Source: Elusimicrobiota bacterium (GTDB taxonomy: Bacteria > CG03 > SLGR01 > JAGXOG01). Taken from it: a stretch of 16,873 nucleotides of DNA. The stretch is taken from NCBI GenBank assembly GCA_051745145.1, contig JBNJDT010000034.1, positions 1-16,873 of the forward strand, read 5' to 3'. A model generated the notes under the pieces. The model made no database searches. It was given only the letters and a program-made list of their open reading frames with translations, and was not told the DNA's origin. The position numbers and the translations under genes were made by a program. Positions 1 through 16,873 of the stretch are shown piece by piece (within the stretch, counting starts at the first letter, position 1; every line of letters starts with the position of its first letter).

Positions 1-161
1 TCTATTGTCTTTTGGGGAACTCCTTCAGGTAGAGTGACAGTGACATATGTATTCATACTAAAATTTGTATGTTTCTGGAAATTTCTATCTGAGTCCCGGC
101 AGCCGGCTAATACGGCACAGATTAACAGTATCTCAAAAATTTTAAATTTTAAATTACTCAT
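1..161 (-). CDS. apbE: Lipoprotein, probable ApbE/RnfF-family FAD:protein FMN transferase (5' part only; runs off the window edge)
   Basis: Not in the ORF track. Manual translation from ATG at 161..159 gives MSNLKFKIFEILLICAVLAGCRDSDRNFQKHTNFSMNTYVTVTLPEGVPQKTI. It has a LAGC lipobox followed by F-x-M-N-T-x-V-x-V-T-L, resembling the ApbE N-terminal 'MGT.v.it' strand. It lies directly downstream of an rnf-like operon that carries an SGAT flavinylation motif. Only 53 codons are visible. Confidence 0.65.
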   Translation of the reverse strand, partial: MSNLKFKIFEILLICAVLAGCRDSDRNFQKHTNFSMNTYVTVTLPEGVPQKTI

Positions 162-177
162 CTATTTGAAAAAATAA

Positions 178-753
178 TTATTCTATAATTTTCAGCGCCT
201 CTGTAGGACACTTACGTACACACACCTTACAACCGGTGCATCTTTGAAAATTAACTGACGGCAACCCGTTTTCGGTAAGATCTATGGCATTTTCCGGACA
301 GACATTTACGCAGATATAACATTTAATGCACCCCTTAGGACAGTATTCTTCAACTTCTTCGGGTTTTAAAGAAGTATTACATGATAAATATACTTTTCCC
401 TCACTCTGTTCAACCATCTTAATAAGATTAACCGGACACACTTCCATGCATATCCCGCAGCCGGTACATTTTTCATAAATAACATCCAGATTTTCGGTAA
501 TTGCATTCTCCGGACAACTTTTTATACACGATTTAAGCCCCAGGCAACTATCTTTACACACATAATTATTTTTAAATTTTCGGTAAGCTACCCGGCAGTC
601 TTTAATATTACCGTAATTAAATTCAGTTTCCCGGGGCAATGTGCATTTAATAATAGCTGCTGCCGGCTTAGATTCTTTAGTTCTGGGATTTTTAAAAACA
701 GGCTGCTTATATAAAATAAATACCAATATTACTAAAATAACAACGGCCCACAT
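178..753 (-). CDS. rnfB: RnfB-like membrane-anchored polyferredoxin, lacking the N-terminal Fe-S domain
   Basis: N-terminal hydrophobic anchor. RnfB-type segment Y.NIKDC..A.......CKDSCLGLKSCIKSCP, then CTGCGICMEVCP, CPKGCIKCYICVNVCP and CTGCKVCVRKCP. Last gene of a C-D-G-E-A-B order, with a TAATG overlap with the upstream gene at 751-755. Confidence 0.8.
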   Translation of the reverse strand: MWAVVILVILVFILYKQPVFKNPRTKESKPAAAIIKCTLPRETEFNYGNIKDCRVAYRKFKNNYVCKDSCLGLKSCIKSCPENAITENLDVIYEKCTGCGICMEVCPVNLIKMVEQSEGKVYLSCNTSLKPEEVEEYCPKGCIKCYICVNVCPENAIDLTENGLPSVNFQRCTGCKVCVRKCPTEALKIIE

Positions 754-1274
754 TATTTTAATCCCTCCATCAATAGCATAAATAGAGAAATTATAATTAA
801 AATGACCTGTTCTGGCTTTATATTACTATTTTTCTCAATATTAATATTTTTATAAACGGAATACACTGCAAAAACTAATCCTAAAAAACCTGTTAAAATA
901 AGTCCGGCCATATTTATATAATCCATAAAATTAGCCCCTGCTGTGCTGACATGAATAATTAAACCGGCCGCGAAGAGACTGTAATAGGCCCCCGGTTCTT
1001 TTTTTATCTCAGTAAAATTAAATATTCTGCCGGTTATTTCTCCGGCAATTATTACCACAAACGGGATCGCCATTAAATACAGCACTGGATCTTGGACCGC
1101 AGAAATTTCATTTAACCCCATGTAAATAAACAGCCCTGTTACAGAATGAGTTATTAAATATATGTAGTATTTAAGTAGATCTTTGGAATTATCCACCTCA
1201 GGGAGAATATCTACAATAAACCGGAGTCCGAAAAATAAGAAAAATGAACTTTTTAATAACTGTAAAATATTCAA
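753..1274 (-). CDS. Highly divergent RnfA-like integral membrane protein (no cysteines)
   Basis: Multi-pass hydrophobic 173 aa protein in the rnfA slot. Its C-terminal half (GAYYSLF...ANFMDYINMAGLILTGFLGLVFAVYSV...VILIIISLFMLLMEGL) follows the RnfA pattern (GIYLPLI..NC...NF.QS...G...GF.L.L.L...IR...IALI.AGLM.LAF.GF). TTG start overlaps the upstream TGA stop. Confidence 0.55.
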   Translation of the reverse strand: MNILQLLKSSFFLFFGLRFIVDILPEVDNSKDLLKYYIYLITHSVTGLFIYMGLNEISAVQDPVLYLMAIPFVVIIAGEITGRIFNFTEIKKEPGAYYSLFAAGLIIHVSTAGANFMDYINMAGLILTGFLGLVFAVYSVYKNINIEKNSNIKPEQVILIIISLFMLLMEGLK

Positions 1275-1759
1275 ATTTTTATTCTCCGGAGTATAAAACT
1301 GTAAATTATCATAATCAACACTGTGTATAACATTAACAATCCGGCCGTTATATTTGGCACCCGGCTTATTAATAAAGCAGTAAACCCCAAAGTTCCAAAA
1401 CCGGCGACTATGCCGCTAAACCAGAATAAATCGGCCCGGAATGAAAAATTTCCCGTTCCCCGACCGGTTACATAAACTGTCCAAATTACCGCTAAAGTAT
1501 GGAAAATTCCCAGCTCTCCTGAGGGAATAACCCCGAATAATAAAGCTGACCATATAACCGTAAGTACCAATAATTCTCTGCGGTCCAGATAATCAAATAA
1601 AAAATAATTAATTATACCCCCGCCCAATACTGCTGATAACCCGGTTATAATCGATATAGCAGGCTCCAAGCCGTAATATATAAAACCAAGCAAGGGAACT
1701 ACCCCCGCTCCCCGGGAAAATACTGTCTGTATACCTTTAATGAAGTTTGTTTTTTGCAT
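1271..1759 (-). CDS. Highly divergent RnfE-like integral membrane protein (no cysteines)
   Basis: Sits in the rnfE slot. FIKGI...GAGVVPLLG aligns with RnfE F.NG.....LGLCPLLA, and LGIFHTLAVIWTVYVTGRG aligns with RnfE LGIFIPLIVVNCIILGRAE. Confidence 0.6.
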   Translation of the reverse strand: MQKTNFIKGIQTVFSRGAGVVPLLGFIYYGLEPAISIITGLSAVLGGGIINYFLFDYLDRRELLVLTVIWSALLFGVIPSGELGIFHTLAVIWTVYVTGRGTGNFSFRADLFWFSGIVAGFGTLGFTALLISRVPNITAGLLMLYTVLIMIIYSFILRRIKI

Positions 1760-2192
1760 CTTGAATGGCTTCCAGTAAGCCCTCGCTTGACTGTGTCGCT
1801 CCGCTTACCGCATCAATGTCGGTTGTCTGATTATCTATGATTCGGGGAATAATTTCCCCCCGGACCTTATTCCAGTATTTGCTTATCTCCCGGGACTCAA
1901 TAACCTCAATATCTGTAATAACCGGCGAGCTTCCCGGTCCCCTATTTTCAAAAGTAACTTCTACTATTATCTTCCCGGCAAACCCCTGGCCCGTTCCTTT
2001 TTTGACTACATCTTTTTTTAATCCGGGGGAAGGGTCTTCTTTTTCTACAGTTCCCTTAGAAACACCGCCCTTTTTTTGTTGTTTTTCCTGTGCTTTTTCG
2101 TGACCCGGACTCTTTTTCACAGCAGTATTTTTCTGTGATGATATAATAAAAGCTACCGCCAAAGACAATATTATAACAATAATTTTTCTCAT
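1737..2192 (-). CDS. Membrane-anchored FMN-binding-domain protein in the RnfG position
   Basis: N-terminal signal/anchor helix, Lys/Glu/Pro-rich linker, then an FMN_bind-type domain (GTGQGFAGKIIVEVTF...ITDIEVIES.E...DIDAVSGATQSS) with an intact [S/T]GA[T] ApbE flavinylation motif. Confidence 0.85.
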   Translation of the reverse strand: MRKIIVIILSLAVAFIISSQKNTAVKKSPGHEKAQEKQQKKGGVSKGTVEKEDPSPGLKKDVVKKGTGQGFAGKIIVEVTFENRGPGSSPVITDIEVIESREISKYWNKVRGEIIPRIIDNQTTDIDAVSGATQSSEGLLEAIQDAKNKLH

Positions 2193-2941
2193 ATATTTTC
2201 CACTATACTTCCAACTAAAGCACCGGCCAATATTCCCAAAACCCCAAAAATAGAAATTGCAATACCCGTAACCAGGCCGGTAATTCCCTTATCCTTATTT
2301 TGCAATGGAAGAACTCCGGGATAGGAAAGCAATAAACTTCCCCACAGGAAAAGAGGCAGATAATTGTTAAATTCCGCCCAGCCGGAAAAAATTAACTTTG
2401 TTATTAAAAATCCCAGCGCTATAAATAATATAAAATAGAGATTAACCCTTTTTCTAAAGATTAGATATATTATCCCTGCCAGATATAAATAAACTGTAAT
2501 GCCAAAATTATCGGGCCCGAACGAATTAATATATTTCATCAAAAGTAACGGCGCTATAATTACCGGTTTAAACGGGGTCACCGGCGGCCCTTTAAATATT
2601 ATTTCATATATTATAATCGATAATAGCACCGCCCCCCCTACAATAACAAACCTATTTGTTCCCGTTACGGACAGCCTGTACCAGACCATAAGAAATATTA
2701 AAATTCCGGTGACTGCAGATTGCAAAATTTTTACTGTAATCTTTTTCTTTTTAAAATAACCTGTTATTCCAAAAGTAAATGCAGATATAATTAAAATCCC
2801 CAGGAATTCAACTCCCTGGCCAGTTAAAAATAACCGGTAACCCAAAGCCGGCAGCAGAGCAATCAATAAATCAGTCCATACGTATAACTCCTCGCGAGAT
2901 TTATGGGCAAAAGGAGGTAACCCCACCATAAACGTATTCAT
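2189..2941 (-). CDS. rnfD: Divergent, shortened RnfD-like membrane protein (about 250 aa)
   Basis: Start re-assigned to the ATG at 2941, which overlaps the rnfC TGA stop as ATGA. The N-terminus MNTFMVGLPPFAH.....WTDLLIALLPAL matches RnfD 'SSPH.H......M.DV.IAL.PA'. AVTGILI, IFKGPPVTPFKP (cf. LFGG.G.N.FNPA) and AGIIYLIFRKRV (cf. GG.YL..RK.I) also match. Confidence 0.7.
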   Translation of the reverse strand: MNTFMVGLPPFAHKSREELYVWTDLLIALLPALGYRLFLTGQGVEFLGILIISAFTFGITGYFKKKKITVKILQSAVTGILIFLMVWYRLSVTGTNRFVIVGGAVLLSIIIYEIIFKGPPVTPFKPVIIAPLLLMKYINSFGPDNFGITVYLYLAGIIYLIFRKRVNLYFILFIALGFLITKLIFSGWAEFNNYLPLFLWGSLLLSYPGVLPLQNKDKGITGLVTGIAISIFGVLGILAGALVGSIVENI

Positions 2942-3918
2942 TCTAAATACCATCCCGGACATAAAAACCCGCACAATCCACATCCGATACACCCGTCTAC
3001 TTTAGAAAAAGGAATAAATCCCCGGCCGTTTTTAAAAATTTTAAGGATATGGGGGCTTTCCAGATATTGGGGGCAAACTTCTATACATTTTCCGCACCCG
3101 ATACACCCGTCTAATTTACTGCTGTAATTATTTAGTATTATTAAATTATCAAAATTACCGGCCCGTAAATCTTCCATGGATTTTACCGCCTGTCCGGACA
3201 GCAAACCGTTCTTTACAACAAATTTACCGGTACCCCCTATCTTATCTATTAACTCCCTGGCTACGGTATTTTTATTAACCTTAAAAAGGTGGTTTATTTT
3301 TTCATAATTTAAAATCACATATTCATTTTCATCGGTTTCAGAATAGTCTATAAATCTGTAAAGTTTAATTAATTTTTCTATTGCTACCACCAGATTCCCC
3401 CTTTTTCCCGGAAAATAATTATCTCTCTTTTTTATCCCGTATATGTATTTCCATAATATCTCATTAAATCCGAGAGGATACCGGTTCTTCTCCTCTTTAA
3501 GAAAGATATTAGGAGACCGTCGAATTTGCTCATCCAGTTTATTTATAAATTCCATATGCCGGGGAACTATTAACCGGCCGTAATCCGCGGCAACAGCTTT
3601 CATGATTAACTTCAACCCGCCGATTATTTGAAAATTGAAAAGCTCCAGGAGTATGTTTCTATAACCGATAAAAGGATACTTAACCATCCCGTTTCCAGTC
3701 ACCCGGCCGCATCCCACTTTCTCTATTTTTAGTAATTCCCTTTCAGTAAAAACACCGGACTGAATAATTTTTTCTCTTAAGTAGTCTCTATCTTCCGTGT
3801 GAAACTTAGATGGCGGCCGTTTTTTGTCTTTTCCGGATTTTTCTTTCTTTTCGCGGTAATCTACCAAATCCATCCGGGGTATATTTATTCTAACTTTCCC
3901 TCTTAAACTTTTTAACAT
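2938..3918 (-). CDS. rnfC: Divergent RnfC-like protein with a C-terminal 2x[4Fe-4S] domain
   Basis: YPLGFNEILWKYIYG (cf. YP.G.EK.LI....G), GTGKFVVKNGLLSG (cf. GG....I.GGPMMG), and CIGCGKCIEVCP plus CIGCGLCGFLCP. First gene of the C-D-G-E-A-B order. Confidence 0.7.
   Translation of the reverse strand: MLKSLRGKVRINIPRMDLVDYREKKEKSGKDKKRPPSKFHTEDRDYLREKIIQSGVFTERELLKIEKVGCGRVTGNGMVKYPFIGYRNILLELFNFQIIGGLKLIMKAVAADYGRLIVPRHMEFINKLDEQIRRSPNIFLKEEKNRYPLGFNEILWKYIYGIKKRDNYFPGKRGNLVVAIEKLIKLYRFIDYSETDENEYVILNYEKINHLFKVNKNTVARELIDKIGGTGKFVVKNGLLSGQAVKSMEDLRAGNFDNLIILNNYSSKLDGCIGCGKCIEVCPQYLESPHILKIFKNGRGFIPFSKVDGCIGCGLCGFLCPGWYLE
2981..3118. repeat. 24-bp near-identical direct repeat (22/24; 16-bp exact core) encoding both ferredoxin motifs of the RnfC-like protein
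   Basis: catccgatacacccgtctacttta (2981-3004) versus cacccgatacacccgtctaattta (3095-3118). These encode K-V-D-G-C-I-G-C and K-L-D-G-C-I-G-C. Confidence 0.85.
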
Positions 3919-4817
3919 AATTGGAGGACCTTTTCTATTGTGTTAGTATGTATATCCACTGTATCTTTTAACTCTTTTGATTTTCCGCCCCCCAATAATA
4001 CGGACACCGAAATATTATTTGAAATTGCTTCGTTTAATACAATTTCATCTCTTTTAATAAAATCTCTCTTTTCCAGCTTTAAATCCCCCAAAAGGTCTTC
4101 TTTATAACTACAGGCTCCGGCTATATATATTATAATATCCGGTTTTAAAAAATCTAATTCTTTTTTCAGCTGTTTTTTCAACATATTATTATAAGTCTTA
4201 CCGGAAATATTTTCACTTAAAGAAAAACCCCGGTCCGGGGTTTCCTTAATTATAGGATAAAACTCTTTAGAGTAAAAAGAGAGCACTCTGATATTCTTAT
4301 TGGGCTTTAATATGCTTATAGTACCGTCTGCCTGGTGTAGGTCGCAATCTAAAATCAAAACCCGGCGCCCATCACGGGCTAATTTTAACGCCCCGTAAGC
4401 CACATCGTTAAATACTGTAAAAGCACCGGGTCTATTTTTGTGGGCGTGGGTGAAGCCTCCTCCAATAAATACGCTGCCTCCATCTTCTAAAGCCGCCCGG
4501 CCGCTAAGATAAACCCCGGTGCAGGAGCTAAGAGCAACTTCAGCCGCTTTTTTAGGATATTTAAGTTCTGTCTGAATCTGCTCGGCAACCGACAAATCGC
4601 CGTTTAAGGCTCTATAAATATAATCTTTTGTATGAATACAACTAAGTTCCTCCGGGGAAAGAGAAGGAGTAATTTGAAAAGATTCCCGGCTAAAATATTC
4701 TTTTTCTAACAGCCACTTTTTTATTAATCTGTATTTTTCAAAAGGGTAAGAAGCAGAATCGGAAAGTTCTTCGTAACCGGGATTGTAAAAAATTTCGGAT
4801 TTAACTGACTTCGGCAA
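3912..4817 (-). CDS. Histone deacetylase/AcuC-family protein with substituted catalytic residues
   Basis: HDAC-fold motifs: YPFEKY, L..IHT.DYI, GGGFTHA, GAFTVFND, LDCDLHQADGT, PD.I.Y.AGAC...EDLLG and LGGGK. TTG start. Confidence 0.85.
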   Translation of the reverse strand: MPKSVKSEIFYNPGYEELSDSASYPFEKYRLIKKWLLEKEYFSRESFQITPSLSPEELSCIHTKDYIYRALNGDLSVAEQIQTELKYPKKAAEVALSSCTGVYLSGRAALEDGGSVFIGGGFTHAHKNRPGAFTVFNDVAYGALKLARDGRRVLILDCDLHQADGTISILKPNKNIRVLSFYSKEFYPIIKETPDRGFSLSENISGKTYNNMLKKQLKKELDFLKPDIIIYIAGACSYKEDLLGDLKLEKRDFIKRDEIVLNEAISNNISVSVLLGGGKSKELKDTVDIHTNTIEKVLQLC

Positions 4818-4826
4818 ATTATTCTG

Positions 4827-5489
4827 CTACCAGATATAACGAACTTTGCCGCCCAGGGTAACCCCCAGGAGACTGCCGGCCGGAGTATCGGTGGTCATAA
4901 AACTTTTTAAGCCCACAAACCAGTCCCAGTTGGGATTCATGGGAAAAACTTCCATGCCCATTTTTTGCTGAAACCCAAAAGCTGTCGTCACGGGGTGGGA
5001 AATAGTCTCTCCCGGTTCAGAGCCGGGGGTGGCCCTGTGATTACCCAGGGGTTCTTTACTGTAAAATACGTGATACATTCCGATTCCTCCTCCTATATAA
5101 AAAGCATCGTAAATCGTATATATAAAATTTACGGTCATCGGAACAACATTTAATTTTACAGATATATTTTTTCCGGCGTCATCTAAAACATCCTGGGAAT
5201 AACTCTGTATATCGCCTTCTATTTCCTCTTCGGTGTAATTTACTTCTTCAAGCGATCCAAACATATATCCAAGCCCTAACTCCAAAGATTTCGAATCTAC
5301 CTCCCGAATGCCGGTTATCATAAGAGCGGGAGAAAGAAGTCTGCCGCTTTGAGCGGCATCACCTACCGCAAGACCTAACTCGCCGCCAAGCTCCCAATCT
5401 TCCCAGGAAGCGGCCCGGGCAATATTGAAAAAAGTAATTACTACAGCTACCAGAAATGTAAATATTCTAAAATACCGGTATCTTCTCAT
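4827..5489 (-). CDS. Outer-membrane beta-barrel protein (OmpW/OmpA-transmembrane-like)
   Basis: Signal peptide ending ARA-A. Amphipathic strands such as VVPMTVNFIY, FYIGGGIGMY and WDWFVGLK. C-terminal aromatic signature GGKVRYIW. Confidence 0.7.
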   Translation of the reverse strand: MRRYRYFRIFTFLVAVVITFFNIARAASWEDWELGGELGLAVGDAAQSGRLLSPALMITGIREVDSKSLELGLGYMFGSLEEVNYTEEEIEGDIQSYSQDVLDDAGKNISVKLNVVPMTVNFIYTIYDAFYIGGGIGMYHVFYSKEPLGNHRATPGSEPGETISHPVTTAFGFQQKMGMEVFPMNPNWDWFVGLKSFMTTDTPAGSLLGVTLGGKVRYIW

Positions 5490-6397
5490 CCTTTCTCTTT
5501 TAAAAGGTCTTCTAAGATTGCCTGCTGGATATGCATTCTATTTTCCGCCTGTTCAAATACATAGGAGTGTTCTCCGTCCATGACCTCATCGGTAATCTCC
5601 TCGCCCCGGTGGGCGGGCAGACAATGCATTACCATGACATCGGATTTGGCAACTTCCAGCAAATCTGTATCCACCCGATAGGAAGAAAATTTTTCCAGTC
5701 TCTGGGACTGTTCCTGTTCATCTCCCATACTAACCCATACATCGGTGTATATAGCATCCGCATCTTTAGAAGCTTCAACCGGATCGTTTAAAATTTCTAT
5801 ATTGGGGTTCTTCTTTTGGGCCGGGCTGATAATTTCATCGGCGGGTTCAAAATTTTCCGGTGAAGCAACGCTCAGCTGAAAGCCGAAAATCCCGGCTGCA
5901 TTTATGAGGGAATTACATACATTATTACCGTCCCCTATAAACGAAACTTTTAAATTCTCAAAATCAAATCCCTTGACCTCTGCTATGGACATAACATCGC
6001 CCATGGCCTGACAGGGATGTAAAAGATCAGTCAAACCGTTAATAACCGGAACTCCGGCAGCTTTTCCCATCTCTATGACATCCCGGTGGGAATAGGTTCT
6101 GATCATTATGGCATCCACATATCCGCCCAGGGTTTTAGAAGTATCGTAAATAGTCTCACCTCTGGAAAGCTGTAGAGTTTCGCTTCCAAGGTAAAGAGCA
6201 TCGCCGCCCAGCCGTTTCATAGCTATATGAAAAGAGACATTTGTCCTGGTGGACGGCTTTGTAAATATCATAGCCAGATTTTTATTCTTGCCCGCTTTCG
6301 GGGTCTCACCATTTTTAAGTTCAATACCTCTTTTTAAAAGTCCAGTCAGGTATTTTTCACCGTGATTCCTTAAATCAATTAAATTATTTTTATTCAT
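5486..6397 (-). CDS. argF: Ornithine carbamoyltransferase
   Basis: Canonical motifs F.KPSTRT, NGLTD..HPCQ, GDGNNV, YTDVWVSMG and HCLPAHRG, plus AENR. Confidence 0.95.
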   Translation of the reverse strand: MNKNNLIDLRNHGEKYLTGLLKRGIELKNGETPKAGKNKNLAMIFTKPSTRTNVSFHIAMKRLGGDALYLGSETLQLSRGETIYDTSKTLGGYVDAIMIRTYSHRDVIEMGKAAGVPVINGLTDLLHPCQAMGDVMSIAEVKGFDFENLKVSFIGDGNNVCNSLINAAGIFGFQLSVASPENFEPADEIISPAQKKNPNIEILNDPVEASKDADAIYTDVWVSMGDEQEQSQRLEKFSSYRVDTDLLEVAKSDVMVMHCLPAHRGEEITDEVMDGEHSYVFEQAENRMHIQQAILEDLLKEKG

Positions 6398-7595
6398 TAT
6401 CCTTTAACACCGCATCTACATCTTTCAAACCGTTCCCGGTCAGCAAACAAACTGCCGGAGAAAGCTTTCCAATATCTTCCCCGCTGCCGGCCAGTTTTCT
6501 AAGGCCCGCAACGCTGGTTACTCCCGCAGGTTCGGCAAAAACCCCGGTATTCTCAGCCAGATAAGATATATTATCTATGATTTCTTTATCCGGCACCCTT
6601 ACCGACCGGCCGCCGGTTTCTAAAACAGACCGGACTGCAGCTATACCGTCCCTGGGCTGGTCCACGGCAATGGAATCGGCAACAGTTGAAGCCTGCACCA
6701 TCTCCATCTTAATATCCCGGGGACTGATATTTTTATCATCTATATTTTCCAGGGTTCTGGTAACAGCATCTGAGTTGGCGCTTTGAACTGCTATAATTTT
6801 GGGCATCTTTTCTATAAGATCCAGTTCTTTTAAATCCCGGAACCCTTTCCATACCCCGCTTATTATATTACCGTCACCCACAGGTACAAAAACTGAACCC
6901 GGAGCTTTGTAACTTAACTGCTCCCATATTTCAAAAGCAACAGATTTTTTTCCTTCTCTGGTATAAGGATTATATCCGGTACACCGGTTAAAATAATTAT
7001 TCTCCAGAGAGTCGGACACGCAAAGATCATAGGCCTCATCATAAGTACCCGAGACCAATCGCACATCGGCTCCGTAGACTCCCAGCTGGGCTATTTTAGC
7101 CCGGGGTGCTGACTCGGGCACATATATTATAACTTCCACACCAGATGCCGCTCCCATACAGGCCCAGGAGCATCCGGCATTTCCCGTTGACGCACAACTT
7201 ACCACCTCAATACCTTTCTCCCGGGCCACGGCCATAACCACAGAACTGGCCCGGTCTTTAAATGAAGCTGACGGCAGGCGGGTATCATCTTTTAAATACA
7301 CCTTATCCAGTCCCGTCTGTTCAGCTATATCTTTATTGTCATACAACGGGGTAAGCGACATATCCAGAGCAGGTATAAACCTGCTATCCTCAAAAGGGAA
7401 AAGAGGCATGTAACGCCATACATCCCGCTGGGGATTGTTCTTTAAGGCGGGTACTGAAAATATTCTTTTTATATCGTCGTAATCATAGGTTACATCCAGA
7501 TTACCAGAACAATCTTTGCAGGTGTACCCGTCATAATCCGGGGAATGCTGTTTTCCGCAGACCAGACACTCAAAACCGGTCATAAAATTCGACAT
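6390..7595 (-). CDS. Threonine-synthase-like fold-type II PLP enzyme with N-terminal CxxC...CxxC zinc ribbon
   Basis: SFKDR (PLP lysine), CASTGNAG, NP...EG.K, VPVGDGN, EPAG and LTGNGLK. N-terminal CLVC...CKDC. Substrate uncertain, so no gene symbol is given. Confidence 0.85.
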   Translation of the reverse strand: MSNFMTGFECLVCGKQHSPDYDGYTCKDCSGNLDVTYDYDDIKRIFSVPALKNNPQRDVWRYMPLFPFEDSRFIPALDMSLTPLYDNKDIAEQTGLDKVYLKDDTRLPSASFKDRASSVVMAVAREKGIEVVSCASTGNAGCSWACMGAASGVEVIIYVPESAPRAKIAQLGVYGADVRLVSGTYDEAYDLCVSDSLENNYFNRCTGYNPYTREGKKSVAFEIWEQLSYKAPGSVFVPVGDGNIISGVWKGFRDLKELDLIEKMPKIIAVQSANSDAVTRTLENIDDKNISPRDIKMEMVQASTVADSIAVDQPRDGIAAVRSVLETGGRSVRVPDKEIIDNISYLAENTGVFAEPAGVTSVAGLRKLAGSGEDIGKLSPAVCLLTGNGLKDVDAVLKDNE

Positions 7596-7596
7596 A

Positions 7597-8538
7597 TTAC
7601 TTAGTAAAAGTAGTGCCGGTTTTACCCGTAGCGCAATCCTTTAAATTAGCAGGTGAAGTAACTACTGCTTTTTTGCCGCCGTCTTCTATATACCGGAGGA
7701 TAGCCTTAATTTTAGGCAGCATACTGCCCTCGGCAAAATGGCCTTCATCAATATACTTTTTAGCTTCTTCAACAGAAAGGGAAGATAATTTTTTCTCATC
7801 ATCCTGTCCGAAATTTAAGCATACATTATCAACAGCAGTTGAGATTATAAACATATCCGCATCCAGGCGGGTAGCCAGCAGGGCAGAAGCATAATCTTTA
7901 TCAATTACAGCGGGTACCCCTTTTAACATGCCGTCATCCCGCTTGTAAACCGGTACGCCACCGCCACCTACGCCGATAACAGTATAACCGCTCTTAGCTA
8001 AAGCACCGATGGCATCTTCTTCGAGTATCTGCTTGGGATCCGGAGAGGGTACTACCCTACGGTAACCGCGGCCGGCATCTTCAACTATATTCCAGCCCTC
8101 TTCACTCTCTTTTTCCTTAGCTTTTTTTTCATCCATAAAGCTCCCTATGGGCTTGGAAGGATTTTCAAAAGCGGGATCGTCTTTATCTACCAGAACTCTG
8201 GTTATTACTGTTGCAGCTTCCTTCTGAATTCCCCTATTATCGAATTCGTTTTTTAAGGCCTGCTGGAACAGGTAACCTATGGCGCCCTGAGTATCCGCCC
8301 CGCAAGAATCCAAAGGAACAGGATGTATCCCTTCTTTTTCTCCCAGTTCCGAACGTCTCAGAATAAAACCCACCTGCGGGCCGTTTCCATGGGTAATTAT
8401 AACATCCCATCCGTCTTCTATAAGATCCACAATATGTTTGGAAGTCTCCACTACCGCCGAATACTGGTCGGGCACACTCTGGTGCTGGGCATCCTTAATA
8501 AGTGAATTTCCACCAACTGCGATTACTGCTAAAGGCAT
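7597..8538 (-). CDS. arcC: Carbamate kinase (ArcC/YqeA)
   Basis: AVGGNS, THGNGPQVG, GADTQG.IGY, DPAF.NP.KPIG, EDAGRGYRRVVPSP, GGGGVPV, AVIDKD and GSMLPK. GGAGG Shine-Dalgarno upstream. Confidence 0.95.
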   Translation of the reverse strand: MPLAVIAVGGNSLIKDAQHQSVPDQYSAVVETSKHIVDLIEDGWDVIITHGNGPQVGFILRRSELGEKEGIHPVPLDSCGADTQGAIGYLFQQALKNEFDNRGIQKEAATVITRVLVDKDDPAFENPSKPIGSFMDEKKAKEKESEEGWNIVEDAGRGYRRVVPSPDPKQILEEDAIGALAKSGYTVIGVGGGGVPVYKRDDGMLKGVPAVIDKDYASALLATRLDADMFIISTAVDNVCLNFGQDDEKKLSSLSVEEAKKYIDEGHFAEGSMLPKIKAILRYIEDGGKKAVVTSPANLKDCATGKTGTTFTK

Positions 8539-8583
8539 ATTTAAATCCTCCGTTTTTTAACTTTCATTTACTGCCAACTAAAT

Positions 8584-9606
8584 TTATTCTGCCATGGTTA
8601 AAGCCATTATAGCTTTTTGGACATGAAGTCTGTTTTCAGCTATATCTACAATAATAGACCGGGGCCCGGACGCAACTTCATCAGTAACTTCATGATTTCT
8701 GTCCACAGGCATAGGGTGAGAAAATACAGCGTCATTAGTTATTTGCATTTTTTCCTCATCACAAATCCAGTCTTCATATTTTAGGGCTTTTTCTATCTCT
8801 TCCTCTTTGCGGAGCTTTCCGCCGCGATAGGCGTCTTTACTCATCCAGTTTCTGGAATAAACTATATCCGCATCTTCGTAAGCTTCGGCCGGATCGTTGG
8901 ATACTGCAAACTCAGTACCGTTTTCCTGGCAATTTTTCTTAGTCCACTCTAAAACTTCATCGTCAAGTTCATAACCTTCGGGATGGGCTACTCTGACATT
9001 CATTCCCATTCTCGAGTTTATTAACATACTCTCGTGTACCGAGCAGTGTGAACGGGCCAGGGCACCGTGTCCCCAGGCATGAACAATAGTCTTGTCTTTT
9101 AAATCTTCACTTACGTGTTTGCGATATCCCATTACATCGGCAAGTCCCTGACAGGGATGAAACCTATCGTGAGCCATGCTTATTATAGGCATATCGGCAT
9201 ATTTAGCATAATTTTTAAGCAACTGATCGCCCAGTCCGTACTCTCCGATTTTATCTTCCAATATTCTTATGCCCAAACCAACTGCATAGCGGGACATAAC
9301 TTTAGCGGCGTCTTCTACTGTTTCTCCTGCCGAATCTTTTGTTTTTAGTCTCATGGCAGAAGGTTCTAAGAATAAGGCGTGTCCCCCTAATTCTGTAGCC
9401 GCAATTTCAAATGACTGCCTGGTTCTAACCGAAGGGTTATAAAAAAACATTAAAAAACTTTTACTATTTAAAATATTTGTAAACTCCGGAGCAAATCTTT
9501 TTTTCTGCATCTCTTCAGCCAATTCTAAAACTTCTAAAAGTTCTTCCTTTGACCAATCCTGTGTGGTAATTAAATCTTTACCGTAATATTTTGATTTTCC
9601 TTCCAT
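8584..9606 (-). CDS. Divergent carbamoyltransferase of the YgeW/AOTCase-like group (second paralog)
   Basis: NPSVRTR, HPCQGLAD, AWG, ADIVYSRNW, HPMPVDR and AENRLH. Lacks the OTCase DxxxSMG ornithine loop. AGGAGG Shine-Dalgarno upstream. Confidence 0.85.
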   Translation of the reverse strand: MEGKSKYYGKDLITTQDWSKEELLEVLELAEEMQKKRFAPEFTNILNSKSFLMFFYNPSVRTRQSFEIAATELGGHALFLEPSAMRLKTKDSAGETVEDAAKVMSRYAVGLGIRILEDKIGEYGLGDQLLKNYAKYADMPIISMAHDRFHPCQGLADVMGYRKHVSEDLKDKTIVHAWGHGALARSHCSVHESMLINSRMGMNVRVAHPEGYELDDEVLEWTKKNCQENGTEFAVSNDPAEAYEDADIVYSRNWMSKDAYRGGKLRKEEEIEKALKYEDWICDEEKMQITNDAVFSHPMPVDRNHEVTDEVASGPRSIIVDIAENRLHVQKAIMALTMAE

Positions 9607-9640
9607 TTTTCCTCCTATATAACATGTATACTCTATTGAA

Positions 9641-9681
9641 AAGCTACGGCGCGTAAATTTAAGATTACGCGCCGATAGCTT
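9641..9681 (-). terminator. Intergenic GC-rich stem-loop (terminator-like or mRNA-stabilising) between the two carbamoyltransferase genes
   Basis: aagctacggcgcgtaa (9641-9656) and ttacgcgccgatagctt (9665-9681) pair as 16 bp with one bulge. On the minus strand it ends in only a short U tract (TTTTC). Confidence 0.65.
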
Positions 9682-9695
9682 CTACTTTTCTTAAA

Positions 9696-10772
9696 TTACA
9701 GCCGGCCGCCCATTAACATTGCCATAATTGCTTTATGGGCATGTAACCGGTTTTCAGCTTCGTCTATAACTACAGACTGAGATCCGTCAATTACCGGATC
9801 CGTAACTTCCTGGCCTCTGTCAGCGGGCAAACAATGCATATATTTACCGTTTTTGTTTACCAGATTCATCTGCTTTTCAGTTGTCATCCAATCTTTATTA
9901 GCCTCGTTTAGTTCTTCAGCTTTTTCCAGGTCCTGTTCTTTAACTGTTTTATTATTCTCATCTGTATAATTAAAACAGGAAGCAGCTCCCCAGGATTTAG
10001 GATAAACTATATCCGCATCTTCGAAACCTTCGTCAAAATCATCGGTGATTCCAAAAGAACCATTTTCCTGATCGGCAAAACTTTTGCAGGTTTCTATGAC
10101 ATTAGGATCCAGTTCAAAACCTTCCGGACGGGCCAGAGTCACATCCATCCCCATCTTTGAGGCGGCAAGTATTACGCTCTGGGGTACAGCCCGCGGTTTT
10201 TCAATTGAACCGGAATAGGCCCAGGACATAGTCAGTTTTTTGTTTTTAAACCCGCCCATCTTTTCTTTTATAGTCATAAGATCAGCAAGGGCCTGGGTGG
10301 GATGATATTTATCACACTCCATATTAATCACGGGTATATCAGCCCATTCAGCAAACTCTTTAATGGTCTCATTTGCAAATCCGTAAATCCAGTGAGCCTT
10401 AGGTCCATACATTCTTATGGCTATAGCATCACCTACTCTACTGAGAATCCTCGAAACATCGGAAATTCTCTCTGTTTCATAAGGTATTTCAAAACCTTTT
10501 CTGGCCGGGGTGTAAGTTTTACCCGGTTCCAGATCAACATGATAACCACCTAACTGCTGTATTCCGGCCGCAAATGTGCACCGGGTCCTGAGAGACTGAT
10601 TAAAAAATATAGTAAATAAAGTCTGCCCTCTTAAAAGATCATCCATGGGTTCTTTCATGGCATATCTTCTTTTAAGTTCCAGACCTACATCAATCATGGT
10701 CTCCCATTCCTCTTTGGAAAAATCCAAAGTTGCATCAATCCAATCTCTTCCAAAAAATCGATTAGTCTTCAT
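9696..10772 (-). CDS. ygeW: YgeW-like carbamoyltransferase
   Basis: SLRTR, HPTQALAD, KKLTMSWAYSGSIEKPRAVPQS (cf. E. coli YgeW-type WAYSPSYGKPLSVPQG), DIVYPKSW, YMHCLPAD and EAENRLH. AGGAGG Shine-Dalgarno at 10781-10786. Confidence 0.8.
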   Translation of the reverse strand: MKTNRFFGRDWIDATLDFSKEEWETMIDVGLELKRRYAMKEPMDDLLRGQTLFTIFFNQSLRTRCTFAAGIQQLGGYHVDLEPGKTYTPARKGFEIPYETERISDVSRILSRVGDAIAIRMYGPKAHWIYGFANETIKEFAEWADIPVINMECDKYHPTQALADLMTIKEKMGGFKNKKLTMSWAYSGSIEKPRAVPQSVILAASKMGMDVTLARPEGFELDPNVIETCKSFADQENGSFGITDDFDEGFEDADIVYPKSWGAASCFNYTDENNKTVKEQDLEKAEELNEANKDWMTTEKQMNLVNKNGKYMHCLPADRGQEVTDPVIDGSQSVVIDEAENRLHAHKAIMAMLMGGRL

Positions 10773-10833
10773 CGATTATTCCTCCTTTTATTTGTTCTTA
10801 ACTTATTCCCAAGTTTCTATAATTTTAATGATG

Positions 10834-10863
10834 ATAATAACAAATTTAAAGTATCACTGTCAA
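10834..10863 (-). promoter_or_regulatory. Sigma70-type internal promoter upstream of ygeW
   Basis: Minus strand: TTGACA (10863-10858), 18-nt spacer ending TGT, then TATTAT (10839-10834). This is a perfect -35 and an extended TGn -10 with a 5/6 match, about 60 nt before the ATG. Confidence 0.7.
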
Positions 10864-11847
10864 TTACTTAGGTACAGTAAACTTTTTCTCTTTGCTAAAA
10901 TTTAAATTTTCAAACCAGTCTTTAATACAACATCTTACCTTATAGTCCCCGGACGGTAAACCCTTATAATCAAACACTAAATCATAAGGCGCCGAATCCA
11001 CCGGATACCCTATATCTTTCCAGCCATTGCCATTATTAATTTCCAAAGTTACTTCCGTTATATAATTGCCGGTTACTTTTGTATTCACTACCATACGGGT
11101 ATCCACGACAGGATGCTGTCTTAAATCTGTTATCTCCACCGAACTCTCCGGGGAACCTTTTTTAACCATTTTTATAGCGAGCCCCGGTTGAAAAAAATTT
11201 ATCCCGGTAGTCTCCCCCCCTTCTTTTACGAGAAAAGAGTTTTCTCCTTTTTCTTCTCCTATGCCCCCTGCAAGTACAGGGGCTGTTTTAACACTGTTAA
11301 GTTCTTTATCCGGACTCCACAGATGAATATAGTTAAAATCCTGTTTATTAATTTCCTCTTCGGAAACCTCAACCCAGAACCATTTGCTTTCTCTTACATA
11401 CTCGTCCGCCCGGGTAGGAGAACCCTCCCTGGGAATCTTATCAGTGGTAGTTAACAGTTTAGCCTGGGGACGTTGTTCTACAGAACCGGATAATCCTATG
11501 TGAATTCTATAGGGACCGTCTGACGGTTCTATATCAGATTCCTGTTCTCCCAAAATTTTCTCTATCTGTTTCTCTGTTTTAGCTCTACCCAGTTTTGCCC
11601 CTATAAAAAATCTATCATACTCTTTTGTTTTTGCCCGGGGAACTTTATTTATCCATCCGTGCCCATAACCGACATACCAGTTTCCCGACCAGCCGCCATT
11701 GGCAAAAAGATTATATTCGGCGGGCGTAGGGAGCCCCGATATAAAATCAGTATACTTATCATCCGTGCACCCGGACCCGGTTATTACCGAAAGCATTATA
11801 CCTGTTCCAATGAAAATTAAAATTTTGAATTTATTTAACTTTTTCAT
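10864..11847 (-). CDS. Hypothetical exported protein / probable lipoprotein with a C-terminal Ig-like beta domain
   Basis: Basic N-terminus, hydrophobic stretch and a lipobox-like GSGC. Aromatic/Gly motif YNLFANGGWSGNWYVGYGHGW. C-terminal APY.....Y..LP.G.Y.V.....D...N pattern typical of bacterial Ig-like domains. Confidence 0.65.
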   Translation of the reverse strand: MKKLNKFKILIFIGTGIMLSVITGSGCTDDKYTDFISGLPTPAEYNLFANGGWSGNWYVGYGHGWINKVPRAKTKEYDRFFIGAKLGRAKTEKQIEKILGEQESDIEPSDGPYRIHIGLSGSVEQRPQAKLLTTTDKIPREGSPTRADEYVRESKWFWVEVSEEEINKQDFNYIHLWSPDKELNSVKTAPVLAGGIGEEKGENSFLVKEGGETTGINFFQPGLAIKMVKKGSPESSVEITDLRQHPVVDTRMVVNTKVTGNYITEVTLEINNGNGWKDIGYPVDSAPYDLVFDYKGLPSGDYKVRCCIKDWFENLNFSKEKKFTVPK

Positions 11848-12904
11848 TTACTATAAATCCGGGCAAACCGGAATAAAATTCTACAGCTTTTTCAACTTCC
11901 AGGATATCAATTTTTTCTTCAGGGGAATGACATTCTTCTTCTTTTCCCGGACCAAACCCGATAGTGGGAATTTCTCTATCTCCGGCTGTGTAAGAACCGT
12001 TTGTACAGAAGGGCCAGAACTTTGTCTTTTCACTACCGGTTATCTGCTGTTGCGTTTTTCGGGCTGCAGCATATAAAGGATTGTCAAAAGATATTTTCCA
12101 GGGTTTATAATAAGGAGTAATACCTTCGACAAAATCTTTCTCCTTCACAATTTTTTTAAATGCTGATAGAATTTCCTGTTCGGATCTACCCACACCGCTT
12201 CTGTAATCACAATATACAGTGCATTTTTCCGGTATAATATTTATATTTTCATTTGAGGTCTCCACCTTGGTCACGACCACTGAATCTTTCTTTAATTCGG
12301 AATTAATTTCTTTTACTTTTTCTATTATTTTAACCGCCCGGTAAATAGAATTTTCTCCGGCTTCCGGGTCACTGGCGTGCCCGGCTTTGCCTGTAATATT
12401 CAATTTTATACCCAAACGGCCCCGGTTTCCAAAAGCCACCTTTAAGCCCGATGGTTCACCTATTACAATGTAATCCGGTTGAATTTCAGTTTCTTCAAAA
12501 AAGTTCTTCAGACCGTTCCCCTCGGCCACTTCTTCCCGAACACTCCCTACAACATACAGAGTTATCCCTTCTACATCAGCTTTCGCTCCCCCGTAAACCA
12601 TGGCCGCCAAGGATCCTTTATCATCGCAGGAGCCCCGGCCTATAAGATTTTTATCCTTCATCCTCACCTTGTAGGGATCGTCTTTCCAGCCCTGTCCGGG
12701 TTCTACAACATCCATATGAGCATCGTAAATCACTACCGTATTTCCGTCCCCGCGGCGACCGCAGATATTACCTCCGGATTCTATAACCTCATCGTAGTTG
12801 AGTTCTGAAAACTCCTTTTTAAGACGACCGGCAACTTTCTCTTCCCGGCCGGATAAGGATGGGATTTCAACTAACTCTTTTAAAAATTCTACAACCGGAG
12901 ACAT
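11831..12904 (-). CDS. ygeY: YgeY-family M20 metallohydrolase
   Basis: YDAHMDVV, GRGSCDDKG, V.EE, IGEP, G.RGR, GHAS.P, W.F.TNG (YgeY-type), GFGPG.E..CH. Adjacent to ssnA. Confidence 0.8.
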   Translation of the reverse strand: MSPVVEFLKELVEIPSLSGREEKVAGRLKKEFSELNYDEVIESGGNICGRRGDGNTVVIYDAHMDVVEPGQGWKDDPYKVRMKDKNLIGRGSCDDKGSLAAMVYGGAKADVEGITLYVVGSVREEVAEGNGLKNFFEETEIQPDYIVIGEPSGLKVAFGNRGRLGIKLNITGKAGHASDPEAGENSIYRAVKIIEKVKEINSELKKDSVVVTKVETSNENINIIPEKCTVYCDYRSGVGRSEQEILSAFKKIVKEKDFVEGITPYYKPWKISFDNPLYAAARKTQQQITGSEKTKFWPFCTNGSYTAGDREIPTIGFGPGKEEECHSPEEKIDILEVEKAVEFYSGLPGFIVNEKVK

Positions 12905-12905
12905 T

Positions 12906-14219
12906 TTACTCTATATTTTCCCAAACTTTTTTAGCAGTTTCCCTAGCCCGGGCTAAAACTTCCTCCTCTTTAATTTTTAGAATTTTCTTATGTCTCATCA
13001 GAATCTCACCGTCACAAATTGTACTATCTACTGAGTAATCTCCCATTCCAAAAAGAAAGTGTCCCAAAAAATTATCCTTATTGATAGGGGTAGCCGGATC
13101 GTAGTCTATGGTAACTATGTCGGCATAAGCTCCCGGTTTTAATTTACTGTTATCCCATCCCGTAATTTTATCTAAAATTTTGGGATTATTATTTAACAGC
13201 ATATCCGGAACTTCCGTAAAAGCTACCGCCGGATCCTGGTATTGATGCCTGGCCAGCAAAAAAGCAGTCCGGGCCTGACTTCTTACATCCGAACTCATCC
13301 CGTCCGTACCTATTCCCACATCTAAGCCTTCCGAATACATATCCAGTATTTTAGAATATCCGACAGCGTTATTCATATTACTCTCGGGATTATGAACTAC
13401 CGAAGAACCGGCCGCTTTTATCAGCTCCCTTTCGGACTGGTCTATATGTATGCAGTGTATTAATAAACTTTTTTTATTTAATGCCCCGGCTTCATGAAAT
13501 CTTTCTATAACTGATTGTCCGTATTTTTCGCGGGTTCTCTCCTGATCAGCAATGCCTTCTGCAGCGTGAACATGAATTCCGGCATTAAATTTTTCTGCCA
13601 GATGAACACTTTTTTCCAGTGTCTCCTGATCAACCGTAAAAGAGGCATGTAACCCAACCATGCCCTTTATTTTGTCAAAATCCTTTCTTAAAAAACGTTC
13701 ATTTTCTTCCAGGCCCTGTTCTCCTTTACCGAACCGGTCCGAGGCGCCCAGACATAAAACACCTTTTATTCCCATCTGTTCAACTGCCTTACTTATTTCA
13801 TCAAGACTGCCTATCTGATACGATTGACTCTCATGATGATCTATTACGGAAGTAACCCCGCACTTTATACTTTCTATGATAGGAACTATAGCTGAATAAT
13901 AAATAGCTTCCCTGAAAAGAGCATCGTCAAGTTTCCACCACATATTCTCAAGCACCTGGTCAAAATTACCGGTGGGCTCTGACGGGGCCCATCCCCGGGC
14001 AAAAGTTGAATAAAAGTGATGATGGGTATTTACAAAAGAGGGCATAATTATCTTTCCCGTAGCATCTAATACATCCGCGCTGTCGTATTTTCTTTTTATC
14101 TGAGATAATTCGCCAATAGCTTTTATTTTTTTTCCCTCTACTACCACTGCCCCGGGATTAAAAATTCTATTGTTTTCATCCAACGTCACCACTGTTCCGC
14201 CTTCGATTCTTACTGTCAT
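12906..14219 (-). CDS. ssnA: SsnA-family amidohydrolase
   Basis: NTHHHFYSTFARG, LE.MWWKLD, GVT.VIDHH, GLHASFT, HVHAAE, HNPESNMNNAVG and GTDG. AGGAG Shine-Dalgarno upstream. Confidence 0.9.
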   Translation of the reverse strand: MTVRIEGGTVVTLDENNRIFNPGAVVVEGKKIKAIGELSQIKRKYDSADVLDATGKIIMPSFVNTHHHFYSTFARGWAPSEPTGNFDQVLENMWWKLDDALFREAIYYSAIVPIIESIKCGVTSVIDHHESQSYQIGSLDEISKAVEQMGIKGVLCLGASDRFGKGEQGLEENERFLRKDFDKIKGMVGLHASFTVDQETLEKSVHLAEKFNAGIHVHAAEGIADQERTREKYGQSVIERFHEAGALNKKSLLIHCIHIDQSERELIKAAGSSVVHNPESNMNNAVGYSKILDMYSEGLDVGIGTDGMSSDVRSQARTAFLLARHQYQDPAVAFTEVPDMLLNNNPKILDKITGWDNSKLKPGAYADIVTIDYDPATPINKDNFLGHFLFGMGDYSVDSTICDGEILMRHKKILKIKEEEVLARARETAKKVWENIE

Positions 14220-14274
14220 AAAATTACTCCTTTCAAATTATAATTATTCATATTTTTTAAAAATTCCATCACTT

Positions 14275-15231
14275 TTACTTTTTGTTGATTCTTTTTTCGA
14301 CACTATTTAAAGCCCGGCGGGCTGCTCTTTTTACCCGGGTGTCATAGTCCTGAACAGCTTGTTCTAAAAATACTTTAACATCTTCATCTCCAACAAGCCC
14401 CATAACCCTGCAGGCTTTTATTTTTATTTGAGGATCCGAGGATTTTATAGCACTGATAGCTTCGCTCAACCCGGCTTCTATTCCCATTTTTGCCAGGCTT
14501 AAGGCCGCTGTAACTCTTACCATAGGAGAGCTGTCTGAAAGAAAATCTTTTAAAGTTTCTCGACCTTCTACAGCCTTTAATTCTCCCAGAGCATTGAGGA
14601 GCTGGACTTTAACTACTTCAGATTCTTCTAATTTCAACAATTCCACAAGAGAAGGAACTAACTGTTTAAAACCTCTTTTTGCTATAACCTGTACCGCGCT
14701 TTTGCGAACTCCCGCATTTACGTCTTTTAATTTAGCTTGCAAAATCTGTTGAATTCTCTCCACACTGCCATTTTCCGTTAACTTACCCAAGTTAAAAATA
14801 GCTTTCTGTCTTACAATAGGATTATTAGACTCTGCCTTTTCTATGATCTTTTCCCGTACAGTTGGCGTAGAAAAATTTATCGCCGCCCCCATTGCTTCAA
14901 TCTGTAAATTAATTTCACCCTGATCCATAATTGACAGTAGCGTAGAAATTGCCGAAACGTTTTTTATATCCCCCAGACTTTTTACAGCCACTCTCCTCAC
15001 CCGCCTGTCAATATCCTTATTTAAAGCAATCCTTTTAAGAGCATCAATGACTTTTTTGTTATTATAATCCCTAAGTTCCCGGGCGGCTGTCATCTGTCTA
15101 TTTCTATCTGAACTATACAGCCTTTCTAAAAGCATCTGTACCCTGGGGGTTAAATTATTTTCTTCAGTCCACCCCTTGAAACTTATTGATAATAATAAAC
15201 AACCGGCTAATATTATGTACTTAACTCTCAA
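14275..15231 (-). CDS. Exported HEAT/PBS-lyase-like repeat protein
   Basis: Signal-peptide-like N-terminus, then roughly 31-aa helical repeats (VRRVAVKSLG, VRQKAIFNLG, VRKSAVQVIA, VRVTAALSLA, VKRAARRAL). TTG start overlapping the upstream gene by 11 nt. Confidence 0.85.
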   Translation of the reverse strand: MRVKYIILAGCLLLSISFKGWTEENNLTPRVQMLLERLYSSDRNRQMTAARELRDYNNKKVIDALKRIALNKDIDRRVRRVAVKSLGDIKNVSAISTLLSIMDQGEINLQIEAMGAAINFSTPTVREKIIEKAESNNPIVRQKAIFNLGKLTENGSVERIQQILQAKLKDVNAGVRKSAVQVIAKRGFKQLVPSLVELLKLEESEVVKVQLLNALGELKAVEGRETLKDFLSDSSPMVRVTAALSLAKMGIEAGLSEAISAIKSSDPQIKIKACRVMGLVGDEDVKVFLEQAVQDYDTRVKRAARRALNSVEKRINKK

Positions 15232-16591
15232 TACCTGCTTTTTTCCGTAAATTTCTTGATATAGTATTGGCTTTCTTAGTCAATTTCTCTGTATCAATAT
15301 CTACCAGTTTAAAATTTTTAACCCTCACTTTACCGTTGACAATAACCGTATGCGCAAAATGAGAAGCCCCCGAAAAAACCAGGGCCCCTAAATAATCACT
15401 GTTAGAGCCGGCAAAATCTACTCTGTCTGTATCAAATACCGCAATATCTGCAGCCTTGCCTTCTTTTAAAACTCCTATATCCCTCCGTCCCAGAACATCA
15501 GCGCCTCCCCGGGTGGCCATTTTTAAGACATCAACTGCACTCATAGAATCCACCCCTGATTTATAGCGGGCTACTAGCATAGCCAGCCGGGTTTCTCCAA
15601 GCATATCCGAGGTATCATTCGATGCGGAGCCATCGACGGCAATAGAAACATTTACTCCGGCATCTAACATTTTTCTTATGGGAGCTATTCCCGAACCTAA
15701 ACGTAAATTAGAAGAAGGACAATGAGCCACGCCGCTGCCGGTATCCGCCAGCCTTTTAATCTCCTTATCATTTAAATGGACACAATGGGCAAACCATACG
15801 TCTTCTCCCAGCCAGTTAACTTTCTCCATATAGGGCAGGGGCCGCATACCCGTCTGTTCCAGACAAAATTCTTCTTCATCTTTGGTCTCCGCAAGATGAG
15901 TATGCATATATACGTTATTTTCTCTGGCCAGCCGGGAGGTATCTTTCATTATCTGCTCAGTTACTGAAAAAGGTGAACAGGGTGCTAATACTATCTGACA
16001 CATAGAAAATTTCGAAGAATCATGATATTGATTTATAACCCGTTCGGACTCCTGTAAAATTTTATCGTCATCCTGTATTACGCTGTCCGGGGGAAGGCCG
16101 CCATCGGATTCTCCAAGCGACATACTTCCTCTGGTGGGATGAAATCTTATACCCATTTCCCGGGCCGCCTCTATTTCTATATCTATTAAATTGCTTTTTT
16201 GAGATTCCGGATAAAGATAAAGATGATCGCTGGTAGTAGTACAACCGGTAAGGAGCAACTCCGCCGTACCCACTCTGGTACTGACATCCACCGCTTCATC
16301 ATCAATATATTTCCATACGTTATAAAGATATTTAAGCCACTTAAAAAGTTTTGCATCCTGGACCTGTTTTAAATTCCGGGTTAATGTTTGATACAAATGA
16401 TGGTGGGTATTTATCATACCCGGAATTACCACTTTCCCTCTTCCATCTATCTCTTCATCAGCCTTTTGGGTAATATTTCCTATTTTTTTTATCTTATTAC
16501 CCTCGATTAAAATACTTTTATTCTTTAAAACCGTATTTTTATCGTCAAATGTTGCAATAACCGAAGCATTTTTAATTACAATAGTTTTCAT
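15221..16591 (-). CDS. Amidohydrolase of the 8-oxoguanine deaminase / AtzB-like subfamily
   Basis: NTHHHLYQTLTR, LF.WL..LY, GCTT.SDHLY, RGSMS.GE..GGLPP, LAPCSPFSV, HTHLAET, AHCVH, HCPSSN.RL.SG and VDGSASND. GGAG Shine-Dalgarno upstream. Confidence 0.85.
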   Translation of the reverse strand: MKTIVIKNASVIATFDDKNTVLKNKSILIEGNKIKKIGNITQKADEEIDGRGKVVIPGMINTHHHLYQTLTRNLKQVQDAKLFKWLKYLYNVWKYIDDEAVDVSTRVGTAELLLTGCTTTSDHLYLYPESQKSNLIDIEIEAAREMGIRFHPTRGSMSLGESDGGLPPDSVIQDDDKILQESERVINQYHDSSKFSMCQIVLAPCSPFSVTEQIMKDTSRLARENNVYMHTHLAETKDEEEFCLEQTGMRPLPYMEKVNWLGEDVWFAHCVHLNDKEIKRLADTGSGVAHCPSSNLRLGSGIAPIRKMLDAGVNVSIAVDGSASNDTSDMLGETRLAMLVARYKSGVDSMSAVDVLKMATRGGADVLGRRDIGVLKEGKAADIAVFDTDRVDFAGSNSDYLGALVFSGASHFAHTVIVNGKVRVKNFKLVDIDTEKLTKKANTISRNLRKKAGIES

Positions 16592-16695
16592 AATATTTTT
16601 CTCCGTTTAAATTAATTCTATCCGCATATGAAGTTGTTTTTTTTAGGTAAGTTCTTTTTTGAAACAATTTATTGATAATTAATCTCCTGTTCCTG

Positions 16696-16718
16696 TGATT
16701 TTCCGGACCGGAAAATCA
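16696..16718. promoter_or_regulatory. Perfect 11-bp inverted repeat (candidate operator or hairpin) upstream of the cluster
   Basis: TGATTTTCCGG-A-CCGGAAAATCA, about 105 nt upstream of the first ATG (16591), in the tRNA-to-operon spacer. Confidence 0.5.
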
Positions 16719-16853
16719 AAATACTTTTATTTACAACCAAGCTGGCCCCTGAGTACTTTAAAAATTTCTTAATGCCAGCTTTAAAACTGCTTTTACTGCT
16801 TAAAAATTCAGCATGCTCCAAATCCCTTCTATTCAATTTTCAAAGCTTATTTA

Positions 16854-16873
16854 TGGTGCCGGGGGCGGGATTT
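16854..16873 (-). tRNA. 3' end of a tRNA (probably tRNA-Leu), truncated by the window edge
   Basis: Reverse complement reads AAAT-CCCGC-CCCCGGC-A-CCA: end of the T-loop, 3' T-stem, 7-nt acceptor strand, discriminator A and encoded CCA. A GCCGGGG acceptor with A73 is typical of tRNA-Leu, but the anticodon is not visible. Confidence 0.8.

Follow-up and report, generated by a model that had tools for sequence, protein, structure and literature searches.

A maintained, cofactor-depleted paralogue of the Rnf complex encoded beside canonical Rnf in an order of Elusimicrobia-type bacteria

Introduction

Canonical Rnf is a ferredoxin:NAD+ oxidoreductase. Among its six subunit families, RnfCDGEAB (7zc6, 8ahx, 9eri), B and G have single membrane helices, A and E have six and D is polytopic; RnfC carries two 4Fe-4S motifs, RnfB a polyferredoxin and RnfG a threonine that is flavinylated by ApbE, with apbE present in the operon. 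In Na+-NQR, NqrA is an RnfC homologue that has lost its redox cofactors, including the Fe-S clusters, and is still a subunit of the complex (PMC12174285), while NQR keeps all cofactors of the membrane core.

Two smaller systems are also relevant. Two reports (Meheust et al. 2021, PMC8238504; Huang et al. 2024, bioRxiv 10.1101/2024.03.13.584918) describe two-subunit Nqr/Rnf-like systems of Actinobacteria and CPR, in which an RnfD/NqrB-like subunit without the flavinylation threonine carries a fused NAD-binding domain of the NqrF type (PF00175) and is accompanied by an RnfG/NqrC-like flavinylated partner; relatives of RnfC, A, E and B have no part in the systems as described there, and a one-way flow of electrons outward was proposed. 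According to the second report, AlphaFold-multimer placed the RnfG-like flavin site beside a non-covalent flavin site (bioRxiv 10.1101/2024.03.13.584918). For the ApbE/EetA/EetB module of the Listeria EET locus, PMC9973259 presents EetB (PF07456) as a FAD-export subunit that often co-localizes with apbE and with Rnf clusters.

Here, we describe a gene cluster, designated Rnf', which has the same six subunit families, the same gene order and the same predicted topology as canonical Rnf, and which coexists with canonical Rnf. Rnf' is a maintained, cofactor-depleted paralogue, and most likely neither a relic nor a standard pump.

Results

Organization of the Rnf' gene cluster

The window, that is, the whole stretch of 16,873 nucleotides analysed, contains at 1-3918 on the minus strand six open, overlapping genes in the order rnfC-D-G-E-A-B, followed by the start of a gene for an ApbE lipoprotein (Table 1). 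The junctions read ATGA for C'/D' and D'/G', TTGA for E'/A' and TAATG for A'/B', and the G'/E' overlap is 23 nt. The ApbE frame starts at 161 with the lipoprotein-type sequence MSNLKFKIFEILLICAVLAGC and leaves the window. Contig C51 ends with exactly the 99 nt with which the window begins, and the frame goes on there (PF02424, 244 bits). The sequence-only reading had described six open genes in this order, coupled by ATGA, TTGA and TAATG or by short overlaps and followed by an apbE-like lipoprotein, and this description was borne out by the minus-strand reading frames, by the reading of the junctions and by the match on C51. The listed open reading frame of D' extends further upstream, to a GTG at 2992.

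Table 1. Coordinates and features of the Rnf' cluster and its neighbours
Feature	Coordinates	Strand	Description
C'	2938..3918	-	326 aa; RnfC-derived cytoplasmic Fe-S subunit (location predicted)
D'	2189..2941	-	250 aa from ATG; RnfD/NqrB-derived membrane subunit
G'	1737..2192	-	151 aa; RnfG-like; N-terminal membrane anchor and extracytoplasmic FMN_bind domain
E'	1271..1759	-	162 aa; RnfE/NqrD-derived six-helix membrane subunit; 0 Cys
A'	753..1274	-	173 aa; RnfA/NqrE-derived six-helix membrane subunit; 0 Cys
B'	178..753	-	191 aa; RnfB-derived; N-terminal membrane helix and C-terminal polyferredoxin
ApbE flavin transferase (first 53 codons)	1..161	-	Lipoprotein signal; LAGC lipobox
HDAC-family (deacetylase-fold) gene	3912..4817	-	PF00850, 115 bits
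Conserved 220-aa protein	4827..5489	-	Signal-peptide-like start; orthologues in the same position

Relationship of the Rnf' subunits to Rnf

Single-sequence scans of Pfam and NCBIfam did not recognize D', E' or A', a point on which the sequence-only reading was silent. C' and G' scored far under the Rnf cut-offs of the Pfam and NCBIfam models (C' reached 51 bits on TIGR01945 against a cut-off of 246), and B' was just under the TIGR01944 cut-off (67 versus 68.7 bits) and far under the RnfB equivalog models. G' matched PF04205 with 41 bits. In profile and fold comparisons, each subunit matched its own Rnf counterpart as a remote homologue. By hhalign, C' gave 99.7% (E 8e-26) against canonical RnfC, residues 33-322 of C' matching RnfC columns 119-423; B' gave 99.95% against RnfB (B' 28-191 to columns 110-278), G' 97.0% against RnfG and D' 96.9% (E 2e-10, 218 columns) against RnfD. 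Wrong-subunit cross-comparisons gave at most 6.5%. The D' profile had three matches at E<=10 among the PDB sequences, all of them RnfD (7zc6_D, 2e-7), and weak matches to PF03116 were detected in four D' orthologues.

The assignments of E' and A' rest on shallow alignments of 18 and 11 sequences, which by hhalign gave for E' 87.1% (E 4e-6) against RnfE and 3.1% against RnfA, and for A' 94.6% (E 7e-8) against RnfA and 0.1% against RnfE. When the E' profile was compared with the PDB, NqrD (0.011) and RnfE (0.028) ranked first. The best matches of the structural models of E' (pLDDT 87) and A' (pLDDT 82) were RnfA, RnfE and NqrE, and every chain among the top eight Foldseek matches of E' was NqrD, RnfE or RnfA. 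The top three VIA matches were 8ahx_A, 7xk3_E and 7zc6_E for both proteins, with Z of 11.6, 11.2 and 10.3 for E' and of 13.0, 12.8 and 11.3 for A' (the next being 8.2), although by the tool's own note a Z of 10-13 discriminates only moderately between helical bundles. These results suggest that C', D', G', E', A' and B' very probably descend from RnfC, D, G, E, A and B, respectively. Homology and operon structure indicate that the subunits most likely still assemble in the membrane as in Rnf, with C' and B' on the cytoplasmic side and the flavin domain of G' on the periplasmic side.

Loss and retention of cofactor sites

Canonical RnfA and RnfE each showed two Cys columns (in 27/27 and 28/28 sequences, respectively), whereas no Cys column was present in at least 30% of rows in the A' and E' family alignments. 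All four cysteines that hold the [2Fe-2S] cluster in RnfA/E are lost. Nor did E' and A' show any conserved Cys, His or Met column at this threshold, barring the start Met and scattered Met, and their only invariant residues were Gly or Leu. The D' alignment passes over the stretch of RnfD that bears the FMN threonine, indicating loss of the FMN loop. In RnfD of C. tetanomorphum, Asn124 and Asp248 are the polar residues flanking riboflavin, and both are lost in D': Asn124 is replaced by Pro or Lys, and an invariant Tyr stands at Asp248, the conserved Asp of the RnfD TDP motif, in a portion of the HMMER alignment that is not significant by itself. C' begins at approximately RnfC column 119 and lacks, unlike canonical RnfC, the whole N-terminal domain as well as the GxGGAGFP-type loop, the glycine-rich FMN/NADH loop. 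In B', the N-terminal helix joins the polyferredoxin part directly, without the membrane-proximal Fe-S domain of RnfB.

Other sites were retained. The two 4Fe-4S motifs of C' have eight Cys that are invariant in 12/12 sequences, and B' has four Fer4 motifs with 20 Cys. G' carries DAVSGATQSS, which contains the ApbE target motif DAVSGAT; [ST]GAT was found in eight of ten G' orthologues and TEAT in the other two, and the Thr, predicted to be flavinylated, is present in all ten. The proposals that RnfA and RnfE lack Cys, that the RnfD flavinylation loop and the RnfC FMN motifs are gone, and that the ferredoxin motifs of B and C and the SGAT motif in the G position are kept all agreed with these alignments. 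The losses of the proximal Fe-S domain in B' and of the N-terminal domain in C' go beyond that first account.

The sites of the semicircular electron path, namely the proximal cluster domain of RnfB, the [2Fe-2S] Cys of RnfA/E, the covalent FMN of RnfD and the FMN/NADH site of RnfC, are gone, as are the riboflavin/Na+ Asn and Asp of RnfD. Because the cofactor sites needed by the canonical route are missing, Rnf' is very probably not a ferredoxin:NAD+ ion pump, in line with what had been deduced from the sequence. A ferredoxin-dependent ion pump with unconventional ligands or cofactors would account for the six retained subunits, the Fe-S motifs on both cytoplasmic subunits and the FMN on G'. 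We consider it highly improbable, given that membrane-core cofactors are reported to be strictly conserved across RNF and NQR (PMC12174285), that E' and A' offer no alternative Cys, His or Met ligand column, and that C' and B' lack the parts described above, with B' itself lost in some lineages.

Distribution, conservation and selection

Of 14 genomes of the order, 12 have C', against none of 12 other genomes of the phylum. Its search scores in the order were 327-449 bits, versus at most 111 bits for canonical RnfC. Syntenic orthologues with the same losses were present at ten further loci with complete C'-A' sets. This gives 11 complete clusters, which come from several families and in which the reading frames of C', D', G', E' and A' are all open and differ little in length; B' is absent in two and cut to 93 aa in two, and is dispensable in some lineages, unlike canonical RnfB. 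Compared with the canonical subunits (68-95% identity within the genus and 53-82% within the order), those of Rnf' were less conserved (44-58% and approximately 26-38%), and Rnf' evolves two to three times faster. Between genomes G000 and G001, canonical RnfA (95%) and RnfE (89%) were the best-conserved canonical subunits, while A' and E' shared 50% and 58% identity. In conjunction with the losses of B', this low conservation of A' and E' identifies the B-A/E branch as the dispensable one.

Such fast evolution, together with the loss of most catalytic motifs and the absence of B' from some lineages, could be read as decay of a functionless relic of a duplicated rnf operon. Yet pN was below pS in all six genes (0.27-0.38 versus 0.58-0.78), and nonsynonymous change so far below synonymous change speaks against neutral decay, which the sequence-only reading had disfavoured on the grounds of selective retention. 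The open frames of similar length, the invariant Cys and Thr positions and the retained gene-coupling overlaps argue in the same direction, and RNA libraries contained contigs identical to the cluster, a weak sign since DNA carry-over is possible. We therefore disfavour a relic and regard it as having next to no probability. Rnf' instead appears to have arisen in one order of Elusimicrobia-type bacteria, where it evolves fast yet is constrained and maintained by selection.

Canonical Rnf in the same genome

A second, canonical rnf set, for which a search had been recommended, was found elsewhere in the genome, with rnfCGEAB on contig C42 and rnfD on contig C13. Together with the homology of the subunits, the shared losses and the signs of selection, this result supports the sequence-only reading, whose computational checks had the predicted outcome. 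The canonical operon of the order is rnfC-G-E-A-B without rnfD, and canonical rnfD stood alone on a separate contig in 11 of the 12 genomes of the order where both were found, whereas in other families of the phylum it is linked to rnfE/A (G014, G015). This split would suit a model in which the Rnf' subunits form no complex of their own and instead mix with and modulate canonical Rnf, for example by D' or A'/E' replacing their counterparts, or by the unlinked canonical RnfD serving both sets. However, Rnf' has all six genes, coupled in translation, and the presence of each varies with that of the others. Its subunits share only approximately 10-20% identity with their canonical partners, so that the interfaces are unlikely to be interchangeable. 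Furthermore, in genome G007 (97% complete) the canonical genes are split in this way and C' is absent, showing that the split is independent of Rnf'. Mixing thus appears improbable.

Neighbouring genes

Downstream of Rnf' lie genes for ApbE (PF02424), a NusG_II-domain protein (PF07009), which we take to be EetA, and an EetB-family protein (PF07456), as in the ApbE/EetA/EetB module. Unlike in the Listeria EET locus, every EetB examined here carries a fused Maf nucleotide pyrophosphatase domain, and the Rnf' cluster showed no genes for ECF-T or ECF-A. The EetB-Maf fusion follows all 11 clusters. ApbE gave a single match in the genome, and the only eetB and apbE copies are those beside Rnf'; the same genes must also serve canonical RnfG, RnfD and a NapH-like protein, and their link to Rnf' may simply persist from the way the ancestral operon was arranged.

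On the other side, the HDAC-family gene overlaps the start of C' by 7 nt and is directly upstream of C' wherever the locus includes upstream DNA; alignment showed that its catalytic motifs are altered in the genus. Where the loci reach, the 220-aa protein is always encoded between argF and the HDAC-like gene. Its orthologues are 45-65% identical, it has no Pfam match and it is possibly an outer-membrane protein, as far as its sequence suggests. The conserved neighbourhood includes carbamoyltransferase, carbamate-kinase-like, amidohydrolase and HDAC-like genes, a set pointing to the breakdown of nitrogen compounds.

Discussion

Since C' has kept both of its 4Fe-4S clusters, and G' its flavinylated Thr, without exception, we read Rnf', tentatively, as a one-way conduit from a cytoplasmic one-electron donor to the periplasm. 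Electrons from a hypothetical donor would enter the Fe-S clusters of C', pass to a flavin bound non-covalently by D' and from there to the FMN of G', which would dock at the site of the former FMN loop of RnfD and reduce a hypothetical periplasmic acceptor. With the FMN loop and both riboflavin-flanking polar residues lost, the flavin in D' is an assumption. The ApbE and the EetB-type FAD exporter encoded directly downstream would serve the flavinylation of G'. As described in PMC9588780, the RnfB and RnfG helices of the solved Rnf form a bundle with one helix from RnfA and one from RnfE; A' and E' might persist, free of cofactors, only to anchor the single helix of G' and that of B', and B' might act as an optional antenna on the ferredoxin side.

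Known systems offer partial parallels to such a conduit. D' resembles the RnfD/NqrB-like subunit of the two-subunit systems in lacking the flavinylation Thr, and G' resembles their flavinylated partner. Unlike in these systems as described, D' is unfused, A', E' and usually B' are kept, and an RnfC-derived Fe-S protein that lacks a nucleotide site makes up the cytoplasmic module; the taxa also differ, Rnf' belonging to an Elusimicrobia-type order. NqrA is a precedent for C' in having lost cofactors without loss of the protein. Whereas NqrA lost all of them, C' strictly keeps both 4Fe-4S motifs, its losses being limited to the N-terminal domain and the flavin/NADH part, and Rnf', unlike NQR, has not kept the cofactors of the membrane core.

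Alternatively, Rnf' may be a non-redox or only indirectly redox device, with the D'/E'/A' core serving as an ion or solute channel, a transporter or a scaffold and the Fe-S clusters of C' and B' as a redox sensor or gate, or else it may work with ApbE, the NusG_II protein and EetB-Maf as a platform for flavin trafficking. Every known membrane cofactor ligand is lost, and the ancestors of the core form ion paths. RnfD/NqrB is akin to ammonium/urea transporters and contains a Na+ path, and NqrA shows that an Rnf-type subunit can remain in the complex after losing every cofactor (PMC12174285). The position of the cluster within the string of nitrogen-compound genes and the constant EetB-Maf are consistent with this alternative, but synteny is a weak sign of common function in a small, tightly packed genome. 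Moreover, D' has other residues in place of the conserved Asp and Asn at the Na+ site proposed for RnfD, invariance of E' and A' only at Gly or Leu would be odd for a selective channel, and the strict eight Cys of C' and the flavin Thr of G' favour electron transfer over gating alone. Such a device is unlikely on balance.

Overall, we assign a probability of roughly 0.4 to the reading of Rnf' as a selected extra copy of the six-subunit Rnf that is not a pump and serves as an electron conduit. Beside its normal Rnf, this uncultured bacterium encodes a second, well-conserved copy of six genes in which nearly all transmembrane electron-carrying sites have been lost, and which probably has another role.

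Organization of the gene cluster

The window makes up the whole of contig C34, and every long ORF on it lies on the minus strand. Six of them, designated C', D', G', E', A' and B' after the corresponding rnf genes (together Rnf'), follow one another in the order C-D-G-E-A-B, with the successive junctions ATGA, ATGA, a 23-nt overlap, TTGA and TAATG. The sequence-only reading had described six open, coupled genes in the rnfC-D-G-E-A-B order followed by apbE, and the ORFs, the junction letters and the ApbE start agree with that description. The surrounding genome (G000) has a size of 1.8 Mb and is 93% complete. The first 99 nt of the window are identical to the last 99 nt of another of its contigs, C51, on which the ApbE frame (244 bits) goes on and is followed by genes for a NusG_II-domain protein (120 aa, 72 bits) and a 358-aa fusion of an EetB-type FAD-export domain (PF07456; Hpre_diP_synt_I, 124 bits) with a Maf nucleotide pyrophosphatase (172 bits). 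This fusion is the best-conserved gene of the set, with 47–74% identity.

Coordinates of the Rnf' cluster and of related or neighbouring genes in the same genome (L numbers, extracted loci)
Feature	Contig or locus	Position	Strand	Remark
C'	window	2938-3918	-	ORF
D'	window	2189-2941	-	ORF
G'	window	1737-2192	-	ORF
E'	window	1271-1759	-	ORF
A'	window	753-1274	-	ORF
B'	window	178-753	-	ORF
ApbE, lipoprotein-type	window	start 161	-	16 nt downstream of B' stop codon; off contig end
EetB-Maf fusion	C51 (L087)	8249-9325 (2250-3326)	-	358 aa
HDAC-family gene	window	3912-4817	-	coupled to C'
HDAC-family orthologue	L021	5252-6154
Upstream gene string	window	5486-16591	-	conserved across the order
Canonical rnfC-G-E-A-B	C42	953-4706		all motifs; no rnfD between C and G
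Canonical rnfD	C13	16962-17993		alone; 341 bits
NapH/NosR-like frame	C36	5349-8873	+	1174 codons
Tandem RnfD/NqrB-like genes	C67 (L090)	2437-4991		331 and 329 aa

Relationship of the Rnf' proteins to Rnf subunits

In single-sequence scans against Pfam and NCBIfam, B' and C' were recognized by their ferredoxin motifs and G' by its FMN_bind domain, and C' also matched RnfC weakly. D', E' and A' gave no Pfam or NCBIfam match at E≤1 in these scans, so profiles were needed. Query alignments were built from positional orthologues of relatives, for E' also from the matches of an exhaustive profile search, and were compared by hhalign with canonical alignments from the same genome set (27 RnfA, 28 RnfE, 37 RnfD, 20 RnfG, 23 RnfB and 5 RnfC sequences). 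Each protein matched its corresponding subunit best, at 87–99.95%: B' at 99.95%, C' at 99.7%, G' at 97.0%, D' at 96.9% (E 2e-10, 218 columns), A' at 94.6% (E 7e-8, full length) and E' at 87.1% (E 4e-6, full length), while all cross-comparisons to non-matching subunits remained at or below 6.5%. Compared as paralogues, E' and A' scored 8.9% when the alignments were small and 46.7% when they were larger.

Against all PDB sequences, the D' profile gave three matches at E≤10, all of them RnfD (7zc6_D at 2e-7). The E' profile ranked NqrD (0.011) and RnfE (0.028) first, and the A' profile placed RnfA (0.21) and NqrE (0.34) first, weakly. AlphaFold models of E' and A' (pLDDT 87 and 82) both had RnfA, NqrE and RnfE as their top three of 48,161 chains, with matches spanning 154–167 residues. 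For A' these reached Z 13.0, 12.8 and 11.3, the next unrelated chain being at 8.2; for E' they reached 11.6, 11.2 and 10.3, with the next unrelated chain, at 9.4, only 0.9 under the third Rnf-type match. The top eight Foldseek rows for the E' model were all NqrD, RnfE or RnfA. Together with the gene order, these profile–profile, PDB and fold matches settle that the Rnf' cluster descends from an rnfCDGEAB operon.

The exhaustive E' profile search, over 1.84 billion representatives, yielded 20 proteins at E≤0.001, and no canonical RnfE or NqrD was among them, indicating that the E' family is rare and that its link to RnfE needed profile–profile and fold comparison. Scores against the curated families fell below their cut-offs: PF03116 (RnfD) reached 14 bits against 27.7, TIGR01945 (rnfC) 51 against 246 for C', TIGR01947 (rnfG) 19 against 102 for G' and TIGR01944 (rnfB) 67 against 68.7 for B', and PF02508 (Rnf-Nqr) gave no match for E' or A'.

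Cofactor sites lost and kept

Two Cys columns are present in 27/27 canonical RnfA and 28/28 canonical RnfE sequences. A' and E' of the window contain no Cys, the residues aligned to the [2Fe-2S] Cys positions of RnfA/E are other residues, and no Cys column, nor any His column, reached 30% of rows in the 11 A' or 18 E' sequences. The FMN-threonine stretch of RnfD (T..ATPL) was unmatched by D' in hhalign; likewise, the HMMER alignment of D' to 7zc6_D ends at residue 136 and restarts at 186, the FMN Thr being residue 153, and the second stretch is not significant alone. In this remote alignment, Asn124 of Clostridium tetanomorphum RnfD aligns with Pro in D' (Lys in the window) and Asp248 with the invariant Tyr of a YPG motif; the two residues flank riboflavin and a proposed Na+ site in the structural account of PMC9588780. 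C' is without roughly the first 110 residues of RnfC, since the alignment begins at RnfC column 119 and PF13375 (RnfC_N) found no match in C'. The GmGGAgFP loop corresponds to an 8-residue gap, ECEPY is replaced by ciSPf, and PF01512 scored 23 bits against a cut-off of 31. Residues 28–191 of B' aligned to RnfB columns 110–278, the membrane helix being directly joined to the C-terminal polyferredoxin, so that the flexible proximal [4Fe-4S] domain, described for RnfB in section 13 of PMC12174285, has no counterpart.

Other sites are kept. The eight Cys of the two 4Fe-4S motifs of C' are invariant in 12/12 sequences, and Fer4_7, Fer4_9 and Fer4_10 scored above their cut-offs. B' of the window has an N-terminal helix, 20 Cys and four Fer4 stretches, and full-length B' proteins have 20–21 Cys. 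The ApbE target motif of G' in the window is DAVSGATQSS (PF04205, 41 bits); among orthologues the motif is [ST]GAT in 8/10 and TEAT in 2/10, with the Thr present in 10/10. By its motif, G' qualifies as an ApbE-target subunit like RnfG, with a predicted covalent FMN on this Thr. ApbE (PF02424) and an EetB-family protein (PF07456) are encoded beside this FMN_bind target, the arrangement that marks an ApbE/EetB flavinylation module. The alignments thus bear out the sequence-only reading, which had listed as lost the Cys of A'/E', the flavinylation loop of D' and the FMN motifs of C', and as kept the Fe-S motifs of B' and C' and the SGAT of G'.

Canonical Rnf and flavoproteins in the same genome

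The genome also carries a canonical Rnf, with rnfC-G-E-A-B and rnfD on separate contigs. rnfD lies apart from rnfE/A in 11 of the 12 genomes of the order in which both were found, the exception being G005, with a single contig for both; in G014 and G015, the two genomes checked from the phylum's other families, it is linked to rnfE/A. In a tree of concatenated canonical RnfA and RnfE, which follows taxonomy, the genomes of the order group together (SH-aLRT 100) and the phylum is separated from four genomes outside it (SH-aLRT 99). From this tree, which with four outgroups is only indicative, the canonical Rnf looks vertically inherited and Rnf' looks like the extra copy. Mixing of Rnf' subunits with canonical subunits in one complex is an improbable account of Rnf'.

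The flavin genes of G000 comprise one ApbE and one EetB-type gene, and three FMN_bind proteins are encoded: RnfG, G' and the NapH/NosR-like frame on C36. In the latter, a NapH-like membrane ferredoxin part (CxxxCP) accompanies an FMN_bind domain whose motif is TSAT, and the N-terminus is polytopic and, by eye, spermidine-synthase-like; the frame would add a third substrate for ApbE in the genome. On C67, directly after a cupredoxin-like lipoprotein gene, two tandem genes each encode DUF2769 fused to an RnfD/NqrB-like domain of divergent sequence (PF03116, about 51 bits); similar genes are found in the relatives G001 and G021.

Distribution, conservation and selection

A full-length C' orthologue (327–449 bits) was detected in 12/14 genomes of the order; the two genomes in which none was detected are G005 (80% complete) and G007 (97% complete). 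Nor was C' detected in the 12 other genomes of the phylum that were searched, where only canonical RnfC matched, at 111 bits or less. Eleven clusters (the window and 10 syntenic loci) are complete from C' to A', and in each the five genes are open and differ little in length. Seven of them have a full-length B', two a 93-aa B' and two no B'; an in-cluster ApbE is found in 2/11, the NusG_II protein in 5/11 and the EetB-Maf fusion in 11/11. B' is absent in L025 (genome G008) and L089 (G012) and has 93 aa with 8–9 Cys in L027 (G006) and L098, and the G' motif is TEAT in L027 and L089. From these losses and changes, Rnf' seems to be undergoing further reduction in one family.

Word-index protein searches matched D' to itself only, C' to five proteins and the A' profile to four. 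The C' profile detected one further true cluster among 39 metagenome loci and nine among 33 genome loci; the remaining loci matched in the ferredoxin motif only or held an RnfC+RnfD pair of another kind, from Bacilli MAGs. The latter (L101–L104, uncultured Bacilli MAG records) is a different reduced Rnf-type module, in which the gene for an RnfC-like protein (397 aa, Complex1_51K, two 4Fe-4S motifs) precedes those for an RnfD-like protein (291 aa, PF03116, 84 bits) and a 527-aa protein without Pfam match; no RnfG, E, A or B gene was found near it in L101.

Rnf' proteins evolve fast relative to the canonical subunits, and the drop in identity is greatest in A and E, the subunits without their cluster.

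Identity (%) of Rnf' and canonical subunits between G000 and a relative of the same genus (G001) or order (G004)
Subunit	Rnf', G001	Canonical, G001	Rnf', G004	Canonical, G004
C	56	81	33	61
D	45	68	26	54
G	42	69	38	53
E	58	89	31	77
A	50	95	26	82
B	59	72	38	61

In all six Rnf' genes, pN (0.27–0.38) was far below pS (0.58–0.78), which argues against neutral decay; that Rnf' is a mere relic is therefore hardly credible. Only pN<pS was used, since dS was saturated (1.1–2.5; undefined for G'), making dN/dS proper unreliable and the ratios (0.13–0.33; none for G') rough.

Contigs assembled from RNA libraries (four runs of one study) matched within positions 1–6500 of the window, with 0–1 differences to the cluster, and fell in B', E', C' and the HDAC-like/C' and ApbE/B' junctions, at a depth of about 2–8, the depth of argF in the same libraries being 13–36. 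At such low depth the uncovered parts of the cluster are uninformative and DNA carry-over is possible, and these contigs are only a hint that the cluster is transcribed. Two of them, X2 and X4, link position 4073 to 129 with nine other letters between, and these joins may be chimeras or the rearrangement of a relative.

Neighbouring genes

The HDAC-family catalytic motifs (GGGFHHA, DCDLHQGNGT, AGADPY and AGGYA) of the gene coupled to C' are intact in 8/10 orthologues. The gene of the window and that of its congener G001 have other residues in place of the His-His pair, a zinc-ligand Asp and the catalytic Tyr (GGGFTHA, HQADGT, AGACSY and GGGKS/GGGNA), and the HDAC-like protein of this genus is probably a dead enzyme with another role. 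A complex prediction pairing it with C' gave 'no answer' (score 0.00), which carries no weight in either direction. The gene string upstream of the cluster encodes two amidohydrolases, a HEAT-repeat protein, an M20 peptidase, a 327-aa protein, two OTCase-like carbamoyltransferases, a carbamate-kinase-like protein, a PLP enzyme, argF and a signal-peptide protein; we take it to resemble nitrogen-heterocycle breakdown clusters of the ygeW/ygeX/ygeY/hyuA/yqeA type.

Discussion

Rnf' shares with Rnf six homologous subunits that are encoded together, but lacks five of the cofactor features that define Rnf and scores below the curated thresholds of its families. Judged from its sequences, it is therefore derived from Rnf but does not belong to it functionally. 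It also differs from the Nqr/Rnf-like systems of the Meheust type, for which PMC8238504 gives as definition a PF03116 domain fused to an NqrF-type NAD-binding PF00175 domain in a flavinylation cluster: D' has 250 aa, no further domain and no PF00175 match, so Rnf' is not of this type. In comparison with Na+-NQR, the sixth gene is RnfB-like (99.95%) and not NqrF, no NqrF-type gene was present among the scanned ORFs of the window, and C' keeps its Fe-S motifs, unlike the cofactor-free NqrA. Searches of the literature and of passages within papers turned up neither a cysteine-less RnfA/E pair nor the Rnf' cluster; Supplementary file 1 of PMC8238504 and Data Set S1 of PMC9973259 list gene clusters and could include members of this lineage.

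In the route outlined for Rnf in PMC12174285 (sections 12, 13 and 17) and PMC9588780, electrons pass from RnfB to the RnfA/E [2Fe-2S], the RnfG FMN and the RnfD FMN, and then via the RnfD riboflavin (7.7 Å) and the RnfC clusters (11.7 Å) to the RnfC FMN and NAD+. Each segment of this route misses a link in Rnf', so that it should, with high probability, not be a ferredoxin:NAD+ pump, as the sequence-only reading had proposed; for the same complex to work as an unconventional pump is highly improbable. The pattern of retention, as read from the alignments, is not random: the C' clusters and the G' FMN, the two ends of the C-D-G arm, are invariant, while the B-A/E arm decays, with no Cys in A'/E', the greatest rate shift, and B' lost or truncated in 4/11 clusters.

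This pattern has a parallel in the two-subunit Nqr/Rnf-like systems, in which, according to PMC8238504 and bioRxiv 10.1101/2024.03.13.584918, the RnfD-like subunit is without the flavinylation Thr and one-way electron export is proposed; in the multimer model of the latter source, the RnfG-like flavin reaches a non-covalent flavin site. Based on the retention pattern and this parallel, we favour, at a probability of about 0.35, that Rnf' is a one-way conduit. Electrons would pass from the Fe-S clusters of C' to a putative flavin in D' and from there to G'-FMN on the periplasmic side. A' and E' would be kept as helix partners of G' and B', since in the solved Rnf complex, as depicted in PMC9588780, one helix each of RnfA and RnfE bundles with the RnfG and RnfB helices. 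Against the conduit, the residues of D' that flank riboflavin are changed, and the adjacency of ApbE/EetB may be ancestral baggage; a non-redox channel, scaffold or sensor is the next account to weigh, a rather unlikely one. Taking the one-way conduit further, we tentatively suggest that Rnf' could represent a new class of Rnf-derived machine, in which the ion-pumping semicircular loop has been dismantled and one arm left as a flavin-only one-way transmembrane wire, from C' Fe-S via a non-covalent D' flavin to the covalent G' FMN, with the RnfA/E pair as a cofactor-free anchor.

Rnf', known from a small uncultured lineage, appears to be of real interest for the mechanism and evolution of Rnf and NQR. 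Section 12 of PMC12174285 describes the four membrane-core cofactors of Rnf and NQR as strictly conserved, and ion-pumping models rest on them. Rnf' resembles a natural 'knock-out series', in which all six proteins were kept over the lifetime of the order and those cofactors shed; it would separate the parts of the architecture needed for assembly from those needed for catalysis, and shows RnfA and RnfE homologues persisting as a pair after loss of the cluster. Under the rule given in bioRxiv 10.1101/765248, genome-based metabolic reconstructions accept 'four of six Rnf subunits in an operon' as a functional Rnf; they would miss D', E' and A', and their scores for C', G' and B' could be wrong. 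Rnf' may also show how two-subunit one-way RnfD/RnfG systems arose from a full pump. If the proposed new class is real, Rnf' would stand, as a living intermediate, between the six-subunit Rnf and two-subunit Nqr/Rnf-like systems, and would feed electrons to some periplasmic reaction in these fermenters.

Follow-up and report, generated by a model that had tools for sequence, protein, structure and literature searches.

The HDAC11-like gene described here is a fixed operon member in its Elusimicrobiota order, and in a single genus with two known species it encodes a protein that has lost the usual residue at three of six catalytic or Zn positions, whereas the operon HDAC elsewhere in the order is canonical. 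Judged from its sequence and predicted structure, the product of the gene in the window (the 16,873 nucleotides of contig JBNJDT010000034.1, assembly GCA_051745145.1) is a full-length, confidently folded relative of the clade-B class IV (HDAC11-like) Zn-dependent deacylases. The reading that we rank first, and hold with about even confidence, is that of a deacylase disabled in catalysis, probably with metal still bound, that has been kept as a binding part of the operon.

Identity, active site and acyl pocket of the HDAC-like protein

The HDAC-like open reading frame (3912..4817, minus strand, with TTG as start codon) encodes 301 aa, of which residues 27-292 match PF00850 with 115 bits (cut-off 27.9, E 5.7e-33). 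The closest solved structure by sequence is 9gz5 (Leptospira HDAC11; E 1.9e-36), and the AF2 model (pLDDT 94.9) superimposes on 9gz5 and 9gky with TM 0.89-0.91. The protein thus passes the family cut-off and is predicted to share the arginase-deacetylase fold of the class IV structures. Clade B is marked, in the sections of PMC13325672 used here, by a bulky aromatic gatekeeper (Phe/Tyr) preceding the dyad and by a pocket end without the clade-A Arg-Glu pair; the window protein has Phe122 as gatekeeper, and Val94 and Ser98 occupy the clade-A Arg/Glu positions.

Residues were aligned to the best solved relatives (9gz5/9rjd, 9gkv and 9rje) and the codons were read in the DNA, which bore out the three substitutions reported in the initial annotation: GGGFTHA stands against GGGFHHS, IAGAC against IAGAD and GGGK against AGGY, with DCDLH unchanged. 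Thr123 (codon ACC; 4449..4451, minus strand) replaces the first His of the dyad (His123 of liHDAC11/B), Cys236 (TGT; 4110..4112, minus strand) replaces the Asp that is the third Zn ligand (Asp237 of liHDAC11/B), and Lys279 (AAA; 3981..3983, minus strand) replaces the catalytic Tyr (Tyr281 of liHDAC11/B). The Zn ligands within Asp159-Leu160-His161 (4335..4343, minus strand; Asp159 is GAC at 4341-4343 and His161 is CAC at 4335-4337) are kept, as had also been annotated. Another retained residue is His124 (CAC; 4446..4448, minus strand), the second His of the dyad and its proposed general base in the portion of bioRxiv 10.1101/212043 cited here, which also gives about 7% remaining activity for the H142A variant of human HDAC11, so that some activity survives the loss of the first His alone. 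None of the classical deacylase marks (the Asp/His/Asp ligands, the His-His dyad and the Tyr of GGGY) is therefore complete in the window protein. Additionally, Asn164 is replaced by Asp in the alignment, an Asp at the equivalent position being a feature of class I HDACs.

The best-characterized point of comparison by sequence is liHDAC11/B of Leptospira interrogans (9gz5, 9rjd), a clade-B class IV long-chain fatty-acyl-lysine deacylase that is nearly equal to the window protein in length and numbering (model TM 0.89 at 32% identity) and has in common with it Phe122, Phe133, Tyr187/189, the GGG wall, the Asp-x-His ligands and the second His. Apart from the three catalytic replacements, Cys134 and Gly132 of liHDAC11/B correspond to Thr and Ala, and in its foot pocket Leu18, Leu20, Ala27 and Ile91 correspond to Glu, Ser, Phe and Ala. 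The top structural match (TM 0.91, 24-25% identity) is the cluster 5b de-decanoylase HdaH of Vibrio cholerae (9gkv, 9gky), to which the cited sections of PMC11532494 ascribe an extended foot pocket within a class IV / cluster 5 fold. Unlike the window protein, VcHdaH retains every catalytic residue (SGGYHH, GGGY) and functions as an active monomer, and it is nearer in type to the other HDAC gene of the window genome (C1:80080) than to the window protein. The product of this second gene has a lipoprotein-type signal and is probably exported, which makes it doubtful that it took over the cytoplasmic role.

The foot-pocket positions were taken from sections 11 and 14 of PMC13325672. Six of the ten carry residues that set both species of the genus apart from the 11 canonical orthologues of the order (positions 17, 19, 26, 91 and 98, and position 94, where the Val was seen once among those orthologues). 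From the orthologues to the two-species pair, Ile/Val17 becomes Glu or Lys, Ile19 becomes Ser or Asn, Thr26 becomes Phe and Leu91 becomes Ala; positions 17 and 19 are thereby charged or polar, with different residues in the two species. The long hydrophobic foot pocket typical of clade B is accordingly absent by residue position, and this apparent loss of the distal hydrophobic acyl pocket speaks against a reader of long-chain acyl-lysine. Phe122 (the gatekeeper), Phe133 and Tyr187 (in the channel) and the general base are unchanged, as are the Zn ligands other than the third.

Restriction of the altered site to one genus

The distribution of the signature was assessed in 269 relatives, these being the matches listed from two very large protein searches (3739 matches had E <= 0.001 in the search of 1.84 billion representatives). 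Across these listed relatives, the first dyad position is His in 259 and Thr in 2, the second is His in all 269, the positions of Asp159 and His161 are Asp in 268 and His in 267, the third Zn ligand is Asp in 264 and Cys in 2, and the Tyr site is Tyr in 261 and Lys in 1. The only other carrier is a second species of the same genus (G001), whose protein is 58% identical to the window protein and has Thr (ACT), Cys (TGT) and Asn (AAT) at the three sites. Besides this species, no Thr-His/Cys carrier was found among the 120 listed matches of a search of 5.8 billion proteins, among the 150 listed matches of the search of 1.84 billion representatives, or in 61 related genomes. Of the T-H/C/K signature for which a homolog search had been proposed, the Thr and Cys thus recur and are not unique to the window, whereas the Lys is not shared.

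Contigs assembled from RNA libraries cover all three substituted codons, unchanged, and the Cys236 codon is unchanged in contigs of runs X1 and X3; with partial coverage of the gene, low depth and possible DNA carry-over, these contigs show that the sequence exists elsewhere and do not speak to transcription. None of them bridges the junction of the HDAC and RnfC-like genes with 31 letters on either side. Combined, the Thr and Cys codons of the second species and the unchanged contigs rule out a sequencing error or drift in one genome.

All 11 canonical orthologues of the order keep His, Asp and Tyr at the three sites, and the 10 orthologues in other genera are canonical without exception. The canonical operon orthologues (G003-G013) resemble the window protein in length, in their position between the barrel and RnfC-like genes and in having an overlapping or abutting stop and start, and they differ from it in retaining the His-His dyad and the hydrophobic foot pocket; their mutual identity is 50-67%, against 33-42% to the window protein.

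The barrel, HDAC and Rnf-like operon

The order-wide layout is a barrel gene, the HDAC gene and a divergent six-gene Rnf-like module, the first gene of which overlaps the HDAC stop in most genomes. In the window, all of these lie on the minus strand. The gene upstream of the HDAC gene (4827..5489, 220 aa) encodes a small protein predicted by AF2 (pLDDT 87.7) to be an outer-membrane beta-barrel, with Foldseek matches to OmpA-TM, NspA, Ail and OmpX. Downstream, the RnfC-like gene (2938..3918, 326 aa) matches TIGR01945 weakly (51 bits, below the cut-off of 246, at model positions 163-415); its product contains eight Cys that are invariant and nothing that corresponds to the N-terminal third of RnfC. 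The rest of the module (178..2992), assigned from profile matches, comprises RnfD-like (2189-2992; hhalign probability 70%, E 4e-5), RnfG-like (1737-2192), two small membrane proteins (1271-1759 and 753-1274) and RnfB-like (178-753). Canonical Rnf genes are found elsewhere in the same genome.

The 7-nt overlap noted in the initial annotation (3912..3918, minus strand) is present in the DNA, the HDAC stop TAA being at 3912-3914 and the RnfC-like ATG at 3916-3918, a start that is backed by an N-terminus conserved in 10 of 10 orthologues. The RnfC-like gene immediately follows the HDAC gene in all 11 assessable genomes of the order, the two overlapping by 1-8 nt or being 3 nt apart. This coupling supports the proposal that the gene belongs with the Rnf-like module, a proposal that holds except in two of the 13 order genomes with an HDAC gene, where a canonical HDAC is kept and the module is missing from the locus. 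The barrel gene, which adjoins the HDAC gene upstream in 12 of 12 order genomes holding the latter, is therefore its most constant neighbor, rather than the Rnf-like genes. The expected co-occurrence of the altered signature with Rnf-like genes was seen in one genus only; since the HDAC partner is canonical in all other genera, the altered site does not go with the Rnf-like module in general. In the literature searched, we found no account of an HDAC11-like gene associated with an outer-membrane barrel and a divergent Rnf-like module.

Evolution and interpretation of the altered protein

The stem branch leading to the two-species pair is 2.98 substitutions per column for the HDAC, compared with 0.36 for the neighboring OTC gene and 0.21 for the barrel gene at the same split, so that the genus-specific HDAC branch is about 8 times that of OTC. 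The ratio dN(HDAC)/dN(OTC) is 4.6 in the genus vs. 1.2-1.3 in two canonical pairs, and dN(HDAC)/dN(RnfC-like) is 1.04 vs. 0.49-0.60. The PF00850 score is 115-122 bits in the pair and 180-207 bits in 10 canonical operon copies. The open reading frame is still under purifying selection: dN between the two species is 0.34 vs. a dS of 1.39, although dS is saturated (1.1-2.5) and omega is thus a rough upper-side guide and a poor test of neutrality. The 58% identity of the pair is not unusual for the genus, because a canonical, probably exported HDAC paralogue is 52.6% identical between the same two genomes.

Essential residues have been lost while purifying selection continues, as would be expected of a pseudoenzyme. 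As a catalytically disabled deacylase, the protein would have arisen through a burst of change in one genus, in which the first dyad His became Thr, the third Zn ligand became Cys, the transition-state Tyr became Lys or Asn, and the acyl foot pocket was re-lined with polar or bulky residues. Acyl removal from lysine would then most likely no longer proceed at a useful rate, although some deacylase activity may persist by analogy with the human H142A variant. Metal would probably still be held at Asp159/His161/Cys236, where the proximal pocket is conserved, and the operon would have kept the protein for binding a ligand or partner, without catalysis. The pseudo-enzyme part of the earlier proposal is thereby favored, whereas its acyl-lysine-binding part fares worse, the distal pocket for a long chain being apparently lost.

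Partial parallels exist in eukaryotes. Class IIa HDACs (HDAC4/5/7/9) have His in place of the Tyr, keep the fold and Zn site, and have been proposed to be acetyl-lysine binders more than enzymes. They differ from the window protein in keeping the His-His dyad and the Asp/His/Asp site, and in being eukaryotic, multi-domain proteins of another class; the H976Y change in HDAC4 shifts it toward class I behavior in the cited part of PMC13763078. AtHDA7, in the passages of PMC10920125 drawn on here, is a lineage-restricted inactive HDAC-fold protein that was likewise retained after losing catalytic or Zn residues. AtHDA7 has lost the Asp and His of XDXH and binds no Zn, whereas the window protein keeps XDXH and has its other ligand changed to Cys; AtHDA7 is also eukaryotic, of class I and born by duplication, whereas the window protein is the orthologue itself and not an extra copy.

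The shared new residues fit a re-tooled site as well as a dead one, and a possible, if tentative, alternative is an enzyme with an Asp/His/Cys metal site, a His124-Asp164 base and Lys or Asn as hydrogen-bond donor; it would catalyze another reaction or accept a substrate that is smaller, more polar or more activated than long-chain acyl-lysine. Of the 27 order-invariant columns changed in both species, 21 share one new residue, and the two proteins agree at 83% of the 82 once-invariant columns vs. 48% of the remaining ones (Fisher p 0.004 and 2e-8). Among 24 pocket or catalytic positions, 18 likewise have the same residue in both species, with the Tyr site the only metal-proximal one that differs. 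Thr123 was kept through a synonymous difference (ACC/ACT), Cys236, another good metal ligand, was reached by two base changes, the general base is retained in a family where the H142A enzyme is still partly active, Lys and Asn can both donate a hydrogen bond, and the polar distal pocket would suit a switch of substrate. Conservation between two sequences nevertheless has little power, constraint is relaxed overall by branch length and dN ratios, and we know of no HDAC-family member that is active when a ligand is Cys or the Tyr is missing. Moreover, with Lys in one carrier and Asn in the other, nothing catalytic is fixed at the transition-state site; on this ground we reject a Lys279 that is catalytic or carbamylated, and the initial annotation's idea of Lys as part of a new chemistry is unlikely. 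For the ureido or carbamoyl substrate suggested with it, no support was found beyond the gene neighborhood.

A wider form of this alternative, which we regard as speculative, is that the protein of this genus is a re-tooled Asp/His/Cys metalloprotein that kept its general base and gained a new reaction or a sensing role, and that HDAC11-like proteins more broadly are built-in partners of an undescribed Rnf-derived membrane complex with a paired outer-membrane barrel, in one Elusimicrobiota order only.

It is unlikely that the gene is simply being lost, its function having gone in the ancestor of the genus and its survival reflecting polar effects or leftover constraint, for example because its translation is coupled to that of the RnfC-like gene. 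The very long stem branch, the lowered Pfam score, the overlap of the HDAC stop with the next start and an operon segment open to rearrangement, as two relatives show, would fit such decay. However, the frame is intact and of equal length in both species despite a 42% residue difference, their 300 aligned residues contain a single gap opening, and dN is far lower than dS; once-invariant columns remain largely identical between the pair, the AF2 model is very confident, and parts of the gene are present in the RNA-library contigs, which is weak evidence. Least probable of all is an ordinary acyl-lysine deacylase that tolerates the substitutions, since despite the retained fold, channel residues, two Zn ligands and general base, the nearly universal Tyr and Asp are both replaced, the foot pocket is re-lined, and class IIa HDACs, in which the Tyr alone is missing, are very poor enzymes.

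Structures and activities of bacterial class IV deacylases have become available only recently, and to our knowledge their physiological substrates are not known. The present operon is a natural experiment in which one position is filled by a canonical enzyme in ten relatives at the level of genera and by a remodelled protein in a single genus. Comparing the two for activity, metal and partners could reveal the role of the canonical enzyme in the operon and could show which residues of an HDAC11-type site are exchangeable. The analysis additionally flags an order-wide association of an HDAC11-like gene with an outer-membrane barrel and a divergent Rnf-like module. Overall, the window protein is probably a retired or re-tooled enzyme in a conserved operon and not a new kind of system; if merely inactive, it would be a bacterial addition to the short list of HDAC-fold pseudoenzymes.

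Active site and fold of the HDAC-like protein

All 18 genes of the window lie on one strand, and the 301-residue ORF at 3912-4817 (-) matches PF00850 (Hist_deacetyl) over residues 27-292 (115 bits, E 5.7e-33); no NCBIfam model matches this HDAC-like protein. Its best solved relatives are three proteins of class IV type, namely Leptospira interrogans HDAC11 (liHDAC11/B; 9gz5/9rjd, E 1.9e-36), VcHdaH (9gkv/9gky, E 1.2e-30) and 9rje (E 3.1e-26). The title of 9gz5 names a complex with cis-5-dodecenoic acid, and PMC13325672 describes 9rjd as a clade-B class IV enzyme with long-chain fatty-acyl-lysine deacylase activity. In the alignments, GGGFTHA stands against GGGFHHS, DCDLHQADG against DLDLHQGNG, IAGAC against IAGAD and GGGK against AGGY. 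With the numbering of PMC13325672 (alignment chain index minus 3), T123 (ACC, 4449-4451, -) replaces His123 of liHDAC11/B, C236 (TGT, 4110-4112, -) replaces Asp237 and K279 (AAA, 3981-3983, -) replaces Tyr281; H124 (CAC, 4446-4448, -), D159 (GAC, 4341-4343, -) and H161 (CAC, 4335-4337, -) are kept as His124, Asp161 and His163. Codons and alignments to all three relatives thus agree with the initial annotation on the Thr-His, Cys and Lys substitutions, and on the retained D-x-H zinc ligands. The gatekeeper Phe122, Phe133 and Tyr187 (=Tyr189) are also retained, and the protein shows the clade-B marker, an aromatic gatekeeper without an Arg-Glu pair.

An AlphaFold2 model built from 90 sequences (mean pLDDT 94.9, pTM 0.93) superposes on VcHdaH (TM 0.91) and on 9gz5 (TM 0.89, 32% identity), indicating that the predicted fold is intact. 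The sequence was confirmed in other data: contigs matching parts of 2900-5500 at 95-100% identity occur in three RNA-library runs of one study and one DNA run of another, with unchanged codons for T123 (RNA run X1, 4324-4571), C236 (X1 and X3) and K279 (RNA run X3, 3899-4143). For transcription of the region these records are at best a weak hint.

Distribution and divergence of the substitutions

A word-indexed search of 5.8 billion proteins returned 173 matches, in which the query was followed by P0002 at 58% identity and then by a protein at 38%; an exhaustive search of 1.84 billion representatives gave 3739 matches at E <= 0.001, with P0002 at 385 bits and the next match at 181. P0002 is encoded by G001, another species of the same genus. 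When 269 listed proteins were aligned to one profile, the first-His column held H 259, T 2, A 4, I 3 and N 1, the third-ligand column D 264, C 2, A 2 and one gap, and the Tyr column Y 261, N 2, K 1, G 1, F 1 and three gaps (5/266 residues other than Tyr among the matches listed). Thr-His and Cys occur together only in the window protein and P0002 among these 269. The signature envisaged in the initial annotation therefore recurs for Thr-His and Cys; the Lys does not, P0002 having Asn at that site. The other first-His variants listed comprise four A-H proteins (P0161, P0164, P0179, P0224), which are longer and keep the ligands and Tyr, three I-H proteins (P0173, P0176, P0226), which also lack Tyr and of which one lacks zinc ligands as well, and a single N-H protein (P0205).

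The codons in the window and G001 are ACC/ACT, TGT/TGT and AAA/AAT, against CAY, GAY and TAY in 11 canonical orthologues (His-His, Asp, Tyr). Two base changes are required for each of the His-to-Thr and Asp-to-Cys replacements, and the two species use different synonymous codons for Thr. Sequencing error and drift in a single genome, under which the substitutions would be unique to this sequence, are thereby ruled out. At all three positions the orthologues in the order's other genera are canonical (10/10), as is the copy of G023, a genome of the same phylum but outside the order.

Pairwise identity among canonical orthologues is 50-67%, whereas the genus pair reaches no more than 33-42% with any of them, a drop not seen for the OTC, barrel or RnfC-like genes. 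The branch separating the genus pair measures 2.98 substitutions per column for the HDAC-like protein, 0.36 for OTC and 0.21 for the barrel protein; the path between the two species measures 1.10, 0.18 and 0.55, respectively. The ratio dN(HDAC)/dN(OTC) is 4.6 in this genus (0.344/0.075) vs. 1.3 and 1.2 in canonical pairs, and dN(HDAC)/dN(RnfC-like) is 1.04 vs. 0.49 and 0.60. Within the pair, omega is approximately 0.25, a rough value since dS is saturated (1.39). Even so, dN stays far under dS, the 300 aligned residues contain a single gap opening, and neither ORF is disrupted (301 and 300 residues), indicating that the gene is under selection but with less constraint. The 58% identity of the pair is not exceptional for the genus, since the canonical exported HDAC paralogue of the same genomes is only 52.6% identical.

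The 11 canonical orthologues share 82 invariant columns. Both genus proteins retain 47 of these, one of the two departs at 8 and both depart at 27, with the same new residue at 21 of the 27 (p = 0.004, Fisher, vs. 105/218 elsewhere). Identity within the pair is 83% (68/82) at the once-invariant columns vs. 48% (105/218) elsewhere (Fisher p = 2e-8). The replaced blocks lie in loops that form the site: GxHVFP by S-A/P-S-Y/F-P-F, LELPYS by [TS]ELKYP, PDHGEGFC by KN[RK]PGAF[TS], QGNGTA by QADGTI and HQENNYP by YSKEFYP. PMC13325672 supplied 24 catalytic or pocket positions; the pair is identical in 18 of them and differs at Y/F15, E/K17, S/N19, Y/F24, T/S134 and K/N279. On this pattern the active site was remodelled along the stem branch and mostly preserved from then on, the exceptions being the distal part of the foot pocket and the position of the Tyr.

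Gene order and the Rnf-like module

The window genome, a member of the Elusimicrobiota, comprises 1.8 Mb in 94 contigs at 92.6% completeness. Twelve loci of other genomes were examined, 11 of them in the same order and the twelfth in G023. A PF00850 gene is present in 13/14 genomes of the order, whose loci run OTC, barrel gene, HDAC gene. The barrel gene (4827-5489, -; 220 aa) lies directly upstream of the HDAC gene in 12/12 order genomes with an HDAC gene. Its product has a signal peptide, a C-terminal aromatic residue and no Pfam match. The structural model (pLDDT 87.7) is a barrel of eight strands resembling the OmpA transmembrane domain, NspA, Ail and OmpX, and Atlas gave an OMP_b-brl lead. 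In G006, the middle of the barrel gene appears at a contig end (L025, 4554-4877) on the strand opposite the gene's own 3' end; this is probably an inverted chimeric assembly end.

Downstream, six Rnf-like genes (178-3918, -; order C, D, G, E?, A?, B) score well short of all NCBIfam cut-offs. For the RnfC-like protein the match to TIGR01945 is limited to positions 163-415 (51 bits vs. a cut-off of 246); the protein has eight invariant Cys and lacks the N-terminal third. The 267-aa RnfD-like membrane protein aligns with the genome's own RnfD (hhalign probability 70%, E 4e-5) and is gapped at the S-K-A-T-P-L stretch, the usual flavin attachment motif. Canonical RnfD (341 bits), RnfA/E (208-226 bits) and a 424-aa RnfC are encoded on other contigs, and the module is a divergent paralogue set of canonical Rnf. 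In the genomes scanned it is confined to this order of Elusimicrobiota. Of 26 phylum genomes, 12 have an RnfC-like gene at full length (264-454 bits against the alignment profile), all of this order; a profile scan of 185,579 species genomes gave 41 RnfC-like loci, 10 of them full-length, all from Elusimicrobia(ota) or a MAG.

The 7-nt overlap with rnfC noted earlier was read in the DNA: the HDAC-like stop TAA is at 3912-3914 and the RnfC-like ATG at 3916-3918, which is the true start given the N-terminus M-x-[ST]-[LYF]-[RK] common to 10/10 orthologues. The HDAC gene is directly upstream of the RnfC-like gene in 11/11 genomes with a visible junction (1-8 nt overlap or 3-nt gap); G008, whose contig begins 151 nt before the RnfC-like gene, is outside this count. 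From YgeW-like2 through the RnfB-like gene all neighbours overlap or lie within 45 nt, and a consensus scan of this interval found no strong intergenic terminator-like site. Membership of the HDAC-like gene in the Rnf module, as proposed initially, is supported by this adjacency but not by G005 and G007, which have the barrel and HDAC genes and no Rnf-like genes downstream. Both carriers of the signature belong to the order with the module, and the orthologues in its other genera are canonical (10/10).

In G001, an ApbE flavin transferase, a NusG_II-domain protein and an Hpre_diP_synt_I/Maf fusion follow the RnfB-like gene (L015, 13794-16203); in G005, the same genes, ApbE-like first, directly follow the HDAC gene (L017, 666-3008), with a 103-aa Cys-rich ORF in the Rnf-like place. 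This arrangement suggests that the module was deleted in G005.

Further upstream (5486-16591, -), a ygeW/ygeY/ssnA-type cluster, whose gene order is conserved among the relatives, encodes an 8-oxoguanine-deaminase-like amidohydrolase, a HEAT-repeat protein, SsnA, a YgeY-type M20 hydrolase, a 327-aa protein without family, two carbamoyltransferases just below the N-acetylornithine carbamoyltransferase cut-off, carbamate kinase, a ThrC-like PLP enzyme and OTC. Consensus scans placed the best sigma70-like site at 10834-10863 (-; 11/12, extended TG), before the first YgeW-like gene, and a 10-pair GC-rich hairpin with a T-tail at 9647-9674 (-), between the two YgeW-like genes. Elsewhere, a second, canonical class IV type HDAC gene (SGGYHH, NAGTD, SGGY), found within the order only in this genus (L001, 1321-2385, contig C1 of the window genome; L035, 1986-3089, G001), encodes a lipoprotein-like signal peptide; an exported HDAC11-like protein is unusual. 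G003 carries an HDAC-family paralogue of a different class (L034, 1984-2934, contig C75), with GGGGF where the catalytic-Tyr GGGGY is expected.

Functional interpretation

For human HDAC11, bioRxiv 10.1101/212043 reports about 7% of activity for H142A and about 0.3% for H143A, and assigns the second His as general base. The HDAC-like protein retains this second His and two of three zinc ligands, with Cys in third place. Cys can bind zinc, and the catalytic Tyr polarises the scissile carbonyl. Here the Tyr is absent, its replacement is not fixed between species and the hydrophobic acyl pocket is gone; on these grounds a catalytically disabled deacylase, probably still metal-binding and kept for a binding role, is ranked first, with roughly an even chance of being correct. 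Of the pseudo-enzyme and the new chemistry proposed initially, the former is thus preferred. A re-tooled enzyme or sensor is rather unlikely: the conservation of the new residues in both species is its main argument, and the reason the protein is not called simply dead, but the Lys is not fixed. A decaying gene, with the lowered constraint on one side and the intact, selected ORFs on the other, is improbable, and an ordinary deacylase still more so with the Tyr and the acyl pocket lost.

Precedents for an HDAC fold without activity exist, among them AtHDA7 (PMC10920125) and the class IIa HDACs. The significance of the present case is limited by the small number of carriers of Thr-His/Cys (two). 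The literature searched contained no paper on three points that appear to be new: the Asp/His/Cys combination itself, its emergence in the orthologue instead of an extra copy, and an order-wide putative operon in which an HDAC11-like gene is linked to an outer-membrane barrel and to an Rnf-like module.

Follow-up and report, generated by a model that had tools for sequence, protein, structure and literature searches.

The window, by which we mean the whole 16,873-nt stretch analysed here, carries a run of genes that includes an SsnA aminohydrolase, the enzyme that opens the ring in the reductive urate pathway (PMC12507026), a carbamate kinase (arcC), an ornithine carbamoyltransferase (OTC) and, between the last two, a threonine synthase (ThrC)-like fold-type II PLP enzyme that we call ThrCl (Table 1). 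The genes labelled YgeY-like and YgeW-like are sequence likenesses and not curated assignments, since their scores fall under every curated cut-off: besides the hydrolase, the two carbamoyltransferases upstream of arcC reach at best 266.8 and 263.4 against 288, and 178.7 and 125.5 against the 453 of the YgeW model. Carbamoyltransferase A shares 42.5% identity with its YgeW-like counterpart at locus L088. PDB sequence searches with the 327-aa and 220-aa proteins returned no match.

Table 1. Genes of the cluster, with the evidence for each (all scores in bits).
Feature	Coordinates	Strand	Evidence
HDAC/acetylpolyamine-amidohydrolase-like protein	3912..4817	(-)	syntenic
Family-less conserved 220-aa protein	4827..5489	(-)	syntenic
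Ornithine carbamoyltransferase (OTC)	5486..6397	(-)	sole OTC-type gene found in genome
ThrC-like fold-type II PLP enzyme, ThrCl (P0001)	6390..7595	(-)	401 aa; ORF, profile search, motifs, model
Carbamate kinase (arcC/yqeA type)	7597..8538	(-)	NF009007 412.5, cut-off 266; TIGR00746 386.1, cut-off 358.25
Carbamoyltransferase B, AOTCase/YgeW-like	8584..9606	(-)	under all curated cut-offs
Carbamoyltransferase A, AOTCase/YgeW-like	9696..10772	(-)	under all curated cut-offs
Family-less conserved 327-aa protein	10864..11847	(-)	syntenic across order
YgeY-like M20 hydrolase	11831..12904	(-)	289.8, cut-off 321
SsnA aminohydrolase	12906..14219	(-)	NF005540 511.3, cut-off 444
HEAT-repeat protein	14275..15231	(-)	syntenic
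8-oxoguanine deaminase family amidohydrolase	15221..16591	(-)	NF006055 642.8, cut-off 532

A fold-type II PLP enzyme one nucleotide past arcC had been noticed in the original prediction, and the reading frame, the profile match and the sequence bear this out: the arcC stop codon (TAA, 7599-7597) is followed by a single-base gap and the ThrCl ATG at 7595, and at its other end ThrCl shares 8 nt with the start of OTC. The database gene call starts four codons downstream and gives 397 aa; the 401-aa start agrees with the N-termini of homologues, and ThrCl is a genuine gene. The protein matches Pfam PALP (E=1.8e-66), has an N-terminal zinc ribbon of the form CxxC...CxxC (C10, C13, C26, C29) and carries its PLP lysine, K113, within the motif SFKDR. 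It passes the TIGR00260 thrC model (177.2 bits, cut-off 167.1) and scores below NF006050 (252.9 versus 303), NF004170 (195.5 versus 421) and NF006205 (181.2 versus 358), and below the models for diaminopropionate ammonia-lyase, DpaL (NF006058/TIGR01747; 47.8 bits, cut-off 276), and cysteate synthase (TIGR03844; 52.3 bits, cut-off 324.9). The top Foldseek matches of its AF2 model (pLDDT 91.8) are ThrC enzymes (E 2.4e-27, TM 0.83 on the target), and serine racemases are also among the structural neighbours; as modelled, ThrCl has the ThrC fold with its PLP lysine. The ESM Atlas places both ThrCl and a second, 489-aa CysK-like PLP enzyme of the genome, discussed below, in generic "threonine synthase family" or "PLP-dependent enzyme" clusters only.

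With ThrC of the short bacterial and archaeal class (EC 4.2.3.1; 2ZSJ, 6NMX, 2D1F, 1V7C), ThrCl shares the fold at 30-33% identity, the SFKDR motif, the ASTGN loop, the C-terminal GNGLKD and a zinc ribbon like that of PRK08197-type sequences, but its pocket is different. The motifs NRCTGYNP and VGDGN, previously singled out as non-canonical, are both present, and the pocket as a whole reads CASTGNAGC, NRCTGYNPYTREGKK and PVGDGN. Compared with four solved ThrCs and the genome's own ThrC1, 'NSVNPYRIEGQK' has become 'TGYNPYTREGKK', 'PVGNAGN' has become 'PVGDGN' and 'CASTGNTSAS' has become 'CASTGNAGCS': the ThrC pattern NS..NPxR..EGQK / GNAGN / GNTS gives way to TG..NPxTR..EGKK / GDGN / GNAG, with TG in place of NS, T in place of R and an Arg at the next position, GDGN for GNAGN and NAG for NTS. 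In ThrC, as in the Thermus structures, the residues replaced here presumably hold the phosphate of the substrate.

These changes define a subfamily. The pattern NRxTGxNPxTREGKK, with minor variants allowed, occurs in 121 of 121 sequences (P0001 and the 120 matches listed); R204, T206, G207, T212, D241 and K113 are invariant across 44 subfamily sequences; and all 53 subfamily sequences in the tree fall in one clade (support 0.87) on a stem of 0.55 substitutions per site. Identity is at least 42% within the subfamily and at most 36% to paralogues. The subfamily is present in at least 582 species genomes, with the cultured Clostridiales bacterium oral taxon 876 F0540 (locus L133) among its carriers, and its members are named "threonine synthase" in public records. 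We found no earlier description of it in the literature, and the terms "threonine synthase" and "cysteine synthase" are absent from the main texts of the two papers on the pathway. The housekeeping ThrC is another gene, in a canonical hom-thrC-thrB-ask operon on contig C8 (thrC, 315.5 bits); likewise, canonical thrC and thrB are present besides the subfamily copy in five genomes of the other Elusimicrobiota class. Given the replaced pocket motifs and the canonical operon, a threonine synthase role for ThrCl is unlikely; it appears to be a neofunctionalised threonine synthase paralogue for which O-phosphohomoserine would no longer be a substrate.

Gene neighbourhoods tie ThrCl to purine breakdown, unlike ThrC with its hom/thrB context. 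The absence of hom, thrB and ygeX from the window, remarked on earlier, held up in a profile search of the window, which found none of the three. Eight further genomes of the order have ThrCl, and all of them keep arcC, ThrCl and OTC in the same cluster. Across many phyla we counted 71 loci, after leaving out 9 of 80 in which no ORF matched the query at 1e-60. Carbamate kinase lies near ThrCl in 30 of these (directly adjacent in 18), a YgeW-like transferase in 26, the CysK-like enzyme in 22, YgeY in 13, SsnA in 10, Se-XDH in 7 and hydantoinase in 5; DpaL lies near it in none of the 71. At least one pathway gene is near ThrCl in 47 loci and none in 24, and in one Elusimicrobiota class its flanking genes are hisS and folK-panC. 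Co-location of ThrCl with carbamate kinase, ssnA, and a transferase and a hydrolase of the ygeW and ygeY types is thus conserved across lineages.

The distributions of ThrCl and DpaL among SsnA-positive genomes are complementary. Our samples comprised 26, 121 (Anaerolineae) and 150 (Clostridia) genomes, whose kinship makes the counts non-independent, so that they overstate the statistics. ThrCl co-occurs with SsnA in 17 of 19 SsnA-positive Elusimicrobiota: 14 have ThrCl only, 3 have both enzymes, 2 have DpaL only and none has neither. Among the 121 Anaerolineae, 95 have SsnA, 84 ThrCl and a single genome DpaL (81 with SsnA and ThrCl, 14 with SsnA only, 3 with ThrCl only, 23 with neither). Nine of the 150 Clostridia are SsnA-positive; eight of the nine have DpaL, always about 10 kb or less from SsnA, and none of these eight has ThrCl. 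DpaL was also found in none of five ThrCl genomes from five other lineages. In Elusimicrobiota, Anaerolineae and Clostridia, then, genomes with ssnA clusters largely show the mutual exclusivity of ygeX and this subfamily that the original prediction had put forward as a test. A pair of sister genomes, G021 and G022, points the same way: in both the whole cluster is kept and arcC runs directly into OTC, neither ThrCl nor the CysK-like gene is present, and there is a DpaL.

The idea that ThrCl replaces ygeX gains from this complementarity and from the gene loss in G021 and G022, and loses from the present genome, which has a genuine ygeX/dpaL of its own on another contig (G000:C28:8842-10119; 528 bits, cut-off 276). 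A separate ygeX was one of the observations named beforehand as counting against the idea, together with a ThrC role, which is unlikely; in this organism there is no gap for ThrCl to fill, and the ThrCl and DpaL routes would be redundant. The other two Elusimicrobiota with both enzymes are its congener G015 and G023. None of the five Elusimicrobiota with DpaL has it linked to SsnA, so that its pathway role there is an assumption. The genes flanking DpaL in the present genome have no counterparts flanking DpaL in G021.

ThrCl has a frequent companion. The CysK-like 489-aa enzyme, encoded in this genome at G000:C2:69872-71338, occurs together with ThrCl in 18 Elusimicrobiota genomes and in 73 of the 121 Anaerolineae. 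Since it shares the distribution of ThrCl, the replacement for DpaL may be a two-enzyme module, and the CysK-like enzyme could itself be the true lyase; the two co-vary so tightly that the job of DpaL may fall to one, the other or both. A complex prediction for the pair, with alignments as input, scored 0.00 and weighs on neither side.

We read ThrCl as a neofunctionalised ThrC that acts in the reductive (2,8-dioxopurine) uric-acid pathway at its last three-carbon stage, where it would carry out a DpaL-type beta-elimination, a reading to which we give about an even chance (roughly 0.5). The carbamoyltransferase and YgeY steps would yield 2,3-diaminopropionate, which would be bound on the PLP at K113; loss of its beta-amino group would give aminoacrylate and then pyruvate and ammonia, and the invariant Asp241 may hold or protonate the amine as it leaves. 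ThrCl would probably act jointly with the co-inherited CysK-like enzyme. The functional analogy with DpaL is suggested by distribution. YgeY-type hydrolases are kept in ThrCl clusters, so that diaminopropionate would still be formed there and would need an outlet. Whereas the amino acid bound by ThrC is of the L form, a D-configuration has been proposed for the intermediates of the pathway (PMC12990295), which counts against our reading. ThrC enzymes are reported to show threonine deaminase activity (PMC12172450), so the ThrC scaffold can deaminate.

A rather unlikely alternative, yet the strongest, is that the CysK-like enzyme is the real DpaL replacement and that ThrCl performs a neighbouring step, perhaps racemising D- to L-diaminopropionate or albizziin, or acting on a ureido-alanine, with albizziin undergoing beta-elimination or replacement. 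In Anaerolineae the CysK-like enzyme follows SsnA a little more closely than ThrCl does (85 versus 81 of 95) and is found in 13 of the 14 SsnA-positive genomes that lack ThrCl; it is missing from both DpaL-only Elusimicrobiota; and it adjoins ThrCl or YgeY in 22 of the 71 loci. A racemase would suit the proposed D-configured intermediates and the serine racemases noted above as structural neighbours, although no racemase-specific residue was identified in ThrCl. The emptied phosphate pocket seems roomier than diaminopropionate requires and would also admit a ureido side chain, whose length its lining of Thr, Gly and Asp would match; elimination from albizziin, however, would yield urea and waste the carbamoyl group that is otherwise harvested through transferase and kinase. 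The persistence of YgeY in ThrCl clusters also speaks against this alternative, as do nine SsnA-positive Anaerolineae that have ThrCl and lack the CysK-like gene.

That ThrCl instead serves carbamoyl-phosphate, ornithine or arginine metabolism, as a mere passenger in a purine cluster, we regard as improbable. It does lie between carbamate kinase and the only OTC found in a 92.6%-complete genome in which argH is present and carB was not found, it overlaps that OTC, and OTC follows it in all eight syntenic genomes. In other lineages, however, OTC is near ThrCl in only 4 of the 71 loci, where carbamate kinase reaches 30 and the YgeW-like transferase 26; arcC and OTC stay together without ThrCl in G021 and G022; and the phyletic link of ThrCl is with SsnA. 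An arginine deiminase pathway for arcC-ThrCl-OTC was rejected because no arcA (arginine deiminase) was found in the genome. Hardest of all to credit is a working, redundant threonine synthase: the TIGR00260 score just over its cut-off, the naming of homologues and the ThrC structural matches would fit, but ThrCl has replaced the pocket motifs that solved ThrCs share with the genome's own ThrC1, a canonical hom-thrC-thrB operon is present with no threonine genes near ThrCl, and the distribution tracks SsnA rather than threonine biosynthesis.

As a DpaL-like lyase built on a ThrC scaffold, ThrCl would differ from both of its nearest functional models. DpaL/YgeX (EC 4.3.1.15) belongs to the same fold-type II PLP superfamily and keeps the same cluster company, but it is only ~25% identical to ThrCl over partial length and lies on a different branch of the superfamily; unlike ThrCl, which has a second PLP enzyme as its companion, it works alone on D and L substrates. 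Cysteate synthase, which is ThrC-derived and has the zinc-ribbon ThrC architecture, is an earlier example of a ThrC paralogue taking on a different reaction; its substrate is still a phosphate ester, whereas the pocket of ThrCl is remodelled.

It was not until 2025 that the reductive urate pathway was elucidated, and then for E. coli and Clostridia only, with DpaL/YgeX as its last enzyme (PMC12507026; bioRxiv 10.1101/2025.04.24.650524); its stereochemistry and the order in which the ureido groups are cleaved are described as still open (PMC12990295). In one of the two pathway papers any PF00291 protein close to SsnA was given the colour of YgeX, and in the other YgeX had to be present at ≥50% identity, as one of seven markers. 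More tentatively, and with the odds somewhat against us, we suggest that a DpaL/YgeX last step is in the minority outside gut Bacillota and Enterobacteria, and that most environmental anaerobes use a module of ThrCl and the CysK/TrpB-like 489-aa enzyme, possibly splitting DpaL's work on D- and L-diaminopropionate between a racemase and a lyase or two stereospecific lyases; surveys based on YgeX or PF00291 markers would then miscount or mislabel clusters. If ThrCl, with or without the CysK-like enzyme, is the terminal enzyme in most lineages, it would mark an unrecognised and widespread variant of the pathway: the "threonine synthase" annotations in the subfamily's genomes would probably be wrong, surveys of pathway distribution by those markers would be affected, and ThrCl would cleanly exemplify how a biosynthetic gamma-replacement enzyme can become catabolic through a rebuilt phosphate pocket.

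All genes of the window, which is an entire 16.9-kb contig from a 1.8-Mb genome (92.6% complete), lie on the minus strand, and the threonine synthase (ThrC)-like PLP enzyme, here ThrCl, is the ninth of them in transcription order. Named homologs assign the contig to Elusimicrobiota. The original prediction placed a ThrC-like gene with the motifs NRCTGYNP and VGDGN 1 nt after the carbamate kinase gene arcC, and the ORF and its sequence confirm this: the ATG is a single base 3' of the carbamate kinase stop codon, and the last codons overlap the start of the ornithine carbamoyltransferase (OTC) gene by 8 nt.

Features of the window and of related loci (G000, genome under study; C numbers, its contigs unless another genome is named; L numbers, ThrCl loci from other genomes)
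Feature	Location	Strand	Order in window	Remarks
8-oxoguanine deaminase		-	1	
HEAT-repeat protein		-	2	
SsnA		-	3	
YgeY-like M20 hydrolase		-	4	
327-aa protein without family	10864-11847	-	5	
Two carbamoyltransferases	9696-10772, 8584-9606	-	6, 7	below all curated cut-offs
Carbamate kinase		-	8	
ThrCl	6390-7595	-	9	401 aa
OTC	5486-6397	-	10	
220-aa protein without family	4827-5489	-	11	
HDAC-like protein	3912-4817	-	12	
Rnf-type gene set	178-3918	-	end	
CysK-like enzyme	G000:C2:69872-71338			489 aa
CysK-like enzyme	L135:11234-12703			
CysK-like enzyme	L088:5295-6800			
Third ThrC-type gene	G000:C26:5881-7116			411 aa
DpaL/YgeX	G000:C28:8842-10119			
dpaL neighborhood	G000:C28:5947-10119			
Xanthine-dehydrogenase-type operon	G000:C41:1760-11507			
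Cluster of congener G015 (L058)	G015:C3:20000-36000			

ThrCl has the ThrC fold but is probably no threonine synthase. A confident AlphaFold2 model (pLDDT 91.8, 44-sequence input) matches threonine synthases best (2ZSJ, 6NMX, 2D1F, and 1V7C; TM about 0.83 on the target), followed by threonine deaminases and serine racemases, and the protein narrowly passes TIGR00260 (thrC; 177.2, cut-off 167.1) and falls under the cut-offs of the other ThrC models. Compared with solved ThrCs and the canonical ThrC of the same genome, three conserved pocket motifs have been exchanged: where ThrC has NS-x-NP-x-R-x-EGQK, PVGNAGN, and CASTGNTS, ThrCl has TG-x-NP-x-T-R-EGKK, PVGDGN, and CASTGNAG. The exchanged residues are those that we take, from Thermus thermophilus structures, to hold the substrate phosphate in ThrC. 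The replacement motif recurs with minor variants in all 121 sequences considered (the window protein and the 120 database matches listed), and the 44-sequence alignment shows no variation at R204, T206, G207, T212, D241, or the PLP lysine K113. A quick tree with thin outgroup sampling unites all 53 subfamily sequences in a single clade (support 0.87) with a long stem and sets it apart from two further ThrC types in the phylum. A third ThrC-type gene of G000, which has a Zn ribbon and lies directly downstream of D-hydantoinase, panD, and gdhA, likewise has a non-canonical pocket (NINLRPYYAEGSK and PMASGS); it scores above the NF006050 'threonine synthase' cut-off (304.8 versus 303) and is found in SsnA-negative genomes too.

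As published, reductive urate degradation begins with conversion of urate to 2,8-dioxopurine by XdhD and reduction by YgfK or UacX, after which SsnA opens the ring, HyuA opens the hydantoin to give 2,3-diureidopropionate, YgeW phosphorolyses one ureido group to carbamoyl phosphate (yielding ATP via carbamate kinase), YgeY hydrolyses the other to leave 2,3-diaminopropionate, and DpaL/YgeX converts this to pyruvate and ammonia (PMC12507026; bioRxiv 10.1101/2025.04.24.650524; PMC12990295). Support for ThrCl as a member of this pathway is good. All eight other ThrCl-carrying genomes of the order have it in the same cluster, flanked by carbamate kinase and OTC (some contigs are cut), and in the congener G015 genes for nucleoside salvage and catabolism precede the cluster on its strand (adenine deaminase, a phosphopentomutase-type gene, purine and pyrimidine nucleoside phosphorylases, adenosine deaminase, cytidine deaminase, and an HD phosphohydrolase). 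Across phyla, a scan in which each species was represented by one genome returned at least 600 stretches with at least 582 confirmed relatives; we kept the best 80 loci, which are the most query-like rather than a random sample (Planctomycetota, Kiritimatiellia, Chloroflexota, Acidobacteriota, Gammaproteobacteria, SAR324, Clostridia, and others), and counted clustered and annotated neighbors within the fetched stretch for the 71 in which the ThrCl ORF was located, leaving out the other nine. At least one pathway gene is near ThrCl in 47 of these 71 and none in 24: carbamate kinase in 30 (directly adjacent in 18), a YgeW-like carbamoyltransferase in 26, YgeY in 13, SsnA in 10, selenium-type xanthine dehydrogenase in seven, D-hydantoinase in five, and OTC in four, with DpaL in none. 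In the other class of Elusimicrobiota a 50-54% identical homolog occupies a housekeeping setting (hisS-gene-(dapL)-folK-panC), and five genomes of that class carry canonical thrC and thrB besides.

Among genomes with SsnA, ThrCl and DpaL are largely complementary in distribution. In Elusimicrobiota, SsnA is above cut-off in 19 of 26 genomes, 14 of which have ThrCl only, three both enzymes (G000, G015, and G023), two DpaL only (G021 and G022), and none neither; in the last two genomes the syntenic cluster is kept with exactly ThrCl gone, OTC directly following carbamate kinase. Four of the seven genomes without full SsnA lack both; G016 (66% complete, with a cut in the contig of the cluster) and G010 carry ThrCl, and G003 (63% complete, partial SsnA) has neither. 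Among 121 Anaerolineae genomes at least 85% complete, SsnA occurs in 95, ThrCl in 84, and DpaL in one (81 with SsnA and ThrCl, 14 with SsnA only, three with ThrCl only, and 23 with neither of these two). SsnA is present in nine of 150 scored Clostridia genomes; in eight of them DpaL lies no more than about 10 kb from it and ThrCl is absent, and the ninth, the seed picked for its ThrCl, lacks DpaL. No DpaL was found in any of five ThrCl carriers from five lineages. Related genomes are non-independent, so Fisher values exaggerate the evidence; three separate lineages point the same way. The expected mutual exclusivity largely holds, with three Elusimicrobiota carrying both enzymes. One of these is G000 itself, where the premise of a missing ygeX does not apply because a genuine DpaL (528 bits, cut-off 276) is encoded elsewhere. 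Unlinked to the window cluster, this gene has typA, a toxin gene of the DOC family, and two small ORFs without assignment around it, a neighborhood not conserved beside the DpaL of G021, and seems to be accessory or acquired.

A second PLP protein, which has a TrpB-like lysine motif (PTGAHKVG), weak similarity to cysteine synthases, and no curated family, accompanies ThrCl. This CysK-like gene neighbors ThrCl or YgeY at 22 of the 71 loci (from the best 80 of at least 582 relatives), co-occurs with ThrCl in 18 Elusimicrobiota genomes (G023 has only ThrCl and G003 only the CysK-like gene), and is absent from both DpaL-only genomes. In Anaerolineae it occurs in 87 of 121 genomes and 85 of the 95 with SsnA, only one of which lacks both it and ThrCl; among SsnA-positive Clostridia it adjoins ThrCl in the seed, and one DpaL genome has a 34%-identical match. 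Because its distribution is the same as that of ThrCl, the data point to a two-PLP-enzyme module in the place of DpaL, in which either enzyme may take either role. Of the 88 Anaerolineae matches listed, 14 carry a flag for a single in-frame stop, in most cases TAG.

Since YgeY-type and YgeW-type genes persist beside ThrCl, diaminopropionate should still form and need an outlet. The best reading, which we put at about one in two, is that ThrCl beta-eliminates an amine of diaminopropionate: the substrate would form an external aldimine at K113, the beta-amino group would be eliminated, the invariant Asp241 (in place of the GNAGN Asn) could hold or protonate the leaving group, and the aminoacrylate product would yield pyruvate and ammonia. 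The CysK-like partner may take the other enantiomer or racemise, because D-configured intermediates have been proposed (PMC12990295).

The main alternative, that the two enzymes have the opposite roles or that ThrCl acts on a ureido-alanine, whose side chain would fit the emptied phosphate pocket, seems rather unlikely. The overlap of ThrCl with the only OTC-type gene found in G000, where argH is present and no carB was found in the 92.6% complete assembly, hints at a part in arginine or carbamoyl-phosphate metabolism; against this, no arginine deiminase (arcA) was found there, OTC accompanies ThrCl only within the order and in a few near relatives, and it keeps its position in the two genomes that have lost ThrCl. 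That ThrCl is a working threonine synthase is unlikely given its exchanged pocket motifs and the canonical hom-thrC-thrB-aspartate kinase operon that G000 has on C8.

The window cluster contains no hydantoinase, so the 327-aa, the 220-aa, or the HDAC-like amidohydrolase protein might open the hydantoin ring; all three genes are syntenic with the cluster throughout the order, and the first two are conserved proteins for which Pfam, NCBIfam, and PDB sequences gave no match. The carbamoyltransferases are tandem paralogs (34% identical) under the cut-offs of the OTC, AOTCase, YgeW, and putrescine transferase models, and between them the pair might recover the two ureido groups of diureidopropionate in the form of carbamoyl phosphate. 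The Rnf-type set, which is syntenic with the cluster in related genomes and on its strand, has family matches for C- (short, 326 aa), G-, and B-type subunits, its other three ORFs, which had no family match, being assigned from their position; the set may be a source of reduced ferredoxin for the reductive steps. The xanthine-dehydrogenase-type operon on C41 (MobA-like, XdhC, and Mo, FAD, and 2Fe-2S subunits) adjoins an AIR-synthase-family gene (PF00586/PF02769) and ends in a 451-aa PALP-family gene, and a second such set lies on C3.

We found no description of the ThrCl subfamily in the literature searched, and neither 'threonine synthase' nor 'cysteine synthase' appears in the available text of two pathway papers, supplements aside, one of which gave the color of 'YgeX' to any PF00291 protein close to SsnA (PMC12507026) and the other of which required YgeX at at least 50% identity among seven markers (bioRxiv 10.1101/2025.04.24.650524). 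We see ThrCl as part of a variant of the known urate pathway, with a putative reaction there, and the annotation of its subfamily is probably wrong in hundreds of genomes. In G000, with a single OTC-type gene and argH but neither carB nor arginine deiminase found in the 92.6% complete assembly, the carbamoyl phosphate for arginine may come from the transferases or carbamate kinase of this purine cluster.

Follow-up and report, generated by a model that had tools for sequence, protein, structure and literature searches.

The stretch analysed here (the window, 16,873 nucleotides of contig JBNJDT010000034.1 from an Elusimicrobiota bacterium) carries a minus-strand gene cluster (Table 1), and according to its open reading frame list the interval 8584-10772 comprises exactly two minus-strand open reading frames, which we call CT_A and CT_B. 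PF02729 and PF00185 are found in both products (Pfam, E 1e-35 to 1e-36), which are 34% identical to each other (121/355, E 3e-70). The CT_A translation contains WAYSGSIEKPRAVPQS, YPKSW, HCLP, SLRT and HPTQ, and that of CT_B WGHGALARSHCSVHES, YSRNW, HPMP, SVRT and HPCQ; every string quoted in an earlier note on this DNA is therefore present, and its description of two divergent paralogs stands. The motif differences are not noise, because they are invariant within the 20-sequence alignment of each family: S189, K192, P193, V196-S199, K259 and H313-P316 in CT_A, and W178, G181-L183, R185, S186, C188-V190, R252 and H297-P300 in CT_B. Mean column identity in these alignments is 80% (CT_A) and 76% (CT_B), and homologues from many phyla are 64-80% and 65-94% identical to the respective protein. 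Judged by these alignments, CT_A and CT_B are two old, separately conserved families.

Table 1. Features of the cluster, in window coordinates
Feature	Position	Strand	Description
Canonical ornithine carbamoyltransferase (OTCase)	5486-6397	-	NF001986 391 bits (cut-off 306), TIGR00658 377 (cut-off 281)
Threonine-synthase-like PLP enzyme	6390-7595	-	NF006050 253 bits (cut-off 303); conserved kinase neighbour
Carbamate kinase	7597-8538	-	NF009007 412.5 bits (cut-off 266), TIGR00746 386 (cut-off 358)
CT_B	8584-9606	-	340 aa, second uncharacterised carbamoyltransferase family; ORF, Pfam and tree
CT_B pocket	8584-9606	-	Remodelled acceptor side A145, R185, S186, R252, HPMP; proline-rich loop absent
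Stem-loop, 10 pairs	9647-9674	-	Between CT_A and CT_B; -27.7 kcal/mol
CT_A	9696-10772	-	358 aa, uncharacterised family of knotted-branch carbamoyltransferases; ORF, Pfam and tree
CT_A pocket	9696-10772	-	YgeW-like acceptor residues E152, S189, K192, K259, HCLP; long conserved 80's loop
Promoter-like site	10834-10863	-	TTGACA, 18 nt, TATTAT, with TG; just upstream of CT_A; 11/12 consensus
Predicted lipoprotein	10864-11847	-	327 aa; conserved between YgeY-like gene and CT_A in related Elusimicrobiota
Short YgeY-like M20 hydrolase	11831-12904	-	357 aa; NF009555 290 bits (cut-off 321)
SsnA	12906-14219	-	NF005540 511 bits (cut-off 444), TIGR03314 476 (cut-off 455.5)
HEAT-repeat protein	14275-15231	-	PF13646, E 7e-37
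8-Oxoguanine deaminase family amidohydrolase	15221-16591	-	NF006055 643 bits (cut-off 532)

Directly downstream of the pair lies a carbamate kinase gene, whose product shares 49% identity with E. coli YqeA and presumably receives the carbamoyl phosphate that CT_A and CT_B release. The PLP enzyme beyond it is neither the genome's real ThrC, encoded on contig C26, nor its YgeX orthologue, encoded on C28. The third carbamoyltransferase of the same operon bears the motifs FTKPSTRT, DVWVSMG and HCLP and is the sole OTCase found, PF00185 having three matches genome-wide, all within the window. RNA-library contigs span CT_A, CT_B, the kinase and the PLP gene, and the OTCase gene too in two runs; this evidence leaves out the small-share runs X8-X10, its read depth cannot rank the genes, and patchy cover upstream of position 10813 is no sign of silence. 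Weak evidence for the promoter-like site, all runs coming from one study, is that contigs of runs X1-X3 stop at 10802-10813 with adapter sequence. The stem-loop between the two genes, which may be terminator-like or a stabiliser, is kept in a genome of the same genus and absent in other phyla where the genes lie 1-13 nt apart. Searching the entire window against Rfam (E up to 0.1) yielded zero matches, with no purine or other riboswitch seen.

Upstream, the 327-aa protein has an N-terminal signal ending in ...ITGSGC, a predicted lipobox, and zero Pfam matches even at E 1; copies 40-55% identical occupy the same position in six related loci, and a protein-atlas look-up returned its own Elusimicrobiota cluster together with beta-sandwich-like leads below 0.9 only. 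The short YgeY-like hydrolase is 30% identical to E. coli YgeY, and this form adjoins the pair in eight genomes of the phylum, the source genome included. SsnA is the ring-opening amidohydrolase described as a marker of the reductive urate pathway (PMC12507026), and the remainder of the pathway (XdhD/YgfM, a SelD-like protein, a hydantoinase and the YgeX orthologue) is found on other contigs. In the source genome (92.6% complete) carB, pyrB and pyrF were not found, and argB, argC, argG and argH are present. A cryptic aspartate carbamoyltransferase, considered when pyrB was not found, was rejected, since pyrF was not found and neither was a clear dihydroorotate dehydrogenase.

The earlier note had called both proteins YgeW-type, and this holds in part. 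On the YgeW profiles NF005538 and TIGR03316 (cut-offs 453 and 500), CT_A scores 178.7 and 167.9 bits and CT_B 125.5 and 122.2 bits, against 620-643 bits for true YgeW genes of the same phylum. On the N-acetylornithine carbamoyltransferase (AOTCase) profile NF003384 they score 266.8 and 263.4 bits, both below the cut-off of 288, and reference sequences above it score 295-531 bits; no NCBIfam cut-off is reached by either protein. In a tree that contains no SOTCase reference, YgeW of E. coli and three Elusimicrobiota sequences form a clade (support 100/100) nested in compact relatives (joint clade 99/97), and CT_A and CT_B fall outside both. They are likewise excluded from the AOTCase clade (100/100; seven rows above the cut-off, with references drawn from another class and a representative library), and form groups of their own (CT_A 99/93, CT_B 99/96), with a marginal AOTCase sequence (P0246, 295 bits) at the base of the CT_A group. 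Within the knotted branch both are on the same side as YgeW, the three sharing its non-AOTCase half (100/94), and CT_A has YgeW-like acceptor residues. A true AOTCase above the cut-off was not found in the phylum or in five other genomes, and PDB sequence matches to the SOTCase 2FG6 (E 1.4e-29 for CT_A, 3.2e-25 for CT_B) are much weaker than those to AOTCase. To our knowledge, allFGH of E. coli is unrelated to the aspartate/ornithine-type carbamoyltransferase family. These genes encode its oxamate transcarbamylase (PMC11326118), an enzyme that the earlier note suggested for the phylogeny and that for this reason has no place in the tree.

Domains and motifs place both proteins in the aspartate/ornithine carbamoyltransferase superfamily. 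CT_A has S60-L-R-T, the beta-4 arginine R120, H157-P-T-Q and H313-C-L-P, and CT_B has S59-V-R-T, R114 as the beta-4 arginine, H150-P-C-Q and H297-P-M-P, the last deviating from HxLP at the leucine and yet invariant in 20/20 CT_B sequences. Every element of the carbamoyl-phosphate set is retained in the two proteins (SxRT, beta-4 Arg, HPxQ, H-x-(L/M)-P turn, ENR Arg), so by motif their carbamoyl-phosphate sites are complete. The earlier note had weighed whether CT_B might be inactive or a standard N-acetyl- or N-succinylornithine enzyme. CT_B does not look inactive, given its complete site, its highly conserved family and its presence on RNA-library contigs, and its score below the cut-off, its place outside the AOTCase clade and its 0/6 AOTCase residues argue against a standard enzyme.

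The fixed acceptor positions tell the two proteins apart, being E152/K192/K259 in CT_A, A145/S186/R252 in CT_B and Q160/K203/K270 in YgeW. Q160, S200, K203 and K270 are the proposed YgeW acceptor residues in the account of PMC4581275, in which YgeW is further marked by an 80's loop that is short and by additional helices at both termini; CT_A matches 3/4 (E152, S189, K192, K259) and CT_B 0/4 (A145, R185/S186, R252), and CT_A has a long 80's loop and no YgeW-type C-terminus. For AOTCase the same source lists W77, E144 and K252 as substrate-binding and E92, N185 and K302 as separating AOTCase from SOTCase (PMC4581275); the corresponding residues are T88, E152, K259, T100, K192 and E322 in CT_A (2/6) and L87, A145, R252, G94, S186 and E306 in CT_B (0/6). 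SOTCase of the Bacteroides fragilis type is marked by W75, H176, R178 and R278 and by Pro at the N185 position; at the SOTCase Trp and Pro positions, in an alignment without any SOTCase sequence, CT_A has T/K and CT_B has L/S. Knotted carbamoyltransferases are characterised by a proline-rich loop, an extended 120's loop and a trefoil knot; the KPxxVPQ loop of CT_A corresponds to a CT_B loop of the same length with zero prolines. Knotted AOTCase is the top TM-score match for both predicted models: for CT_A (pLDDT 81) at TM 0.81 and rmsd 2.6-2.8 A, although the first match by E-value is Pyrococcus furiosus OTCase, and for CT_B (pLDDT 89) by every measure, at TM 0.87-0.89.

Among known systems, E. 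coli YgeW (YTCase, PDB 3Q98) belongs to the same superfamily and the same half of the knotted branch, and like the pair is encoded with carbamate kinase and SsnA, so that the pair shares the catabolic, kinase-linked setting of YgeW. CT_A keeps the equivalents of YgeW S200, K203, K270, D334 and E344 and a near-identical WAYSxSxxKPxxVPQ loop. Yet identity to YgeW is only 33% for CT_A and 29-30% for CT_B, both are some 40-55 residues shorter and lack its own C-terminal sequence, CT_A has Glu in place of Q160 and a long 80's loop, CT_B has Ala, Ser and Arg in place of Q160, K203 and K270, and the source cluster has two enzymes where E. coli has a single YgeW. The AOTCase of Xanthomonas campestris (PDB 3KZC and others) is the top PDB sequence match (E 1.6e-53 for CT_A, 3.2e-59 for CT_B) and resembles both in length and in its extended 120's loop; CT_A keeps the equivalents of E144 and K252, CT_B has neither, both lack W77, E92, N185 and K302, and their setting is a catabolic cluster with carbamate kinase, unlike the arginine-synthesis cluster of AOTCase. 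In the arginine deiminase pathway, OTCase and carbamate kinase likewise make ATP by ureido phosphorolysis and then carbamate kinase, an analogy drawn in 10.1101/2025.04.24.650524, but CT_A and CT_B lack the DxxxSMG ornithine loop and the OTCase of the source operon is a separate gene.

A parallel in gene content is offered by compact YgeW-like enzymes (about 326 aa; Chloroflexota and other phyla), which occur with YgeY, carbamate kinase and the ThrC-like PLP enzyme in clusters that share the logic of the source cluster (SsnA, kinase, PLP enzyme, 8-oxoguanine-deaminase-like genes). These enzymes have the exact YgeW residues Q, K and K. A YgeY orthologue (at least 35% identity) is present in 10/14 well-flanked single-enzyme loci compared with 1/17 well-flanked pair loci, and the ThrC-like PLP gene in 13/14 and 6/17, respectively. 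Three single-enzyme loci without YgeY (L054, L057 and L060) also have two adjacent carbamoyltransferases, a second, deep-branching one standing in the position of YgeY; it branches next to E. coli PyrB at the tree base, whereas CT_A and CT_B are other families of the knotted branch. A pseudo-ATCase adjoining a ygeW homologue has been described in Nocardioides (Barba et al. 2013, PMC4016543).

The CT_A-CT_B set, with or without carbamate kinase, recurs in bacteria and archaea, Asgard among the latter. In loci that were gathered with CT_A patterns and are mutually related, so that the counts are not independent, CT_A and CT_B are adjacent in 33-34 of 50 CT_A loci; carbamate kinase accompanies the pair in 29/33 loci and xanthine-dehydrogenase subunits in 14/33, with SsnA and hydantoinase in only 3/33 each, and in L021, L031 and L049 adenine deaminase, SsnA and a PydA-like reductase adjoin it. 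The pair is thus linked to carbamate kinase and purine genes, and it alternates with YgeY. Across a Chloroflexota sample of 401 genomes, CT_A occurs in 6, CT_B in 7, both in 6 and the two side by side in 5. Where CT_A has no adjacent CT_B (10 genomes, completeness not given), CT_B lies elsewhere in four and is missing from six, four of which also carry a compact YgeW-like enzyme. Eight genomes of the phylum hold two adjacent AOTCase-like matches together with a canonical YgeY-YgeW module on another contig; the matches were verified as CT_A and CT_B in 6/8, and one of the eight is of the same genus and 100% complete. The source genome could hold such a module unseen.

As the earlier note rightly recounted, 2,3-diureidopropionate has two ureido groups, one captured by YgeW as carbamoyl phosphate and the other hydrolysed by YgeY (PMC12507026; 10.1101/2025.04.24.650524; PMC12990295). 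E. coli YgeW-YqeA has been reported to make ATP from this compound (10.1101/2025.04.24.650524). It was only in 2025 that the anaerobic urate pathway was worked out, and the order of ureido removal is disputed between its two founding studies, YgeW taking the 3-ureido group in 10.1101/2025.04.24.650524 and the 2-ureido group in PMC12507026, as set out in PMC12990295.

Against this background we propose, with moderate confidence, that CT_A and CT_B are separate enzymes acting by phosphorolysis on two ureido intermediates, probably on the two groups of 2,3-diureidopropionate. We infer the catabolic direction, substrates, regiochemistry, oligomeric state and ATP yield as follows. CT_A and CT_B would be different, catalytically competent catabolic carbamoyltransferases, most likely separate homotrimers, each using phosphate to cleave its own ureido intermediate in anaerobic purine breakdown (the 2,8-dioxopurine, SsnA-type pathway), and the carbamoyl phosphate from both would pass to the adjoining carbamate kinase for ATP. 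The most economical assignment from the residues in the two pockets is that CT_A would act on the 3-ureido group and recognise the 2-ureido group as if it were an N-acyl group, because its pocket is YgeW- and AOTCase-like, and that CT_B would take the remaining 2-ureido group, the one hydrolysed by YgeY in E. coli, because its pocket bears an arginine. The yield could then reach two ATP per purine, compared with the one ureido group used in E. coli. The pattern in which YgeY and a second carbamoyltransferase replace each other lends indirect support to the double phosphorolysis suggested in the earlier note; against it, eight relatives carry both the pair and a YgeY-YgeW module, six of the ten genomes whose CT_A has no CT_B beside it showed none elsewhere, lone CT_A genes have mixed contexts, and SsnA and hydantoinase are rare in pair loci (3/33 each). 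The complication that the note saw in a retained ygeY is real, a short YgeY-like M20 hydrolase being encoded directly upstream, which would be redundant if both groups are phosphorolysed.

Those eight genomes are a reason to consider, as an unlikely alternative, that CT_A and CT_B serve different pathways or branches and share only carbamate kinase, one cleaving a purine-derived ureide and the other, for example, beta-ureidopropionate from pyrimidines or the ureide of a different ring-opening amidohydrolase. With a canonical YgeY-YgeW module already in the cell, the pair may therefore serve another substrate, and the strong difference between the acceptor pockets, the six genomes with CT_A and no CT_B (four with a compact YgeW-like enzyme) and the varied neighbours of lone CT_A genes (amidohydrolases of other kinds, a luciferase-like enzyme of F420 type, ABC transporters) would all suit such a division. 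However, the two genes stay side by side in most CT_A loci, 6/7 Chloroflexota genomes holding either gene hold both, the well-annotated pair loci point only to purines, and the swap with YgeY fits one shared pathway.

The same six genomes weigh against an obligatory partnership for CT_A, and the hetero-oligomer suggested in the earlier note found no specific support. It seems to us improbable that CT_A and CT_B assemble together into trimers or hexamers, each 80's loop completing the other's site to give a single enzyme whose sites are of one or two kinds. Active sites in this family do take in the 80's loop of the adjacent subunit, as PMC4581275 describes, both families have unusual, conserved 80's loops, 1-13 nt separate the genes in 8 of 25 listed pair loci (several lineages are represented), and co-occurrence is strong. 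But the genes are unlinked in four other genomes and in G028, an unrelated gene separates them in L007, in L014 a CT_A of 55% identity is paired with a CT_B of 75% identity, the source cluster has a stem-loop between them, no CT_A-CT_B fusion appeared among proteins of 628-2000 aa (weak evidence; only two unrelated fusions were seen), and a homotrimer is the basic unit of every solved member reviewed in PMC4581275.

We give still less credence to the idea that the pair handles enantiomers or close isomers of one ureido compound arising from non-stereospecific ring opening. The stereochemistry of the pathway intermediates is described as unsettled (PMC12990295), SsnA is reported to yield two products (PMC12507026), and an Asp/Glu/hydantoin racemase gene lies near the pair in L007; however, the two SsnA products reportedly lead to one and the same diureidopropionate (PMC12507026), the racemase occurs in only 1/7 annotated loci, and the pockets differ by charge and shape (E/K/K versus A/S/R) and are not mirror images.

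Finally, a synthetic role for one or both enzymes, turning kinase-made carbamoyl phosphate into a carbamoylated product (an arginine-pathway variant or a solute) in a cell without carbamoyl-phosphate synthetase, is very hard to credit: the pattern of pyr, car and arg genes, the OTCase in the same operon and the anabolic AOTCase as top HMM and structure match would suit it, but neither protein reaches the AOTCase cut-off or clade or has more than the few AOTCase residues given above, the canonical OTCase already covers arginine synthesis, a cryptic aspartate carbamoyltransferase is unneeded where the de novo pyrimidine route looks absent, and the pair is found elsewhere in catabolic purine clusters.

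Returning to the phosphorolysis of both ureido groups, a more far-reaching version, which we offer tentatively, is that the pair is a two-step phosphorolytic replacement of YgeW plus YgeY that would double the substrate-level ATP gained from purine ureido carbons. Because the organism shows no carbamoyl-phosphate synthetase, arginine synthesis would also depend for its carbamoyl phosphate on the operon of CT_A, CT_B, kinase and OTCase alone, so that purine breakdown would feed straight into arginine. The YgeY-like hydrolase would have been kept as an irreversible way round the unfavourable phosphorolysis whenever this stalls.

Source annotations label relatives of CT_A and CT_B as ornithine or N-acetylornithine carbamoyltransferases, and metabolic reconstructions may for this reason misinterpret arginine synthesis and overlook a purine route that yields energy. 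The pair is present in many uncultured anaerobes, including Asgard and other archaea. Two natural enzymes whose fixed acceptor pockets differ would offer direct access to the regiochemistry and the real ATP yield of purine fermentation, and if both ureido groups are indeed harvested, this would be of interest for better urate-degrading probiotics.

The two adjacent genes at 8584-10772 encode carbamoyltransferases of 358 aa (CT_A) and 340 aa (CT_B) that share 34% identity; an earlier note had delimited them exactly, and all the motifs it quoted were found in the translations. The window spans the whole of contig C34 of a 1.8-Mb genome (G000) that is 92.6% complete, and its long ORFs all lie on the minus strand, tightly packed. 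The 327-aa protein has a lipoprotein-like signal ending ...ITGSGC, copies of 40-55% identity in six related Elusimicrobiota loci and a conserved position between the YgeY-like gene and CT_A, an odd place for an exported protein among cytoplasmic enzymes.

Genes of the window in order of transcription, and the RNA-library contigs that cover CT_A and the genes after it
Feature	Position	Strand	Order or extent
8-oxoguanine-deaminase-family amidohydrolase		-	1st
HEAT-repeat protein		-	2nd
SsnA		-	3rd
YgeY-like M20 hydrolase, short		-	4th
327-aa protein, no family	10864-11847	-	5th
CT_A	9696-10772	-	6th
CT_B	8584-9606	-	7th
Carbamate kinase		-	8th
Threonine-synthase (ThrC)-like PLP enzyme	6390-7595	-	9th
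Canonical ornithine carbamoyltransferase (OTCase)	5486-6397	-	10th
220-aa protein, no family		-	11th
Histone-deacetylase-fold protein		-	12th
Run of Rnf-like electron-transfer genes		-	last
Contig of run X2	5400-10813		bridges CT_A to OTCase
Contig of run X4	5862-10697		bridges CT_A to OTCase
Contig of run X1	6724-10802		bridges CT_A to PLP gene
Contigs of run X3	7010-9679 and 9811-10808		CT_B to PLP gene; CT_A separate

The label "YgeW-type" given to both enzymes holds insofar as they are relatives of YgeW, but neither belongs to the YgeW family. The best NCBIfam model for both is N-acetylornithine carbamoyltransferase (AOTCase; 266.8 bits for CT_A and 263.4 for CT_B, cut-off 288), and on the YgeW model, with its cut-off of 453 bits, they score far lower (178.7 and 125.5). 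By sequence, the closest solved relative is the Xanthomonas AOTCase (E 1.6e-53 for CT_A, 3.2e-59 for CT_B), followed by YgeW (3Q98; 6.4e-45 and 3e-29), below which ranks the Bacteroides N-succinylornithine enzyme. AOTCase also tops the structural matches of the AlphaFold model of CT_B (pLDDT 89) by every measure (TM 0.87-0.89); for that of CT_A (pLDDT 81) it has the top TM-score (0.81), and the Pyrococcus furiosus OTCase comes first by E-value. Trees were built from the window's three enzymes, E. coli YgeW, ArgI and PyrB, sequences above the AOTCase and OTCase cut-offs, the phylum's true YgeW genes and homologues from 80 fetched loci, and a careful tree of 53 rows picked out of a quick tree of 106 agrees with the latter. 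It supports a knotted branch (100/98), an AOTCase clade (100/100), the non-AOTCase remainder (100/94), a CT_B clade (99/96) and a CT_A group (99/93), and places canonical YgeW on a long branch emerging from within compact relatives of about 326 aa (99/97); branching order among the CT_A, CT_B and YgeW-plus-compact groups has support of just 59/17. An AOTCase identity was rejected for both enzymes, which fall under the 288-bit cut-off and outside the AOTCase clade, and from scores and tree together we therefore class them as YgeW relatives that are neither YgeW members nor AOTCases. Homologues of each are numerous in uncultured bacteria across a wide range of phyla; for the best 120 listed, identity is 64-80% (CT_A) and 65-94% (CT_B), and the source names are "ornithine" or "N-acetylornithine carbamoyltransferase". 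In four further proteins (P0366, P0382, P0326 and P0390), Clp_N domains are fused to the N-terminus of an OTCase-type carbamoyltransferase, with a T2SSE-like stretch in one as well.

An alignment of both enzymes with E. coli YgeW, a sequence of the AOTCase family and other sequences reproduces the YgeW residue numbers of PMC4581275, so its residue mapping can be trusted. The carbamoyl-phosphate site is complete in both.

Residues of CT_A, CT_B and YgeW at AOTCase active-site positions
AOTCase	CT_A	CT_B	YgeW
W77	T88	L87	I99
E92	T100	G94	G102
E144	E152	A145	Q160
N185	K192	S186	K203
K252	K259	R252	K270
K302	E322	E306	E344

The CT_A loop WAYSGSIEKPRAVPQS resembles the YgeW loop WAYSPSYGKPLSVPQG, and the CT_B loop is of equal length but proline-free, with R185-S186-x-C188-S189 as an invariant stretch. 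All 20 aligned CT_B sequences have HPMP, which becomes HCMP and HCLP in deeper CT_B relatives from a Thermotogae and an Asgard locus, respectively. A long 80's loop of high conservation (K85, Y87-A90, Y98, T100-R102) sets CT_A apart from YgeW and the OTCases, which lack it. All this suggests that both enzymes are active and that their second substrates would differ. The reading we rate likeliest, at about even odds, is that CT_A and CT_B are separate catabolic enzymes that would act on two ureido intermediates of purine breakdown and feed one shared carbamate kinase; judging from the pockets and AOTCase homology, CT_A would act on the 3-ureido and CT_B on the 2-ureido group. Of the ureido compounds concerned, 2,3-diureidopropionate and 3-amino-2-ureidopropionate were obtained in the bioRxiv preprint 10.1101/2025.04.24.650524 through carbamoylation of diaminopropionate, and albizziin served as a commercial standard in PMC12507026. 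The interpretation in the earlier note is reasonable but unproven. Our literature searches turned up no paper on these families or on a two-transferase pathway beyond a note on Nocardioides.

The 80 loci were fetched using CT_A patterns, and 50 of them hold a CT_A-clade gene. CT_B is also present in 33 of the 50, or 34 with L039, a pair locus missed at a 48% identity threshold, and almost always lies immediately downstream of CT_A; in about 30 of the 80 a compact YgeW-like gene stands in place of CT_A. Pair loci come from Elusimicrobiota, Cloacimonadota, Chloroflexota, Bipolaricaulota, Thermotogota and Eisenbacteria, as well as from Thor-, Bathy- and Promethearchaeota records. Carbamate kinase is found in 29 of the 33, xanthine-dehydrogenase subunits in 14, the ThrC-like PLP enzyme in 8, and SsnA (at least 33% identity) and hydantoinase in 3 each. 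Pfam annotation of seven of these loci revealed adenine deaminase, molybdenum hydroxylase subunits, SsnA-like amidohydrolases and, at an Asgard locus, a PydA-like flavoenzyme next to the pair; L008 has the CT_A-CT_B-kinase set by itself. Two adjacent AOTCase-like matches occur in 20 of 26 Elusimicrobiota genomes, G000 included, and the pair was verified as CT_A plus CT_B in all 12 fetched Elusimicrobiota loci, the window among them. Co-occurrence is strong in a broader, even sample of 401 Chloroflexota genomes (CT_A in 6, CT_B in 7, both in 6, adjacent in 5), where CT_B is absent from all 17 compact-type genomes. One of these 17, G335, is flagged as unpublished, and no conclusion depends on it. 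The window's five genes from CT_A to OTCase recur together at L014:9460-14712, with CT_B, kinase, PLP enzyme and OTCase 62-75% identical and CT_A merely 55%, which suggests an exchange of CT_A alone there. At L049:3092-6716, within an Asgard (Promethearchaeota) pair locus, genes for a PydA-like flavoenzyme and a tungsten-type aldehyde:ferredoxin oxidoreductase adjoin SsnA, and no xanthine-dehydrogenase gene was seen within the 21-kb locus.

When only loci flanked by 5 kb or more on both sides are counted, a YgeY orthologue (at least 35% identity) is present in 10 of 14 compact single-enzyme loci versus 1 of 17 pair loci, counts that are descriptive and carry no test because the loci are interrelated and were chosen via CT_A patterns; the 14 include the mis-filed L039, which lacks YgeY, and two more pair loci have weaker M20 genes. 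Three compact loci without YgeY encode, between hydantoinase and the YgeW-like gene, a second carbamoyltransferase (L054:8931-9917, L057:8973-9926, L060:1174-2127) that takes a basal position in the tree beside E. coli PyrB and resembles the pseudo-ATCase beside a ygeW homologue noted for Nocardioides in 2013 (PMC4016543). At L075 and L108 an OTCase-like gene is paired with the compact enzyme. The pattern that recurs is one of two enzymes per cluster that cleave ureido groups (a transferase with the YgeY hydrolase, or two transferases), and it is the main support for double phosphorolysis. The compact enzymes themselves (L048-L080, e.g., L069:9983-10960 and L062:9989-11014) have the exact YgeW acceptor residues Q, K and K, lack the YgeW extensions, and neighbor YgeY, carbamate kinase, the ThrC-like enzyme and SsnA.

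That a retained ygeY complicates double phosphorolysis had been foreseen, and the operon does keep a YgeY-like hydrolase, in a short form of 357 aa (290 bits versus a cut-off of 321; 30% identity to E. coli YgeY). This form adjoins the pair in eight Elusimicrobiota genomes, G000 included. A copy of the 327-aa gene adjoins CT_A in six of the related loci that were fetched, and in four of these six its far side is occupied by the short form. Eight Elusimicrobiota genomes encode true YgeY (509-588 bits) next to true YgeW (620-643 bits), on other contigs. This canonical module and two adjacent AOTCase-like matches occur together in eight genomes, with the pair verified as CT_A plus CT_B in six and one of the eight being 100% complete and of the same genus as G000; given this coexistence, the pair is not simply a replacement, and the missing 7% of G000 might hold the canonical module too. 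In ten genomes CT_A has no adjacent CT_B: CT_B lies elsewhere in four and was not found in six (for which completeness figures are absent), four of the six also having a compact YgeW-like enzyme, and the neighbors of lone CT_A genes are mixed.

The alternative that CT_A and CT_B form a hetero-oligomer strikes us as improbable. In its favor, carbamoyltransferase active sites use the 80's loop of the adjacent subunit (PMC4581275), and the two genes are 1-13 nt apart in 8 of 25 listed pair loci from several lineages. An obligatory complex is disfavored by genomes that have CT_A only or unlinked genes, by the unrelated gene inserted between the two at L007, by the joining at L014 of a 55%-identical CT_A to a 75%-identical CT_B, by the 10-pair stem-loop (9647-9674) that separates the genes in G000 and its genus and, more weakly, by the finding of no fused form in a protein search.

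In four RNA-library runs from one study, 74-93% of sampled words matched. Contigs end with adapter sequence at 10802-10813 in three runs, 21-32 nt 3' of a strong promoter-like site (10863-10834), and the X3 break falls at the intergenic stem-loop. There is thus a weak hint that CT_A to OTCase is an expressed unit, and only a hint because contigs prove neither a transcript nor its level and the runs share one study.

The remaining 2,8-dioxopurine pathway genes lie on other contigs of G000. A YgfM-like gene and an XdhD orthologue (48% identity), near SelD-like, XdhC, MobA-like and YqeC genes, are split between the end of C41 and the start of C2 (XdhD at C41:12293-12997 and C2:1-2187), contigs that are probably genome neighbors. 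In the C26 region 5884-9113, apart from other purine genes, the D-hydantoinase gene is flanked by that for the best threonine synthase of G000 and by one for an aspartate decarboxylase, and a YgeX orthologue is on C28 (47% identity, 528 bits). For YgfK nothing in G000 scored above cut-off, and no clear PydA-type reductase was found there. At 178-5489 (minus strand), 3' of OTCase, lie genes for the 220-aa, histone-deacetylase-fold, RnfC-like, FMN-binding RnfG-like and RnfB-like polyferredoxin proteins and three ORFs (267, 162 and 173 aa) without significant family match; because no YgfK or PydA-type enzyme was found, these might be the pathway's missing electron-input or reductase system. The ThrC-like PLP enzyme follows the kinase in the window, in 13 of 14 well-flanked compact loci and in 6 of 17 pair loci (other copies: L069:12027-13178, L021:19391-20638). 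C26 encodes a better ThrC (308 bits on TIGR00260 versus 177), and some cluster copies would receive the NCBIfam name threonine synthase (L069, 309 against a cut-off of 303); the cluster enzyme is probably a repurposed ThrC for a late ureide-pathway step.

Carbamoyltransferases strongly favor carbamoylation, and the catabolic direction needs carbamate kinase or an anabolic transferase as a pull (PMC4016543); the operon contains both. Its OTCase is the sole one found in G000 and neighbors the sole carbamate kinase match. The 92.6%-complete genome has argB, argC, argG and argH, but searches of it found no carB, pyrB or pyrF; with carB not found, the kinase or ureide phosphorolysis must be the source of carbamoyl phosphate. 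By its gene content the organism looks like a pyrimidine auxotroph, and it may rely on these two sources of carbamoyl phosphate to make arginine.
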